Positions 1 to 64,000 of a stretch of DNA of 64,000 nt are shown here, piece after piece (positions within the stretch are counted from its first letter, which is position 1; every line of letters starts with the position of its first letter). Position numbers and translations under genes: made by a program. The notes under the pieces are model-generated. The model saw nothing but the letters and a program-made list of their open reading frames with translations. It was not told where the DNA came from and did no database searches. Source of the DNA: Rebecca billardiae RCC1528. Taxonomy: Eukaryota; Protista; Haptophyta. The stretch spans positions 310,001 to 374,000 of the forward strand of contig OZ251240.1 in the NCBI GenBank assembly GCA_965240325.2. The letters run 5' to 3'.

Positions 1-3000
1 CGGTGGCCCAGCAGGCTCCTGCTGCTGCTCGGCCCACTCGCGCGGCGCGAGGCGATTGGCGGGTCCTCGACGCTCATGCTCGCTCCGAGCCGCGCTGCAC
101 GCCGCGCCGCCGCCACTCCTCACGGCCGCGCGCCCGCAGGGCTGCGGCTCCGCGCCCGAGCCGCAGCCCTGCGGCCGCAGCCCTGCGGCCGCAGGCCTGC
201 GGTGGCCCAGCAGGCTGCTGCTGCTGCTCGGCCCACTCGCGCGGCGCGAGGCGATCGGCGCGTCCTCGACGCCCATGCTCGCTCCGAGCCGCGCTGCACG
301 CCGCGCCGCCGCCACTCCTCACGGCCGCGCGCCCGCAGGGCTGCGGCTCCGCGCCCGAGCCGCAGCCCTGCGGCCGCAGCCCTGCGGCCGCAGGCCTGCG
401 GTGGCCCAGCAGGCTGCTGCTGCTGCTCGGCCCACTCGCGCGGCGCGAGGCGATTGGCGCGTCCTCGACGCCCATGCTCGCTCCGAGCCGCACTGCATGC
501 CGCGCCGCCGCCACTCCTCACGGCCGCGCGCCCACAGGGCTGCGGCTCCGCGACCGAGCCGCAGGGCTGCGGCCGCAGGCCTGCGGCCGCAGCCCTGCGG
601 AAGCAGGCTGATGCTGCTGCTCGGCTCAGTCGCGCGGCGCGAGGCGAGCGGGCGGGCGGGTGGCCGTGGTGCTGATTGGCGCGTCCTCGACGCCCATGCT
701 CGCTCCGAGCCGCGCTGCATGACGCGCCGCCGCCGCTCCTCACGGCCGCGCGCCCGCAGGGCTGCGGCTCCGCGCCCGAGCCGCAGCCCTGCGGCCGCAG
801 CCCTGCGGCCGCAGCCCTGCGGCCGCAGGCCTGCGGTGGCCCAGCAGGCTGCTGCTGCTGCTCGGCCCACTCGCGCGGCGCGAGGCGATTGGTGCGTCCT
901 CGACGCCCATGCTCGCTCCGAGCCGCGCTGCACGCCGCGCCGCCGCCACTCCTCACGGCCGCGCGCCCGCAGGGCTGTGGCTTCGCGCCCGAGCCGTAGC
1001 CCTGCGGCCGCAGCCCTGCGGCCGCAGGCCTGCGGTGGCCCAGCAGGCTGCTGCTGCTGCTCGGCTCAGTCGCGCGGTGAGCGGGCGGGCGGCTGGCGGT
1101 GGTGCTGGATGGCGCGTCCTCGACGCCCATGCTCGCTCCGAGCCGCGCTGCACGCCGCGCCGCCGCCACTTCTCACGGCCGCGCGCCCGCAGGGCTGCGG
1201 CTTCGCGCCCGAGCCGCAGCCCTGCGGCCGCAGCCCTGCGGCCGCAGGCCTGCGGTGGCCCAGCAGGCTGCTGCTGCTGCTCGGCTCAGTCGCGCAGCAC
1301 GCGGCGAGCGGGCGGGCGGGTGGCAGCGGTGCTGATTGGCGCGTCCTCGACGCCCATGCTCGCCCCGAGCCGCGCTGCATGCCTCGCCGCCGCCACTCCT
1401 CACGGCCGCGCGCCCGCAGGGCTGCGGCTCCGCGCAAGAGCCGCAGCCCTGCGGCCGCAGCCCTGCGGCCGCAGGCCTGCGGCCGCAGGCCTGCGGTGGC
1501 CCAGCAGGCTGCTGCTGCTGCTCGGCCCACTCGCGCGGCGCGAGGCGATTGGCGCGTCCTCGACGCCCATGCTCGCTCCGAGCCGCACTGCATGCCGCGC
1601 CGCCGCCACTCCTCACGGCCGCGCGCCCACAGGGCTGCGGCTCCGCGACCGAGCCGCAGGGCTGCGGCCGCAGGCCTGCGGCCGCAGCCCTGCGGAAGCA
1701 GGCTGATGCTGCTGCTCGGCTCAGTCGCGCGGCGCGAGGCGAGCGGGCGGGCGGGTGGCAGTGGTGCTGATTGGCGCGTCCTCGACGCCCATGCTCGCTC
1801 CGAGCCGCGCTGCATGCCTCGCCGCCGCCACTCCTCACGGCCGCGCGCCCGCAGGGCTGCGGCTCCGCGCAAGAGCCGCAGCCCTGCGGCCGCAGCCCTG
1901 CGGCCGCAGGCCTGCGGCCGCAGGCCTGCGGTGGCCCAGCAGGCTGCTGCTGCTGCTCGGCCCACTCGCGCGGCGCGAGGCGATTGGCGCGTCCTCGACG
2001 CCCATGCTCGCTCCGAGCCGCACTGCATGCCGCGCCGCCGCCACTCCTCACTGCCGCGCGCCCACAGGGCTGCGGCTCCGCGACCGAGCCGCAGGGCTGC
2101 GGCCGCAGGCCTGCGGCCGCAGCCCTGCGGAAGCAGGCTGATGCTGCTGCTCGGCTCAGTCGCGCGGCGCGAGGCGAGCGGGCGGGCGGGTGGCCGCGGT
2201 GCTGATTGGCGCGTCCTCGACGCCCATGCTTGCTTCGAGCCGCGCTGCATGACGCGCCGCCGCCGCTCCTCACGGCCGCGCGCCCGCAGGGCTGCGGCTC
2301 CGCGCCCGAGCCGCAGCCCTGCGGCCGCAGCCCTGCGGCCGCAGGCCTGCGGTGGCCCAGCAGGCTTCTGCTGCTGCTCGGCTCAGGCGCGCGGCGCGAG
2401 GCGATTGGCGCGTCCTCGACGCCCATGCTCGCTCCGAGCCGCGCTGCATGCCGCGCCGCCGCCACTCCTCACGGCCGCGCGCCCGCAGGGCTGCGGCTCC
2501 GCGCCCGAGCCGCAGCCCTGCGGCCGCAGCCCTGCGGCCGCAGCCCTGCGGCCGCAGGCCTGCGGTGGCCCAGCAGGCTGCTGCTGCTGCTCGGCTCACT
2601 CGCGCGGCGCGAGGCGATTGGCGCGTCCTCGACGCCCATGCTCGCTCCGAGCCGCGCTGCACGCCGCGCCGCCGCCACTCCTCACGGCCGCGCGCCCGCA
2701 GGGCTGCGCCTCCGCGCCCGAGCCGCAGCCCTGCGGCCGCAGCCCTGCGGCCGCAGGCCTGCGCTGGCCCAGCAGGCTGCTGCTGCTGCTCGGCTCAGTC
2801 GCGCGGCGAGCGTGCGGGCGGCTGGCGGTGGTGCTGGATGGCGCGTCCTCGACGCCCATGCTCGCTCCGAGCCGCGCTGCACGCCGCGCCGCCGCCACTC
2901 CTCACGGCCGCGCGCCCGCAGGGCTGCGGCTCCGCGCCCGAGCCGCAGCCCTGCGGCCGCAGCGCTGCGGCCGCAGCCATGCGGCCGCAGGCCTGCGGTG

Positions 3001-6000
3001 GCCCAGCAGGCTGCTGCTGCTGCTCGATTCACTCGCGCGGCGCGAGGCAATTGGCGGGTCCTTGACGCCCATGCTCGCTCCGAGCCGCACTGCATGCCGC
3101 TCCGCCGCCACTCCTCACGGCCGCGCGCCCACAGGGCTGCGGCTCCGCGACCGAGCCGAAGGGCTGCGGCCGCAGGCCTGCGGCCGCAGCCCTGCGGAAG
3201 CAGGCTGATGCTGCTGCTCGGCTCAGTCGCGTGGCGCGAGGCGAGCGGGCGGGCGGTAGCCGCGGTGCTGATTGGCGCGTCCTCGACGCCCATGCTCGCT
3301 CAGAGCCGCGCTGCATGACGCGCCGCCGCCGCTCCTCACGGCCGCGCGCCCGCAGGGCTGCGGCTTCGCGCCCGAGCCGCAGCCCTGCGGCCGCAGGCCT
3401 GCGGCCGCAGGCCTGCGGCCGCAGGCCTGCGGTGGCCCAGCAGGCTGCTGCTGCTGCTCGGCTCAGTCGCGTGGCGCGAGGCGATTGGCGCGTCCTCGAC
3501 GCCCATGCTCGCTCCGAGCCGCGCTGCATGCCGCGCCGCCGCCACTCCTCACGGCCGCGCGCCCGCAGGGCTGCGGCTCCGCGCCCGAGCCGCAGCCCTG
3601 CGGCCGCAGGCCTGCGGCCGCAGGCCTGCGGTGGCCCAGCAGGCTGCTGCTGCTGCTCGGCCCACTCGCGCGGCGCGCGGCGATTGGCGCTTCCTCGACG
3701 CCCATGCTCGCTCCGAGCCGCACTGCATGCTGCGTCGCCGCCACTCCTCACGGCCGCGCGCCCACAGGGCTGCGGCTCCGCGACCGAGCCGCAGCCCTGC
3801 GGCCGCAGCCCTGCGGCCGCAGGCCTGCGGCCGCAGGCCTGCGGTGGCCCAGCAGGCTGCTGCTGCTGCTCGGCTCAGTCGCGCGGGGCGAGGCGATTGG
3901 CGGGTCCTCGACGCCCATGCTCGCTCCGAGCCGCACTGCATGCCGCGCCGCCGCCACTCCTCACGGCCGCGCGCCCGCAGGGCTGCGGCTCCGCGACCGA
4001 GCCGAAGGGCTGCGGCCGCAGGCCTGCGGCCGCAGCCCTGCGGAAGCAGGCTGATGCTGCTGCTCGGCTCAGTCGCGCGGCGCGAGGCGAGCGGGCGGGC
4101 GGTAGCCGCGGTGCTGATCGGCGCGTCCTCGACGCCCATGCTCGCTCCGAGCCGCGCTGCATGACGCGCCGCCGCCGCTCCTCACGGCCGCGCGCCCGCA
4201 GGGCTGCGGCTCCGCGCCCGAGCCGCAGCCCTGCGGCCGCAGCCCTGCGGCCGCAGCCCTGCGGAAGCAGGCTGATGCTGCTGCTCGGCTCAGTCGCGCG
4301 GCGCGAGGCGAGCGGGCGGGCGGTAGCCGCGGTGCTGATCGGCGCGTCCTCGACGCCCATGCTCGCTCCGAGCCGCGCTGCACGCCGCGCCGCCGCCACT
4401 CCTCACGGCCGCGCGCCCGCAGGGCTGCGGCTCCACGCCCGAGCCGAAGCCCTGCGGCCGCAGCCCAGCGGCCGCAGGCCTGCGCTGGCCCAGCAGGCTG
4501 CTGCTGCTGCTCGGCTCAGTCGCGCGGCGAGCGGGCGGGCGGCTGGCGGTGGTGCTGATTGGCGCGTCCTCGACGCCCATGCTCGCTCCGAGCCGCGCTG
4601 CACGCCGCGCCGCCGCCACTCCTCACGGCCGCGCGCCCGCAGGGCTGCGGCTCCGCGCCCGAGCCGCAGCCCTGCGGCCGCAGCCCTGCGGCCGCAGGCC
4701 TGCGGTGGCCCAGCAGGCTGCTGCTGCTGCTCGGCTCAGTCGCGCGGCGAGCGGGCGGGCGGCTGGTGGTGGTGCTGATTGGCGCGTCCCCGACGCCCAT
4801 GCTCCCTCCGAGCCGCGCTGCATGCCGCGCCGCCGCCACTCTTCACGGCCGCGCGCCCGCAGGGCTGCGGCTCCGCGCCCGAGCCGCAGCCCTGCGGCCG
4901 CAGCCCTGCGGCCGCAGGCCTGCGCTGGCCCAGCAGGCTGCTGCTGCTGCTCGGCTCAGTCGCGCGGCGAGTGGGCGTGCGGCTGGCGGTGGTGCTGGAT
5001 GGCGCGTCCTCGACGCCCATGCTCGCTCCGAGCCGCGCTGCACGCCGCGCCGCCGCCACTCCTCACGGCCGCGCGCCCGCAGGGCTGCGGCTCCGCGCCC
5101 GAGCCGCAGCCCTGCGGCCGCAGCCCTGCGGCCGCAGGCCTGCGGTGGCCCAGCAGGCTGCTGCTGCTGCTCGGCTCACTCACGCGGCGCGAGGCGATTG
5201 GCGCGTCCTCGACGCCCATGCTCGCTTCGAGCCGCGCTGCACGCCGCGCCGCCTCCACTCCTCACGGCCGCGCGCCCGCAGGGCTGCGGCTCCGCGCCCG
5301 AGCCGCAGCCCTGCGGCCGCAGCGCTGCGGCCGCAGCCCTGCGGCCGCAGGCCTGCGGTCGCCCAGCAGGCTGCTGCTGCTGCTCGGTTCACTCGCGCGG
5401 CGCGAGGCGATTGGCGCGTCCTCGACGCCCATGCTCGCTCCGAGCCGCACTGCATGCCGCGCCGCCGCCACTCCTCACGGCCGCGCGCCCGCAGGGCTGC
5501 GGCTCCGCGCCCGAGCCGCAGCCCTGCGGCCGCAGCCCTGCGGCCGCAGGCCTGCGCTGGCCCAGCAGGCTGCTGCTGCTGCTCGGCTCAGTCGCGCGGC
5601 GAGCGGGCGGGCGGCTTGCGGTGGTGCTGGATGGCGCGTCCTCGACGCCCATGCTCGCTCCGAGCCGCGCTGCACGCCGCGCCGCCGCCACTTCTCACGG
5701 CCGCGCGCCCGCAGGGCTGCGGCTCCGCGCCCGAGCCGCAGCCCTGCGGCCGCAGCCCTGCGGCCGCAGCCCTGCGGCCGCAGGCCTGCGGTGGCCCAGC
5801 AGGCTGCTTCTGCTGCTCGGCTCACTCACGCGGCGCGAGGCGATTGGCGCGTCCTCGACGCCCATGCTCGCTTCGAGCCGCGCTGCACGCCGCGCCGCCG
5901 CCACTCCTCACGGCCGCGCGCCCGCAGGGCTGCGGCTCCGCGCCCGAGCCGCAGCCCTGCGGCCGCAGCGCTGCGGCCGCAGCCCTGCGGCCGCAGGCCT

Positions 6001-9000
6001 GCGGTGGCCCAGCAGGCTGCTGCTGCTGCTCGGTTCACTCGCGCGGCGCGAGGCGATTGGCGCGTCCTCGACGCCCATGCTCGCTCCGAGCCGCACTGCA
6101 TGCCGCGCCGCCGCCACTCCTCACGGCCGCGCGCCCGCAGGGCCGCGGCTCCGCGCCCGAGCCGCAGCCCTGCGGCCGCAGCCCTGCGGCCGCAGGCCTG
6201 CGCTGGCCCAGCAGGCTGCTGCTGCTGCTCGGCTCAGTCGCGCGGCGAGCGGGCGGGCGGCTTGCGGTGGTGCTGGATGGCGCGTCCTCAACGCCCATGC
6301 TCGCTCCGAGCCGCGCTGCACGCCGCGCCGCCGCCACTTCTCACGGCCGCGCGCCCGCAGGGCTGCGGCTCCGCGCCCGAGCCGCAGCCCTGCGGCCGCA
6401 GCCCTGCGGCCGCAGCCCTGCGGCCGCAGGCCTGCGGTGGCCCAGCAGGCTGCTGCTGCTGCTCGGTTCACTCGCGCGGCGCGAGGCGATTGGCGCGTCC
6501 TCGACGCCCGTGCTCGCTCCGAGCCGCACTGCATGCCGCGCCGCCGCCACTCCTCACGGCCACGCGCCCGGAGGGCTGCGGCTCCGCGCCCGAGCCGCAG
6601 CCCTGCGGCCGCAGCCCTGCGGCCGCAGGCCTGCACTGGCCCAGCAGGCTGCTGCTGCTGCTCGGCTCAGTCGCGCGGCGAGCGGGCGCGCGGCTGGCGG
6701 TGGTGCTGGATGGCGCGTCCTCGACGCCCATGCTCGCTTCGAGCCGCGCTGCATGCCGCGCCGCCGCCACTCCTCACGGCCGCGCGCCCGCAGGGCTGCG
6801 GCTCCGCGCCCGAGCCGCAGCCCTGCGGCCGCAGCCCTGCGGCCGCAGCGCTGCGGCCGCAGCCCTGCGGCCGCAGGCCTGCGGTGGCCCAGCAGGCTGC
6901 TGCTGCTGCTCGGCTCAGTCGCGCGGCGCGAGGCGATTGGCGAGTCCTCGACGCCCATGCTCGCTCCGAGCCGCGCTGCACGCCGCGCCGCCGCCACTCC
7001 TCACGGCCGCGCGCCCGCAGGGCTGCGGCTCCGCGCCCGAGCCGCAGCCCTGCGGCCGCAGGCCTGCGGCCGCAGGCCTGCGGTGGCCCAGCAGGCTGCT
7101 GCTGCTGCTCGGCTCAGTCGCGCGGCGAGCGGGCGGGCGGCTGGTGGTGGTGCTGATTGGCGCGTCCTCGACGCCCATGCTCCCTCCGAGACGCGCTGCA
7201 TGCCGCGCCGCCGCCACTCTTCACGGCCGCGCGCCCGCAGGGCTGCGGCTCCGCGCCCGAGCCGCAGCCCTGCGGCCGCAGCCCTGCGGCCGCAGGCCTG
7301 CGCTGGCCCAGCAGGCTGCTGCTGCTGCTCGGCTCAGTCGCGCGGCGAGTGGGCGTGCGGCTGGCGGTGGTGCTGGATGGCGCGTCCTCGACGCCCATGC
7401 TCGCTCCGAGCCGCGCTGCACGCCGCGCCGCCGCCACTCCTCACGGCCGCGCGCCCGCAGGGCTGCGGCTCCGCGCCCGAGCCGCAGCCCTGCGGCCGCA
7501 GCCCTGCGGCCGCAGGCCTGCGGTGGCCCAGCAGGCTGTTGCTGCTGCTCGGCTCACTCACGCGGCGCGACGCGATTGGCGCGTCCTCGACGCCCATGCT
7601 CGCTTCGAGCCGCGCTGCACGCCGCTCCGCCGCCACTCCTCACGGCCGCGCGCCCGCAGGGCTGCGGCTCCGCGCCCGAGCCGCAGCCCTGCGGCCGCAG
7701 CGCTGCGGCCGCAGCCCTGCGGCCGCAGGCCTGCGGTGGCCCAGCAGGCTGCTGCTGCTGCTCGGTTCACTCGCGCGGCCCGAGGCGATTGGCGCGTCCT
7801 CGACGCCCATGCTCGCTCCGAGCCGCACTGCATGCCGCGCCGCCGCCACTCCTCACGGCCGCGCGCCCGCAGGGCTGCGGCTCCGCGCCCGAGCCACAGC
7901 CCTGCGGCCGCAGCGCTGCGGCCGCAGCCCTGCGGCCGCAGGCCTGCGGTGGCCCAGCAGGCTGCTGCTGCTGCTCGGTTCACTCGCGCGGCCCGAGGCG
8001 ATTGGCGCGTCGTCGACGCCCATGCTCGCTCCGAGCCGCACTGCATGCCGCGCCGCCGCCACTCCTCACGGCCGCGCGCCCGCAGGGCTGCGGCTCCGCG
8101 CCCGAGCCGCAGCCCTGCGGCCGCAGCCCTGCGGCCGCAGGCCTGCGCTGGCCCAGCAGGCTGCTGCTGCTGCTCGGCTCAGTCGCGCGGCGAGCGGGCG
8201 GGCGGCTTGCGGTGGTGCTGGATGGCGCGTCTTCGACGCCCATGCTCGCTCCGAGCCGCGCTGCGCGCCGCGCCGCCGCCACTTCTCACGGCCGCGCGCC
8301 CGCAGGGCTGCGGCTCCGCGCCCGAGCCGCAGCCCTGCGGCCGCAGCCCTGCGGCCGCAGGCCTGCGCTGGCCCAGCAGGCTGCTGCTGCTGCTCGGCTC
8401 AGTCGCGCGGCGAGTGGGCGTGCGGCTGGCGGTGGTGCTGGATGGCGCGTCCTCGACGCCCATGCTCGCTCCGAGCCGCGCTGCACGCCGCGCCGCCGCC
8501 ACTCCTCACGGCCGCGCGCCCGCAGGGCTGCGGCTCCGCGCCCGAGCCGCAGCCCTGCGGCCGCAGCCCTGCGGCCGCAGGCCTGCGGTGGCCCAGCAGG
8601 CTGTTGCTGCTGCTCGGCTCACTCACGCGGCGCGAGGCGATTGGCGCGTCCTCGACGCCCATGCTCGCTTCGAGCCGCGCTGCACGCCGCTCCGCCGCCA
8701 CTCCTCACGGCCGCGCGCCCGCAGGGCTGCGGCTCCGCGCCCGAGCCGCAGCCCTGCGGCCGCAGCGCTGCGGCCGCAGCCCTGCGGCCGCAGGCCTGCG
8801 GTGGCCCAGCAGGCTGCTGCTGCTGCTCGGTTCACTCGCGCGGCCCGAGGCGATTGGCGCGTCCTCGACGCCCATGCTCGCTCCGAGCCGCACTGCATGC
8901 CGCGCCGCCGCCACTCCTCACGGCCGCGCGCCCGCAGGGCTGCGGCTCCGCGCCCGAGCCACAGCCCTGCGGCCGCAGCGCTGCGGCCGCAGCCCTGCGG

Positions 9001-12000
9001 CCGCAGGCCTGCGGTGGCCCAGCAGGCTGCTGCTGCTGCTCGGTTCACTCGCGCGGCCCGAGGCGATTGGCGCGTCCTCGACGCCCATGCTCGCTCCGAG
9101 CCGCACTGCATGCCGCGCCGCCGCCACTCCTCACGGCCGCGCGCCCGCAGGGCTGCGGCTCCGCGCCCGAGCCGCAGCCCTGCGGCCGCAGCCCTGCGGC
9201 CGCAGGCCTGCGCTGGCCCAGCAGGCTGCTGCTGCTGCTCGGCTCAGTCGCGCGGCGAGCGGGCGGGCGGCTTGCGGTGGTGCTGGATGGCGCGTCTTCG
9301 ACGCCCATGCTCGCTCCGAGCCGCGCTGCGCGCCGCGCCGCCGCCACTTCTCACGGCCGCGCGCCCGCAGGGCTGCGGCTCCGCGCCCGAGCCGCAGCCC
9401 TGCGGCCGCAGCCCTGCGGCCGCAGCCCTGCGGCCGCAGGCCTGCGGTGGCCCAGCAGGCTGCTGCTGCTGCTCGGTTCACTCGCGCGGCGCGAGACGAT
9501 TGGCGCGTCCTCGACGCCCATGCTCGCTCCGAGCCGCACTGCATGCCGCGCCGCCGCCACTCCTCACGGCCACGCGCCCGGAGGGCTGCGGCTCCGCGCC
9601 CGAGCCGCAGCCCTGCGGCCGCAGCCCTGCGGCCGCAGGCCTGCGGCCGCAGGCCTGCGGTGGCCCAGCAGGCTGCTGCTGCTGCTCAGCCCACTCGCGC
9701 GGCGCGAGGCGATTGGCGGGTCCTCGACGCCCATGCTCGCTCCGAGCCGCACTGCATGCCGCGCCGCCGCCACTCCTCACGGCCGCGCGCCCACAGGGCT
9801 GCGGCTCCGCGACCGAGCCGCAGGGCTGCGGCCGCAGGCCTGCGGCCGCAGCCCTGCGGAAGCAGGCTGCTGCTGCTGCTCGGCTCAGTCGCGCGGCGCG
9901 AGGCGAGCGGGCGGGCGGGTGGCCGCGGTGCTGATTGGCGCGTCCTCGACGCCCATGCTCGCTCCGTGCCGCGCTGCATGACGCGCCGCCGCCACTCCTC
10001 ACGGCCGCGCGCCCGCAGGACTGCGGCTCCGCGCCCGAGCCGCAGCCCTGCGGCCGCAGCCCTGCGGCCGCAGGCCTGCGGCCGCAGGCCTGCGGTGGCC
10101 CAGCAGGCTGCTGCTGCTTCTCGGTTCACTCGCGTGGCGCGAGGCAATTGGCGCGTCCTCGACGCCCATGCTCGCTCTGAGCCGCGCTGCACGCCGCGCC
10201 GCCGCCACTCCTCACGGCCGCGCGCCCGCAGGGCTGCGGCTCAGCGCCCGAGCCGCAGCCCTGCGGCCGCAGCCCTGCGGCCGCAGGCCTGCGGCCGCAG
10301 GCCTGCGGTGGCCCAGCAGGCTGCTGCTGCTGCTCGGCTCACTCGCGTGGCGCGAGGCGATTGGCGGGTCCTCGACGCCCATGCTCGCTCCGAGCCGCAC
10401 TGCACGCCGCGCCGCCGCCACTCCTCACGGCCGCGCGCCCACAGGGCTGCGGCTCCGCGACCGAGCCGAAGGGCTGCGGCCGCGGGCCTGCGGCCGCAGC
10501 CCTGCGGAAGCAGGCTGATGCTGCTGCTCGGCTCAGTCGCGCGGCGCGAGGCGAGCGGGCGGGCGGTAGCCGCGGTGCTGATCGGCGCGTCCTCGACGCC
10601 CATGCTCGCTCCGAGCCGCGCTGCATGACGCGCCGCCGCCGCTCCTCACGGCCGCGCGCCCGCAGGGCTGCGGCTCCGCGCCCGAGCCGCAGCCCTGCGG
10701 CCGCAGCCCTGCGGCCGCAGCCCTGCGGCCGCAGGCCTGCGGTGGCCCAGCAGGCTGCTGCTGCTGCTCGGCTCAGTCGCGCGGCGCGAGGCGATTGGCG
10801 CGTCCTCGACGCCCATGCTCGCTCCGAGCCGCGCTGCACGCCGCGCCGCCGCCACTCCTCACGGCCGCGCGCCCGCAGGGCTGCGGCTCCGCGCCCGAGC
10901 CGCAGCCCTGCGGCCGCAGCCCTGCGGCCGCAGCCCTGCGGCCGCAGGCCTGCGCTGGCCCAGCAGGCTGCTGCTGCTGCTCGGCTCAGTCGCGCGGCGC
11001 GAGGCGATTGGCGCGTCCTCGACGCCCATGCTCGCTCCGAGCCGCACTGCCTGCCGCGCCGCCGCCACTCCTCACGGCCGCGCGCCCGCAGGGCTGCGGC
11101 TCCGCGCCCGAGCCGCAGCCCTGCGGCCGCAGCCCTGCGGCCGCAGGCCTGCGGCCGCAGGCCTGCGGTGGCCCAGCAGGCTGCTGCTGCTGCTCGGCCC
11201 ACTCGCGCGGCGCGAGGCAGTTGGCGCGTCCTCGACGCCCATGCTCGCTCCGAGCCGCACTGCATGCCGCGCCGCCGCCACTCCTCACGGCCGCGCGCCG
11301 ACAGGACTGCGGCTCCGCGACCGAGCCGCAGGGCTGCGGCCGCAGGCCTGCGGCCGCAGCCCTGCGGAAGCAGGCTGATGCTGCTGTGCGGCTCAGTCGC
11401 GCGGTGCGAGGCGAGCGGGCGGGCGGGTGGCCGCGTGCTGATTGGCGCGTCCTCGACGCCCATGCTCGCTCCGAGCCGCGCTGCATGACGCGCCGCCGCC
11501 GCTCCTCACGGCCGCGCGCCCGCAGGGCTGCGGCTTCGCGCCCGAGCCGCAGCCCTGCGGCGCAGGCCTGCGGCCGCAGGCCTGCCCCAGCAGGCTGCTG
11601 CTGCTGCTCGGCTCAGTCGTGCGGCGCGAGGCGATTGGCGCGTCCTCGACGCCCATGCTCGCTCCGAGCCGCACTGCATGCCGCGCCGCCGCCACTCCTC
11701 ACGGCCGCGCGCCCGCAGGGCTGCGGCTCCGCGCCCGAGCCGCAGCCCTGCGGCCGCAGCCCTGCGGCCGCAGCCCTGCGGCCGCAGCCCTGCGGCCGCA
11801 GGCCTGCGGTGGCCCAGCAGGCTGCTGCTGCTGCTCGGCCCACTCGCGCGGCGCGAGGCAGTTGGCGCGTCCTCGACGCCCATGCTCGCTCCGAGCCGCA
11901 CTGCATGCCGCGCCGCCGCCACTCCTCACGGCCGCGCGCCCGCAGGGCTGCGGCTCAGCGCCCGAGCCGCAGCCCTGCGGCCGCAGCCCTGCGGCCGCAG

Positions 12001-15000
12001 GCCTGCGGCCGCAGGCCTGCGGTGGCCCAGCAGGCTGCTGCTGCTGCTCGGCTCACTCGCGTGGCGCGAGGCGATTGGCGGGTCCTCGACGCCCATGCTC
12101 GCTCCGAGCCGCACTGCACGCCGCGCCGCCGCCACTCCTCACGGCCGCGCGCCCACAGGGCTGCGGCTCCGCGACCGAGCCGAAGGGCTGCGGCCGCGGG
12201 CCTGCGGCCGCAGCCCTGCGGAAGCAGGCTGATGCTGCTGCTCGGCTCAGTCGCGCGGCGCGAGGCGAGCGGGCGGGCGGTAGCCGCGGTGCTGATCGGC
12301 GCGTCCTCGACGCCCATGCTCGCTCCGAGCCGCGCTGCATGACGCGCCGCCGCCGCTCCTCACGGCCGCGCGCCCGCAGGGCTGCGGCTCCGCGCCCGAG
12401 CCGCAGCCCTGCGGCCGCAGCCCTGCGGCCGCAGCCCTGCGGCCGCAGGCCTGCGGTGGCCCAGCAGGCTGCTGCTGCTGCTCGGCTCAGTCGCGCGGCG
12501 CGAGGCGATTGGCGCGTCCTCGACGCCCATGCTCGCTCCGAGCCGCGCTGCACGCCGCGCCGCCGCCACTCCTCACGGCCGCGCGCCCGCAGGGCTGCGG
12601 CTCCGCGCCCGAGCCGCAGCCCTGCGGCCGCAGCCCTGCGGCCGCAGCCCTGCGGCCGCAGGCCTGCGCTGGCCCAGCAGGCTGCTGCTGCTGCTCGGCT
12701 CAGTCGCGCGGCGCGAGGCGATTGGCGCGTCCTCGACGCCCATGCTCGCTCCGAGCCGCACTGCCTGCCGCGCCGCCGCCACTCCTCACGGCCGCGCGCC
12801 CGCAGGGCTGCGGCTCCGCGCCCGAGCCGCAGCCCTGCGGCCGCAGCCCTGCGGCCGCAGGCCTGCGGCCGCAGGCCTGCGGTGGCCCAGCAGGCTGCTG
12901 CTGCTGCTCGGCCCACTCGCGCGGCGCGAGGCAGTTGGCGCGTCCTCGACGCCCATGCTCGCTCCGAGCCGCACTGCATGCCGCGCCGCCGCCACTCCTC
13001 ACGGCCGCGCGCCGACAGGACTGCGGCTCCGCGACCGAGCCGCAGGGCTGCGGCCGCAGGCCTGCGGCCGCAGCCCTGCGGAAGCAGGCTGATGCTGCTG
13101 TGCGGCTCAGTCGCGCGGTGCGAGGCGAGCGGGCGGGCGGGTGGCCGCGTGCTGATTGGCGCGTCCTCGACGCCCATGCTCGCTCCGAGCCGCGCTGCAT
13201 GACGCGCCGCCGCCGCTCCTCACGGCCGCGCGCCCGCAGGGCTGCGGCTTCGCGCCCGAGCCGCAGCCCTGCGGCGCAGGCCTGCGGCCGCAGGCCTGCC
13301 CCAGCAGGCTGCTGCTGCTGCTCGGCTCAGTCGTGCGGCGCGAGGCGATTGGCGCGTCCTCGACGCCCATGCTCGCTCCGAGCCGCACTGCATGCCGCGC
13401 CGCCGCCACTCCTCACGGCCGCGCGCCCGCAGGGCTGCGGCTCCGCGCCCGAGCCGCAGCCCTGCGGCCGCAGCCCTGCGGCCGCAGCCCTGCGGCCGCA
13501 GCCCTGCGGCCGCAGGCCTGCGGTGGCCCAGCAGGCTGCTGCTGCTGCTCGGCCCACTCGCGCGGCGCGAGGCAGTTGGCGCGTCCTCGACGCCCATGCT
13601 CGCTCCGAGCCGCACTGCATGCCGCGCCGCCGCCACTCCTCACGGCCGCGCGCCCACAGGGCTGCGGCTCCGCGACCGAGCCGCAGGGCTGCGGCCGCAG
13701 GCCTGCGGCCGCAGCCCTGCGGAAGCAGGCTGATGCTGCTGTGCGGCTCAGTCGCGCGGCGCGAGGCGAGCGGGCGGGCGGGTGGCCGCGGTGCTGATTG
13801 GCGCGTCCTCGACGCCCATGCTCGCTCCGAGCCGCGCTGCATGACGCGCCGCCGCCACTCCTCACGGCCGCGCGCCCGCAGGTCTGCGGCTTCGCGCCCG
13901 AGCCGCAGCCCTGCGGCCGCAGGCCTGCGGTGGCCCAGCAGGCTGCTGCTGCTGCTCGGCTCAGTCGCGCGGCGCGAGGCGATTGGCGCGTCCTCGACGC
14001 CCATGCTCGCTCCGAGCCGCGCTGCACGCCGCGCCGCCGCCGCTTTTCACGGCCGCGCGCCCGCAGGGCTGCGGCTCCGCGCCCGAGCCGCAGCCCTGCG
14101 GCCGCAGCCCTGCGGCCGCAGCCCTGCGGCCGCAGGCCTGCGGAGGCCCAGCAGGCTGCTGCTGCTGCTCGGCCCACTCGCGTGGCGCGAGGCGATTGGC
14201 GGGTCCTCGACGCCCATGCTCGCTCCGAGCCGCACTGCATGCCGCGCCGCCGCCACTCCTCACGGCCGCGCGCCCACAGGGCTGCGGCTCCGCGACCGAG
14301 CCGAAGGGCTGCGGCCGCAGGCCTGCGGCCGCAGCCCTGCGGAAGCAGGCTGATGCTGCTGCTCGGCACAGTCGCGCAGCGCGAGGCGAGCGGGCGGGCG
14401 GTAGCCGCGGTGCTTATTGGTGCGTCCTCGACGCCCATGCTCGCTCCGAGCCGCGCTGCATGACGCGCCGCCGCCGCTCCTCACGGCTGCGCGCCCGCAG
14501 GGCTGCGGCTTCGCGCCCGAGCCGCAGCCCTGCGGCCGCAGCCCTGCGGCCGCAGGCCTGCGGCCGCAGGCCTGCGGTGGCCCAGCAGGCTGCTGCTGCT
14601 GCTCGGCTCAGTCGCGCGGCGCGAGGCGATTGGCGCGTCTTCGACGCCCATGCTCGCTCCGAGCCGCGCTGCACGCCGCGCCGCCGCCACTCCTCACGGC
14701 CGCGCGCCCGCAGGGCTGCGGCTCCGCGCCCGAGCCGCAGCCCTGCGGCCGCAGCCCTGCGGCCGCAGGCCTGCGGTGGCCCAGCAGGCTGCTGCTGCTG
14801 CTCGGCCCACTCGCGTGGCGCGAGGCGATTGGCGCGTCCTCGACGCCCATGCTCGCTCCGAGCCGCGCTGCACGCCGCGCCGCCGCCGCTCCTCACGGCC
14901 GCGCGCCCGCAGGGCTGCGGCTCCGCGCCCGAGCCGCAGCCCTGCGGCCGCAGCCCTGCGGCCGCAGCCCTGCGGCCGCAGGCCTGCGGTGGCCCAGCAG

Positions 15001-16264
15001 GCTGCTGCTGCTGCTCGGCCCACTCGCGTGGCGCGAGGCGATTGGCGGGTCCTCGACTCCCATGCTCGCTCCGAGCCGCACTGCATGCCGCGCCGCCGCC
15101 ACTCCTCACGGCCGCGCGCCCACAGGGCTGCGGCTCCGCGACCGAGCCGAAGGGCTGCGGCCGCAGGCCTGCGGCCGCAGCCCTGCGGAAGTAGGCTGAT
15201 GCTGCTGCTCGGCTCAGTCGCGCACCGCGAGGCGAGCGGGCGGGCGGTAGCTGCGGTGCTGATTGGCGCGTCCTCGACGCCCATGCTCGCTCCGAGCCGC
15301 GCTGCATGACGCGCCGCCGCCGCTCCTCACGGCTGCGCGCCCGCAGGGCTGCGGCTCCGCGCCCGAGCCGCAGCCCTGCGGCCGCAGCCCTGCGGCCGCA
15401 GCCCTGCGGCCGCAGGCCTGCGGTGGCCCAGCAGGCTGCTGCTGCTGCTCGGCTCAGTCGCGCGGCGCGAGGCGATTGGCGGGTCCTCGACGCCCATGCT
15501 CGCTCCGAGCGGCGCTGCACGCCGCGCCGCCGCCACTCCTCACGGCCGCGCGCCAGCAGGGCTGCGGCTCCGCGCCCGAGCCGCAGCCCTGCGGCCGCAG
15601 CCCTGCGGCCGCAGGCCTGCGGTGGCCCAGCAGGCTGCTGCTGCTGCTCGGCCCAGTCGCGTGGCGCGAGGCGATTGGCGGGTCCTCGACGCCCATGCTC
15701 GTTCCGAGCCGCACTGCATGCCGCGCCGCCGCCACTCCTCACGGCCGCGCGCCCACAGGGCTGCGGCTCCGCGACCGAGCCGAAGGGCTGCGGCCGCAGG
15801 CCTGCGGCCGCAGCCCTGCGGAAGCAGGCTGATGCTGCTGCTCGGCTCAGTCGCGCAGCGCGAGGCGAGCGGGCGGGCGGTAGCCGCGGTGCTGATTGGC
15901 GCGTCCTCGACGCCCATGCTCACTCCGAGCCGCGCTGCATGACGCGCCGCCGCCGCTCCTCACGGCTGCGCGCCCGCAGGGCTGCGGCTCCGCGCCCGAG
16001 CCGCAGCCCTGCGGCCGCAGCCCTGCGGCCGCAGCCCTGCGGCCGCAGGCCTGCGGTGGCCCAGCAGGCTGCTGCTGCTGCTCGGCTCAGTCGCGCGGCG
16101 CGAGTCGATTGGCGCGTCCTCGACGCCCATGCTCGCTCCGCGCCGCGCTGCACGCCGCGCCGCCGCCACTCCTCACGGCCGCGCGCCCGCAGGGCTGCGG
16201 CTCCGCGCCCGAGCCGCAGCCCTGCGGCCGCAGCCCTGCGGCCGCAGGCCTGCGGCCGCAGGCA
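1..16264. repeat. GC-rich satellite array, left block (continues beyond the window start)
   Basis: Head-to-tail monomers GATTGGCGCGTCCTCGACGCCCATGCTCGCTCCGAGCCGC...CCACTCCTCACGGCCGCGCGCCCGCAGGGCTGCGG...(CCGCAGSCCTGCGG)n TGGCCCAGCAGG(CTG)4CTCGG. Lengths are ~185/199/213/227 bp (14-bp steps), or ~220-222 bp when the GAGCGGGCGGGCGG..GGTGCT insert is present. Confidence 0.98.
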
Positions 16265-19200
16265 CCCCTTACGTATCCAGAGAACATCTCTGTGAGAGAA
16301 CATCTCTGGGCAAGCCAGGCCAGAGATGTTCTCTGGCCGCCAGCCGCCAAAGAACATCTCTCACAGAGAACGTTTTTGGGGCGCGCCAGTGGACCGGGCA
16401 ACGCACGGTGCGCTGGCGCCAGTGGCGACTTGGCGGGATCGGCCATCGCCATCGCGATGGGCATCGCTCCGACGAGAGCGTGGCGTAGCCCGGCGCGGGG
16501 CAGTATGACTGAGAGCGCTAACCGTTCGATGACTACCCAGACGTCAAGACAACCCCATGCCCCCAATCAGCCCGCCCGCCCGCATGCATCACTTCTTGCC
16601 CTGCTTGGGCTTGCTACCAGTCTTGCCGCTGCCCGCGCCGGCTGTCTCGTGTGCGCCGCGGTGGCGCTTCTGCGCGGCCCTCCCCGGTCCGTTCCCGCCC
16701 GGGGGGTTGTGAACAGGCGCAGACGACGCCCCAGCTGCCCCAGCTGCCGTCTGGGCTGGCGCACCCTCAGCTGCTGCATCAACATCGAGCGTCCGCGCCG
16801 CCGACTTGCCCTTGCCGGGCGGCTTGAACTTGTTCATGTGCTGGATGAAGGCTTGCGTGGCCGCATCGTCGCCAGAGAAGCGGCGCGCGAGGAGGCGGGC
16901 AACGCCCACGACTTGCGAGACACGCTCGCTCTGCGAGAAGGAAACCGCCGCAGAGGATGCTGAAGCGCCGCCGCGCTCGCGCGGCGGCGGCGGCGGCATG
17001 CTCATCAGCTTGGCAGTGGCAGCGTCCCGCAGGGCAGCGGTCTGCTTGCGCCAAAGCGGCGCGATGTTCGAGAGGAAGGCCGTCTGCAGGTGCTCGTCCA
17101 GCGCGGCATCCGTGTTCTCCTGCGACCAGTAGTGGTACACGGCGAGCTGGTGACGATCTGCGCGCGCGCGCGCGCACGATCCACGGGGCGCGCCGCGCGG
17201 CCAGCATGTGAGTGTGACCGAGGCGCGGCGAGTGTGAGTGGCCAGCTGATGGGCGTTGCGCAACACCGCGCGCACAGCAGCCACACAGACACACACGTCC
17301 AGGCACGCGCGCGAGCCCCGCAGCAAACCAGCCTCGTGCATGGGCACACTGTGCATGTTTCACCATGCGCGCGCGGTGCGGCGCGTGCGCGCGTGCACGC
17401 GGCCGGCCGCGGCCGCAAGGCGCGCGCCGCCCCGCGCGGCGCACCAACTAGCCCTGTGCATGCAGGCATCTGGCATGAGCACGAGGTGAGCGTGACGATG
17501 TACTCGTGCCGGTCGGCGTGCAGCCCGAGCTCGGTGCTGGCCACGTCCTTCGGAACGGCGTCGTTCTCCGTCGAGAAGCTGCCGGCGGGCGCGGCTGCAG
17601 ACGCCGTGGGCGCAGCAGCGGGCGCCAGCGGCGGCGGCGGCGCGATGTACTTCACGACGAAGCGACGCGCCGCGCCAGCCGTGGGCGGGTCCAGCGGGTT
17701 GACGTTGTACGAGAGCACGCGCGCCGCCTGCGCCTGGACGATGACGAGCGCGTGGGTCGTGAGCAACTTGGACAGCACGTCGCGCACCACCGGCAGAGAA
17801 GATGACGTGATGCAGCCCCTCTTGAGCTGCGCCACCATCGCCTTCTGCGCCAGCTCGACACCGCGCATGATCTCCTTGCGCTCGAGCTTCTTCACGAGCG
17901 CGAGCAGCGAGTCCGAGTTGCGCACGAAGAGCGCCATGGCGCTGTGCCACGCCTCGGCGCGCTGCGTCGAGTGGATGCCGAAGGTGAGGTACTGCCACGT
18001 CCACCGCGCCGCCCACTGCTCCTTGCGCTCGCCGAGGCTAGCCAGCCACGTCAGCGCGAGCGCGCGCTTCTTGGCATCACCGGCCGTGGTCGCGGCGGCC
18101 ATGCCCGTGAGCGCGCGCCAATCCGCGTCGAACTCCGGCCGCCGCTGGACGTCGGAGTCCATGGCGAGGGTCCACCACGCGCGGTTGAAAGCGGCCCAGC
18201 CCGCCTTGTCGCCGGCGAAGAGCGGGTGGATGTGCTTGTAGACGTTCGTCCAGATGTGGTAGATGCAGAGGAGGTGAATGGTGCCGCAGTCGGCAAAGAC
18301 CGACTTGATCGCGGTCGCCATGCTGATGTCGCCGTCCGTGAAGATGACCGCGGGCGGCTCGCGCATGTGCTGGAGGAACTTGGAAAAGGCAAACTCGAAC
18401 GACGGGATCGGATCGGACTCGTCCACCGCGGTGTACCCCAGCACGACCGTGTTGCCCTCCTCGTCGATGGTCACGAACGTGCCGATGTTGAGGCCGTAAC
18501 GGTTCGTGCCGTGCTTGGTGTCGTACAGCAGGACCTTGAAGGGGCCGAGACGCGCCCACCGCTCGTACGCGTCCTCCGCGAGCCAAAAGGACGAGACCAG
18601 CTGGCCCAGCTCGTTCGTGCGCGGCTCAAAGACCAGGCCCGTCTCGCGCTCGCGCTGGATCAGGTACTCCACGACGTTCTGGGCGTCCAGCAGAGCATCC
18701 GCCGGCAGCGGCCGGAGTGAGTTGTACAACTTCTCGTACGTCCACGTCACAGGCAGCCCGCGGTCGATCACCATGCGCGCGCAGTGCTGGTTGATGAAGT
18801 TGACGGAGGCGCCCGACGTTCGCATCTGCTCGGCCGTCTCGAAGATGTCCTTGGGGATGCCGCACTTCTGCTCGCCCGTCATCGCTGCGGCCTCCGCCGC
18901 AGTCTTGATGGGGAGGAGGATGTGAGCGGAGTGCTCCCGACTCCCCGAGGTCGGCACCCAGCCCTCGAGCGTCTCCTCGCACCTCATCTTCCACGAGCAT
19001 TTCGGCTGGTCGTTGGCCCGCTTGACCGTCGCGCGCTCCGTGGCGACGCTCGAGGTGCTGCTCGAGCTGTAGTACTGGTCGACGAAGAGCACCTTGGCGC
19101 CGGCCCTCGTGGTCGGCAGCGTGATGCTGGTGGCCTGTGAGAGCGAGAGTCCGACAGTGAAGCCCCACGCCTTGACCGCCGCGGTGATGCCGGCGAGCGT

Positions 19201-20030
19201 CGGGAACGGGCCGGTCGGAAAGTTCGGAGGCAGCTCCACCCGCTCCTGCAACGCCGTCAGCAGGGGGCGCCGCGTGTCCTGCTTCGCCTTCTCGCCCATC
19301 ACCTCATCTGCTGCCGGCGCCGCAGCGGCCGAGGAAGCCTTCCTGGGCGAGGTGCGCTCCGGCTTCGCCCGACCCGTCGGTTTCTTCTCGTACAGGTACT
19401 CCGGGGTCGTGAAGCGCGATGCCGGGGGGCAGGTCGTCGGTTCCACGCCTGGCGCGTGAGCCGCAGCAGGCGGAGCCACCGCATCGAGAACAGCGGGCGG
19501 CGCGGCTGACGCCAGCAGCCGGTCGATGCCAGATGGGGCAGCAGCACGGGCATCCGTGCCCAGAGCCACCTCACCAAGGGCACTCGCCAGCGCGCGGGGT
19601 CTCGCATGCGCCGCTGCAGGCCCGGCATCCATCGAAGCCGCGTGCGCCGCGGGAAGCTCCGGCTCGGGCGCGGGCGCGGGCGCGGCGGCGGCGGCGGCGG
19701 CTGTCACCGCCGACAGTGCGGGCTGCGCGCGGCCGGAGGAGAGGCCGCCAAACATACTCTTGAGCCGCTCCATGCTTGCAGGGCTGCCCTGCGCGCGAGA
19801 GCGATTGGGGGGTTGCTGCGCTGCGGCTCGGGGAGCGGAGGGCGCAAGCTCTCGAGGCTCGCGCGGACTCGCGCGGCGCTCCCAGCCCGGGCGCGCCAGC
19901 CTCACGTGGCGCGCCCCAAAAACGTTCTCTGTGAGAGATGTTCTTTGGCGGCTGGCGGCCAGAGAACATCTCTGGCCTGGCTTGCCCAGAGATGTTCTTT
20001 CACAGAGATGTTCTCTGGATACGTAAGGGG
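16265..20030 (-). mobile_element. Mutator-like (MULE) DNA transposon, apparently autonomous
   Basis: 124-bp TIRs at 16265-16388 and 19907-20030 with one mismatch (CCCCTTACGTATCCAGAGAACATCTC...). 9-bp TSD CCGCAGGCA at 16256-16264 and 20031-20039. Internal MULE transposase. Confidence 0.96.
16589..19773 (-). CDS. MULE transposase (DDE + SWIM-like finger); 2 exons, 19773-17445 and 17157-16589
   Basis: Motifs LLYDTKHGTNRYG (D1), PAVIFTDGD (D2), HLLCIYHIW (CxxH), STQRAEAWHS (E) and SWIM-like CSCQMPACTGLVDRH. Inferred intron GTGCGC..GCGCAG at 17444-17158 joins ORFs 17005..20118 and 16589..17356. The start (MERLKS) is inferred. Confidence 0.9.
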
Positions 20031-23000
20031 CCGCAGGCATGCGGTGGCCCAGCAGGCTGCTGCTGCTGCTCGGCCCACTCGCGCGGCGCGAGGCGATTGG
20101 CGCGTCCTCGACGCCCATGCTCGCTACGAGCCGCGCTGCATGACGCGCCGCCGCCGCTCCTCACGGCCTTGCGCCCGCAGGGCTGCGGCTTCGCGCCCGA
20201 GCCGCAGCCCTGCGCCGCAGCCCTGCGGCCGCAGGCCTGCGGAAGCAGGCTGCTGCTGCTGCTCGGCTCAGTCGTGCGGCGCGAGGCGAGCGGGCAGGCG
20301 GGTGGCAGCGGTGCTGATTGGCACGTCCTCGACGCCCATGCTCGCTCCGAGCCGCGCTGCATGCCGCGCCGCCGCCACTCCTCACGGCCGCGCGCCCGCA
20401 GGGCTGCGGCTCCGCGACCGAGCCGCAGGGCTGCGGCCGCAGGCCTGCGACCGCAGCCCTGCGGAAGCAGGCTGATGCTGCTGCTCGGCTCAGTCGCACG
20501 GCGCGAGGCGAGCGGGCGGGCGGGTGGCGGCGGTGCTGATTGGCGCGTCCTCGACGCCCATGCTTGCTCCGAGCCGCGCTGCGTGACGCGCCGCCGCCGC
20601 TCCTCACGGCCGCGCGCCCGCAGGGCTGCGGCTCCGCGCCCGAGCCGCAGCCCTGCGGCCGCAGCCCTGCGGCCGCAGCCCTGCAGCCGCAGGCCTGCGG
20701 TGGCCCAGCAGGCTGCTGCTGCTGCTCGGCTCAGTCGCGCGGCGCGAGACGATTGGCGCGTCCTCGACGCCCATGCTCGCTCCGAGCCGCGCTGCACGCC
20801 GCGCCGCCGCCGCTCCTCACGGCCGCGCGCCCGCAGGGCTGCGGCTCCGCGCCCGAGCCGCAGCCCTGCGGCCGCAGCCCTGCGGCCGCAGGCCTGCGGC
20901 CGCAGGCCTGCGGTGGCCCAGCAGGCTGCTGCTGCTGCTCGGCTCTGTCGCGCGGCGCGAGGCGATTGGCGCGTTCTCGACGCCCATGCTCGCTCCGAGC
21001 CGCACTGCATGCCGCCCCGCCGCCACTCCTCACGGCCGCGCGCCCACAGGGCTGCGGCTCCGCGACCGAGCCGCAGGGCTGCGGCCGCAGGCCTGCGGCC
21101 GCAGCCCTGCGGAAGCAGGCTGCTGCTGCTGCTCGGCTCAGTCGCGCGGCGCGAGGCGAGCGGGCGGGCGGGTGGCAGTGGTGTTGTTTGGCGCGTCTTC
21201 GACGCCCATGCTCGCTCCGAGCCGTGCTGCATGCCGCGCCGCCGCCACTCCTCACGGCCGCGCGCCCGCAGGGCTGCGGCTTCGCGCCCGAGCCGCAGGG
21301 CTGCGGCCGCAGGCCTGCGGCCGCAGGCCTGCGGCTGCAGGCCTGCGGTGGCCCAGCAGGCTGCTGCTCCTGCTCGGCCCACTCGCGCGGCGCGAGGCGA
21401 TTGGCGCGTCTTCGACGCCCATGCTCGCTCCGAGCCGCACTGCATGCCGCGCCGCCGCCGCTCCTCACGGCCGCGCGCCCACAGGGCTGCGGCTCCGCGA
21501 CCGATCCGCAGGGCTGCGGCCGCAGGCCTGCGGCCGCAGCCCTGCGGAAGCAGGCTGATGCTGCTGCTCGGCTCAGTCGTGCGGCGCGAGGCGAGCGGGC
21601 AGGCGGGTGGCAGCGGTGCTGATTGGCACGTCCTCGACGCCCATGCTCGCTCCGAGCCGCGCTGCATGCCGCGCCGCCGCCACTCCTCACGGCCGCGCGC
21701 CCGCAGGGCTGCGGCTCCGCGACCGAGCCGCAGGGCTGCGGCCGCAGGCCTGCGACCGCAGCCCTGCGGAAGCAGGCTGATGCTGCTGCTCGGCTCAGTC
21801 GCACGGCGCGAGGCGAGCGGGCGGGCGGGTGGCGGCGGTGCTGATTGGCGCGTCCTCGACGCCCATGCTTGCTCCGAGCCGCGCTGCATGACGCGCCGCC
21901 GCCGCTCCTCACGGCCGCGCGCCCGCAGGGCTGCGGCTCCGCGCCCGAGCCGCAGCCCTGCGGCCGCAGCCCTGCGGCCGCAGCCCTGCAGCCGCAGGCC
22001 TGCGGTGGCCCAGCAGGCTGCTGCTGCTGCTCGGCTCAGTCGCGCGGCGCGAGGCGATCGGCGCGTCCTCGACGCCCATGCTCGCTCCGAGCCGCACTGC
22101 ACGCCGCGCCGCCGCCGCTCCTCACGGCCGCGCGCCCGCAGGGCTGCGGCTCCGCGCCCGAGCCGCAGCCCTGCGGCCGCAGCCCTGCGGCCGCAGGCCT
22201 GCGGCCGCAGGCCTGCGGTGGCCCAGCAGGCTGCTGCTGCTGCTCGGCTCTGTCGCGCGGCGCGAGGCGATTGGCGCGTTCTCGACGCCCATGCTCGCTC
22301 CGAGCCGCACTGCATGCCGCCCCGCCGCCACTCCTCACTGCCGCGCGCCCACAGGGCTGCGGCTCCGCGACCGAGCCGCAGGGCTGCGGCCGCAGGCCTG
22401 CGGCCGCAGCCCTGCGGAAGCAGGCTGCTGCTGCTGCTCGGCTCAGTCGCGCGGCGCGAGGCGAGCGGGCGGGCGGGTGGCAGTGGTGCTGTTTGGCGCG
22501 TCTTCGACGCCCATGCTCGCTCCGAGCCGTGCTGCATGCCGCGCCGCCGCCACTCCTCACGGCCGCGCGCCCGCAGGGCTGCGGCTTCGCGCCCGAGCCG
22601 CAGGGCTGCGGCCGCAGGCCTGCGGCCGCAGGCCTGCGGCTGCAGGCCTGCGGTGGCCCAGCAGGCTGCTGCTCCTGCTCGGCCCACTCGCGCGGCGCGA
22701 GGCGATTGGCGCGTCTTCGACGCCCATGCTCGCTCCGAGCCGCACTGCATGCCGCGCCGCCGCCGCTCCTCACGGCCGCGCGCCCACAGGGCTGCGGCTC
22801 CGCGACCGATCCGCAGGGCTGCGGCCGCAGGCCTGCGGCCGCAGCCCTGCGGAAGCAGGCTGATGCTGCTGCTCGGCTCAGTCGCGCAGCGCGAGGCGAG
22901 CGGGCAGGCGGGTGGCAGCGGTGCTGATTGGCGCGTCCTCGACGCCCATGCTCGCTCCGAGCCGCGCTGCATGCCGCGCCGCCGCCACTCCTCACGGCCG

Positions 23001-26000
23001 CGCGCCCGCAGGGCTGCGGCTTCGCGCCCGAGCCGCAGCCCTGCGGCCGCAGGCCTGCGGCCGCAGGCCTGCGGTGGCCCAGCAGGCTGCTGCTGCTGCT
23101 CGGGCCAATCGCGCGGCGCGAGGCGATTGGCGCGTCTTCGACGCCCATGCTCGCTCCGAGCCGCACTGCATGCCGCGCCGCCGCCACTCCTCACGGCCGC
23201 GCGCCCACAGGGCTGCGGCTCCGCGACCGAGCCGCAGGGCTGCGACCGCAGGCCTGCGGCCGCAGCCCTGCGGAAGCAGGCTGCTGCTGCTGCTCGGCTC
23301 ACTCGCGCGGCGCGAGGCGATTGGCGCGTCTTCGACGCCCATGCTCGCTCCGAGCCGCACTGCATGCCGCGCCGCCGCCACTCCTCACGGCCGCGCGCCC
23401 ACAGGGCTGCGGCTCCGCGACCGATCCGCAGGGCTGCGGCCGCAGGTCTGCGGCCGCAGCCCTGCGGAAGCAGGCTGATGCTGCTGCTCGGCTCAGTCGC
23501 GCGGCGCGAGGCGAGCGGGCGGGCGGGTGGCCGCGGTGCTGATGGGCGCGTCCTCGACGCCCATGCTCGCTCCGAGCCGCGCTGCACGCCGCGCCGCCGC
23601 CACTCCTCACGGCCGCGCGCCCGCAGGGCTGCGGCTCCGCGCCCGAGCCGCAGCCCTGCGGCCGCAGCCCTGCGGCCGCAGCCCTGCGGCCGCAGGCCTG
23701 CGGTGGCCCAGCAGGCTGCTGCTGCTGCTCGGCCCACTCGCGCGGCGCGAGGCAGTTGGCGCGTCCTCGACGCCCATGCTCGCTCTGAGCCGCACTGCAT
23801 GCCGCGCCGCCGCCACTCCTCACGGCCGCGCGCCCACAGGGCTGCGGCTCCGTGACCGAGCCGCAGGGCTGCGGCCGCAGGCCTGCGGCCGCAGCCCTGC
23901 GGAAGCAGGCTGCTGCTGCTGCTCGGCTCACTCGCGCGGCGCGAGGCGATTGGCGCGTCCTCGACGCCCATGCTCGTTTCGAGCCGCGCTGCACGCCGCG
24001 CCGCCGCCACTCCTCACGGCCGCGCGCCCGCAGGGCTGCGGCTCCGCGCCCGAGCCGCAGCCCTGCGGCCGCAGCCCTGCGGCCGCAGGCCTGCGCTGGC
24101 CCAGCAGGCTGCTGCTGCTGCTCGGCTCAGTCGCGCGGCGAGCGGGCGGGCGGCTGGCGGTGGTGCTGGATGGCGCGTCCTCGACGCCCATGCTCGCTCC
24201 GAGCCGAGCTGCACGCCGCGCCGCCGCCACTCCTCACGGCCGCGCGCCCGCAGGGCTGCGGCTTCGCGCCCGAGCCGCAGCCCTGCGGCGCAGGCCTGCG
24301 GCCGCAGGCCTGCGGAAGCAGGCTGCTGCTGCTGCTCGGCTCAGTCGTGCGGCGCGAGGCGAGCGGGCGGGCGGGTGGCAGCGTTGCAGATTGGCTTGTC
24401 CTCGACGCCCATGCTCGCTCCGAGCCGCGCTGCATGCCGCGCCGCCGCCACTCCTCACGGCCGCGCGCCCGCAGGGCTGCGGCTTCGCGCCCGAGCCGCA
24501 GCCCTGCGGCGCAGGCCTGCGGCCGCAGGCCTGCGGAAGCAGGCTGCTGCTGCTGCTCGGCTCAGTCGCGCGGCGAGCGGGCGGGTGGCTGGCGATGGTG
24601 CTGATTGGCACGTCCTCGCCGCCCATGCTCGCTCCGAGCCGCGCTGCACGCCTCGCCGCCGCCACTCCTCACGGCCGCGCGCCCGCAGGGCTGCGGCTTC
24701 GCGCCCGAGCCGCAGCCCTGCGGCGCAGGCCTGCGGCCGCAGGCCTGCGGAAGCAGGCTGCTGCTGCTGCTCGGCTCAGTCGTGCGGCGCGAGGCGAGCG
24801 GGCAGGCGGGTGGCAGTGGTGCTGATTGGCGCGTCCTCGACGCCCATGCTCGCTCCGAGCCGCGCTGCATGCCGCGCCGCCGCCACTCCTCACGGCCGCG
24901 CGCCCGCAGGGCTGCGGCTCCGCGCCCGAGCCGCAGCCCTGCGGCCGCAGCCCTGCGGCCGCAGCCCTGCGGCCGCAGGCCTGCGGTGGCCCAGCAGGCT
25001 GCTGCTGCTGCTCGGCTCACTCGCGCGGCGCGAGGCGATTAGCGCGTCCTCGACGCCCATGCTCGCTCCGAGCCGCGCTGCACGCCGCGCCGCCGCCACT
25101 CCTCACGGCCGCGCGCCCGCAGGGCTGCGGCTCCGCGCCCGAGCCGCAGCCCTGCGGCCGCAGCCCTGCGGACGCAGGCCTGCGGTGGCCCAGCAGGCTG
25201 CTGCTGCTGCTCGGCTCAGTCGCGCGGCGAGCGTGCGGGCGGCTGGCGGTGGTGCTGGACGGCGCGTCCTCGACGCCCATGCTCGCTCCGAGCCGCGCTG
25301 GACGCCGCGCCGCCGCCACTCCTCACGGCCGCGCGCCCGCAGGGCTGCGGCTCCGCGCCCGAGCCGCAGCCCTGCGGCCGCAGGCCTGCGGTGGCCCAGC
25401 AGGCTGCTGCTGCTGCTCGGTTCACTCGCGCGGCGCGAGGCGATTGGCGCGTCCTCGACGCTTATGCTCGCTCCGAGCCGCACTGCATGCCGCGCCGCCG
25501 CCACTCCTCACGGCCGCGCGCCCACAGGGCTGCGGCTCCGCGCCCGAGCCGCAGCCCTGCGGCCGCAGGCCTGCGGCCGCAGGCCTGCGGTGGCCCAGCA
25601 GGCTGCTGCTGCTGCTCGGCTCAGTCGCGCAGCACGCGGCGAGCGGGCGGGCGGCTGGCAGCGGTGCTGATTGGCGCGTCCTCGACGCCCATGCTCGCTC
25701 CGAGCCGCGCTGCATGCCTCGCCGCTGCCACTCCTCACGGCCGCGCGCCCGCAGGGCTGCGGCTCCGCGCAAGAGCCGCAGCCCTGCGGCCGCAGCCCTG
25801 CGGCCGCAGCCCTGCAGCCGCAGGCCTGCGGTGGCCCAGCAGGCTGCTGCTGCTGCTCGGCCCACTCGCGCGGCGCGAGGCGATTGGCGCGTCCTCGACG
25901 CCCATGCTCGCTTCGAGCCGCGCTGCACGCCGCGCCGCCGCCACTCCTCACGGCCGCGCGCCCGCAGGGCTGCGGCTTCGCGCCCGAGCCGCAGCCCTGC

Positions 26001-29000
26001 GGCGCAGGCCTGCGGCCGCAGGCCTGCGGAAGCAGGCTGCTGCTGCTGCTCGGCTCAGTCGTGCGGCGCGAGGCGAGCGGGCGGGCGGGTGGCAGCGTTG
26101 CAGATTGGCTTGTCCTCGACGCCCATGCTCGCTCCGAGCCGCGCTGCATGCCGCGCCGCCGCCACTCCTCACGGCCGCGCGCCCGCAGGGCTGCGGCTTC
26201 GCGCCCGAGCCGCAGCCCTGCGGCGCAGGCCTGCGGCCGCAGGCCTGCGGAAGCAGGCTGCTGCTGCTGCTCGGCTCAGTCGCGCGGCGAGCGGGCGGGT
26301 GGCTGGCGATGGTGCTGATTGGCACGTCCTCGCCGCCCATGCTCGCTCCGAGCCGCGCTGCACGCCTCGCCGCCGCCACTCCTCACGGCCGCGCGCCCGC
26401 AGGGCTGCGGCTTCGCGCCCGAGCCGCAGGCCTGCGGCCGCAGCCCTGCGGCCGCAGGCCTGCGGTGGCCCAGCAGGCTGCTGCTGCTGCTCGGCTCAGT
26501 CGCGCGGCGAGCGGGCGGGTGGCTGGCGATGGTGCTGATTGGCACGTCCTCGCCGCCCATGCTCGCTCCGAGCCGCGCTGCACGCCTCGCCGCCGCCACT
26601 CCTCACGGCCGCGCGCCCGCAGGGCTGCGGCTTCGCGCCCGAGCCGCAGCCCTGCGGCGCAGGCCTGCGGCCGCAGGCCTGCGGAAGCAGGCTGCTGCTG
26701 CTGCTCGGCTCAGTCGTGCGGCGCGAGGCGAGCGGGCAGGCGGGTGGCAGTGGTGCTGATTGGCGCGTCCTCGACGCCCATGCTCGCTCCGAGCCGCGCT
26801 GCATGCCGCGCCGCCGCCACTCCTCACGGCCGCGCGCCCGCAGGGCTGCGGCTCCGCGCCCGAGCCGCAGCCCTGCGGCCGCAGCCCTGCGGCCGCAGCC
26901 CTGCGGCCGCAGGCCTGCGGTGGCCCAGCAGGCTGCTGCTGCTGCTCGGCTCACTCGCGCGGCGCGAGGCGATTAGCGCGTCCTCGACGCCCATGCTCGC
27001 TCCGAGCCGCGCTGCACGCCGCGCCGCCGCCACTCCTCACGGCCGCGCGCCCGCAGGGCTGCGGCTCCGCGCCCGAGCCGCAGCCCTGCGGCCGCAGCCC
27101 TGCGGACGCAGGCCTGCGGTGGCCCAGCAGGCTGCTGCTGCTGCTCGGCTCAGTCGCGCGGCGAGCGTGCGGGCGGCTGGCGGTGGTGCTGGACGGCGCG
27201 TCCTCGACGCCCATGCTCGCTCCGAGCCGCGCTGGACGCCGCGCCGCCGCCACTCCTCACGGCCGCGCGCCCGCAGGGCTGCGGCTCCGCGCCCGAGCCG
27301 CAGCCCTGCGGCCGCAGGCCTGCGGTGGCCCAGCAGGCTGCTGCTGCTGCTCGGTTCACTCGCGCGGCGCGAGGCGATTGGCGCGTCCTCGACGCTTATG
27401 CTCGCTCCGAGCCGCACTGCATGCCGCGCCGCCGCCACTCCTCACGGCCGCGCGCCCACAGGGCTGCGGCTCCGCGCCCGAGCCGCAGCCCTGCGGCCGC
27501 AGGCCTGCGGCCGCAGGCCTGCGGTGGCCCAGCAGGCTGCTGCTGCTGCTCGGCTCAGTCGCGCAGCACGCGGCGAGCGGGCGGGCGGCTGGCAGCGGTG
27601 CTGATTGGCGCGTCCTCGACGCCCATGCTCGCTCCGAGCCGCGCTGCATGCCTCGCCGCTGCCACTCCTCACGGCCGCGCGCCCGCAGGGCTGCGGCTCC
27701 GCGCAAGAGCCGCAGCCCTGCGGCCGCAGCCCTGCGGCCGCAGCCCTGCAGCCGCAGGCCTGCGGTGGCCCAGCAGGCTGCTGCTGCTGCTCGGCCCACT
27801 CGCGCGGCGCGAGGCGATTGGCGCGTCCTCGACGCCCATGCTCGCTTCGAGCCGCGCTGCACGCCGCGCCGCCGCCACTCCTCACGGCCGCGCGCCCGCA
27901 GGGCTGCGGCTTCGCGCCCGAGCCGCAGCCCTGCGGCGCAGGCCTGCGGCCGCAGGCCTGCGGAAGCAGGCTGCTGCTGCTGCTCGGCTCAGTCGTGCGG
28001 CGCGAGGCGAGCGGGCGGGCGGGTGGCAGCGTTGCAGATTGGCTTGTCCTCGACGCCCATGCTCGCTCCGAGCCGCGCTGCATGCCGCGCCGCCGCCACT
28101 CCTCACGGCCGCGCGCCCGCAGGGCTGCGGCTTCGCGCCCGAGCCGCAGCCCTGCGGCGCAGGCCTGCGGCCGCAGGCCTGCGGAAGCAGGCTGCTGCTG
28201 CTGCTCGGCTCAGTCGCGCGGCGAGCGGGCGGGTGGCTGGCGATGGTGCTGATTGGCACGTCCTCGCCGCCCATGCTCGCTCCGAGCCGCGCTGCACGCC
28301 TCGCCGCCGCCACTCCTCACGGCCGCGCGCCCGCAGGGCTGCGGCTTCGCGCCCGAGCCGCAGGCCTGCGGCCGCAGCCCTGCGGCCGCAGGCCTGCGGT
28401 GGCCCAGCAGGCTGCTGCTGCTGCTCGGCTCAGTCGTGCAGCGCGCGGCGAGCGGGCGGGCGGGTGGCAGCGGTGCTGATTGGCGCGTCCTCGCCGCCCA
28501 TGCTTGCTCCGAGCCGCGCTGCATGCCTCGCCGCCGCCACTCCTCACGGCCGCGCGCCCGCAGGGCTGCGGCTTCGCGCCCGAGCCGCAGCCCTGCGGCC
28601 GCAGGCCTGCGGTGGCCCAGCAGGCTGCTGCTGCTGCTCGGCTCAGTCGCGCGGCGTGAGGCGAGCGGGCAGGCGGGTGGCCAGTGCTGATTGGCACGTC
28701 CTCGCCGCCCATGCTCGCTCCGAGCCGCGCTGCATGCCTCGCCGCCGCCACTCCTCACGGCCGCGCGCCCGCAGGGCTGCGGCTTCGCGCCCGAGCCGCA
28801 GCCCTGCGGCCGCAGCCCTGCGGCCGCAGGCCTGCGGTGGCCCAGCAGGCTGCTGCTGCTGCTCGGCTCAGTCGCGCGGCGCGAGGCGAGCGGGCAAGCA
28901 GGTGGCCGGTGCTGATTGGCACGTCCTCGCCGCCCATGCTCGCTCCGAGCCGCGCTGCATGCCTCGCCGCCGCCACTCCTCACGGCCGCGCGCCCGCAGG

Positions 29001-30266
29001 GCTGCGGCTTCGCGCCCGAGCCGCAGCCCTGCAGCCGCAGCCCTGCGGCCGCAGGCCTGCGGTGGCCCAGCAGGCTGCTGCTGCTGCTCGGCTCAGTCGC
29101 GCGGCGCGAGGCGAGCGTTCAGGCGGGTGGCCGGTGCTGATTGGCACGTCCTCGACGCCCATGCTCGCTCCGAGCCGCGCTGCACGCCGCGCCGCCGCCA
29201 CTCCTCATGGCCGCGCGCCCGCAGGGCTGCGGCTTCGCGCCCGTGCCGCAGCCCTGCGGCCGCAGGCCTGCGGTGGCCCAGCAGGCTGCTGCTGCTGCTC
29301 GGCTCAGGCGCGCGGCGCGAGGCGAGCGGGCAAGCAGGTGGCCGGTGCTGATTGGCGCGTCCTCGCCGCCCATGCTCGCTCCGAGCCGCGCTGCACGCCG
29401 CGCCGCCTCCACTCCTCACGGCCGCGCGCCCGCAGGGCTGCGGCTTCGCGCCCGAGCCGCAGCCCTGCGGCCGCAGGCCTGCGGTGGCCCAGCAGGCTGC
29501 TGCTGCTGCTCGGCTCAGTCGCGTTGCGCGAGGCGAGCGTTCAGGCGGGTGGCCGGTGCTGATTGGCACGTCCTCGACGCCCATGCTCGCTCCGAGCCGC
29601 GCTGCATGTCCCGCCGCCGCCACTCCTCACGGCCGCGCGCCCGCAGGGCTGCGGCTCCGCGCCCGAGCCGCAGCCCTGCGGCCGCAGGCCTGCGGCCGCA
29701 GGCCCTGCGGCTGCAGGCCTGCGGTGGCCCAGCAGGCTGCTGCTGCTGCTCGGCTCAGTCGCGCAGCACGCGGCGAGCGGGAGCGCCTGTGGCGTCGGTA
29801 CTGGGTGGCACGTCGTCGCCGCCCATGCTCGCTCTGCGCCGTGCTGTATGCCGCGCCGCCGCTACTCCTCACGGCCGCGCGCCCGCAGGGGGCTGGCAGG
29901 GCTGCGGCTTCGCGCCCGAGCCGCAGCCCTGCGGCCGCAGGCCTGCGGCCGCAGGCCCTGCGGCTGCAGGCCTGCGGTGGCCCAGCAGGCTGCTGCTGCT
30001 GCTCGGCTCAGTCGCGCAGCACGCGGCGAGCGGGAGCGCCTGTGGCGTCGGTACTGGGTGGCACGTCGTCGCCGCCCATGCTCGCTCTGAGCCGTGCTGT
30101 ATGCCGCGCCGCCGCTACTCCTCACGGCCGCGCGCCCGCAGGGGGCTGGCAGGGCTGCGGCTTCGCGCCCGAGCCGCAGCCCTGCGGCCGCAGGCCTGCG
30201 GTGGCCCAGCAGGCTGCTGCTGCTGCTCGGCTTAGTCGCGCGGCGCGAGGTGAGCGGGCGGGCGGG
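20031..30266. repeat. GC-rich satellite array, right block, more diverged toward its edge
   Basis: Same monomer, resuming in register after the MULE TSD. Variant monomers increase from ~28.4 kb, and two strongly diverged 245-bp units lie at ~29.63-30.12 kb. Confidence 0.97.
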
Positions 30267-30634
30267 TTGTGTCGTTACTAGCAGTCGTGCTCTCACTGCT
30301 TTTCTGGTTGGCGGCCATCGCTGTTACTGTACAGTATTGAATCTTTGACTGTACCGAGTAACGTATCTCGCCTGCCTAAGATGTGTGCGTCTCTACTGTA
30401 TTGCTTTCGCACACAGCTTACCGGCGGTAGCAGGCGGACGTGCCACGTCCGTCCAACCCAGCGAGACCTCCATTCGCCCGCCCTCCACTTTCTGGCCCAC
30501 CCGCTCTTGGAGGGAGTGCACTCCACGCGCACGCGCCTGGCTCGCAGTCTCTATTGGCGACAGTGACACGTGTCGACGTCTATACCACTTCACGCGCCAC
30601 ACGCTGTTGCCGTTCGCCTCGATCTGCGTGCTCC

Positions 30635-32575
30635 ATGAGCTCCCTGCCGGATGAGTGCACACCTGCCAGGCCTCAGGCGCGCCGGGGGCATGCCAAAGCT
30701 GGATGGCGCCGTCCCAAGGGCGGCACGCACGACCCGCGCTTGCGCGCGAATCGGATCGCCAACGAAGAGCGCCTACGCGCTGGCATGCTCCTCTACCGTG
30801 CTCGCATGGAGTCGCAATCATCCGAGCTGGACGCGAGTGTCCGCTTGACGCTGGCGGGTGCGCCCGCGCTCGCGTTTGGTCGGCAGCACACGGAGGAGGA
30901 CGCGATGGCGCACAGCATCGGTGCAGGTCGCAGCCACCCGCAACGTCTCCCTGAGCATGTTTCTGAGCCGTTGGCACCTTGGTCCAGAGCTATCCGAACG
31001 ACGGCCGCCACTGCGCTCCCACCGCCGGCGCAGCCACCGACGACACGCGTGCACGCGCTCTCGAATCAGATGGCAGCCGAAGCGCTCCCGTTCGTGCCCC
31101 CGCTGAGGCTGGCGGAGGCGTGCCGCGTATGCCGGAGGGCTGCGCTACCGTCGAACGTCGTCGTGCGCACATGCCTTGCTTGCAGGCTGCCAACCTGCTC
31201 TGCATGCTGCCGCATCCCTGCGTCCACGGTGGGGGAGCAGTCAGCTCGCGCCGTGCTGGAGGAGGAGCCACTCTGTGACGCGTGCTTCACGGCTTGGCAA
31301 GGCGCAGGGCGTCTTCAGTACTCCGCCGCTGCCGAGCCCCTGCCGCGCGCGCGCTCCATCCGTGTGCACGAGCTGTACGCCGGCTCGCTCTCGCTGACTG
31401 TGCTCTTCCACGCGCTGTGGAAGCGCGGCCAGACGATCCCTGTCGTCTGTGCGCATGCGAGTGAGCAGTCGCAGTACTGCCGCGAGCTGCTCTGGCCGGC
31501 GATGGCGAAGCTGGGGGGCTATCGGCATGGGGAGGTCTCGCGACCACTTGTGGTCTCCAGCGACGCGCACGGCTGCCCTGCCCAGCGCAGATGGCGCGTC
31601 GGAGACGGCGCCGAGGTGCTTGTCGGCGGGAACCCGTGCGTGCACCATTCGAGAGCAAACACCGGCCGCAGGCCGCCGCCGGATGACCCGGCCGCGTGCC
31701 TCGACGCGCAGGCGGTCATGCGCGAGGCGAGCTCGAAGTGCGTGCTCATCATCGAGAATGTCTCGTGCTACTTCTCGGACCCGCGCTGGCTGTCGGCTGT
31801 CGCCGAGCTGTGCGGCAACGGCTGGGTGTGCCTCACCGGCAGCCTCGGATCCGGGGCGGGTGGGGCGGACGCACTCAGCGTGCCGCGCGACACGGCGGGT
31901 GTGGAGGCGCGCACGCGCCACATCTTCATCGCGGTGCGGCGGGGGGTGCTTCCGCGCAAGCGCATGCACGCCGACGCTGCGCGCACCGCGTTCGCCGAGG
32001 AGGTCCAGATCATGTGCGCCGCCGCGCGCAAGCAGCCGCCGCGCGACGCGATCCTGTGCGAGGACGCGGACTCGCTCGTCGCGGATGGCATCGTGGATGC
32101 TGCGGGCAAGCGCGAGCTGACCAAAGCGCTGACGGTCAAGCAGCAGGCCTACGTCGATGCCGCGCGCGAGGCTTACCCTGAGCGCGCGGGCGATCTCATC
32201 GTCGAGATCAGCATGAGCGCGCAGCACTCGACAGGAGCACTGCGCGCCAACGAGGAGCTGTGCACGATCCGCACGGAGAATCAGTACTACTCGACGCGGC
32301 TGTGCCGGCGGCTGTCCTGGCTTGAGATCGCGCGCGCGCACGAGCTGCCGCCTGTCATCATCCGCGCTGCTGCCATCGAGGCTGCCAAGAGCGCGGTGCT
32401 GCGCGGGGCGGGCGCGCTCCCGAAGGGCGTCACGCCCTCGGACGCGACGATGCACACTGCAGCCGCGTGTCGGCGAATGGTGGGCAACAGCTTCCACTCG
32501 CGCATCATGCTCGTGTACGTCAGCGCGCTCGTGCGCTACCTTCCGCACCTCTTCGCACAGATGCCCCCGCCCTGA
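30635..32575 (+). CDS. C5 cytosine DNA methyltransferase-like protein with N-terminal Cys8 (FYVE/PHD/ADD-like) zinc finger, intronless
   Basis: C5-MTase motifs in canonical order: I VHELYAGSLS, II HASE, IV VGGNPCVHHS, VI IIENV, VIII EARTRHIFIAVR, IX RRLSWLEIARAH, X RRMVGNSF. Finger C-x2-C-x13-C-x2-C-x4-C-x2-C-x22-C-x2-C at 31121-31285. Start uncertain (ATGs at 30635, 30785, 30905, 31070). Confidence 0.85.
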   Translation: MSSLPDECTPARPQARRGHAKAGWRRPKGGTHDPRLRANRIANEERLRAGMLLYRARMESQSSELDASVRLTLAGAPALAFGRQHTEEDAMAHSIGAGRSHPQRLPEHVSEPLAPWSRAIRTTAATALPPPAQPPTTRVHALSNQMAAEALPFVPPLRLAEACRVCRRAALPSNVVVRTCLACRLPTCSACCRIPASTVGEQSARAVLEEEPLCDACFTAWQGAGRLQYSAAAEPLPRARSIRVHELYAGSLSLTVLFHALWKRGQTIPVVCAHASEQSQYCRELLWPAMAKLGGYRHGEVSRPLVVSSDAHGCPAQRRWRVGDGAEVLVGGNPCVHHSRANTGRRPPPDDPAACLDAQAVMREASSKCVLIIENVSCYFSDPRWLSAVAELCGNGWVCLTGSLGSGAGGADALSVPRDTAGVEARTRHIFIAVRRGVLPRKRMHADAARTAFAEEVQIMCAAARKQPPRDAILCEDADSLVADGIVDAAGKRELTKALTVKQQAYVDAAREAYPERAGDLIVEISMSAQHSTGALRANEELCTIRTENQYYSTRLCRRLSWLEIARAHELPPVIIRAAAIEAAKSAVLRGAGALPKGVTPSDATMHTAAACRRMVGNSFHSRIMLVYVSALVRYLPHLFAQMPPP

Positions 32576-32766
32576 CAATATGTAAGACCGCGTTCCGCGA
32601 CTCAGGTTAGTATAGCAGCATCATATCAGATATATCGTCATCATCGTCATCATCGTCTCTACTGACTGTACTCTCGGTCTCTTGTCTAGTTGTCTCGATC
32701 GATCGATCTCTTGATGATGTCTAGCAGAGTCTATTATTATATTATTATATTTATAATTATATATAT

Positions 32767-35410
32767 ATGGCGGGCCGTAGGTCCGCCCCTTGTAGTGCCC
32801 GGGAAAAAGATAAGAAAAAGAAAAGGAAAAAAGAAAATCGCCTCGCAAAGAAAAGAAAATCGCCTCGCTCACTGCCGGGTCGCTTCGCTCACTACCGGGC
32901 GCCCCCGCAGCTCCCACTGGGGACGCTCGGCCGAAAACCATACAGGCTGGTCTCACCAGGAACTTCCCGAGGCTTTGGATTTTTTTTTCAGTCCCACTGC
33001 GTCTGCGGAAAATTCTCGATGGCGCCATTAAATCGGCCGCATCGAGAGCTCTCCGACGAGGGGTCGCACGCCTCTGTCCGCCCCGCCGTTGTCGAGATTC
33101 AAACCCCCACCCCCCTGCAAAAAATGAACGGCGCGCGATCTCGGTCCGTGCGACCCCTAGTGGTGTTGTTCACACGGTTGCCCGTACCCCAAGCCCCTCT
33201 CCTCATCCCCACCCTCGCTGTAGCACTGAAACATTGCGTCGTTGTTCTCGCCCGCAGAAGCCGCCGAGCGTTGCGGGTCAACGTGGGACCTGGCATGAGT
33301 GACAGGTGTCTTCATGTCCCACAGCGCGTCTCTCCGATGCTGTCGAGGTATGTGGGCCTCATCGCGCTCGTTGCAACGTCCTTCCTGCGCCTCCCCACCT
33401 GTATCAGTGCCTGACGATGTTGCTTGGAGCACACTCAACCCGCCTTGCCGCCGCACTGTTCAGGGCGGAACTCCTTCGCAATGTTGAAGCGTGCGGCTGC
33501 CCTTGACAGACGTACGTAGGCTCTCGCACCCCCCGCTTCCACTGCGACAGATTCGAATACCTGCTGCGAGTGAGCCAACTGCGACGAAGTGCAATGTGCT
33601 CGTCGTGTTCGTTCGGAGCCGTTCGAGCGGCGCGCAAGTGACAAGTGCATCTGGCGAGGTCCCACCAACAGAGGCAGGGGCTTTGGCAGTAACCACAGCG
33701 ATCATGGAACGGCTCGCGCGGGCGCAGTCATCAAGCAGTGCGCCATGCTCCGCCTCCGCGCGGGCCAGGTCCGCGCGTGGCCGACCTCGTGGTGATGGAT
33801 GCCGCCTGGGCGTCCGAAGCGGCAGAAGCCCGCCGGACTGCGGAAACCCCGACGAAACCTCAGTTCAGCGCCACTTCAGACTGCTCGGCCCACTGTGAAA
33901 ACCACTGTGACGGCGCCTCCGCGGCGGAGCGCCGGGCACGAGGTGAGCGACGCGCGCGGCTCCGCGGACAATTTTGTCGGGGACTAGACCCACGATGCGA
34001 GCGATCGTACTCAGCCGATTCCCCGTGCTCGCCCGCCGCGAGCGCGGACACGTCGGCAGCGCTCGGGAAGTTCTTGGTGAGACCAGCCTGTATGGCGCCT
34101 GGCGCGGAGCGCGTGGGCCGCGCGCGCCGAATCCAACGCCGGCGCGGACATCATGAGGGGATTCCAGAGACGTGTTTTCGCCCGATTCGCGATTGCTGCC
34201 CTCGTCGTCTCGCGTGCAGGTCGAACGGGGCCCAAATCGACCCGTTTGATGCGGTACGCTCGGCGCGTCGACACGATCGTGCGACCTGGGGCGATCCTCG
34301 CCCGACGTGCACGTCGAAAGCTCGCACCGGCCATAGCATCATGCGCTGCGCACGATGACCGCCTCGCGCGATCCACCGTTGCGCGTCGGGCTCGGTGCGA
34401 GAAAGCCCTCATCACGAGGCGTCTCGCGGGCGGGAAGCGCCATCGCACGCGACGCAAGATTTTAGATTTGGCGCGGCCTTCTGAACTCGATCGCCGAAAT
34501 CCGCGCACCGGACTCAGCCCATTGCTCGCGGTCCGGTCCCTCAGCCGAAGCCCACGTCCGGCCTGCATGGCGTCGACGGTGACCAATGCGACGGAAGCGC
34601 AGCGCCAACGGCGTACGACGCGCTGCGGACGCACCTCCCGGGTCTGTCGCCGTGGCAGCAACCGCGTCATCGCGAGTTGGCGACCCTCGCCGCAGCGCGA
34701 CACAGACAAGCCCGTGATGCCATCCGCAGAGAGATGAAACGTCGAGCATGCAACATCGCCGCGCCATGGCCTCGTCCATGGCGCAGGCGCTGCGGGACGA
34801 GGCGGAAGTCGTCACGCCGGTGACGGATGCGCTGCGATTCGTGTGCTCGCGTGAGCAGCGCTTGCCCACTCTCGATCGCGAGTGCACACGCTGTCGCTGT
34901 GTGCGCGCGCGCGCACAACCAACAGCTCCTCGTGCCGCCGAGCACGCGAGCGCCAGACCTGTCGAAGATGCGAAGAGCGACGACCGCGTGAACGTCAACG
35001 CGCTCGTGCTCAGCGTGGTGGCCGTGTACGACGTCAACGCGACCTGCGCCGAGCCCACGGCGGCGAGGCGCTCGATTACGCCATCGCGGTCGATATGCGG
35101 CACATACTCAGCAACGCGTATCCGCGCTCGCGCGGAGCAACGGGCTACCCGCCCCGCCCCGCGTGCTGCACATTCCCTCGTGGGTGTGGGCCTCGCTGAT
35201 GCGCATACAATACTCTAAGAGTACAGACCGTGAAACATGTGTACATCACGTCGGGGAGCCAACTTCACGTGTCACTGGTCCTTGCACTCGACTGTCCGTC
35301 ACCCACGGCCACGAGCGAATGTGGAAAGACGCGAACCCGCAAAGGATACATTGTCATTGCGACAGCACTGGCACGGCCCGCCGACCCCCGCCCGCCAGGG
35401 CACAGTTTAT
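32767..35410 (-). mobile_element. Hairpin-ended non-autonomous element, copy 1 (Helitron/Helentron-like layout), carrying a nested insertion
   Basis: Reverse-complement homology to 49480-50708. Terminal hairpin GGCGGRCC-TAC-GGCCCGCC. TA-rich tracts on both sides. No TSD seen. Confidence 0.7.
32943..34090. mobile_element. Tc1/mariner-like non-autonomous TIR element
   Basis: 29-bp TIRs CAGGCTGGTCTCACCARGAACTTCCCGAG (32943-32971 and 34062-34090), TA on both sides, and absent from the homologous copy at ~50,555. Confidence 0.85.
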
Positions 35411-35421
35411 ATTTAATAATA

Positions 35422-35453
<32 letters not shown>

Positions 35454-35494
35454 TATGTAGTTGATGTGTGCACGTTAAAACAAAGTAAACTGTG

Positions 35495-36073
35495 AGGGGG
35501 GTCCAGATGGTGGGCCCCACTTTGGCGGTGGCTGGCCAGGTAGTGCGGCACGTCCGTGCCTCTGGACGGGCATTGAGCGGTGGCGAGGTCGCCAAATCGT
35601 GTGGCGTGGTCCCAGACAAGGTTGGTCCTAGTCCTGATCAGCTCGCTAGCCGCATGTCGGTCGATGATCGCCTCGCCGTTGACAGGCGCGCACACGCTGC
35701 ACACGTATTCGCACGGCAACAGCGTCGGGTGGTGGTCGCACGACTACCGCGCAGTCAACATTGATCGTCAGACTCACTGTGTGTGGGGTCAGACGGAACA
35801 TTGACTGGCCTGCACCGTCGCAAGGCATACCAAAGAGGTCGGCATGGCCGTCAGAAGGGTGATCCTGGTCCCTACTTACCCATTCTTCCCATGCAAGCCT
35901 CACGCGCGCGCCGCCCGCAAGAGGACGTGGACGTGGACGTGAGAGTGGTCGACAAGTTGGAAAGGAAGCTGTCACGCATGCCCACATGCTTGTACGGCGA
36001 CGCCGACCGGCGTGTGGCATGCCCCCCGGTCCCGGACGTGCCACACGCGGGAAACTTCACTTGGACCCCCCTG
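35495..36073. mobile_element. Possible degenerate TIR-element relic
   Basis: 11-bp inverted repeat AGGGGGGTCCA (35495-35505 and 36062-36072). The right end reads ...CTG-TA as in Tc1/mariner ends, but the left end lacks TA-CAG. Confidence 0.35.
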
Positions 36074-36138
36074 TAGTACTCGCCTGCCTGGGCTGTGTGC
36101 GTCTCTTATTCTTAGTAAACTGTACTCGTCTGATATAT

Positions 36139-36507
36139 GTGGGGTTATTGGTACAATAACTGATTGTCTAAGAGGACGACAAGAACGCCGGGCGCCAGCG
36201 CCGCTCATCAGCCACATCGCCCTCTACCAGACCATCGCCTCAAAGGGCGCTGCTCCCGGACAAACAGTCTGTCCGGGTTTTTCTGCCGCCCAGGAGATCG
36301 GTTTCCGGCGCCGGCCTCTGCCACCTGCTTCGCCAGGCGCGGCGTGCGAGGTGGCTCCAGCCAAGCTCGTCCTGCGTCGCCGGCGGCGGCGGCTCGCACG
36401 CGGGTGGCGCGTCGCGTGCACCGACCAACATCTTTCGGCAACGCAGCGGTAAGCAACGCTCCGCATCGCGCCCCCTCGCGCTTCGGGCCACCGCCTCTTC
36501 TCTCTCT
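36139..36507 (+). mobile_element. Truncated copy of the split-direct-repeat element (A repeat plus start of the internal region)
   Basis: GTGGGGTTATTGGTACAATAAC...TTTCGGCAAC plus ~65 bp matching the sequence after A1 of 36612-38371. Preceded by ATATAT. Confidence 0.75.
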
Positions 36508-36511
36508 ACGT

Positions 36512-38371
<1,860 letters not shown>

Positions 38372-38395
38372 ATATATATATATATATATATATAT

Positions 38396-38808
<413 letters not shown>

Positions 38809-38974
38809 TTATTATTTCTCTCACATCTAATGCTGCGAGTCTGCTGCTATATCAATCAGATCTGCGGCGCCGCGGGTCATCATTTATACTGCGCTGCTAC
38901 GACTGATGCGCTGCTGATGATGCTACTATATATATGTAGTTGTTTCGACTTGTATGATGTGTATAGTAGATCGA

Positions 38975-41900
38975 CTATATAGCTGCATTGTAGTCATCAT
39001 CATATTCATCAGCGCTAGCGCAATTAATTATATGTCGCTGCAGGTAGTCGTAGTCACAAGCGCAAGACGCAGCCAGTCGTAGTTGCAGTGCCAGTCGTCG
39101 TCGTGTTTTCACGCTTTGCGGCGGCGGCACTCGCACACGGCAGTGGGGCGGCAGCGCACCCTGCATCACCACCGCCACCCGACGCGGCCGACGAGGCGGA
39201 CGAGCGCACGGCCGAAAGGCGAGACGCGTGCGCCGAGGCGTAGCCGTGCTCGGCCGCGCGCTCGCCCTGCGGCGCGGCCGCGCGCGCCGCCGCGCCGCGC
39301 GGCGGCACGTACGCGACCGTCGAGGCGGAGCGGTACCGGCGGAGCCACGCGAGCAGCGCGCGCTCGCGCGCGTCGCCCACGCTCTCGCGCTCGGCGGGCG
39401 CGTGTGCCGGCGGCGGTGGCGGGAGCGGGGGCCCGGCGGGCTCGCCGAGCGCGGCGTCGGGCGCGCGCGCGCGCGCGCGCGCCACGCCGCCATCGGCGCG
39501 GGCGCGACGGGCGGCGCCCACGCGCGCAGCGCGCCCGCGAGGTGCGCGTGCAGCGCGGCGACGTGCGCGCGCGGCCGCCGCCCGTCCGCCTCCGCCGCGT
39601 CGGCGAGGGGCAGCCGTCCGCGCGCGACGCCGTGCAGCCCCTCACGCTGGCGGCGGCGGAGGCGCGCGCGCGTGGCGAGCGCGGGCAGCGGCAGCGCGCC
39701 CACCGCCACCAGCCAGCCCGCGCCGCCCGCCGCGCCCGCCGGCACGCCGAGCGCGAGCACGGCCGCGTGCAGCGCTGCGCCCAGCACGAGTGTGTCCGCG
39801 GCCTGCGCGGCGGCGAGCGCGGCGAGGCGGCCGTGCGAGTCGAAGCGCGCGTCGCACACCGCGCCCGTCTCGAGCCGCGCGCCGAGCAGCGCCACGCCCG
39901 CGTGCGCCGCGCACAGCACGCCCAGCAGCGGCGCGATCGGCGCGTACGTGAAGCCTGCGAGCAGCGCGAGCTGGTCCCAGCCCGCGCGCGCGGCGGCGGC
40001 GGGCGCGGGCGCGCGCGCGAGCTCGGCGCGCTCGAGCGGCGTGCGCGCGCGCGCGCGTCGCGCGAGCTTGCGCAGCACGCGCGGCACGCCCGTCGCGCCG
40101 ATCGCCGCGACGGCCGTGCGCACGAGCACGAAGCGCAGCACGGGGTCGGCGGACGCGGGCACGTTGGCGGCGAACGCGGCGGCGAGCGAGAGCGGCGCGC
40201 GGCCCGCGTCCAGCAGCGCGCGCAGCACGCCCGAGGCGAGCAGCGGCGCGAGGAAGGCGCCGACGCGGAGGAAGGTGACGTAGTCGCGCTGCACGTGCAG
40301 CGCCAGCCTGGAGCGCGCCCACGGCGCCTCCAGCCGCGTGTTCAGCGCGAGCAGCGCGTGCACCATCAGCGTGAGCAGCTGGTTGACCGCCACGGCCGGC
40401 AGCACGCCCGAGAGGAGGGCGAGGAGGAGGCGGAGGCGCGCGGCCGCGGCGGGGGAGGGCGGCGCGGCGGGGCCGGCTGGGTTGAGCAGCGCGCCGCCGA
40501 GCGCGTCCAGCCCGAGCTGCAGCCCCACCCCCAGGCTGCCCACCAGCGCCGACCAGAACCCGAACAGCGCGCCCTTGGCCGCGCGGCCGAGCAGCCGCGT
40601 GTTGGCGCGCTCGGCCGCGCTCGGCATCTCCTCGAGAGAGCGCCACAGCAGGTCGCGCGGCTCGGGCGCGGGCGTGACGCGCCAGCCAGCGCCGGAGGTG
40701 GCGGTGGACGACATCGAGACGAGCAGCGGCGAGGACGCCGCCGCGGTGGCGCGCGCGAGCGAGTCGAGCACGATGATCGCCGCGCGCGCGCGCGGCGGCT
40801 GGCGCGGGCCGGGCTGCGCGCCCACGCTGCGGCGCGCCGCGCGCCGCACCGAGCGCGCGAGCCGGAGCAGCCGCGCCGCGCCGCACAGCGCGCACGCGCC
40901 GCGCACGCCGTCCACGTCGCCGTCCGGGTCCTCGTCGTCCTCCCCCTCCTCCGCCTCGTCGCCGCTCCCCGCCGCGCTCGCCGCCGAGTCGGCGGACGAC
41001 TCGGCGGCGCCGCCCAGCGCGCTCGCGCCGCCGCCCAGCGCGCTCGCGCCGCGCGGCTCATCCTCGTCCTCCTCCTCGCTGCCGTGGCAGCTGAAGCCGA
41101 GCGCGCAGCTGGCGCGGCGCGCGGCGGCGCCGTCCGCGCCGAGCTCGGGGTGCGCGCCCAGCGCGCCCACCACCGCCTCGCGCGCCGCGCGCGCCTCGCG
41201 CAGCGCGCGCCCCACCGCGCGCGCGCGGTCCGCGCCCAGCCGAAGCGGCAGCGCGCGCGCCGCGGCCGCGAGGGCCATCATCTCCTCGCGCGGCCTCTGC
41301 ACGAGCGCCGCCGCTCCGCTCGCGGCGGCGGCGGCGGCGGCGGGCTGCCACGCGAGCATGGAGGAGGCGAGGCCGGCCACGCCGCCCAGCCGCGCGCCCG
41401 CCTCGCCGAGGGCCCCGCCGCCGCCCGCCTCGACGTCGGCGTCGGCGTCGGCTGCGGGCGCGCCGTGCCCGCGCCCGCGGCCGCTCGCGCCGAGCGCGCC
41501 CGTCGCGGCGGCGACGCGCGTGCGCCCCGAGGCGAACGCGCCGCGCACGGCCTGCGCCGCGCGCGCGAGCGGCCAGATACGCCCGCCCTCCGCCGCGAGC
41601 CCGTCGCATCCGTCGCCGTCGGGCCGCCCCGCCGCGCCCTCCGCCGCAGCCCACGCGGGCTCGGCCGCGCGCTGGTCTGCGCCGTGCGCGCGCGCCAGCC
41701 TGAGCGTGCCGAGCAGTGCGCGCGCCGCGCGCAGCCTGTGCACATGCATGGCGGTGCCGCCGTCCACGTCGCAGCCGGCCTCGTCGGCGTACGCGCCGTT
41801 AGGCGCGTACGCCTCGCCAGCGCGCGCTCCGCGGCCCATGCACCCGCCCACCTTCGCCGCCACGGCCGCGCACCGCCCGTGCGCGCCGCTAGGCGGCGCG

Positions 41901-42859
41901 GCCGCGCGCCGCGCGGCGGTCGCCGCGGCCTCCTCCACCGCAGCGAGGCTGCGCAGCGAGCGGTGGTACGCGCGCACGAGCTGGCGCAGCCCGCCGCGCG
42001 GCTGCACGCCCGCCGCCGCGCTGACGAGCTGCCCCACGTGCGGCGGCAGCTGGCCCGCCAGGTCGGCGGCGAGCGCGCGCACGTGCTGCTGCTGCTGCTG
42101 CCGCCACTGCTGCTGCTGCGCCCACGCCAGGCTCCGCAGTGGCGCCGCGCGGACGCACGCGCCCATCGCGGCGGCGGCAGGCGCGGTGTCGGGGCACGGC
42201 GCGCGCGGCGCGGTCTCGACGGAGAGCCGGCGTAGCATGTGCACGCCGAGCACCGAGCTCTCGCCGCACACGCGCGCGAAGAAGCGGCGCACCTCTGCGC
42301 GCGTCGTGCCGCGCGGCAGGTCGGTCACGACCAGCGCGTAGTGGTGCAGGGGCGCGGAGCGCGCGAGCTCGTGCACGCAGTAGCGGGTGAGCTGCACGTC
42401 GAACGCGTCGATCGTGCGCAGCGCGAGGAGCTGGCACACCCACGCCACCGCCGCCGTCGCCCACAGCCGCCACGGCCGCGCGTGCAGCGCGTTGGCCAGC
42501 GTGAGGCGCTCGAGGCCCACGCGCCCGCCTCCGCCGAGCGCGTGCACGGGCAGGAGCGGCAGCGAGGCGGCGAGGAGAAGGAGCGCGAGGCGGAGGTGCA
42601 TCTCGGCGCGGCGCACGTGGAGCACCCCGTCCACGCCGCCGTGCGCGCGCAGCACCTCGTCGTCGATCGCGCGCAGCGCGCGCAGCCACGCGCGCACCGA
42701 GCGCGCGCGCGCCAGCGCGCCGTTCGGCTCGGCGGGCGTGACGAGCTCGGGCACGCGGCGGCGGAGGAGCGCGTACGTGAGCACGAAGCCACCCACCTGC
42801 ACGGCCTGCACCAGCGCGAGCGCGAGCAGCTGGAGCACGTCCGTCGGAGGCGACGACAT
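38975..42859 (-). CDS. OSCA/CSC1/TMEM63 (ERD4-like) calcium-permeable stress-gated channel
   Basis: Family-like motifs GVDGVLHVR, LERLTLAN, YALVVTDLP, WRVTPAPEPRDLLW, YAPIAPLL and DSHGRL, with many TM segments. Likely start MSSPPT at 42859. The C-terminus probably shifts frame at the (CG)n run ~39,462-39,482 (alternative stop 39054). Confidence 0.85.
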   Translation of the reverse strand: MSSPPTDVLQLLALALVQAVQVGGFVLTYALLRRRVPELVTPAEPNGALARARSVRAWLRALRAIDDEVLRAHGGVDGVLHVRRAEMHLRLALLLLAASLPLLPVHALGGGGRVGLERLTLANALHARPWRLWATAAVAWVCQLLALRTIDAFDVQLTRYCVHELARSAPLHHYALVVTDLPRGTTRAEVRRFFARVCGESSVLGVHMLRRLSVETAPRAPCPDTAPAAAAMGACVRAAPLRSLAWAQQQQWRQQQQQHVRALAADLAGQLPPHVGQLVSAAAGVQPRGGLRQLVRAYHRSLRSLAAVEEAAATAARRAAAPPSGAHGRCAAVAAKVGGCMGRGARAGEAYAPNGAYADEAGCDVDGGTAMHVHRLRAARALLGTLRLARAHGADQRAAEPAWAAAEGAAGRPDGDGCDGLAAEGGRIWPLARAAQAVRGAFASGRTRVAAATGALGASGRGRGHGAPAADADADVEAGGGGALGEAGARLGGVAGLASSMLAWQPAAAAAAASGAAALVQRPREEMMALAAAARALPLRLGADRARAVGRALREARAAREAVVGALGAHPELGADGAAARRASCALGFSCHGSEEEDEDEPRGASALGGGASALGGAAESSADSAASAAGSGDEAEEGEDDEDPDGDVDGVRGACALCGAARLLRLARSVRRAARRSVGAQPGPRQPPRARAAIIVLDSLARATAAASSPLLVSMSSTATSGAGWRVTPAPEPRDLLWRSLEEMPSAAERANTRLLGRAAKGALFGFWSALVGSLGVGLQLGLDALGGALLNPAGPAAPPSPAAAARLRLLLALLSGVLPAVAVNQLLTLMVHALLALNTRLEAPWARSRLALHVQRDYVTFLRVGAFLAPLLASGVLRALLDAGRAPLSLAAAFAANVPASADPVLRFVLVRTAVAAIGATGVPRVLRKLARRARARTPLERAELARAPAPAAAARAGWDQLALLAGFTYAPIAPLLGVLCAAHAGVALLGARLETGAVCDARFDSHGRLAALAAAQAADTLVLGAALHAAVLALGVPAGAAGGAGWLVAVGALPLPALATRARLRRRQREGLHGVARGRLPLADAAEADGRRPRAHVAALHAHLAGALRAWAPPVAPAPMAAWRARARARPTPRSASPPGPRSRHRRRHTRPPSARAWATRASARCSRGSAGTAPPRRSRTCRRAARRRARPRRRASARPSTATPRRTRLAFRPCARPPRRPRRVAVVMQGALPPHCRVRVPPPQSVKTRRRLALQLRLAASCACDYDYLQRHIINCASADEYDDDYNAAI

Positions 42860-43161
42860 GCAGAGCGCGAGGCTGCGGCCGGGTGGCGATTTGAGACCGG
42901 GCGTCGGGCGAGGCGCGAACGCAAGGTAAGTTCCCCCGGCCGTCGTCGCCAAGCGGGGGGTTGGGCCAAGGGGTGCAACACTGCACTGCGAAGCGTCCGG
43001 TGCTCCCGGAACCACTCGCTCGCCCAATTTCTTACGCGCCGCCATCGTGGCGGACGCCGTTGAATCGTCGCCGAAGAAAAAGCAGCGCTGGCTTCGGAGG
43101 CTCGGGGCTCGAGCAGATTGTGAGCCCGACGGCGGCGCCCGCGGCTGCGCTGGGGTAGAGC

Positions 43162-44527
43162 ATGGGGATCTGCGGATCGACGGGCGCGGGCGACGATGGG
43201 AAGCCGCTCAACCAGCCGGGCAGGCCGCGCAGCGACTCGCTGTCGCGCAAAGAGCTCAAGCCCGAGCCGATGGGCGCGTGCGGCGGCTGCTGCCGTCTAT
43301 TCGCCGACGCGTGGCGCTTCGACAACTTCGACTTCGACCTGGAGGGGGCGGATTGGCGCCACTCGTTCTCGTCGTCGCGGCTTTTCGCCAGCTCCGGCAC
43401 GCTCCTCGCGCTGCGCTTCTTCATCGCCGTCGGCATGACCGTCGTGCTCGCGCTCTCGATGGCCGACTACAGCCACGCGGCCAAGCTCAAGTTCTGGCCG
43501 ATCTACGTCTCGTCGTGGTCCAACTTCCTCGGCATGCTGTACATGTGGATGACGCTCGTGACGCACGTGCTCGCCCTCTCCCTCCCGTGGCCCGACCCCG
43601 ACCGGCCAAACACGCGCACGCCCTGGTTTGTGAGCCTCACCTGGCTGCTGTACTCGGTGGCGGTGCCCTTCTCCGCGATCACGGTCGTGCTCTCGCTGAT
43701 GGGGTACACGGAGGGGTCGAACCACAAGCTGGGGCAGGTGCTGCTCGTGCACTGGGCGTCGGCCGCGCTGATGGGCGCCAGCGTGCTCCTCAACAACTAC
43801 TCGTACCACATCCTGCACGTCACCTTCCCGATGGTGCGGCCGCGCGCGCGGCGCGCCGAGATTGCAATCTCGACGGCGCAGCGCACGCGCGCGCGCGCGC
43901 GAGCGGCCCAGCGTTACGGCCGCGTACACCGCGCGCGCGCGCGCGCCGGCTGACGCGCTCCCCGCGCCGCCCCGCGCCCCCCGCGCGGTGCGCAGCTGCT
44001 CGCCATCGCGTACCTCGTCTTCACGTACGTGTACACGTCGCTTGGCGGGCTCAACCCGCGCGGCGGCCATGCTGTGTACCACGGCTTCGACTGGACGTCG
44101 CAGGAGGTGGGCGTGCAGCTGCCGCTCACGCTGCTCGGTGGCGCGCTGGTCAACGGTGCGCGCGCGCGTCGCAGCGGGTGGGTGGGTGGGTGGGGCGGCA
44201 CGGCGGCGCGCGGCCGCGCGCGCCTCGCCGCCGTGTGCGCTGCCTCACCCCGCGCCCTCCTGCCTCACCCCGCGCCCTCCTGCCTCACCCCGCGCCCTCC
44301 TGCCTCACTCCGCGCCCTCCTGCCTCACTCCGCGCCCTCCTGCCTCACCCCGCGCCCTCCGTCCCGGCCCTGCACCGCACCGCACCGCCGCCGCAGGGCT
44401 GGTGTGGCTGATGGTCGCGTACGTGCGCAACCTGATCGATGACGACGCGTGGGCGCGCATCGCCGCCGCCAACTCCAAGTGGGAGGACCCTGAGGCCGCT
44501 GGCGCCAACGCGAAGGGGAAGGCGTGA
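43162..44527 (+). CDS. Rolling-stone-like (FAR-17a/AIG1-related) multi-pass membrane protein; exons 43162-43833, 43996-44155, 44397-44527
   Basis: KFWPIYVSSWS, LLVHW and AYLVFTYVYTSLGGLNPRGGHAVYHGFDW motifs. Two GT..AG introns restore one reading frame. Confidence 0.75.
44241..44360. repeat. Intronic minisatellite, 6 x 20 bp TGCCTCACYCCGCGCCCTCC
   Basis: Direct tandem copies within intron 2. Confidence 0.95.
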
Positions 44528-45087
44528 GGCCGTGAGGCGCGCGCGCAAGCGGATCAGCGCTGCCGCCGCCGCGCCGCGCCCGCTGGCGCCCTCGCCGGCC
44601 CAACGCCGCGGGCGGGCTGCACGCTTGCCAGAGTGCGACTGGCTGGCTTGAGCCCGATGTCATCGCTACCACACGGGTGTGTGGCACACGTGCTGTCGTC
44701 GCGCATGTCGGTCACCGCGCGCGCCTGCGACCAAGGTGGAGGGATTCGCATCGTCAAGTATGTTTAGTCAGTAGATTCGAGTACGCAGAGACGCGGACGA
44801 GTAATACTGTTATTAAGTCGCGGCTAGATATGCTGCCGTATGCTGCGGCCTCCTGCGCATCACCGCATGGCCCTTTAGATGAGTCTGAACTATATATAAT
44901 TTTCACGCGACGATAGTGACTTCATGAAGGAGCTCACAGTGCCCGTCTCTGGCAGGGGTCAACCGAAGCCAGAGCCCAGTTTAATGTTGGAGACGCTGTA
45001 ACTAGCTGCCACTGTACAGCTGCGCTGCTGCATCACGCGGTCAACGACAATGCGACGCATGTCGCATCGCGGACGACTCACGACGAC

Positions 45088-46611
45088 TCAGGGTGCAGCG
45101 CGCCAGCTGTCGGCACCGCTGGCGGAGGCAACGGGGCCTGCGACCGAGGCCGCTGCTGTCTCGGTGCACCACGCGTTGCAGTGGGGCTTGTGCACCTTCC
45201 ACGAGCTGCGCAGGTGCTCGCGCGAGCAGAAGACCGCCACGTGGCACTGCTCGCACTTCTTCAGACCACGGCCTGTCCGTGCGCAGGTGATGCAGCACTG
45301 GGAGACCACCTCACTCTCTCCAGCAGACTTAGCCAGCACCGTGCACACTGCATCTCTGAAATCGGGATCGAGCTCTTGGCCACAGCGCAGCAGCCGTGCG
45401 CCCTCCTCCACGTCACGCTCCACTCTGAGGCCCTCCAGCGTCAGCTGTCCCAGCGAGACGTGCGCGTGTGCGCTGCCGCCGTCAACAGCCAGGCGGAGCC
45501 AGCGCAGTGCCTCGCCCCAGTCCTGCCGCACACCCTCGCCTTGCCCGTAGCACAAGCCCAAATTGCACTGCGCAGCTGAGTTGCCCTGCTCGGCCGCCAG
45601 CCGGTACCAGCGCACTGCCTCGCCCCAGTCCTGCTGCACACCCTCGCCATTCGCGTAGCGGCAGCCCATATTGTGCCGCGCCCCAGCGTAGCCCTGCTCG
45701 GCTGCCAGCCGGTACCAGCGCACTGCCTCGCCCCAGTCCTGCTGCACGCCCTTGGCTTGCCCGTAGCACAAGCCCAGATTGCTCTGCGCTTCAGCATAGC
45801 CCTGCTCGGCCGCCAGCCGGTACCAGCGCACTGCCTCGCCCCAGTCCTGCTGCACACCCTCGCCGTGCTCGTAGCACACGCCCAGATTGCACTGCGCCCC
45901 AGCGTAGCCCTGCTCGGCCGCCAGCCGGTACCAGCGCACTGCCTCGCCCCAGTCCTGCTGCACACCCTCGCCATTCGCGTAGCACACGCCCATACAGTGC
46001 TGCGCTTCAGCATAGTCCTGCTCGGCCGCCAGCCGGAACCAGCGCGCCGCCTCGCCCACATCCTGCTGCACGCCCTTACCTTGCGCGTAGCACACGCCCA
46101 GATTTTGCTGCGCTAAAGCAACGCCCTGCTCGGCCGCCAGCCGGAACCAGCGCGCCGCCTCGCCCACATCCTGCTGCACGCCCTTGCCTTGCGCGTAGCA
46201 CACGCCCAGATTTTGCTGCGCTAAAGCATTGCCCTGCTCGGCCGCCAGCCGGGACCAGCGTACTGCCTCGTCCCAATTCTGCGGCACGCCCTCGCCTTGC
46301 GAGTATAACACGCCCAGCTTCGACTGCGCTTGAGCACCGCCCTGCTCAGCCGCCAGCCGAAGCCAGCGCGCGCCTGCCCCGCGGTCCACGGGCTGACTAA
46401 GCTCGCCCCTCATGTGGATGTCACCCATCCTCAGCTGTGCGTCGGCAAAGCCACGCTCAGCGGCGAGGGTGTACAGGCGAAAGGCTTCGCGCTCGTCCTG
46501 CGCGATGCCGTCGCCAGCCTCAACTCGCCGCGCCAGAAGGAACGTCGCACGCGCGTCGCCGCGCCCCGACTTGCGCCGGAGGAGATCGACCGCCGCGGAA
46601 GTGTTCGCCAT
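45088..46611 (-). CDS. SEL1-like repeat protein with C-terminal MYND zinc finger, intronless
   Basis: About ten 36-aa repeats (AQxNLGVCYxxGEGVQQDWGEAVRWYRLAAEQG) and a MYND finger CITC..KKCEQCHVAVFCSREHLRSSWKVHKPHC. Confidence 0.93.
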   Translation of the reverse strand: MANTSAAVDLLRRKSGRGDARATFLLARRVEAGDGIAQDEREAFRLYTLAAERGFADAQLRMGDIHMRGELSQPVDRGAGARWLRLAAEQGGAQAQSKLGVLYSQGEGVPQNWDEAVRWSRLAAEQGNALAQQNLGVCYAQGKGVQQDVGEAARWFRLAAEQGVALAQQNLGVCYAQGKGVQQDVGEAARWFRLAAEQDYAEAQHCMGVCYANGEGVQQDWGEAVRWYRLAAEQGYAGAQCNLGVCYEHGEGVQQDWGEAVRWYRLAAEQGYAEAQSNLGLCYGQAKGVQQDWGEAVRWYRLAAEQGYAGARHNMGCRYANGEGVQQDWGEAVRWYRLAAEQGNSAAQCNLGLCYGQGEGVRQDWGEALRWLRLAVDGGSAHAHVSLGQLTLEGLRVERDVEEGARLLRCGQELDPDFRDAVCTVLAKSAGESEVVSQCCITCARTGRGLKKCEQCHVAVFCSREHLRSSWKVHKPHCNAWCTETAAASVAGPVASASGADSWRAAP

Positions 46612-46651
46612 CGTGTCACCGGCACAGCGTCGTGCGGTCGTTGCCTTGTCT

Positions 46652-47705
46652 GAGGCCGCTCGAGCGACTTCGTGTCTGGCGAGGCAGATCGCGCCAGTGC
46701 GTGGCGAGGCAGACGCTCGCCTGCCTCGCCGCTTGGCGAGGCAGCTAAGCTAGTAAAGCCGCGGCCGAACTTTACGAAAGCCAAATGTCTGCCGGTGCGC
46801 CGCCCGTCTTTTGCGCACGGTGACAAGGGCGCGCGAGGGCGCTTCCTCACGATCCCGAAGAGCGCTGCGCGCGGCGTCGCGTTGGCGGCGGCAGCGGCGC
46901 TGGGGTGTATCTTGCCCATTCTGCGTGGCGGCGCGCTCTCATGACGCCTCGGCCGCCGCCACGCCATGCGCGACCGGGCGTGTCGCCTTCTTGACGGGCA
47001 GTGCACACGCCCTTGCAAGCGCACAGCCGTGAAGAGCCGAGAGCGTCCGTCGCGAGCACGCCGCCCACGCGGGATGCGTTATGCTGTCACCGAAGCCACC
47101 TTGCGCATGCGCTTCGCCGAGTTCGCCATGCGTTCAGAGCAGTCAAGATCGCTGAACGAGAGGATGTCATCGGCTGAAATGCAGGTTAGCAGTGCTCATC
47201 GTAGCTGCTACCCATGGTCATCCTGGCTCGCACATGCCAGAGCGCGAGCACCCAGTGTCATACGAATAGCCCTGGCAACGCATCCCGCGTGGGCGGCGTG
47301 CTCGCGACGGACGCTCTCGGCTCTTCACGGCTGTGCGCTTGCAAGGGCGTGTGCACTGCCCGTCAAGAAGGCGACACGCCCGGTCGCGCATGGCGTGGCG
47401 GCGGCCGAGGCGTCATGAGAGCGCGCCGCCACGCAGAATGGGCAAGATACACCCCAGCGCCGCTGCCGCCGCCAACGCGACGCCGCGCGCAGCGCTCTTC
47501 GGGATCGTGAGGAAGCGCCCTCGCGCGCCCTTGTCACCGTGCGCAAAAGACGGGCGGCGCACCGGCAGACATTTGGCTTTCGTAAAGTTCGGCCGCGGCG
47601 TTACTAGCTTAGCTGCCTCGCCAAGCGGCGAGGCGGGCGAGCGTCTGCCTCGCCACGCACTGGCGCGATCTGCCTCGCCAGACACGAAGTCGCTCGAGTG
47701 GCCTC
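46652..47705. mobile_element. Foldback-type element: 429-bp inverted arms, 196-bp spacer, 5-bp TSD
   Basis: Arms 46652-47080 and 47277-47705 are near-identical reverse complements. Termini GAGGCC..GGCCTC. TGTCT at 46647-46651 and 47706-47710. Confidence 0.88.
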
Positions 47706-47722
47706 TGTCTCCCACTGCCACT

Positions 47723-49383
47723 GGCTTGGGGAGCAAACCCTCAGGATCGGGCGATGGCGACCAATCTGGCACGCACCACGCGCGCTGCGCAGGCTGATGC
47801 GCGGCCCTCGCGGCGCGCATGCTCGCGCGCGCTGGGCGGATGGCACCGGGAGACATGGAGGATCATCCCCGTCCCTTCTCGCCCCGCACTCTCGCCTCTC
47901 TCCGCCGCGCAGGACCTGTTGCATTACGCCCGGCCCGGCCCGGTCTGCGGCCGCGCGCTCTCGAGGCTGCGCGCGTGGCCCATCCAGGGCGAGTTTCGAG
48001 GCGCTCTCGAGCTTGGCACGTCGGGGCATATACATGGGCAACTGCCGCAAGCGCTCGCGCCCGTGCGCGTGGCGAGTCGCCGGCGCTGGGCGATCTACTG
48101 AGGGTCGTGCAGTGTCGCAACTCAGCCGTCGACAGCTGCCATCCGCGTAGGGGTGCGTGCGCGCCCACTTACGGTCACGTCGGCGCGTCGAGGTGGGCAG
48201 ATTACGGCCTATAGATGCTGCTACGATCATAGTAGGCGGCGTCGATCGCGAGCGTGCGTGCGGTAGCCTGAGCTGAGGCGCCGGTCGGTGCGCCGCGGCC
48301 GCCCGGGCGGCGCCGGGCACGACGACCGGAGTCAGAGGCGGCCGCAGACCGGGCGAGCGTGGTCGTGCGTTCGCTCAGGAGCTGATGGCGGCAGTCGTCG
48401 ACGGCGACGGGGCGGGCGCTTGTGCGCGAGGCTCGTCGTGGCCTGCAGCTTCGGCGAGCGTGCACTTCGTGCCGACGTGCGTGAGGATCGACTGGCTGCA
48501 AGCCTTGCTACAGGTTCGGGCGACATGCGTGCCCAACCGACGCGCCGCCGCCGCCGGCCAAAGCGAGGCGGCGGCTGCGCGCGCCTGCGCGCGCTGCTCG
48601 AGCTCATGCGACTTGGCCGGGAAGCTCGCGCCCATGCCTTACAAGGCTGCGGCGATCGCGGCGAGCTCCGGGCGCGCTCGGCGCGCAGCGCAGGCGCAGC
48701 TTGGCCGACCATCTTGCCGTGCGCGAGCAGTTGCTGCACGACGGTGAGCACGGCGTCGGCGGTCATCCATGGCACCTGCGACAGATGCTGGCGACCGGAC
48801 ATATGCCTGGCCGCACGCTGAGCCTCGGCAAGCTGCCTGCGGTGCGTCTGGGTTTTGAGCAGCAGGTAGTGAGTCGGCGCCGTCAGTTCAGCAGCGCCGA
48901 GGCGCACGCCTTGCAGGAACCGGCCGTCCACAAAGCACACGCGGCTGGTGAAGTTGTGCGGGAGCCACTGCGGCGCGAAGATGGCAAAGAGTAGGCGGTC
49001 AGGCGCCTGCGCATGCCACGCGCTCGGCAGTGCGGCCTCGTTGTCCGCCGTGAGCGCGAGCGCGTACACGTCGAGGCCGCCGGCCGAGCCGATGACGACG
49101 AGCGTCCCACTGTCCAGGGTCGCCGTCTTCGAGGAGGAGGTCGATCTGGGGCAGAGATGGCAGCGCGGCGCTCGCCTGGCCCTCGTCAGGCTGCGCGCTC
49201 ATCCGCGCGGCAGCTTCACGCAGCGCGCCTCCGCCGTCAGCGCTCAGGGCAGCGGCGGCCACAACCCCGCGAGGGCGGAAGTCCAACGGACTCCCAGAGT
49301 CGGCAAGACGTGTGCGCAGCGACCCCCACTGGGGGTCGCTGCGCACATCGCTCGCCCGATCCTGAGGGTTTGCTCCCCAAGCC
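47723..49383. mobile_element. Non-autonomous TIR element, PIF/Harbinger-like
   Basis: Perfect 32-bp TIRs GGCTTGGGGAGCAAACCCTCAGGATCGGGCGA (47723-47754 and 49352-49383). 3-bp TSD ACT at 47720-47722 and 49384-49386. The superfamily is inferred from GG..CC ends and the 3-bp TSD. Confidence 0.8.
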
Positions 49384-49479
49384 ACTGGCCTCTCGGACGC
49401 TTGCCCGTTGCATACCACGTCGTTCTGTATCTCGCCTGCCTGAGCTGTGTGCGTCTCTTATTCTTAGTAAACTGTAATA

Positions 49480-50708
49480 ATAAACTCTGCCCTGGCGGGC
49501 GGGGGGGTCGGCGGGCCGTGCCAGTGCTGTCGCAATGTATCCTCTGCGGGTTCGCGTCTTTCCGCACCCCGACGTGTACAAGTCTCAGTAGTCTGTACGC
49601 TTATGCGCATCAGCGTTGACGTCGTACACGGCCACCACGCTGAGCACGAGCGCGTTGACGTTCACGCGGTCGTCGCTCTTCGCATCTTCGACAGGTCTGG
49701 CGCTCGCGTGCTCGGCGGCACGAGGAGCTGTTGGTTGTGCGCGCGCGCGCGCACAGCGACAGCGTGTGCCACTCGCGATCGAGAGTGGGCAAGCGCTGCT
49801 CACGCGAGCACACGAATCGCAGCGCATCCGTCACCGGCGTGACGACTTCCGCCTCGTCCCGCAGCGCCTGCGCCATGGACGAGGCCATGGCGCGGCGATG
49901 TTGCATGCTCGACGTTTCATCTCTCTGCGAATGGCATCACGGGCTTGTCTGTGTCGCGCTGCGGCGAGGGTCGCCAACTCGCGATGACGCGGTTGCTGCC
50001 ACGGCGACAGACCCGGGAGGTGCGTCCGCTGCGCGTCGTACGCCGTTGGCGCTGCGCTTCCGTCGCATTGGTCACCGTCGACGCCATGCAGGCCGGACGT
50101 GGGCTTCGGCTGAGGGACCGGACCGCGAGCAATGACTGAGTCCGTTGCGCGGATTCCGGCGATCGAGTTCAGAAGGCCGCGCCGATTCTTGCGTCGCGTG
50201 CGATGGCGCTTCCCGCCCGCGAGACGCCTCGTGATGAGGGCTTTCTCGCACCGAGCCCGACGCGCGACGGTGGATCGCGCGAGGCGGTCATCGTGCGCAG
50301 CGCATGATGCTATGGCCGGTGCGAGCTTTCGACGTGCACGTCGGGCGAGGATCGCCCCAGGTCGCACGATCGTGTCGACGCGCCGAGCGTACCGCTCCAA
50401 ACGGGTCGATTTAGCCCCCGTTCGACCTGCACGCGAGACGACGAGGGCAGCAATCGCGAATCGGGCGAAAACACCCCTCGGGAGTCCTCTCACGATGTCC
50501 GCGCCGGCGTTGGATTCGGCGCGCGCCGCCCACGCGCTCCGCGCCAGGCGCCTGTTGTTTTCGGCCGAGCGTCCCCAGTTGGAGCTGCGAGGGCGCCCGG
50601 TAGTGAGCGAAGCGATTTTCTTTTCTTTGCGAGGCGATTTTCTTTTTTATCTTTCTTTTTCTTATCTTTTTCCCGGGCACTACAAGGGGCGGGCCTACGG
50701 CCCGCCAT
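49480..50708 (+). mobile_element. Hairpin-ended non-autonomous element, copy 2
   Basis: Inverted homologue of 32767-35410 lacking the Tc1-like insertion and with internal deletions. Perfect hairpin at 50688-50706. GGCGGGCCGT at 49510-49519 is complementary to 50697-50706. Confidence 0.7.
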
Positions 50709-51229
50709 CAGTACTGAGTCCGCACGGTGCCATGCTTATAATTAGCAGAACACGACGACTTACTAATATTCAATAATATAACGACAGCAACGCGTGGACG
50801 TGGTGCCGTGCTCCCATTCCCGCCAAGGGCCGTGGTACTCCGGGAGTACTCCGTAGGTTAGGCGTAGGCGTAGCTAGGCCTAGGCTGCCAAGCTTCCGCT
50901 TCGTCGCTGGCATCGTCGCATGCAGCATCACTCATCAATCAGTCGGCCGGCCGGGCGGTCTGCGCGCAGGCTGCTGCTGTAGCATTGTTATGCGCCGCAG
51001 GCGCATGGTCGCGCGATGACAACCCGCCAGCACGGCGGCGACGTGCGAGGCTCGGGCGGAGGGCAGCAAGGCCGGCTCGACTCGCTCAATATCAATCACG
51101 CTCGGCGTGCTGATTATTGATGACGACGCGCGACGCACGCTCACATCGCGGCGGTGATCGAGGCCAAGGGCCCAAGGGCAGCCCTGGCCGAGCGGCGCGC
51201 GCCGAGCGCGCGCGCCGCCTCGCTGGGCC

Positions 51230-51753
51230 TCAGTCGAGCCTCCTGCGCGAGGCTGACTCCGGGTCACCCACGCTCTCCTTGCGCGAGGTCACGCCCGGCT
51301 TGGAGTGCCGGTCGGCAAAGTGCTTGCCGAAGCACTTGTAGTAGCCGAGGTACTCAGCGATCGGGCGCGGGCTCGTGCGCGTGAGCTTGACGAGCACCCT
51401 GTCCGCCTCGTCTTGCCGCCAGCGCGTGAGCTCGGCCGCCACCTCCTTGAAGTCCCAGCGCGTGGCCGGGCTCGGGTCCCAGCACGCCTCCGCCAGCCGC
51501 TTCGCCTCGTCGGGCCACTTGGGCGGCAGCGGTGGGCGCAGGCCGCGCATCGCCACCGCGTCCGCGATCGCCTCTGAGCCCATGTACAGGCCGTCGTACG
51601 CGCGCGAGCGCGTGAGCAGCTCGTAGAAGATGATGCCTGGCGCGCGCGCGCAGCCGCGCGCCGGCCGGCACGCGGCGCGGGGGAGCAGCGGCGGGAGGCG
51701 CCGGTGAGGGAGCGGCGCGAGGCGGCAGCCGGCGGCACGTGCGCGCCCGCCGG

Positions 51754-51794
<41 letters not shown>

Positions 51795-53150
51795 GCGTGC
51801 GCACCATATGAGTGCACGTCTGTCTTGCGCGAGTAGCTCTCTCCCCGGTAGTTCTCCGGCGCCTGCGCGCCGCCGCGCGGGCAATCGCGTGGGCGTGGGT
51901 ACGCAAGCCGCAGCCGCCGTGGCCGCGCGCGGCCCATCCCATCCCATCCCATCCCACCCCGATGATCCCATCCCATCCCGTCCCGATGATCCCATCCCAT
52001 CCCGTCCCGTCCTATGCCATCCCGCGCGCGCGCACCATGTAGCGCATCGAGCCCACCATCCCCGTGTGCCGGAAGTTGCCGGCCTGCGCCACCTCGCCCT
52101 GCCCGCTCGGGTGCGGCCCCTCGAAGGTCACCTGCGCGCGTGGGCACGGCCGGCACCCACCGACCGCGCGCGCGGCAGATCGCGGGCGCGCGCCGTGGGC
52201 GCGATGCGCGCGCGCTCGGCACGCGGCCGCGCTCGGCTCGGCCGGCCGCCGCGCGCGCGCGCGCGCGCGCGCGGAGAGCCCGCGGCGGCGACGGCGCGCA
52301 CCAGCCCAAAGTCGGCGATCTTGGCGGTGACGCGCGGCCCGCACAGCAGGATGTTCTCCGGCTTCAGGTCGCGGTGGATGATCGGCGGCTGGCAGTTGTG
52401 CAGGAAGGCCATGCCCAGCGCCACGTGGTGCGCCCAGCGCAGCCCGTCCGCTATCGAGTACGAGCGGACGAGCGGGTTCTTCTCGTTGATGAGCGGCTTG
52501 AGCGTGCCGTGCGGCGCGAGCTCCTGCACGATCGCGATCTCGTCCAGCCCGCCGTCGCCGCTGCGCACCGTGCAGCCGATGTACCCGATCACGTTTGGGT
52601 GCGCGAGGCTCTTGAGCATCAGCAGCTCAGACGCAAACGCCTGCAGCCCGCGCGCGTCGAGCGCGGAGGCGGCGCCGTCGGGCCTGGGCGGGGTCGAGCC
52701 GCGCTTCGGGGGCGTGGCGTTCGCCGCGCCCTCCTCGATCAGCATCTTGCGCTGCTTCAGCGCCACGTACCCGTGCCCGTCCGCCACGAGCCGCTCGGTG
52801 CGGCTGCCCCTCGCGAGCGCGTGCTCGTACTTGCACATCCACACGACGCCAAAGCCGCCCTCGCCGAGGACCTCGACGGGCGTGAGCTCGAAGAGGGGGA
52901 TGCACACCGAGTCGTCTAGGATGAGCGAGCGCAGCTTGGCCAGGTTCGGCTCCGAGCCCGGGCGCAGCTCGGAGGTGAGCGTCGAGACGTCCAGCCCGGT
53001 CGAGATCCGGTTGAACGTGGGCACGCGCCCGCCGCTGAAGCGCCGCTTGGCGGGGGCGTCGTCCGCGTCTTTGGCCGGGGGCATGCCTGTCGCATCCTGG
53101 CTGAAGCTCACGGTGCGCTTCTTGTCCTCCCGCTTGCTCGCACCCCGCAT
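51230..53150 (-). CDS. Tyrosine-kinase-like (TKL) protein kinase; exons 53150-52302, 52131-52036, 51862-51805, 51636-51230
   Basis: LGEGGFGVV, VALK, HRDLKPENILL, ADFGL, GSMRYM|APE, KTDVHSYG|IIFYEL and LRPPLP..CW motifs, joined by three GTGCGC..AG introns. Confidence 0.92.
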
Positions 53151-53608
53151 GGCTGCGCGCGGACCAGCGGAAGGCTCGCCCACGGCTCAGCACCTGCCGC
53201 GCGAGGGGAGCGCGGTGGGCGGGGTGAGCGGGGGGCTCGGGGACGCGGGTCGCACGAGAGGCGCACAGACAGCCCCCGCAGCACGGCTGTGGCCCACGGC
53301 GCGGACACGCCAGGCCCGGCACCTGGCGCGGCACGCGACGGCGTGGGTCGCGCGCACCCGCGTCGATCGGCAGGTACCAAAAAGCACATGGACCGGTGCC
53401 GCGCGCGGGCGAATCAGCGCTGGGGCGAGGTGACCGCAAAGCTCATCTCCTTATTCATCGTGTGCGGGCAGTTACCCAGCTTTATTGCATCGAAAGATCG
53501 AAAGATCGAATCATCGAAAGACGTCGACGAAACGTCATCATCGAACCTCACCATCAACCGTTCACAGCCGACGACGCGGCGCGCGATTGCGGAAGAAGAC
53601 GCACGCGG

Positions 53609-55228
53609 ATGGCGGACGACGCCAGCTACGCCGCGGACGACACGGCGGCCGACGCAACGCGGGGCGGGCCGCCCGCGCCCCCGCGCTCGCTGGCGGACCT
53701 CCCGCCCGACCTGCTTGAGCGCGTCCTCACTGGCCTCGGCGCGCCCGACCTCGCGAGCGCCAACGCCACCTCGCGCCTCTTCCGCTCCGCGCCGCCCGGC
53801 GGCCATTCGGCGCTCGAGGCCGCGCTGCGCGAGCGCGCGCGCGCGCGCGGCCACGCGCCGCCGGCGGCGCTGCCGGCGCACGCGCGGACATGGACGGAGG
53901 AGCTGCTCGCGCGCGAGGCCGTGCTCCTCCTCGCGCGTGCGCACGCCGACGTGGTCGCCGCCGGGACGGCCGCGCAGCGGCCGTTCAGCGCGTTTGTGGA
54001 CGCGGAGGGCGGGCTGCACACGTGCGGCGAGGAGGCGCGGACGGTGGCGCCGATGGAGGTCGCGGCGGCGCAGCCGCGCCCGGTGATCGGTCACCCGCAC
54101 GGGCGCACGCTGCGCCTGCCCACGCGCGTCGCCTCCCTCGGCGCGGTGCGCGTGTGCGCGGTGGCCGCTGGCTGTGCCCACCTGCTCGCGCTGAGCGACG
54201 CCGGCGCCGTGTACGGCTGCGGCGGCAACGGCGGCGGCCAGCTGGGGCTGGGCGACTTGGAGGCGCGCGCCGAGCTTGTGCGCGTGGACGGGCTCGCGAC
54301 GGAGCTGATCGTGTGCATTGCCGCGGGGGCTGCGCACAGCCTCGCGCTTACGGCCGCGGGCTGCGCGTACAGCTGGGGCTACAACTACTTCGGCCAGCTC
54401 GGCCACGGCGACAAGAAGGACCGGCTGGAGCCGGCGTGCATCAAGGCGCTGGACGGCGTTGCGCGCGTGGGCGGGATGGCCGCGGGCGGTGAGCACACGC
54501 TGCTGCTCTCGATCGGTGGCGAGGTCTACTCGTGCGGCGAGGGCTGGAAGCGCGCGCTCGGCCACGGCGACCAGCGTGATCAGCACACGCCGAGGCGCAT
54601 CGAGGCGCTCGCGGGCGTGCGCGCCGTGCACGTGAGCGTGGGCGGTGCGCACAGCCTGGTGGTGGACGTTGCGGGCGGCGTGCACGCGTGCGGCTTCGGC
54701 GATGTTGGCGCGTCGGGCTACGACGACTGCTGCATGCACCGCACGCCCGCGCGCGTCGGCGCGCTCGCGGGCGTGCGCGCCGTGCGCGCGTGCGCTGGCA
54801 GCTTTGCATCGGCCGTGCTGGGCGCGGACGGCAGCGCGCACACCTTCGGGGCGAATACGCATGGCGTGCTGGGGCAGGGGCCGGCGGCGCGGGCGGACGG
54901 CCCGTGCGGGCCCGCGCGCGTGGCCCTGCCCGCCGGCGCGCGCGTGCTCGGCGTCTCGCTCGGCGGCGCGCACGCGCTCTTCGTGACCGCGCCGGACGGC
55001 GCGGCGCACGCGTGCGGCGAGCGCACGGCCGCGCTCGGCCTCGGCGTGGCGCTCGCGCCGCCGGGCCCGGCACGCGAGGCCCCTCGCACCGCCGTCAACG
55101 TGCCGGCGCGCGTGGACGGGTTGGCGCCGCTCGCGCTGAGCATCACGACTTACGCAGCGCCGGCGGAGGCACCACGTCTCGTGCGTGCCCTCCAGGGCGG
55201 TGCGACGCGATGGAACTCACCAAGTTGA
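53609..55228 (+). CDS. F-box-like + RCC1-repeat protein
   Basis: N-terminal SLADLPPDLLERVL..LASANATSRLFR, then repeats such as IAAGAAHSLALTAAGCAYSWGYNYFGQLGHG. Confidence 0.9.
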   Translation: MADDASYAADDTAADATRGGPPAPPRSLADLPPDLLERVLTGLGAPDLASANATSRLFRSAPPGGHSALEAALRERARARGHAPPAALPAHARTWTEELLAREAVLLLARAHADVVAAGTAAQRPFSAFVDAEGGLHTCGEEARTVAPMEVAAAQPRPVIGHPHGRTLRLPTRVASLGAVRVCAVAAGCAHLLALSDAGAVYGCGGNGGGQLGLGDLEARAELVRVDGLATELIVCIAAGAAHSLALTAAGCAYSWGYNYFGQLGHGDKKDRLEPACIKALDGVARVGGMAAGGEHTLLLSIGGEVYSCGEGWKRALGHGDQRDQHTPRRIEALAGVRAVHVSVGGAHSLVVDVAGGVHACGFGDVGASGYDDCCMHRTPARVGALAGVRAVRACAGSFASAVLGADGSAHTFGANTHGVLGQGPAARADGPCGPARVALPAGARVLGVSLGGAHALFVTAPDGAAHACGERTAALGLGVALAPPGPAREAPRTAVNVPARVDGLAPLALSITTYAAPAEAPRLVRALQGGATRWNSPS

Positions 55229-55807
55229 ACCGGCCGGCTGCTGGAGAGCCCTCGAACGCAACTTGCTCATGTCCACGAGCGCCCAGGCGAGCGCAGGGTG
55301 GTTATCGACGAAACGAAACGGTTCGCGGCATTCGCTGTGGCCATAGCAGTCTATCGCACAGGCTCATATCGAGGTCGGAGTACTTATTCGCTTATATTCG
55401 CTAGCGCTCGACACAGCATTTTGTTCCGGTACCGTATCACACTGGTCACGGACACGGTGTCGGTGGGCCTCACTAGTACTTAGTAGTGAAGTACTCAGAC
55501 ACTAGTCACTAGTCACTCGTAACACTGATGACGATAATTCGACGAGTGACACTGATCGAGCCCGACGCGGGCGGCCGGACTGTCTGTCAGTCCGAGACGA
55601 CGACATGAACGGGATGGCCCCGGCGGTCCGGGACCACATCTACAAGCGGGGTCTCGCTGCCTCGAAGATGGCGGGAGAAAGGCTATTAGAACCGTCGACG
55701 TCTGCTGGCACTCGAGATCACGACTCGTGCACCGCCTCGAATCTCACGCCGCGCCGACGGACCGCTGTTCCGAGCTGATCAGGCCCGGCCAGGCACTCCA
55801 GAGCGGA

Positions 55808-56007
55808 CTAGTACGGCACCTCAAACTGCCCACCAGGGCCCACGCCAGCGGGCACGAGCGCGCGCACGGTGCCGTTGGGCGTGGACACGGGGATCATCGT
55901 CCCCGACTGCCCGTCGGGCGGGACGATCGCATACACGACCCGCCGCGCACTCCTCGGTGGCGGTGCGCTCGACGAGTACGCCGTGGCCTTGACCGTCTCG
56001 GCGTCTT

Positions 56008-56038
<31 letters not shown>

Positions 56039-56521
56039 AGGCTGGCCCGATGACGCGGCGCCGTCAGCCTTGCCGGACGAAGCGGCCGGTTGCGCCGAGC
56101 CGGCGGCTGCTCCTGGCTGGCTGCCGGCCGCCGCTGCGGGCTTGGCGTCGTCGCCCTTGAAGCCCGCCTGGAACCCGCGCGCAAAGCTTGCGCCGGCGGC
56201 GAGCACGCCGCCCGCGACGGAGCGGGCCTTCTCCTCCCACTTCTCCTCTTTCGCTTTCTTCTGGATCGCGCTCGCTGCTCGCTTCGCCCCGTCCGAGAGC
56301 GTCGCCAGCACGCCCGTCTGGCGCGGCACGGCGATCCAGATGGTGCTGCCGGCCTTGACGTTGGGCGGCACGACCATCACGTGCGTGCGGCCGTCGGGCA
56401 GGCCGACGGTCATCGACTCGCCGGGGCGCACGTTGCGCGGGATCTGCACTTCAAAGATGTCGTCGGTGGGCGCGGATGAGGATGGCGGGGGCGCGTACGG
56501 CGGCGGCGGGCCCGACGCCAT
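55808..56521 (-). CDS. Hypothetical protein with two copies of a small VP-rich beta module
   Basis: [36 protein letters not shown] near the N-terminus and [39 protein letters not shown] at the C-terminus. Host-like codon usage. Confidence 0.75.
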
Positions 56522-56769
56522 TTTTGCCGGTGGACGCCGCCGAGGAGACCAGAGAATTTCGTGGAACTTGCGTCTTGTGCGCCTTGCGGCGGAGTCACTC
56601 GGCTTGTACCGCAACGGCGGTTGCGAGCGGGAGGTCTGACTGGTCCGGGTGCAGAGAAAAACGCGCCCGGACAGCACGCGCTCCCCGCTCACCGCTCACT
56701 GGTAGCCCGCCGCTCGCGCGCGCTCGAGTGGGCGGCGAGTGTGCCACTGGTCGTCATCCTCGGTGGCCA

Positions 56770-59700
56770 ATGCCGCGCGCGCTTCTCAAGGCGGACTACG
56801 CGGCGCTCGAGGCGTGGGCGCGCGCGACGCCGCAGCCGGTGCGCGAGCTCTCCCTGAACGAGCGCGACGAGCTCAGCCTCACGCTGCAGTACAGCCAGGG
56901 CGACGACGAGTGCGCCTGCCGGCTCGTCGCGCAGCTCGACGGCGAGCGCTACCCGACCGCGGCCGTGGCCGTGCGCGAAGCGGCCGGCGACGGCGCGGGC
57001 GGCTCGAGCGCCGAGGGCGCGTCGGTCGGCGAGTTCCTCGAGCTGATCAACGCCTCGCTCTCCGACGGCGCGCGCCTCTCCGGCGTGATCGAGACCCTCG
57101 CCGCCGTGCTCGGCGCGGAGGTGAGCGGGCTCGACGAGATGCTTGCCGCCGCCGCGCCGCCCGCGTCGGGCGCCGACGAGCTGGGCGACGAGGCCGAGTT
57201 CGAGATGGAGGAGGCGAACGAGTTTGCGATGAACCAGGGCAAGGCGACCGACGAGGCGCTCCTCATGCTCGAGCGCCAGTGGCAGCGCAAGTGCGCGGCG
57301 GACGACGCGGCGGCCTCGGCGAGCGCCGAGGACGAGGGCCGCGGCGCCGACACGCCCGCGTCGGCGAGCCTGCAGCGGCAGCGGCGGAGCCGCGCGGCGC
57401 TGCCGGAGGCGCTGCGGCTGCTCTTCACGAGCGCCGAGTCCTCCAAGATCCTGATCAACGAGCTCAAGCAGCTCGTGCGCGACAACATGATCGGGCACAC
57501 CGACCTGACGGTGCATGCGCCGCACGAGGACGTGCACGTGTGGCGCGTGCAGCTGCACGACGTCTGCGCGAACTCGCGGCTGGGGAAGGCGCTGCGCGGC
57601 GCGGCGGCGGCGCGCGGCGGCGGCGCGCCGCCGCCGCCGCTCGAGCTCGAGCTCGAGTTCACGCCCGGCCTCCACCCGATGTACCCGCCGTGGCTCCGGC
57701 TGCTCTCGCCGCGGCTGAGCGCGCACGCGGCCGAGGCGGTGATGGCGGCGGCGCTCTTCACGCCCGAGGGGTGGGACCCGCTGCTCGCGATCAAGGCGGC
57801 GGTGCGGCACGCGCAGGGGCTGCTCGAGGCGCACGCCACGCTCGCGCACGACGACGCCTCCGGCGCGTACACGCGCGCCGAGCACGTCTGCTGCCGGCTC
57901 GAGGCGCTCTCAGCGCTGAGCGTGCGAGCACGCTGGGCGTACGCGAGCGAGCAGGGGACGGCGCAGCAGGGGGACAGCGGCGGCGGCGGCGGGGCGTGCG
58001 CGGCGGGCGGCGGGGCGTGCGCGGAGGCGGAGACGGCGCGCGAGCTCTACGCCGCGTGCCACGCCGTCTCGCGCGAGGAGGAGGCGCGCCTCCGCGGCCT
58101 GCGGCGCGACTCTGGCGGCGCGGCCGGCGGCGCGGCTGGGCGCGGCGGCGGCGGCGGCGGCAGCGGCGGGAACGGCAAGTCGACGACGCGGTCGGAGCAC
58201 GAGCGCGGCCCCTCGCGCCAGCCGTGGGCCGCCGGCGTGGGCTACGGCACCGGCCGCACCTCGAAGGGCTCCCAGTGGGACGCGGCCGCGGCGGAGGCGG
58301 CGCAGCAGCAGCGGGATGCGGAGACGCGCGTGCTGGTGGACGAGCTGGCGCACTGCTGCGCGCGGGGAGAGGTGCGCAGCGGGGCAGAGAGGCGATGCGC
58401 GGCGCGCGCGCGACGAGCGCGCGCTCACGCGCGCACGCCCCGCGCCCTCGCGCCCACCCGCCCGCCCGCCCGCCCGCCCGCCGCGCGCGCCGCCGCGCGC
58501 CGCCGCGCGCCCGCAGCTTGGGCGCACGCTCGCGTCCGACTCGTGCCTGCTGCCCTTCCTCGAGCAGAGCCTGCGCGGTGCGTCGTTCAACGACCTGCAG
58601 GCGCGGACCGCGCTGTTCGGCAGCCTGCTCTCGCTCGTGAAGGAGATGGCCGCGAGGCCGGAGCTGCGCGCGCTGCTCTTCGCGCCCGCCGCGCAGCCGC
58701 CCGGCCCGGCGGATGCGGCCGCGGCGCCGGAGGCGGCCGCGGCGCCGGCGGCCGAGCCCGCGCCCGAGCCGGCGGCGCCGGAGCCGCCTTCCGCGAAGCG
58801 CGCACGCACCGCCGCGCCGCGCGCCTCGCGCGCCTCCTCGCGCGCCGCCACGCGCGCCGCCGCCGCCGCCGCCGCGCCGACCACGGCCTCCCCGCCCGGC
58901 GGCGGCGCGCAGCCCGCCGCGCCGCCGCCCGCCGCGCCGGCCGCGCCCTCGGCCGCGCGGCGCGCGCCCGACGCGCGCTCGGTCGCAGCGGGCGTGCACG
59001 AGGCCGCTCTGAACGCTCACGTGTACCTCACGCTGCACGCGCAGCAGCACGGCGGCGCGGACGGCGCGGGCGGCGCGGGCGCGGGCGGCGCCGCCGCCCC
59101 CGCCGCGCGCGGCAAGGCGGCCGCGCTGCCCCCGCCTCCGCAGGACAGCGCCGCGCTCCTCGCGGTCGCCCGCCAGTTTGTGGCGGTGGCCGCGCTGCTG
59201 GGCGTGGGCGGCAGCGCACCCGCCTGGCGCGGCGCGGCGCAGCACGCGGCGGCGCGCGGCGGCGGCGGCGACGCGGGCTCGTCGAGCGCGCCGGCCGCGG
59301 CGCCGGGCAGCACCGCCGCCGCCGCCGCGGTCAGGCGCGCGGGTGCAAAGGGCTCGCGCAGCGCGCGCTGCGCGGCCGCCGCGTCGAGCGCCGCCACCGT
59401 GAGCGGCAGCGGCGGCTCCAAGGTGCGCGCGCCCTCCGCGCGCCCTCCGCGCGCCCTCCGCGCGCCCTCCGCGCGCCCTCCGCGCGCCCTCCGCGCGCGC
59501 GCGCGCGCGGCCGCGCCGCTCACGCCGGCGCGCGCGCGCGGCCGGCGCGCGCCTCTGTGCAGTCGTCCGTGCCCGCGCGCGAGTACTGCGAGGCCCTGTC
59601 CGAGCTCCAGTTCGACATGGTCTCCGCGCCCTTCCGCACGCACCGGCTGACGTGCTCGGACGGCGCGGACGGCAGCGGGCGCGGCGCTGGGAGCGCGAAG

Positions 59701-60484
59701 CGGACCAAGCGCATCATGGTGGAGTGCCCCGACCTGCGCTCGTCGCTGCCGCTCAACGCCTCCTCCTCGGTGTTCGTGCGCGTGGAGCAGGCGCGCACGC
59801 ACCTCTGGAAGGCGCTGATCACCGGGCCTGACGACACGCCGTACGCGGGCGGCTGCTTTGCGTTTGACCTGCTGCTGCCGACGGACTACCCGTCCGCGCC
59901 GCCCAAGGTGGTGCTCACCACCACCGGCGGCGGCGCGGTGCGCTTCAACCCCAACCTGTACGCGGACGGCAAGGTGCGCGCGCGCGCGCGCGGCCGCGCC
60001 GCGCGGCCGCGCCGCGCGGCCGCGCCGCCGTCGCCGAGCCGCGCTGTGCGCGCGCACACGTTGCGCCGTGCAGGTGTGCCTCTCGCTGCTGGGCACGTGG
60101 CACGGCGACCATGGCGAGTCCTGGCACGCGGACCGCAGCACGGTGCTGCAGGTGCTGATGAGCATCCAGGCGCTCATCCTCGTGCCAGACCCGTACTTCA
60201 ACGAGCCGGGCCTCGAGATGGAGCGCGGCACGCCCAACGGCGACCGGCAGAGCGCCGCGTACAACGTGCAGATCCGCGAGTACACGCTGCGGCACGCGGT
60301 GCTCGGCATGCTCAGGGCGCCGCCGCCCGAGTTTGCCGACGTGGTGCGCGCGCACTTCTCGCTCAAGCGCGCGGCGCTGCTCGATCAGTGCGACCGGTGG
60401 GTGGGCGCCGCCACCTCGGCGCTGCAGCGGCAGATGGCCAAGCTGCGTGACGAGATCGCCGCCGAGCTGGACAAGCTGCACTAG
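56770..60484 (+). CDS. Large BIRC6/UBE2Z-like ubiquitin-conjugating enzyme; exons 56770-58371, 58517-59422, 59563-59973, 60074-60484
   Basis: [10 protein letters not shown] motif and C-terminal [33 protein letters not shown]|[31 protein letters not shown] with the catalytic Cys. Three GTGCGC..CAG introns. Confidence 0.9.
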
Positions 60485-60982
60485 GCGGCCGCGGGTGACG
60501 AGCCGTCAGCGCACCGCCCGAGGCCCGGCGGCCGCGGGCGACGGGGCGCGCTGCACTCGGAGTATCCGACCGCCGCCGGTGTCGTCGACTTTCAGTACAT
60601 CACTCATCCGAGTGTGTACTGTACTACTATGACATGGCGCAGTCACTGGCCTGACCAGCGCCGGTGCCGGTGCGGCCCGCCGGCAACAGTTTACGACGCA
60701 GAATAAGAGACGCACGCAGCTCAGGCAGGCGAGATTACTGCTGATTCGATGATTCTGATCACGGTCAGCCTCCCGCGCCTCGAGGCCACAATAGCGCCGG
60801 CGCCGTCGCGGCGTCCGTGCGCAAGGGCGCTCGCGCTCATGCGCTTTGCGGTGCCTTGCGTCTGCTTGTGTCGTTGTGAGTTGTGATCAGTCCACCGCCG
60901 GACTCGATCGAGTCCGGCGAGTCGGCGGCCGGGCGCGGGCTCGGCGGCTCGAGCTGATCAAGAGTGGCGGCCAGGCCGGCCA

Positions 60983-62400
60983 ATGATGGACAGCTCGAGG
61001 CCGCTGCTCGGCGTGACGGAGGAGGCGACGCCCAGGGCGGGCGGGCGGCCGCGCAGGACGCGCCGGCCGTCCATGTCCCTCGAGGCGAAGCTCTTCATGT
61101 CGCCGTGGCACAAGTGGACGGTGCACCGCTACCCGCCGCTCAAGCTCGCGGTGCACGTGCTGCTGCTCGCGGTCGGCACGCCGACCATCATCTTCTCGGA
61201 GCACCAGAAGGTGAGCTTCCTGCACGACCTGCGGCTCGAGCTCGTGCGCATCTACTACCCCGAGCGCTGCCAGCCCGAGTGCCTCACCAACGCCGACGCG
61301 CGCTACTGCCAGCTCCCGCCCGCGTGCACGTTCTCGCTGCTCTCGGACGTGAGCACGTTTGTGAGCGGCGTGGTCGACGGGTACTACACGTCGAAGGCGC
61401 GGCTGCTGCCGCGGATCGCGTACATCCGAGCGGGCGCGGATGACGGGTACCACGCGGTGGAGAGCGTCCACCTCAGGGTCGTCTACCTCAAGCCCTTCTC
61501 GCCCGACGACCCGCTGTCCGGCTCGAGGCACTACAACCTGACGCGCGGCGACAAGGCCGAGCGGCTCGGCCCGCTCGCGGGCGTGCCCGCGCTGAACGCG
61601 ACGCAGCGCGAGGTGTTCGACCGGCTGTCCTCCATCCGGCTGCGCCTCCACTTCCTCTCCAAGGAGTACGACGACCTCTACCTCTCGCGCTCGCACAGCG
61701 CGCTCAACCTGCTCTACCCGCCGGGCGCGCTCGCGTGGTCGTACGAGCTCGAGCTGCTGCCCACGCCCGGCCGGCAGCTGCTCGAGCTGAAGACGGACCT
61801 GCGCGCGGAGGTGCGGCCCGACCCGACGTTCGGCGTGCAGGCGATGGTCCTCCGCCCCGCCTTCGTCGCGTACGCCGCGCAGGCGGTGCTCTCCTCCGCG
61901 CTGCTGCTGCTGTCCGTGCGCGCGCTGCACCTCGCGCTGCTGCGGATGCGCACGCTCGGCCTCGCGGCGCACGCGCTGCACGAGGGGCAGACGCCGGACG
62001 CGATGCGCCGCACGCGCTCGGCGCAGTCGCTCACGGCCGGCATGTCGCCCGCGCTCACCGACGGCCCGGTCTCCCTCCGCCGCTCCTTCTCCGTCTCCTA
62101 CTCCATGTCCAACCAGACGGCGGACGCGGCCGCGCTGCTGCCAAAGGTTGCGCTCTCTCCGCTGCACCGGATGCAGACGTCGCGCCGGCTCTCGGCGGCG
62201 GCGTTGGAGCGGCCGCAGGGGCTGGAGGAGGGCGCGCAGAACGGCGCGCGCGGGGGCTCGTCCCCGCTCAGCCCGCGGCCGCAGGGCATCCTCCGCCGAT
62301 CCGGCGGCTCCTCGCCCGCGCTCGCGAGCGCGCTCTCGAGTGCCGCCGCCGCCGCGTCCGGCGCTCCGGCCTCTCCGAGCGCGCCGCGCCACGTGACCAT

Positions 62401-62478
<78 letters not shown>

Positions 62479-63352
62479 GGGCCCCACCGACGGCAGCGGC
62501 ATCGTCAACATGGACGAGGACCTGCTCGGGAGCGGCCCCGAGGCGGCGGCCGCGTGGCGCGGGCGCACGCCCGTGGAGCGCCTCTTCTCGGTGCTCAGCC
62601 CGCACACGCTGCTCATGGGCGTGGGCAGCGCGCTGCTGCTGCGCGCGACGGTGTACAACCTGCGCGGGCAGATGCGGATGGTCGGCTCCATCGCGCTCGT
62701 CGACCGCGGCTCGGTCTCCGCCTCCTCCGCCGTCGGCATCGCCCTCCTCTGGATCGCCCTCACCCGGTACTACGAGTGGGCGCCTGCGCTCTACACGTTC
62801 ACGCACACGATGCGGCGCGCGGTCAAGAACTCGCTCACGCTGATGCTCGCCGTGCTGCCGATCTTCCTGGGGTACGCGCTCGCGGGGACGGTGCTCTTCT
62901 CCGACTCGACGGGCGCGTTCCGCGGCTTCTCCACCTCGTGCGTCACGCTCTGGGCCATGTGCGCAGGCGACGAGGTGAACGAGGACTTCCGGCAGGTGTA
63001 CGCGGCGCGGCCGGTCGCAGGCCGCGTGTACATGTACACGTTCACGATGGTCTTCTACTTCACGTGCGCGAACATCTTCGTGTTCCTGATCGAGGCGGCG
63101 CACTACGCGGCGCTGCGCGACATCTTCACCGCGTCGGGCTCGCTCGCCGTGCGCCAGCTCCTCGACAAGGACGGCGACCCGGGCGAGGCCTCGACGGCGG
63201 ACACCGTGCCGCACGCCGAGCTCAACCACCACCGGCTCACGACCGACGCCTCGCCCAGCTCGCTCATGCGCATCGAGCACATGATGCTCGCGCAGCAGCG
63301 CATGCTGGTCGAGCTGCTGCAGGCGCAGCGCTCGCCCGACGCCCGGCGCTGA
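60983..63352 (+). CDS. Mucolipin (TRPML)-like cation channel
   Basis: FMSPWHKW..PPLKLAVHVL N-terminal motif, large luminal loop, pore FRGFSTSCVTLWAMCAGDEV, S6 YMYTFTMVFYFTCANIFVFLIEAAH. Poly-Gly from (GGC)n at ~62,402-62,476. Confidence 0.85.
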
Positions 63353-64000
63353 GCGCGCGCGCCCGTGATAGTGATACAATTCGTCCGCGCTGCTCATGCC
63401 CGTGAGTGGCGTGAGTGGCAGTTTGGGGGCCCAATATTAATGTCCAGCAAAGATGCTCTGTCACTCACTGTTCCATGGGTTTGCATCGTCATCGTGGTCC
63501 GGGCGGTGAGCACGGGTTTTCCCGATGGCGGCCGAGGTTCATGCATGGTCGCCGCCGCCATCGGCCAGCCCGCTGCGCCGCGCGCCGGCTGCTTCGTCGC
63601 GAGTGCTCGACGGAGCGCGCTGCTATTACGCGCGCCGGTGCACCGGCGCGGCGCGTGCCGTCGCCAACGGCGCGGCGCGCTCGTGCTCCGCCCGAGGAGG
63701 GGGCCAAAAACTTGGTCACCTCCCACTCTGTTGACTTGTGTGGCTCCTGTGAGGATCCACACGCGTCACCCGGCCTCTCCCACCCCTCTGTTGGGTCTGT
63801 GTGCGCACGCGGGAATAGCCCGCGTGCCGGGGCCATACCTCCCACTGGGAGGGCGTACACTTAAAGAGCGTAGCTTATGGCTGCGCTCTACAAGCTACCT
63901 CCCCGCCGGCCTCCTGCCGGCGAAGCTCTTCTCTCCGTCGAAGAGGCGCTCGGGGATCATGTCCGCCAAGCGCACCACCCCTCCTACTCCTGCCGCTGGC

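Follow-up and report, generated by a model that had tools for sequence, protein, structure and literature searches.

The window, by which we mean the whole 64-kb stretch of DNA analyzed here, contains a gene for what is probably a highly diverged orphan DNA cytosine-5 methyltransferase bearing a FYVE-like finger. We favor, with moderate confidence, its reading as a genuine, intact, intron-less nuclear gene that is not part of a recognizable mobile element. The methyltransferase-type open reading frame (ORF) itself is confirmed as a real, unbroken gene, and the host is a GC-rich, intron-poor eukaryote. The predicted three-part product would begin with a basic, poorly conserved N-terminus, continue with a FYVE-like finger that has lost the residues for phosphoinositide binding, and end in a complete C5-methyltransferase domain. 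Judged from the sequence, the pairing of a FYVE-like finger with a C5 methyltransferase reads as new, and a literature search for this pairing found no paper. The coordinates of the gene, its motifs and the surrounding features are collected in Table 1.

Table 1. Features of the window in order of position, with residue numbers referring to the 646-aa protein.
Feature	Position	Strand	Remarks
GC-rich satellite	1..30267		From TRF, anchor spacings and composition
MULE-type DNA transposon in satellite	16265..20030	-	Terminal inverted repeats and transposase domain
Unique spacer	30268..30634	+	367 bp, last satellite monomer to ATG
Finger and C5-methyltransferase gene	30635..32575	+	Intact, single exon, 646 codons plus stop
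N-terminal region	30635..31096	+	Arg/Ala/Pro-rich, poor conservation, weaker codon periodicity
Cross-brace-type zinc finger	31118..31285	+	Eight Cys (nine with doubled Cys), FYVE-like spacing
C5 cytosine methyltransferase-like domain	31340..32572	+	Motif order, profile and fold matches
Motif I	31367-31390	+	Residue 245
Motif II	about 31454-31468	+	Residue 274
Motif IV (Pro-Cys)	31625-31639	+	Residue 331
Motif VI (ENV)	31748-31762	+	Residue 372
Motif VIII (R-x-R)	31910-31927	+	Residue 426
Target-recognition region	31928-32305	+	Variable stretch separating motifs VIII and IX
Motif IX	32306-32350	+	Residue 558
Motif X (G-N)	32480-32494	+	Residue 616
Dispersed repeat copy, directly 3′ of gene	32767..35410	+	Three pieces; no protein family detected
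Nested element	32938-34095		Inside dispersed repeat; about 1.16 kb, 34-nt inverted ends
Local duplicated blocks	36133..38806		Bordered by (TA)n tracts, the longest about 100 nt
Second copy of dispersed repeat	49480..50708	-	Uninterrupted, inverted; 97% identity over 948 nt

The ORF runs from a predicted ATG start to its stop codon and is present in a single copy in the window. Because its GC3 (0.83) stands well above its GC2 (0.56) and its codon periodicity is strong, with a peak from about 31190 onward, we consider it coding. The GC3 of about 0.83 also lies inside the range of the neighboring host ORFs (0.78-0.97). The possibility of a spurious high-GC ORF was ruled out by the existence of homologues and by codon periodicity, which favors the plus-strand frame. 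A 596-aa relative, P0001, aligns colinearly across residues 98-644, indicating an intron-free coding sequence; the first 140 residues are barely conserved among the relatives. Rfam and tRNA scans were empty, and an exact look-up of the 646-aa protein sequence returned no record.

The methyltransferase domain carries motifs I, II, IV, VI, VIII, IX and X in the canonical order of the C5-methyltransferase superfamily, and the motifs are kept in the relatives as well. The three full-length family members, which are 31-55% identical, agree without exception at E-L-F/Y-A-G, the Glu of motif II, Pro-Cys, E-N-V, R-x-R and G-N. A T-I-R-T element lies at residue 544. Instead of the F-x-G-x-G cofactor loop, motif I has the form Y/F-A-G-S/L-L. 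The second Gly is replaced in every family member, and cofactor binding therefore cannot be assumed.

HMMER searches, for which the original prediction had proposed PF00145, gave a divided answer. Up to E=1, PF00145 gave no match to the window protein, and its match to the relative P0002 was weak (E=0.046, 13.6 bits against a gathering cutoff of 22). Other cytosine-methylase profiles did match. The PADLOC DruM profile (PDLC00033) matched four of the six family members, the best at E=5.3e-8, with E=4e-5 for the window protein; the PHROG DNA-methyltransferase families 116 and 363 matched members of the alignment (best E=6.8e-5 and 1.3e-4, respectively) and whole P0001 (1.1e-4 and 2e-4). Searches of Pfam, NCBIfam and the PDB (the last by phmmer) with the whole protein returned no methyltransferase, nor did NCBIfam with all family members or PDB profile searches with the family alignments, either full length or restricted to motifs I-VIII.

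Both predicted structure models were of low confidence (mean pLDDT 49.5 and 57.1), with TM-scores of at most 0.43, so we treat the fold evidence as qualitative. In Foldseek, C5 DNA methyltransferases made up nearly all of the best 48 PDB matches of the 497-residue low-confidence model, and these matches included 8yf3, an enzyme of the C5-methyltransferase fold that uses carboxy-S-adenosyl-methionine. The low-confidence core model found MET1 (E=1.9e-3, probability 0.93) and DNMT1 as its best PDB matches. Against the BFVD viral library, the same low-confidence core model was best matched by the cytosine-5 methyltransferase of phage phiH (E=2.3e-4, probability 0.99), with many further cytosine methyltransferases below it. 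In the secondary-structure prediction, strands and helices alternate in the pattern of a Rossmann-type methyltransferase. Since cytosine-methylase HMMs and fold matches agree with them, the motifs appear to be more than chance.

The Cys pairs of the finger fall at residues 163/166, 180/183, 188/191 and 214/217 and are kept in P0001. The finger resembles the FYVE domains of Leishmania LM5-1, Hrs and EEA1 in its four C-x2-C pairs, in their spacing (C-x2-C ... C-x2-C-x4-C-x2-C ... C-x2-C) and in its C-terminal C-D-x-C-[FYA]. Nevertheless, we regard it as a borderline FYVE-like candidate. Of the six listed PDB matches, four were FYVE domains, led by 1z2q at a borderline E=0.003 and followed by Hrs (0.097) and EEA1 (1.5 and 4.6). 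The Pfam FYVE family PF01363 reached at best E=0.0041, for one family member and under its gathering cutoff; the window finger itself matched FYVE_2 alone (E=2.1). ADD and PHD, which had been proposed for comparison alongside FYVE, gave no match. Unlike in typical FYVE domains, the PI3P-binding motifs WxxD, R(R/K)HHCR and RVC are absent from both the window protein and P0001, and an H-R-C-x-x-C-G remnant occurs in P0003 only. Because these three motifs are absent and the score lies below the Pfam cutoff, PI3P binding is not expected. What the original prediction observed of the gene and its product is borne out: an uninterrupted gene, the seven motifs in order, an atypical motif I, and an eight-Cys finger of FYVE-like spacing that lacks the basic HHCR patch and, as mapped here, WxxD.

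If the protein is active, the motif IV Cys would attack C6 of a flipped-out cytosine, while Glu of motif VI and the Arg residues of motif VIII would hold the base. S-adenosyl-methionine, seated in a pocket containing the family-specific motif I, would donate the methyl group. The finger may serve as a targeting or partner-binding module instead of a lipid binder.

Pfam detected no BAH, RFTS, CXXC, PWWP, ADD, SNF2 or other family on the 646-aa protein. The protein matches the make-up of none of DNMT1, DNMT2, DNMT3 and DNMT5, in keeping with the earlier remark that its architecture fits none of the known types cleanly. With M.HhaI, DruM and phiH-type methyltransferases it has in common the order of the ten motifs, the catalytic residues Pro-Cys/E-N-V/R-x-R and, between motifs VIII and IX, a target-recognition region about 130 residues long; prokaryotic and phage C5 methyltransferases also supplied the only sequence profiles to reach significance as well as the best viral fold match, phiH. 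In contrast to these enzymes, the window protein is extended at its N-terminus by 240 residues that include a zinc finger, its motif I is without the second Gly, and its gene is eukaryotic in context and codon usage, with no restriction or defense partner genes present. The DNMT1/MET1 catalytic domain gave the best PDB fold matches, but with TM-scores of about 0.4 on low-confidence models; no match to them was found at the sequence level, and Pfam detected none of the RFTS, CXXC, BAH or chromo domains of DNMT1/MET1/CMT in the window protein. Like DNMT3, it carries a Cys-rich zinc module N-terminal to the C5-methyltransferase domain. However, this finger matches FYVE and not ADD/PHD, the PWWP, ADD and UBA domains of DNMT3 and DRM are missing, and no particular closeness of the catalytic domain to DNMT3 is detectable. 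The protein stops 30 residues past motif X, where DNMT5 would continue into a C-terminal SNF2-type ATPase.

Like the orphan eukaryotic DNMTs described in PMC12344493, the window family is lineage-restricted, patchy and often lost, and it putatively lies outside DNMT1/2/3/4/5/6, with which its lack of any named relative is consistent. The published orphans were gathered with PF00145 at E<1e-4, mostly have no companion domains, are prone to lateral acquisition and include TE-borne (SymbioLINE) and virus-derived cases; at least one is unexpressed, and their substrate cannot be predicted (PMC12344493). The window family differs from these orphans in its conserved finger, and a TE or viral setting was not detected around the window gene.

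An exhaustive phmmer scan of 1.84 billion representative proteins identified seven relatives, all environmental and from six loci; domain-only fragments were within its reach. The gene had originally been called lineage-specific, and this distribution agrees. The environmental contigs concerned come from JGI 3300017818, 3300009450, 3300009451, 3300009469 and 3300009474, ENA ERZ27313046, SRR30872636 and SRR24667913. P0001 is 54% identical to the window protein (E=5e-166), and in P0003, a protein of 895 aa at 32% identity, finger and methyltransferase follow each other in the same order. Homologue searches with the whole protein, the full-length alignment or region 236-445 gave no result, a failure probably due to Ala/Arg-rich words crowding the candidate list. 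A metagenome scan with the single protein was also negative, and one with the family alignment re-found the P0001 locus and nothing else. Neither the IMG/VR viral contigs nor tblastn against phages yielded a relative. Two of the six relative loci are intact, three are degraded or truncated, and one is cut by the contig end. The family is very small and often lost or degraded, and we consider it dispensable because half of its loci outside the window are broken in this way.

That pattern bears on the alternative that best survives the evidence, namely that the gene is a relic or pseudo-enzyme of foreign origin (from a bacterium, phage or giant virus, an origin also proposed for other orphan DNMTs) that persists as an open frame, neither binds cofactor nor methylates any longer, and is heading for the decay seen in its relatives. 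The broken loci and the extreme rarity and patchiness of the family would fit such a fate, as would the change of the motif I glycine loop in all members and the fact that the best sequence profiles are of prokaryotic or phage type (PADLOC DruM, PHROGs) and not the general Pfam model. Orphan DNMTs also tend to be acquired laterally, and at least one is not expressed (PMC12344493). On the other hand, the window copy and two relatives are full-length with all catalytic residues invariant at 31-55% identity, codon periodicity is strong, and the motif I variant is conserved, not random. We argue for selection on function because the finger-plus-domain architecture is conserved across this range of identity, and we regard the relic reading as unlikely.

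Less probable again, and in our view quite doubtful, is that a transposon or an endogenized virus carries the gene as cargo, with the DNA methylation serving that element. Its surroundings invite the idea. The gene sits in a repeat-rich, gene-poor interval of 8.7 kb, in which the dispersed repeat starts 190 bp downstream and, with the duplicated blocks, fills the space up to the next ordinary gene at 38978. The blocks are 86-93% identical over 300-530 nt and include stretches of 94-228 nt at 99-100%. A 28-nt motif has four copies in the window, one of which (30367-30394) lies inside the spacer upstream of the gene. Furthermore, one sample series contained three different degraded or truncated copies of the gene, two of them with a homologous upstream flank, and DNMTs derived from TEs or viruses have been described (PMC12344493).

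Against this, a search of 30.3-38.9 kb for transposon proteins found no protein of the reverse transcriptase, integrase, transposase or capsid type, so that of the "TE debris" originally described downstream of the gene, the repeats (with the nested element) stand and a transposon protein does not. No significant direct or inverted repeats (TIR/LTR) pair across the gene, the sole match being the 28-nt motif. A SymbioLINE-type unit (reverse transcriptase/endonuclease/transposase, multicopy, with shared ends) enclosing the methyltransferase ORF was not found within the window. Comparison of the window with the relative loci revealed no flank in common; tblastx produced short, low-identity HSPs (8-60 aa, mostly at 25-50% identity) scattered across the window, which we judged to be compositional noise. 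With a single window copy, no IMG/VR relative and a GC3 within the host range, the gene is not part of any recognizable mobile element, and its original description as mobile-element-borne is unsupported.

The original prediction also saw in the gene a possible satellite-boundary methylation system, with an enzyme that may read chromatin; on this view, the gene would lie at the edge of the array because the CpG-dense satellite or the adjacent TEs are the targets of methylation. The position was described accurately: the satellite ends 367 bp from the ATG, where about 370 bp had been estimated. The array begins at window base 1, not 452, continues past the left window edge (at least 30 kb in all) and is 79% GC with 16-17 CpG per 100 bp. 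Its monomers measure 199-227 bp, mostly 213 and 220-222 bp (121 anchor sites), with a higher-order period of about 435 bp. In a count based on per-column majorities of the monomer alignment, transitions affected 50% of CpG columns and 27% of other C/G columns, an excess (odds ratio 2.7, p=0.004) that is the only hint of methylation, is modest and comes from columns counted in related monomers. Such an excess would not implicate the methyltransferase gene specifically, and the satellite has a CpG o/e of 1.05, that is, no CpG depletion. A trans-acting enzyme need not be encoded beside its target, and no satellite occurs in the available 0.7-4 kb flank of any relative locus. We therefore consider this account unsupported and improbable; the link of gene to satellite is by position only and unproven, and the adjacency carries no demonstrated meaning.

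It is very hard to credit that the protein is an RNA (tRNA) cytosine-5 methyltransferase of the DNMT2 kind, since its ten-motif order, the DNMT2 structures among its fold matches and the unpredictable substrates of orphan DNMTs (PMC12344493) are outweighed by the absence of the DNMT2-specific C-F-T motif from the target-recognition region between motifs VIII and IX, by a 240-residue N-terminal extension with a finger where DNMT2 is a catalytic domain alone, and by best profile matches that are DNA cytosine methylases.

Returning to the reading of the gene as an orphan DNA methyltransferase, we tentatively raise the possibility, which we think has a minor chance of being right, that DNMTs with a FYVE-like finger form an unrecognized functional family of eukaryotic cytosine methyltransferases that is invisible to PF00145-based surveys. 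If so, some protist lineages scored as DNMT-less may still make 5mC. Surveys of eukaryotic DNMTs rely on PF00145, either with a cutoff of E<1e-4 (PMC12344493) or with a screen at E=1 (PMC9998398); the window protein, although it retains all catalytic residues, misses both thresholds and so provides a concrete case of a family that such surveys would miss. An active enzyme would represent an independent solution to targeting a C5 methyltransferase and could account for 5mC in an organism that is scored as DNMT-free. Its cofactor pocket might be remodeled by the replacement that the family conserves in the glycine loop of motif I. An inactive one would be an example of how orphan DNMTs decay.

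The high GC of the region yields long ORFs in every frame, such as 31241-32578 on the minus strand. The MULE-type transposon within the satellite has terminal inverted repeats of 124 nt that are 99% complementary, and its open frame, 1051 codons long, includes a MULE transposase domain (PF10551, E=1.3e-12); it is a neighbor of the methyltransferase gene, not part of it.

The methyltransferase gene lies where the original prediction had placed it, as a continuous open reading frame whose composition carries a coding signal. GC3 is 0.83 over the frame versus a GC2 of 0.56, and codon periodicity is marked between ~31190 and 32390, where GC3 reaches 0.85-0.92. Long ORFs are frequent in such GC-rich DNA, an example being the 445-codon ORF opposite the gene. 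The C5-methyltransferase motifs that had been read from the sequence are all present in the canonical order. Motif I is atypical, as had been noted, with its second Gly replaced, and as this replacement is common to every family member as well as the window protein, it represents a family trait rather than a lesion of the window copy.

Features of the window and residue positions of the conserved elements in the window protein
Feature	Position	Strand	Remarks
Satellite	1-30267		79% GC; monomers 199-227 bp; higher-order period ~435 bp
MULE-type DNA transposon	16265-20030		interrupts satellite; 124-nt terminal inverted repeats, 99% complementary
MULE open frame	17008-20160	-	1051 codons; PF10551, E=1.3e-12
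28-nt motif	30367-30394	+	240 bp 5′ of methyltransferase ATG
Methyltransferase ORF	30635-32575	+	ATG to end of stop; 646 aa
Motif I	residue 245
Motif II Glu	residues 274-278
Motif IV Pro-Cys	residues 331-335
Motif VI E-N-V	residues 372-376
Motif VIII R-x-R	residues 426-431
T-I-R-T element	residue 544
Motif IX	residue 558
Motif X G-N	residue 616
Dispersed non-coding repeat, copy 1	32767-35410		begins 190 bp past methyltransferase stop
Nested element in copy 1	32938-34095		~1.16 kb; 34-nt inverted ends
28-nt motif	36079-36106	+
Local duplications	36133-38806		blocks 86-93% identical over 300-530 nt
RSN1/OSCA-type channel	38978-43207	-	ORF and domain search
Sel1 repeat and MYND finger protein	45091-46749	-	ORF and domain search
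28-nt motif	49431-49458	+
Dispersed repeat, copy 2	49480-50708		inverted; 97% identity over 948 nt to copy 1
Protein kinase	52131-53186	-	ORF and domain search
RCC1 repeat protein	53228-55225	+	ORF and domain search
28-nt motif	60706-60733	-
Polycystin-type channel	60887-63349	+	ORF and domain search

The window protein gave no methyltransferase match in Pfam (E up to 1) or NCBIfam, falling below threshold for PF00145, the profile proposed for checking it, and neither phmmer nor hmmsearch, run with the window protein or family profiles, returned a methyltransferase among PDB sequences. One other family member, P0002, was matched marginally by PF00145 (E=0.046). The PADLOC profile for DruM, the Druantia DNA cytosine methylase, matches the window protein across motifs IV-VIII (E=4e-5) and four of six family members overall (best E=5.3e-8), and two more type II methyltransferase profiles matched in the same search. 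Two PHROG DNA-methyltransferase families also matched: 116 in 4/6 members (best E=6.8e-5) and 363 in 3/6 (best E=1.3e-4), with E=1.1e-4 and 2e-4, respectively, for the whole of P0001, a 596-aa relative.

Two AlphaFold2 models built from the shallow family alignment, both of low confidence (mean pLDDT 49.5 over 497 residues, 57.1 over a 215-residue core), show a Rossmann-like alternation of strands and helices. Of the top 48 PDB fold matches of the long model, almost all are C5 DNA methyltransferases, including DNMT1, MET1, DNMT5, DNMT3, Dcm, M.HhaI, M.MpeI, M.HaeIII and DNMT2. The core model best matches MET1 (E=1.9e-3, prob 0.93) and DNMT1 in PDB. In a viral library its best match is a cytosine-5 methyltransferase from Halobacterium phage phiH (E=2.3e-4, prob 0.99), with many other cytosine methyltransferases ranked below. 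TM-scores do not exceed 0.43, so the fold evidence is qualitative. In the three full-length members, which share 31-55% identity, E-L-(F/Y)-A-G, the motif II Glu, Pro-Cys-Val, V-L-I-x-E-N-V, R-x-R and G-N are invariant. On these four independent lines (two profile sets, fold matches and residue conservation), we accept the assignment of a C5-methyltransferase domain.

The finger has Cys pairs at residues 163/166, 180/183, 188/191 and 214/217, with a ninth Cys directly after 188/191, and its spacing, C-x2-C ... C-x2-C-x4-C-x2-C ... C-x2-C, is that of FYVE. A finger-only profile built from the three full-length members and searched against PDB at E up to 10 gave six matches, four of which were FYVE domains (Leishmania LM5-1, E=0.003; Hrs, 0.097; EEA1, 1.5 and 4.6), and Pfam FYVE reached E=0.0041 for one family member, under the cut-off. 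The earlier description of FYVE-like spacing with no basic patch is right: WxxD, R(R/K)HHCR and R-V-C were not found in the finger, and P0003, an 895-aa relative, alone keeps an H-R-C-x-x-C-G remnant. From its sequence, the finger would not be expected to bind phosphoinositides.

We consider it probable that the gene encodes a live orphan DNA cytosine-5 methyltransferase. Catalysis is predicted to follow the canonical covalent Cys mechanism, the cofactor would be held through a family-specific motif I loop, and the FYVE-derived finger may act as a targeting or partner-binding module. We file the protein as a divergent member of the C5 superfamily, one that falls short of the Pfam threshold and fails the glycine-loop test of motif I. 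Since the defining accessory domains or motifs of DNMT1, DNMT2, DNMT3 and DNMT5 are absent, it belongs to none of these. It does fit the notion of the lineage-specific orphan DNMTs described in PMC12344493; it differs from those in escaping the PF00145 screens of that study and of PMC9998398, and in carrying a conserved companion finger. In a full-text literature search, no paper brought FYVE, DNMT and cytosine methyltransferase together.

When 1.84 billion representative proteins were scanned exhaustively and locally with phmmer, seven relatives at six loci were returned, every one from metagenome or SRA assemblies and none with an NCBI accession. Intact genes encode 596 aa at 54% identity to the window protein (L001/L002/L004/L005) and 895 aa at 32% identity (L003), the latter with a longer N-terminus and the same finger-plus-domain order. 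L007 is partial, a contig end leaving only the C-terminal part, and comes from the same sequencing run as L003. The remainder are damaged: L006/L008/L009 are split over two frames with the C-terminal part gone, L010-L012 lie in four pieces over three frames with deletions (80-88% identical in nucleotides to the L001 gene), and L013-L016 are truncated, keeping only the finger and the first part of the domain. With several loci broken or truncated, the family is tiny, patchy and often decaying, yet it is intact in at least three lineages. That the window gene is itself a decaying relic or pseudo-enzyme would accord with this decay; it retains an unbroken frame and the conserved catalytic residues, and we consider a relic unlikely.

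The damaged groups come from a single JGI sample series, which through samples 3300009450, 3300009451, 3300009469 and 3300009474 yields three different damaged relatives (L008, L010 and L013). Upstream sequence is homologous between L008 and L013, with ORFs of no known domain. Beside the degraded L010 gene, on the opposite strand, is a KAP-family P-loop NTPase/DUF6079-like gene (2-1672, minus strand).

The satellite is separated from the next ordinary gene by 8.7 kb of gene-poor, repeat-rich DNA, and the transposon debris predicted near the methyltransferase gene is real. It comprises the first copy of a dispersed repeat, whose second copy shows the site uninterrupted by the nested element, and local duplications containing stretches of 94-228 nt at 99-100% identity, each flanked by (TA)n of up to ~100 nt. 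No Pfam family matched ORFs in 32.6-36 kb. Despite these repeats, there is no sign of cargo: the gene is single-copy in the window, it is not bracketed by significant direct or inverted repeats, and no flanks are shared between relatives and window. Searches of IMG/VR viral contigs and phage records gave no relative. Carriage by an element or virus is thus distinctly unlikely, and of the original interpretation, the C5 methyltransferase fitting no DNMT class cleanly stands, while the mobile-element origin is not supported. (TA)-rich tracts also occur 3′ of the gene, both in the window and in relative L002.

The ATG lies 367 bp past the last satellite monomer, matching the ~370 bp originally given, and the proposal built on this adjacency was a satellite-boundary methylation system. 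The contigs of relatives show no comparable satellite in 0.7-4 kb of upstream sequence, although these contigs are short and satellites interrupt assemblies. With a CpG o/e of 1.05 for the satellite and 1.2-1.4 for genes, CpG is depleted nowhere. Among 119 aligned monomers, 50% of CpG columns have at least one transition versus 27% of the remaining C/G columns (odds ratio 2.7, p=0.004; the monomers are related and the effect small), which hints weakly at CpG hypermutability and does not implicate the gene. We regard such a boundary system as very improbable. A DNMT2-like RNA enzyme is extremely improbable even though DNMT2 appears among the fold matches, its defining features being absent from the protein.

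Because the satellite runs up to the window's left edge, the full array must exceed 30 kb. Its monomers fall into length classes of 213, 220-222, 199 and 227 bp, every one holding palindrome-rich GCAGCCCTGCGGC-type segments, and the interrupting MULE looks recent given its nearly perfect terminal inverted repeats. The window as a whole is eukaryotic, very GC-rich and intron-poor, with no sign of human or animal-virus origin, and right of 39 kb it has long unbroken ORFs bearing ordinary eukaryotic domains. The 28-nt motif, for which no copies are expected by chance, occurs four times, three copies extending to ~46 nt. Rfam has no match for it, its position relative to genes is not constant, and it may represent one end of a repeat family. 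A 108-nt tandem repeat found by TRF at 45488-46380 is coding sequence for ten Sel1 repeats within the Sel1 and MYND ORF.
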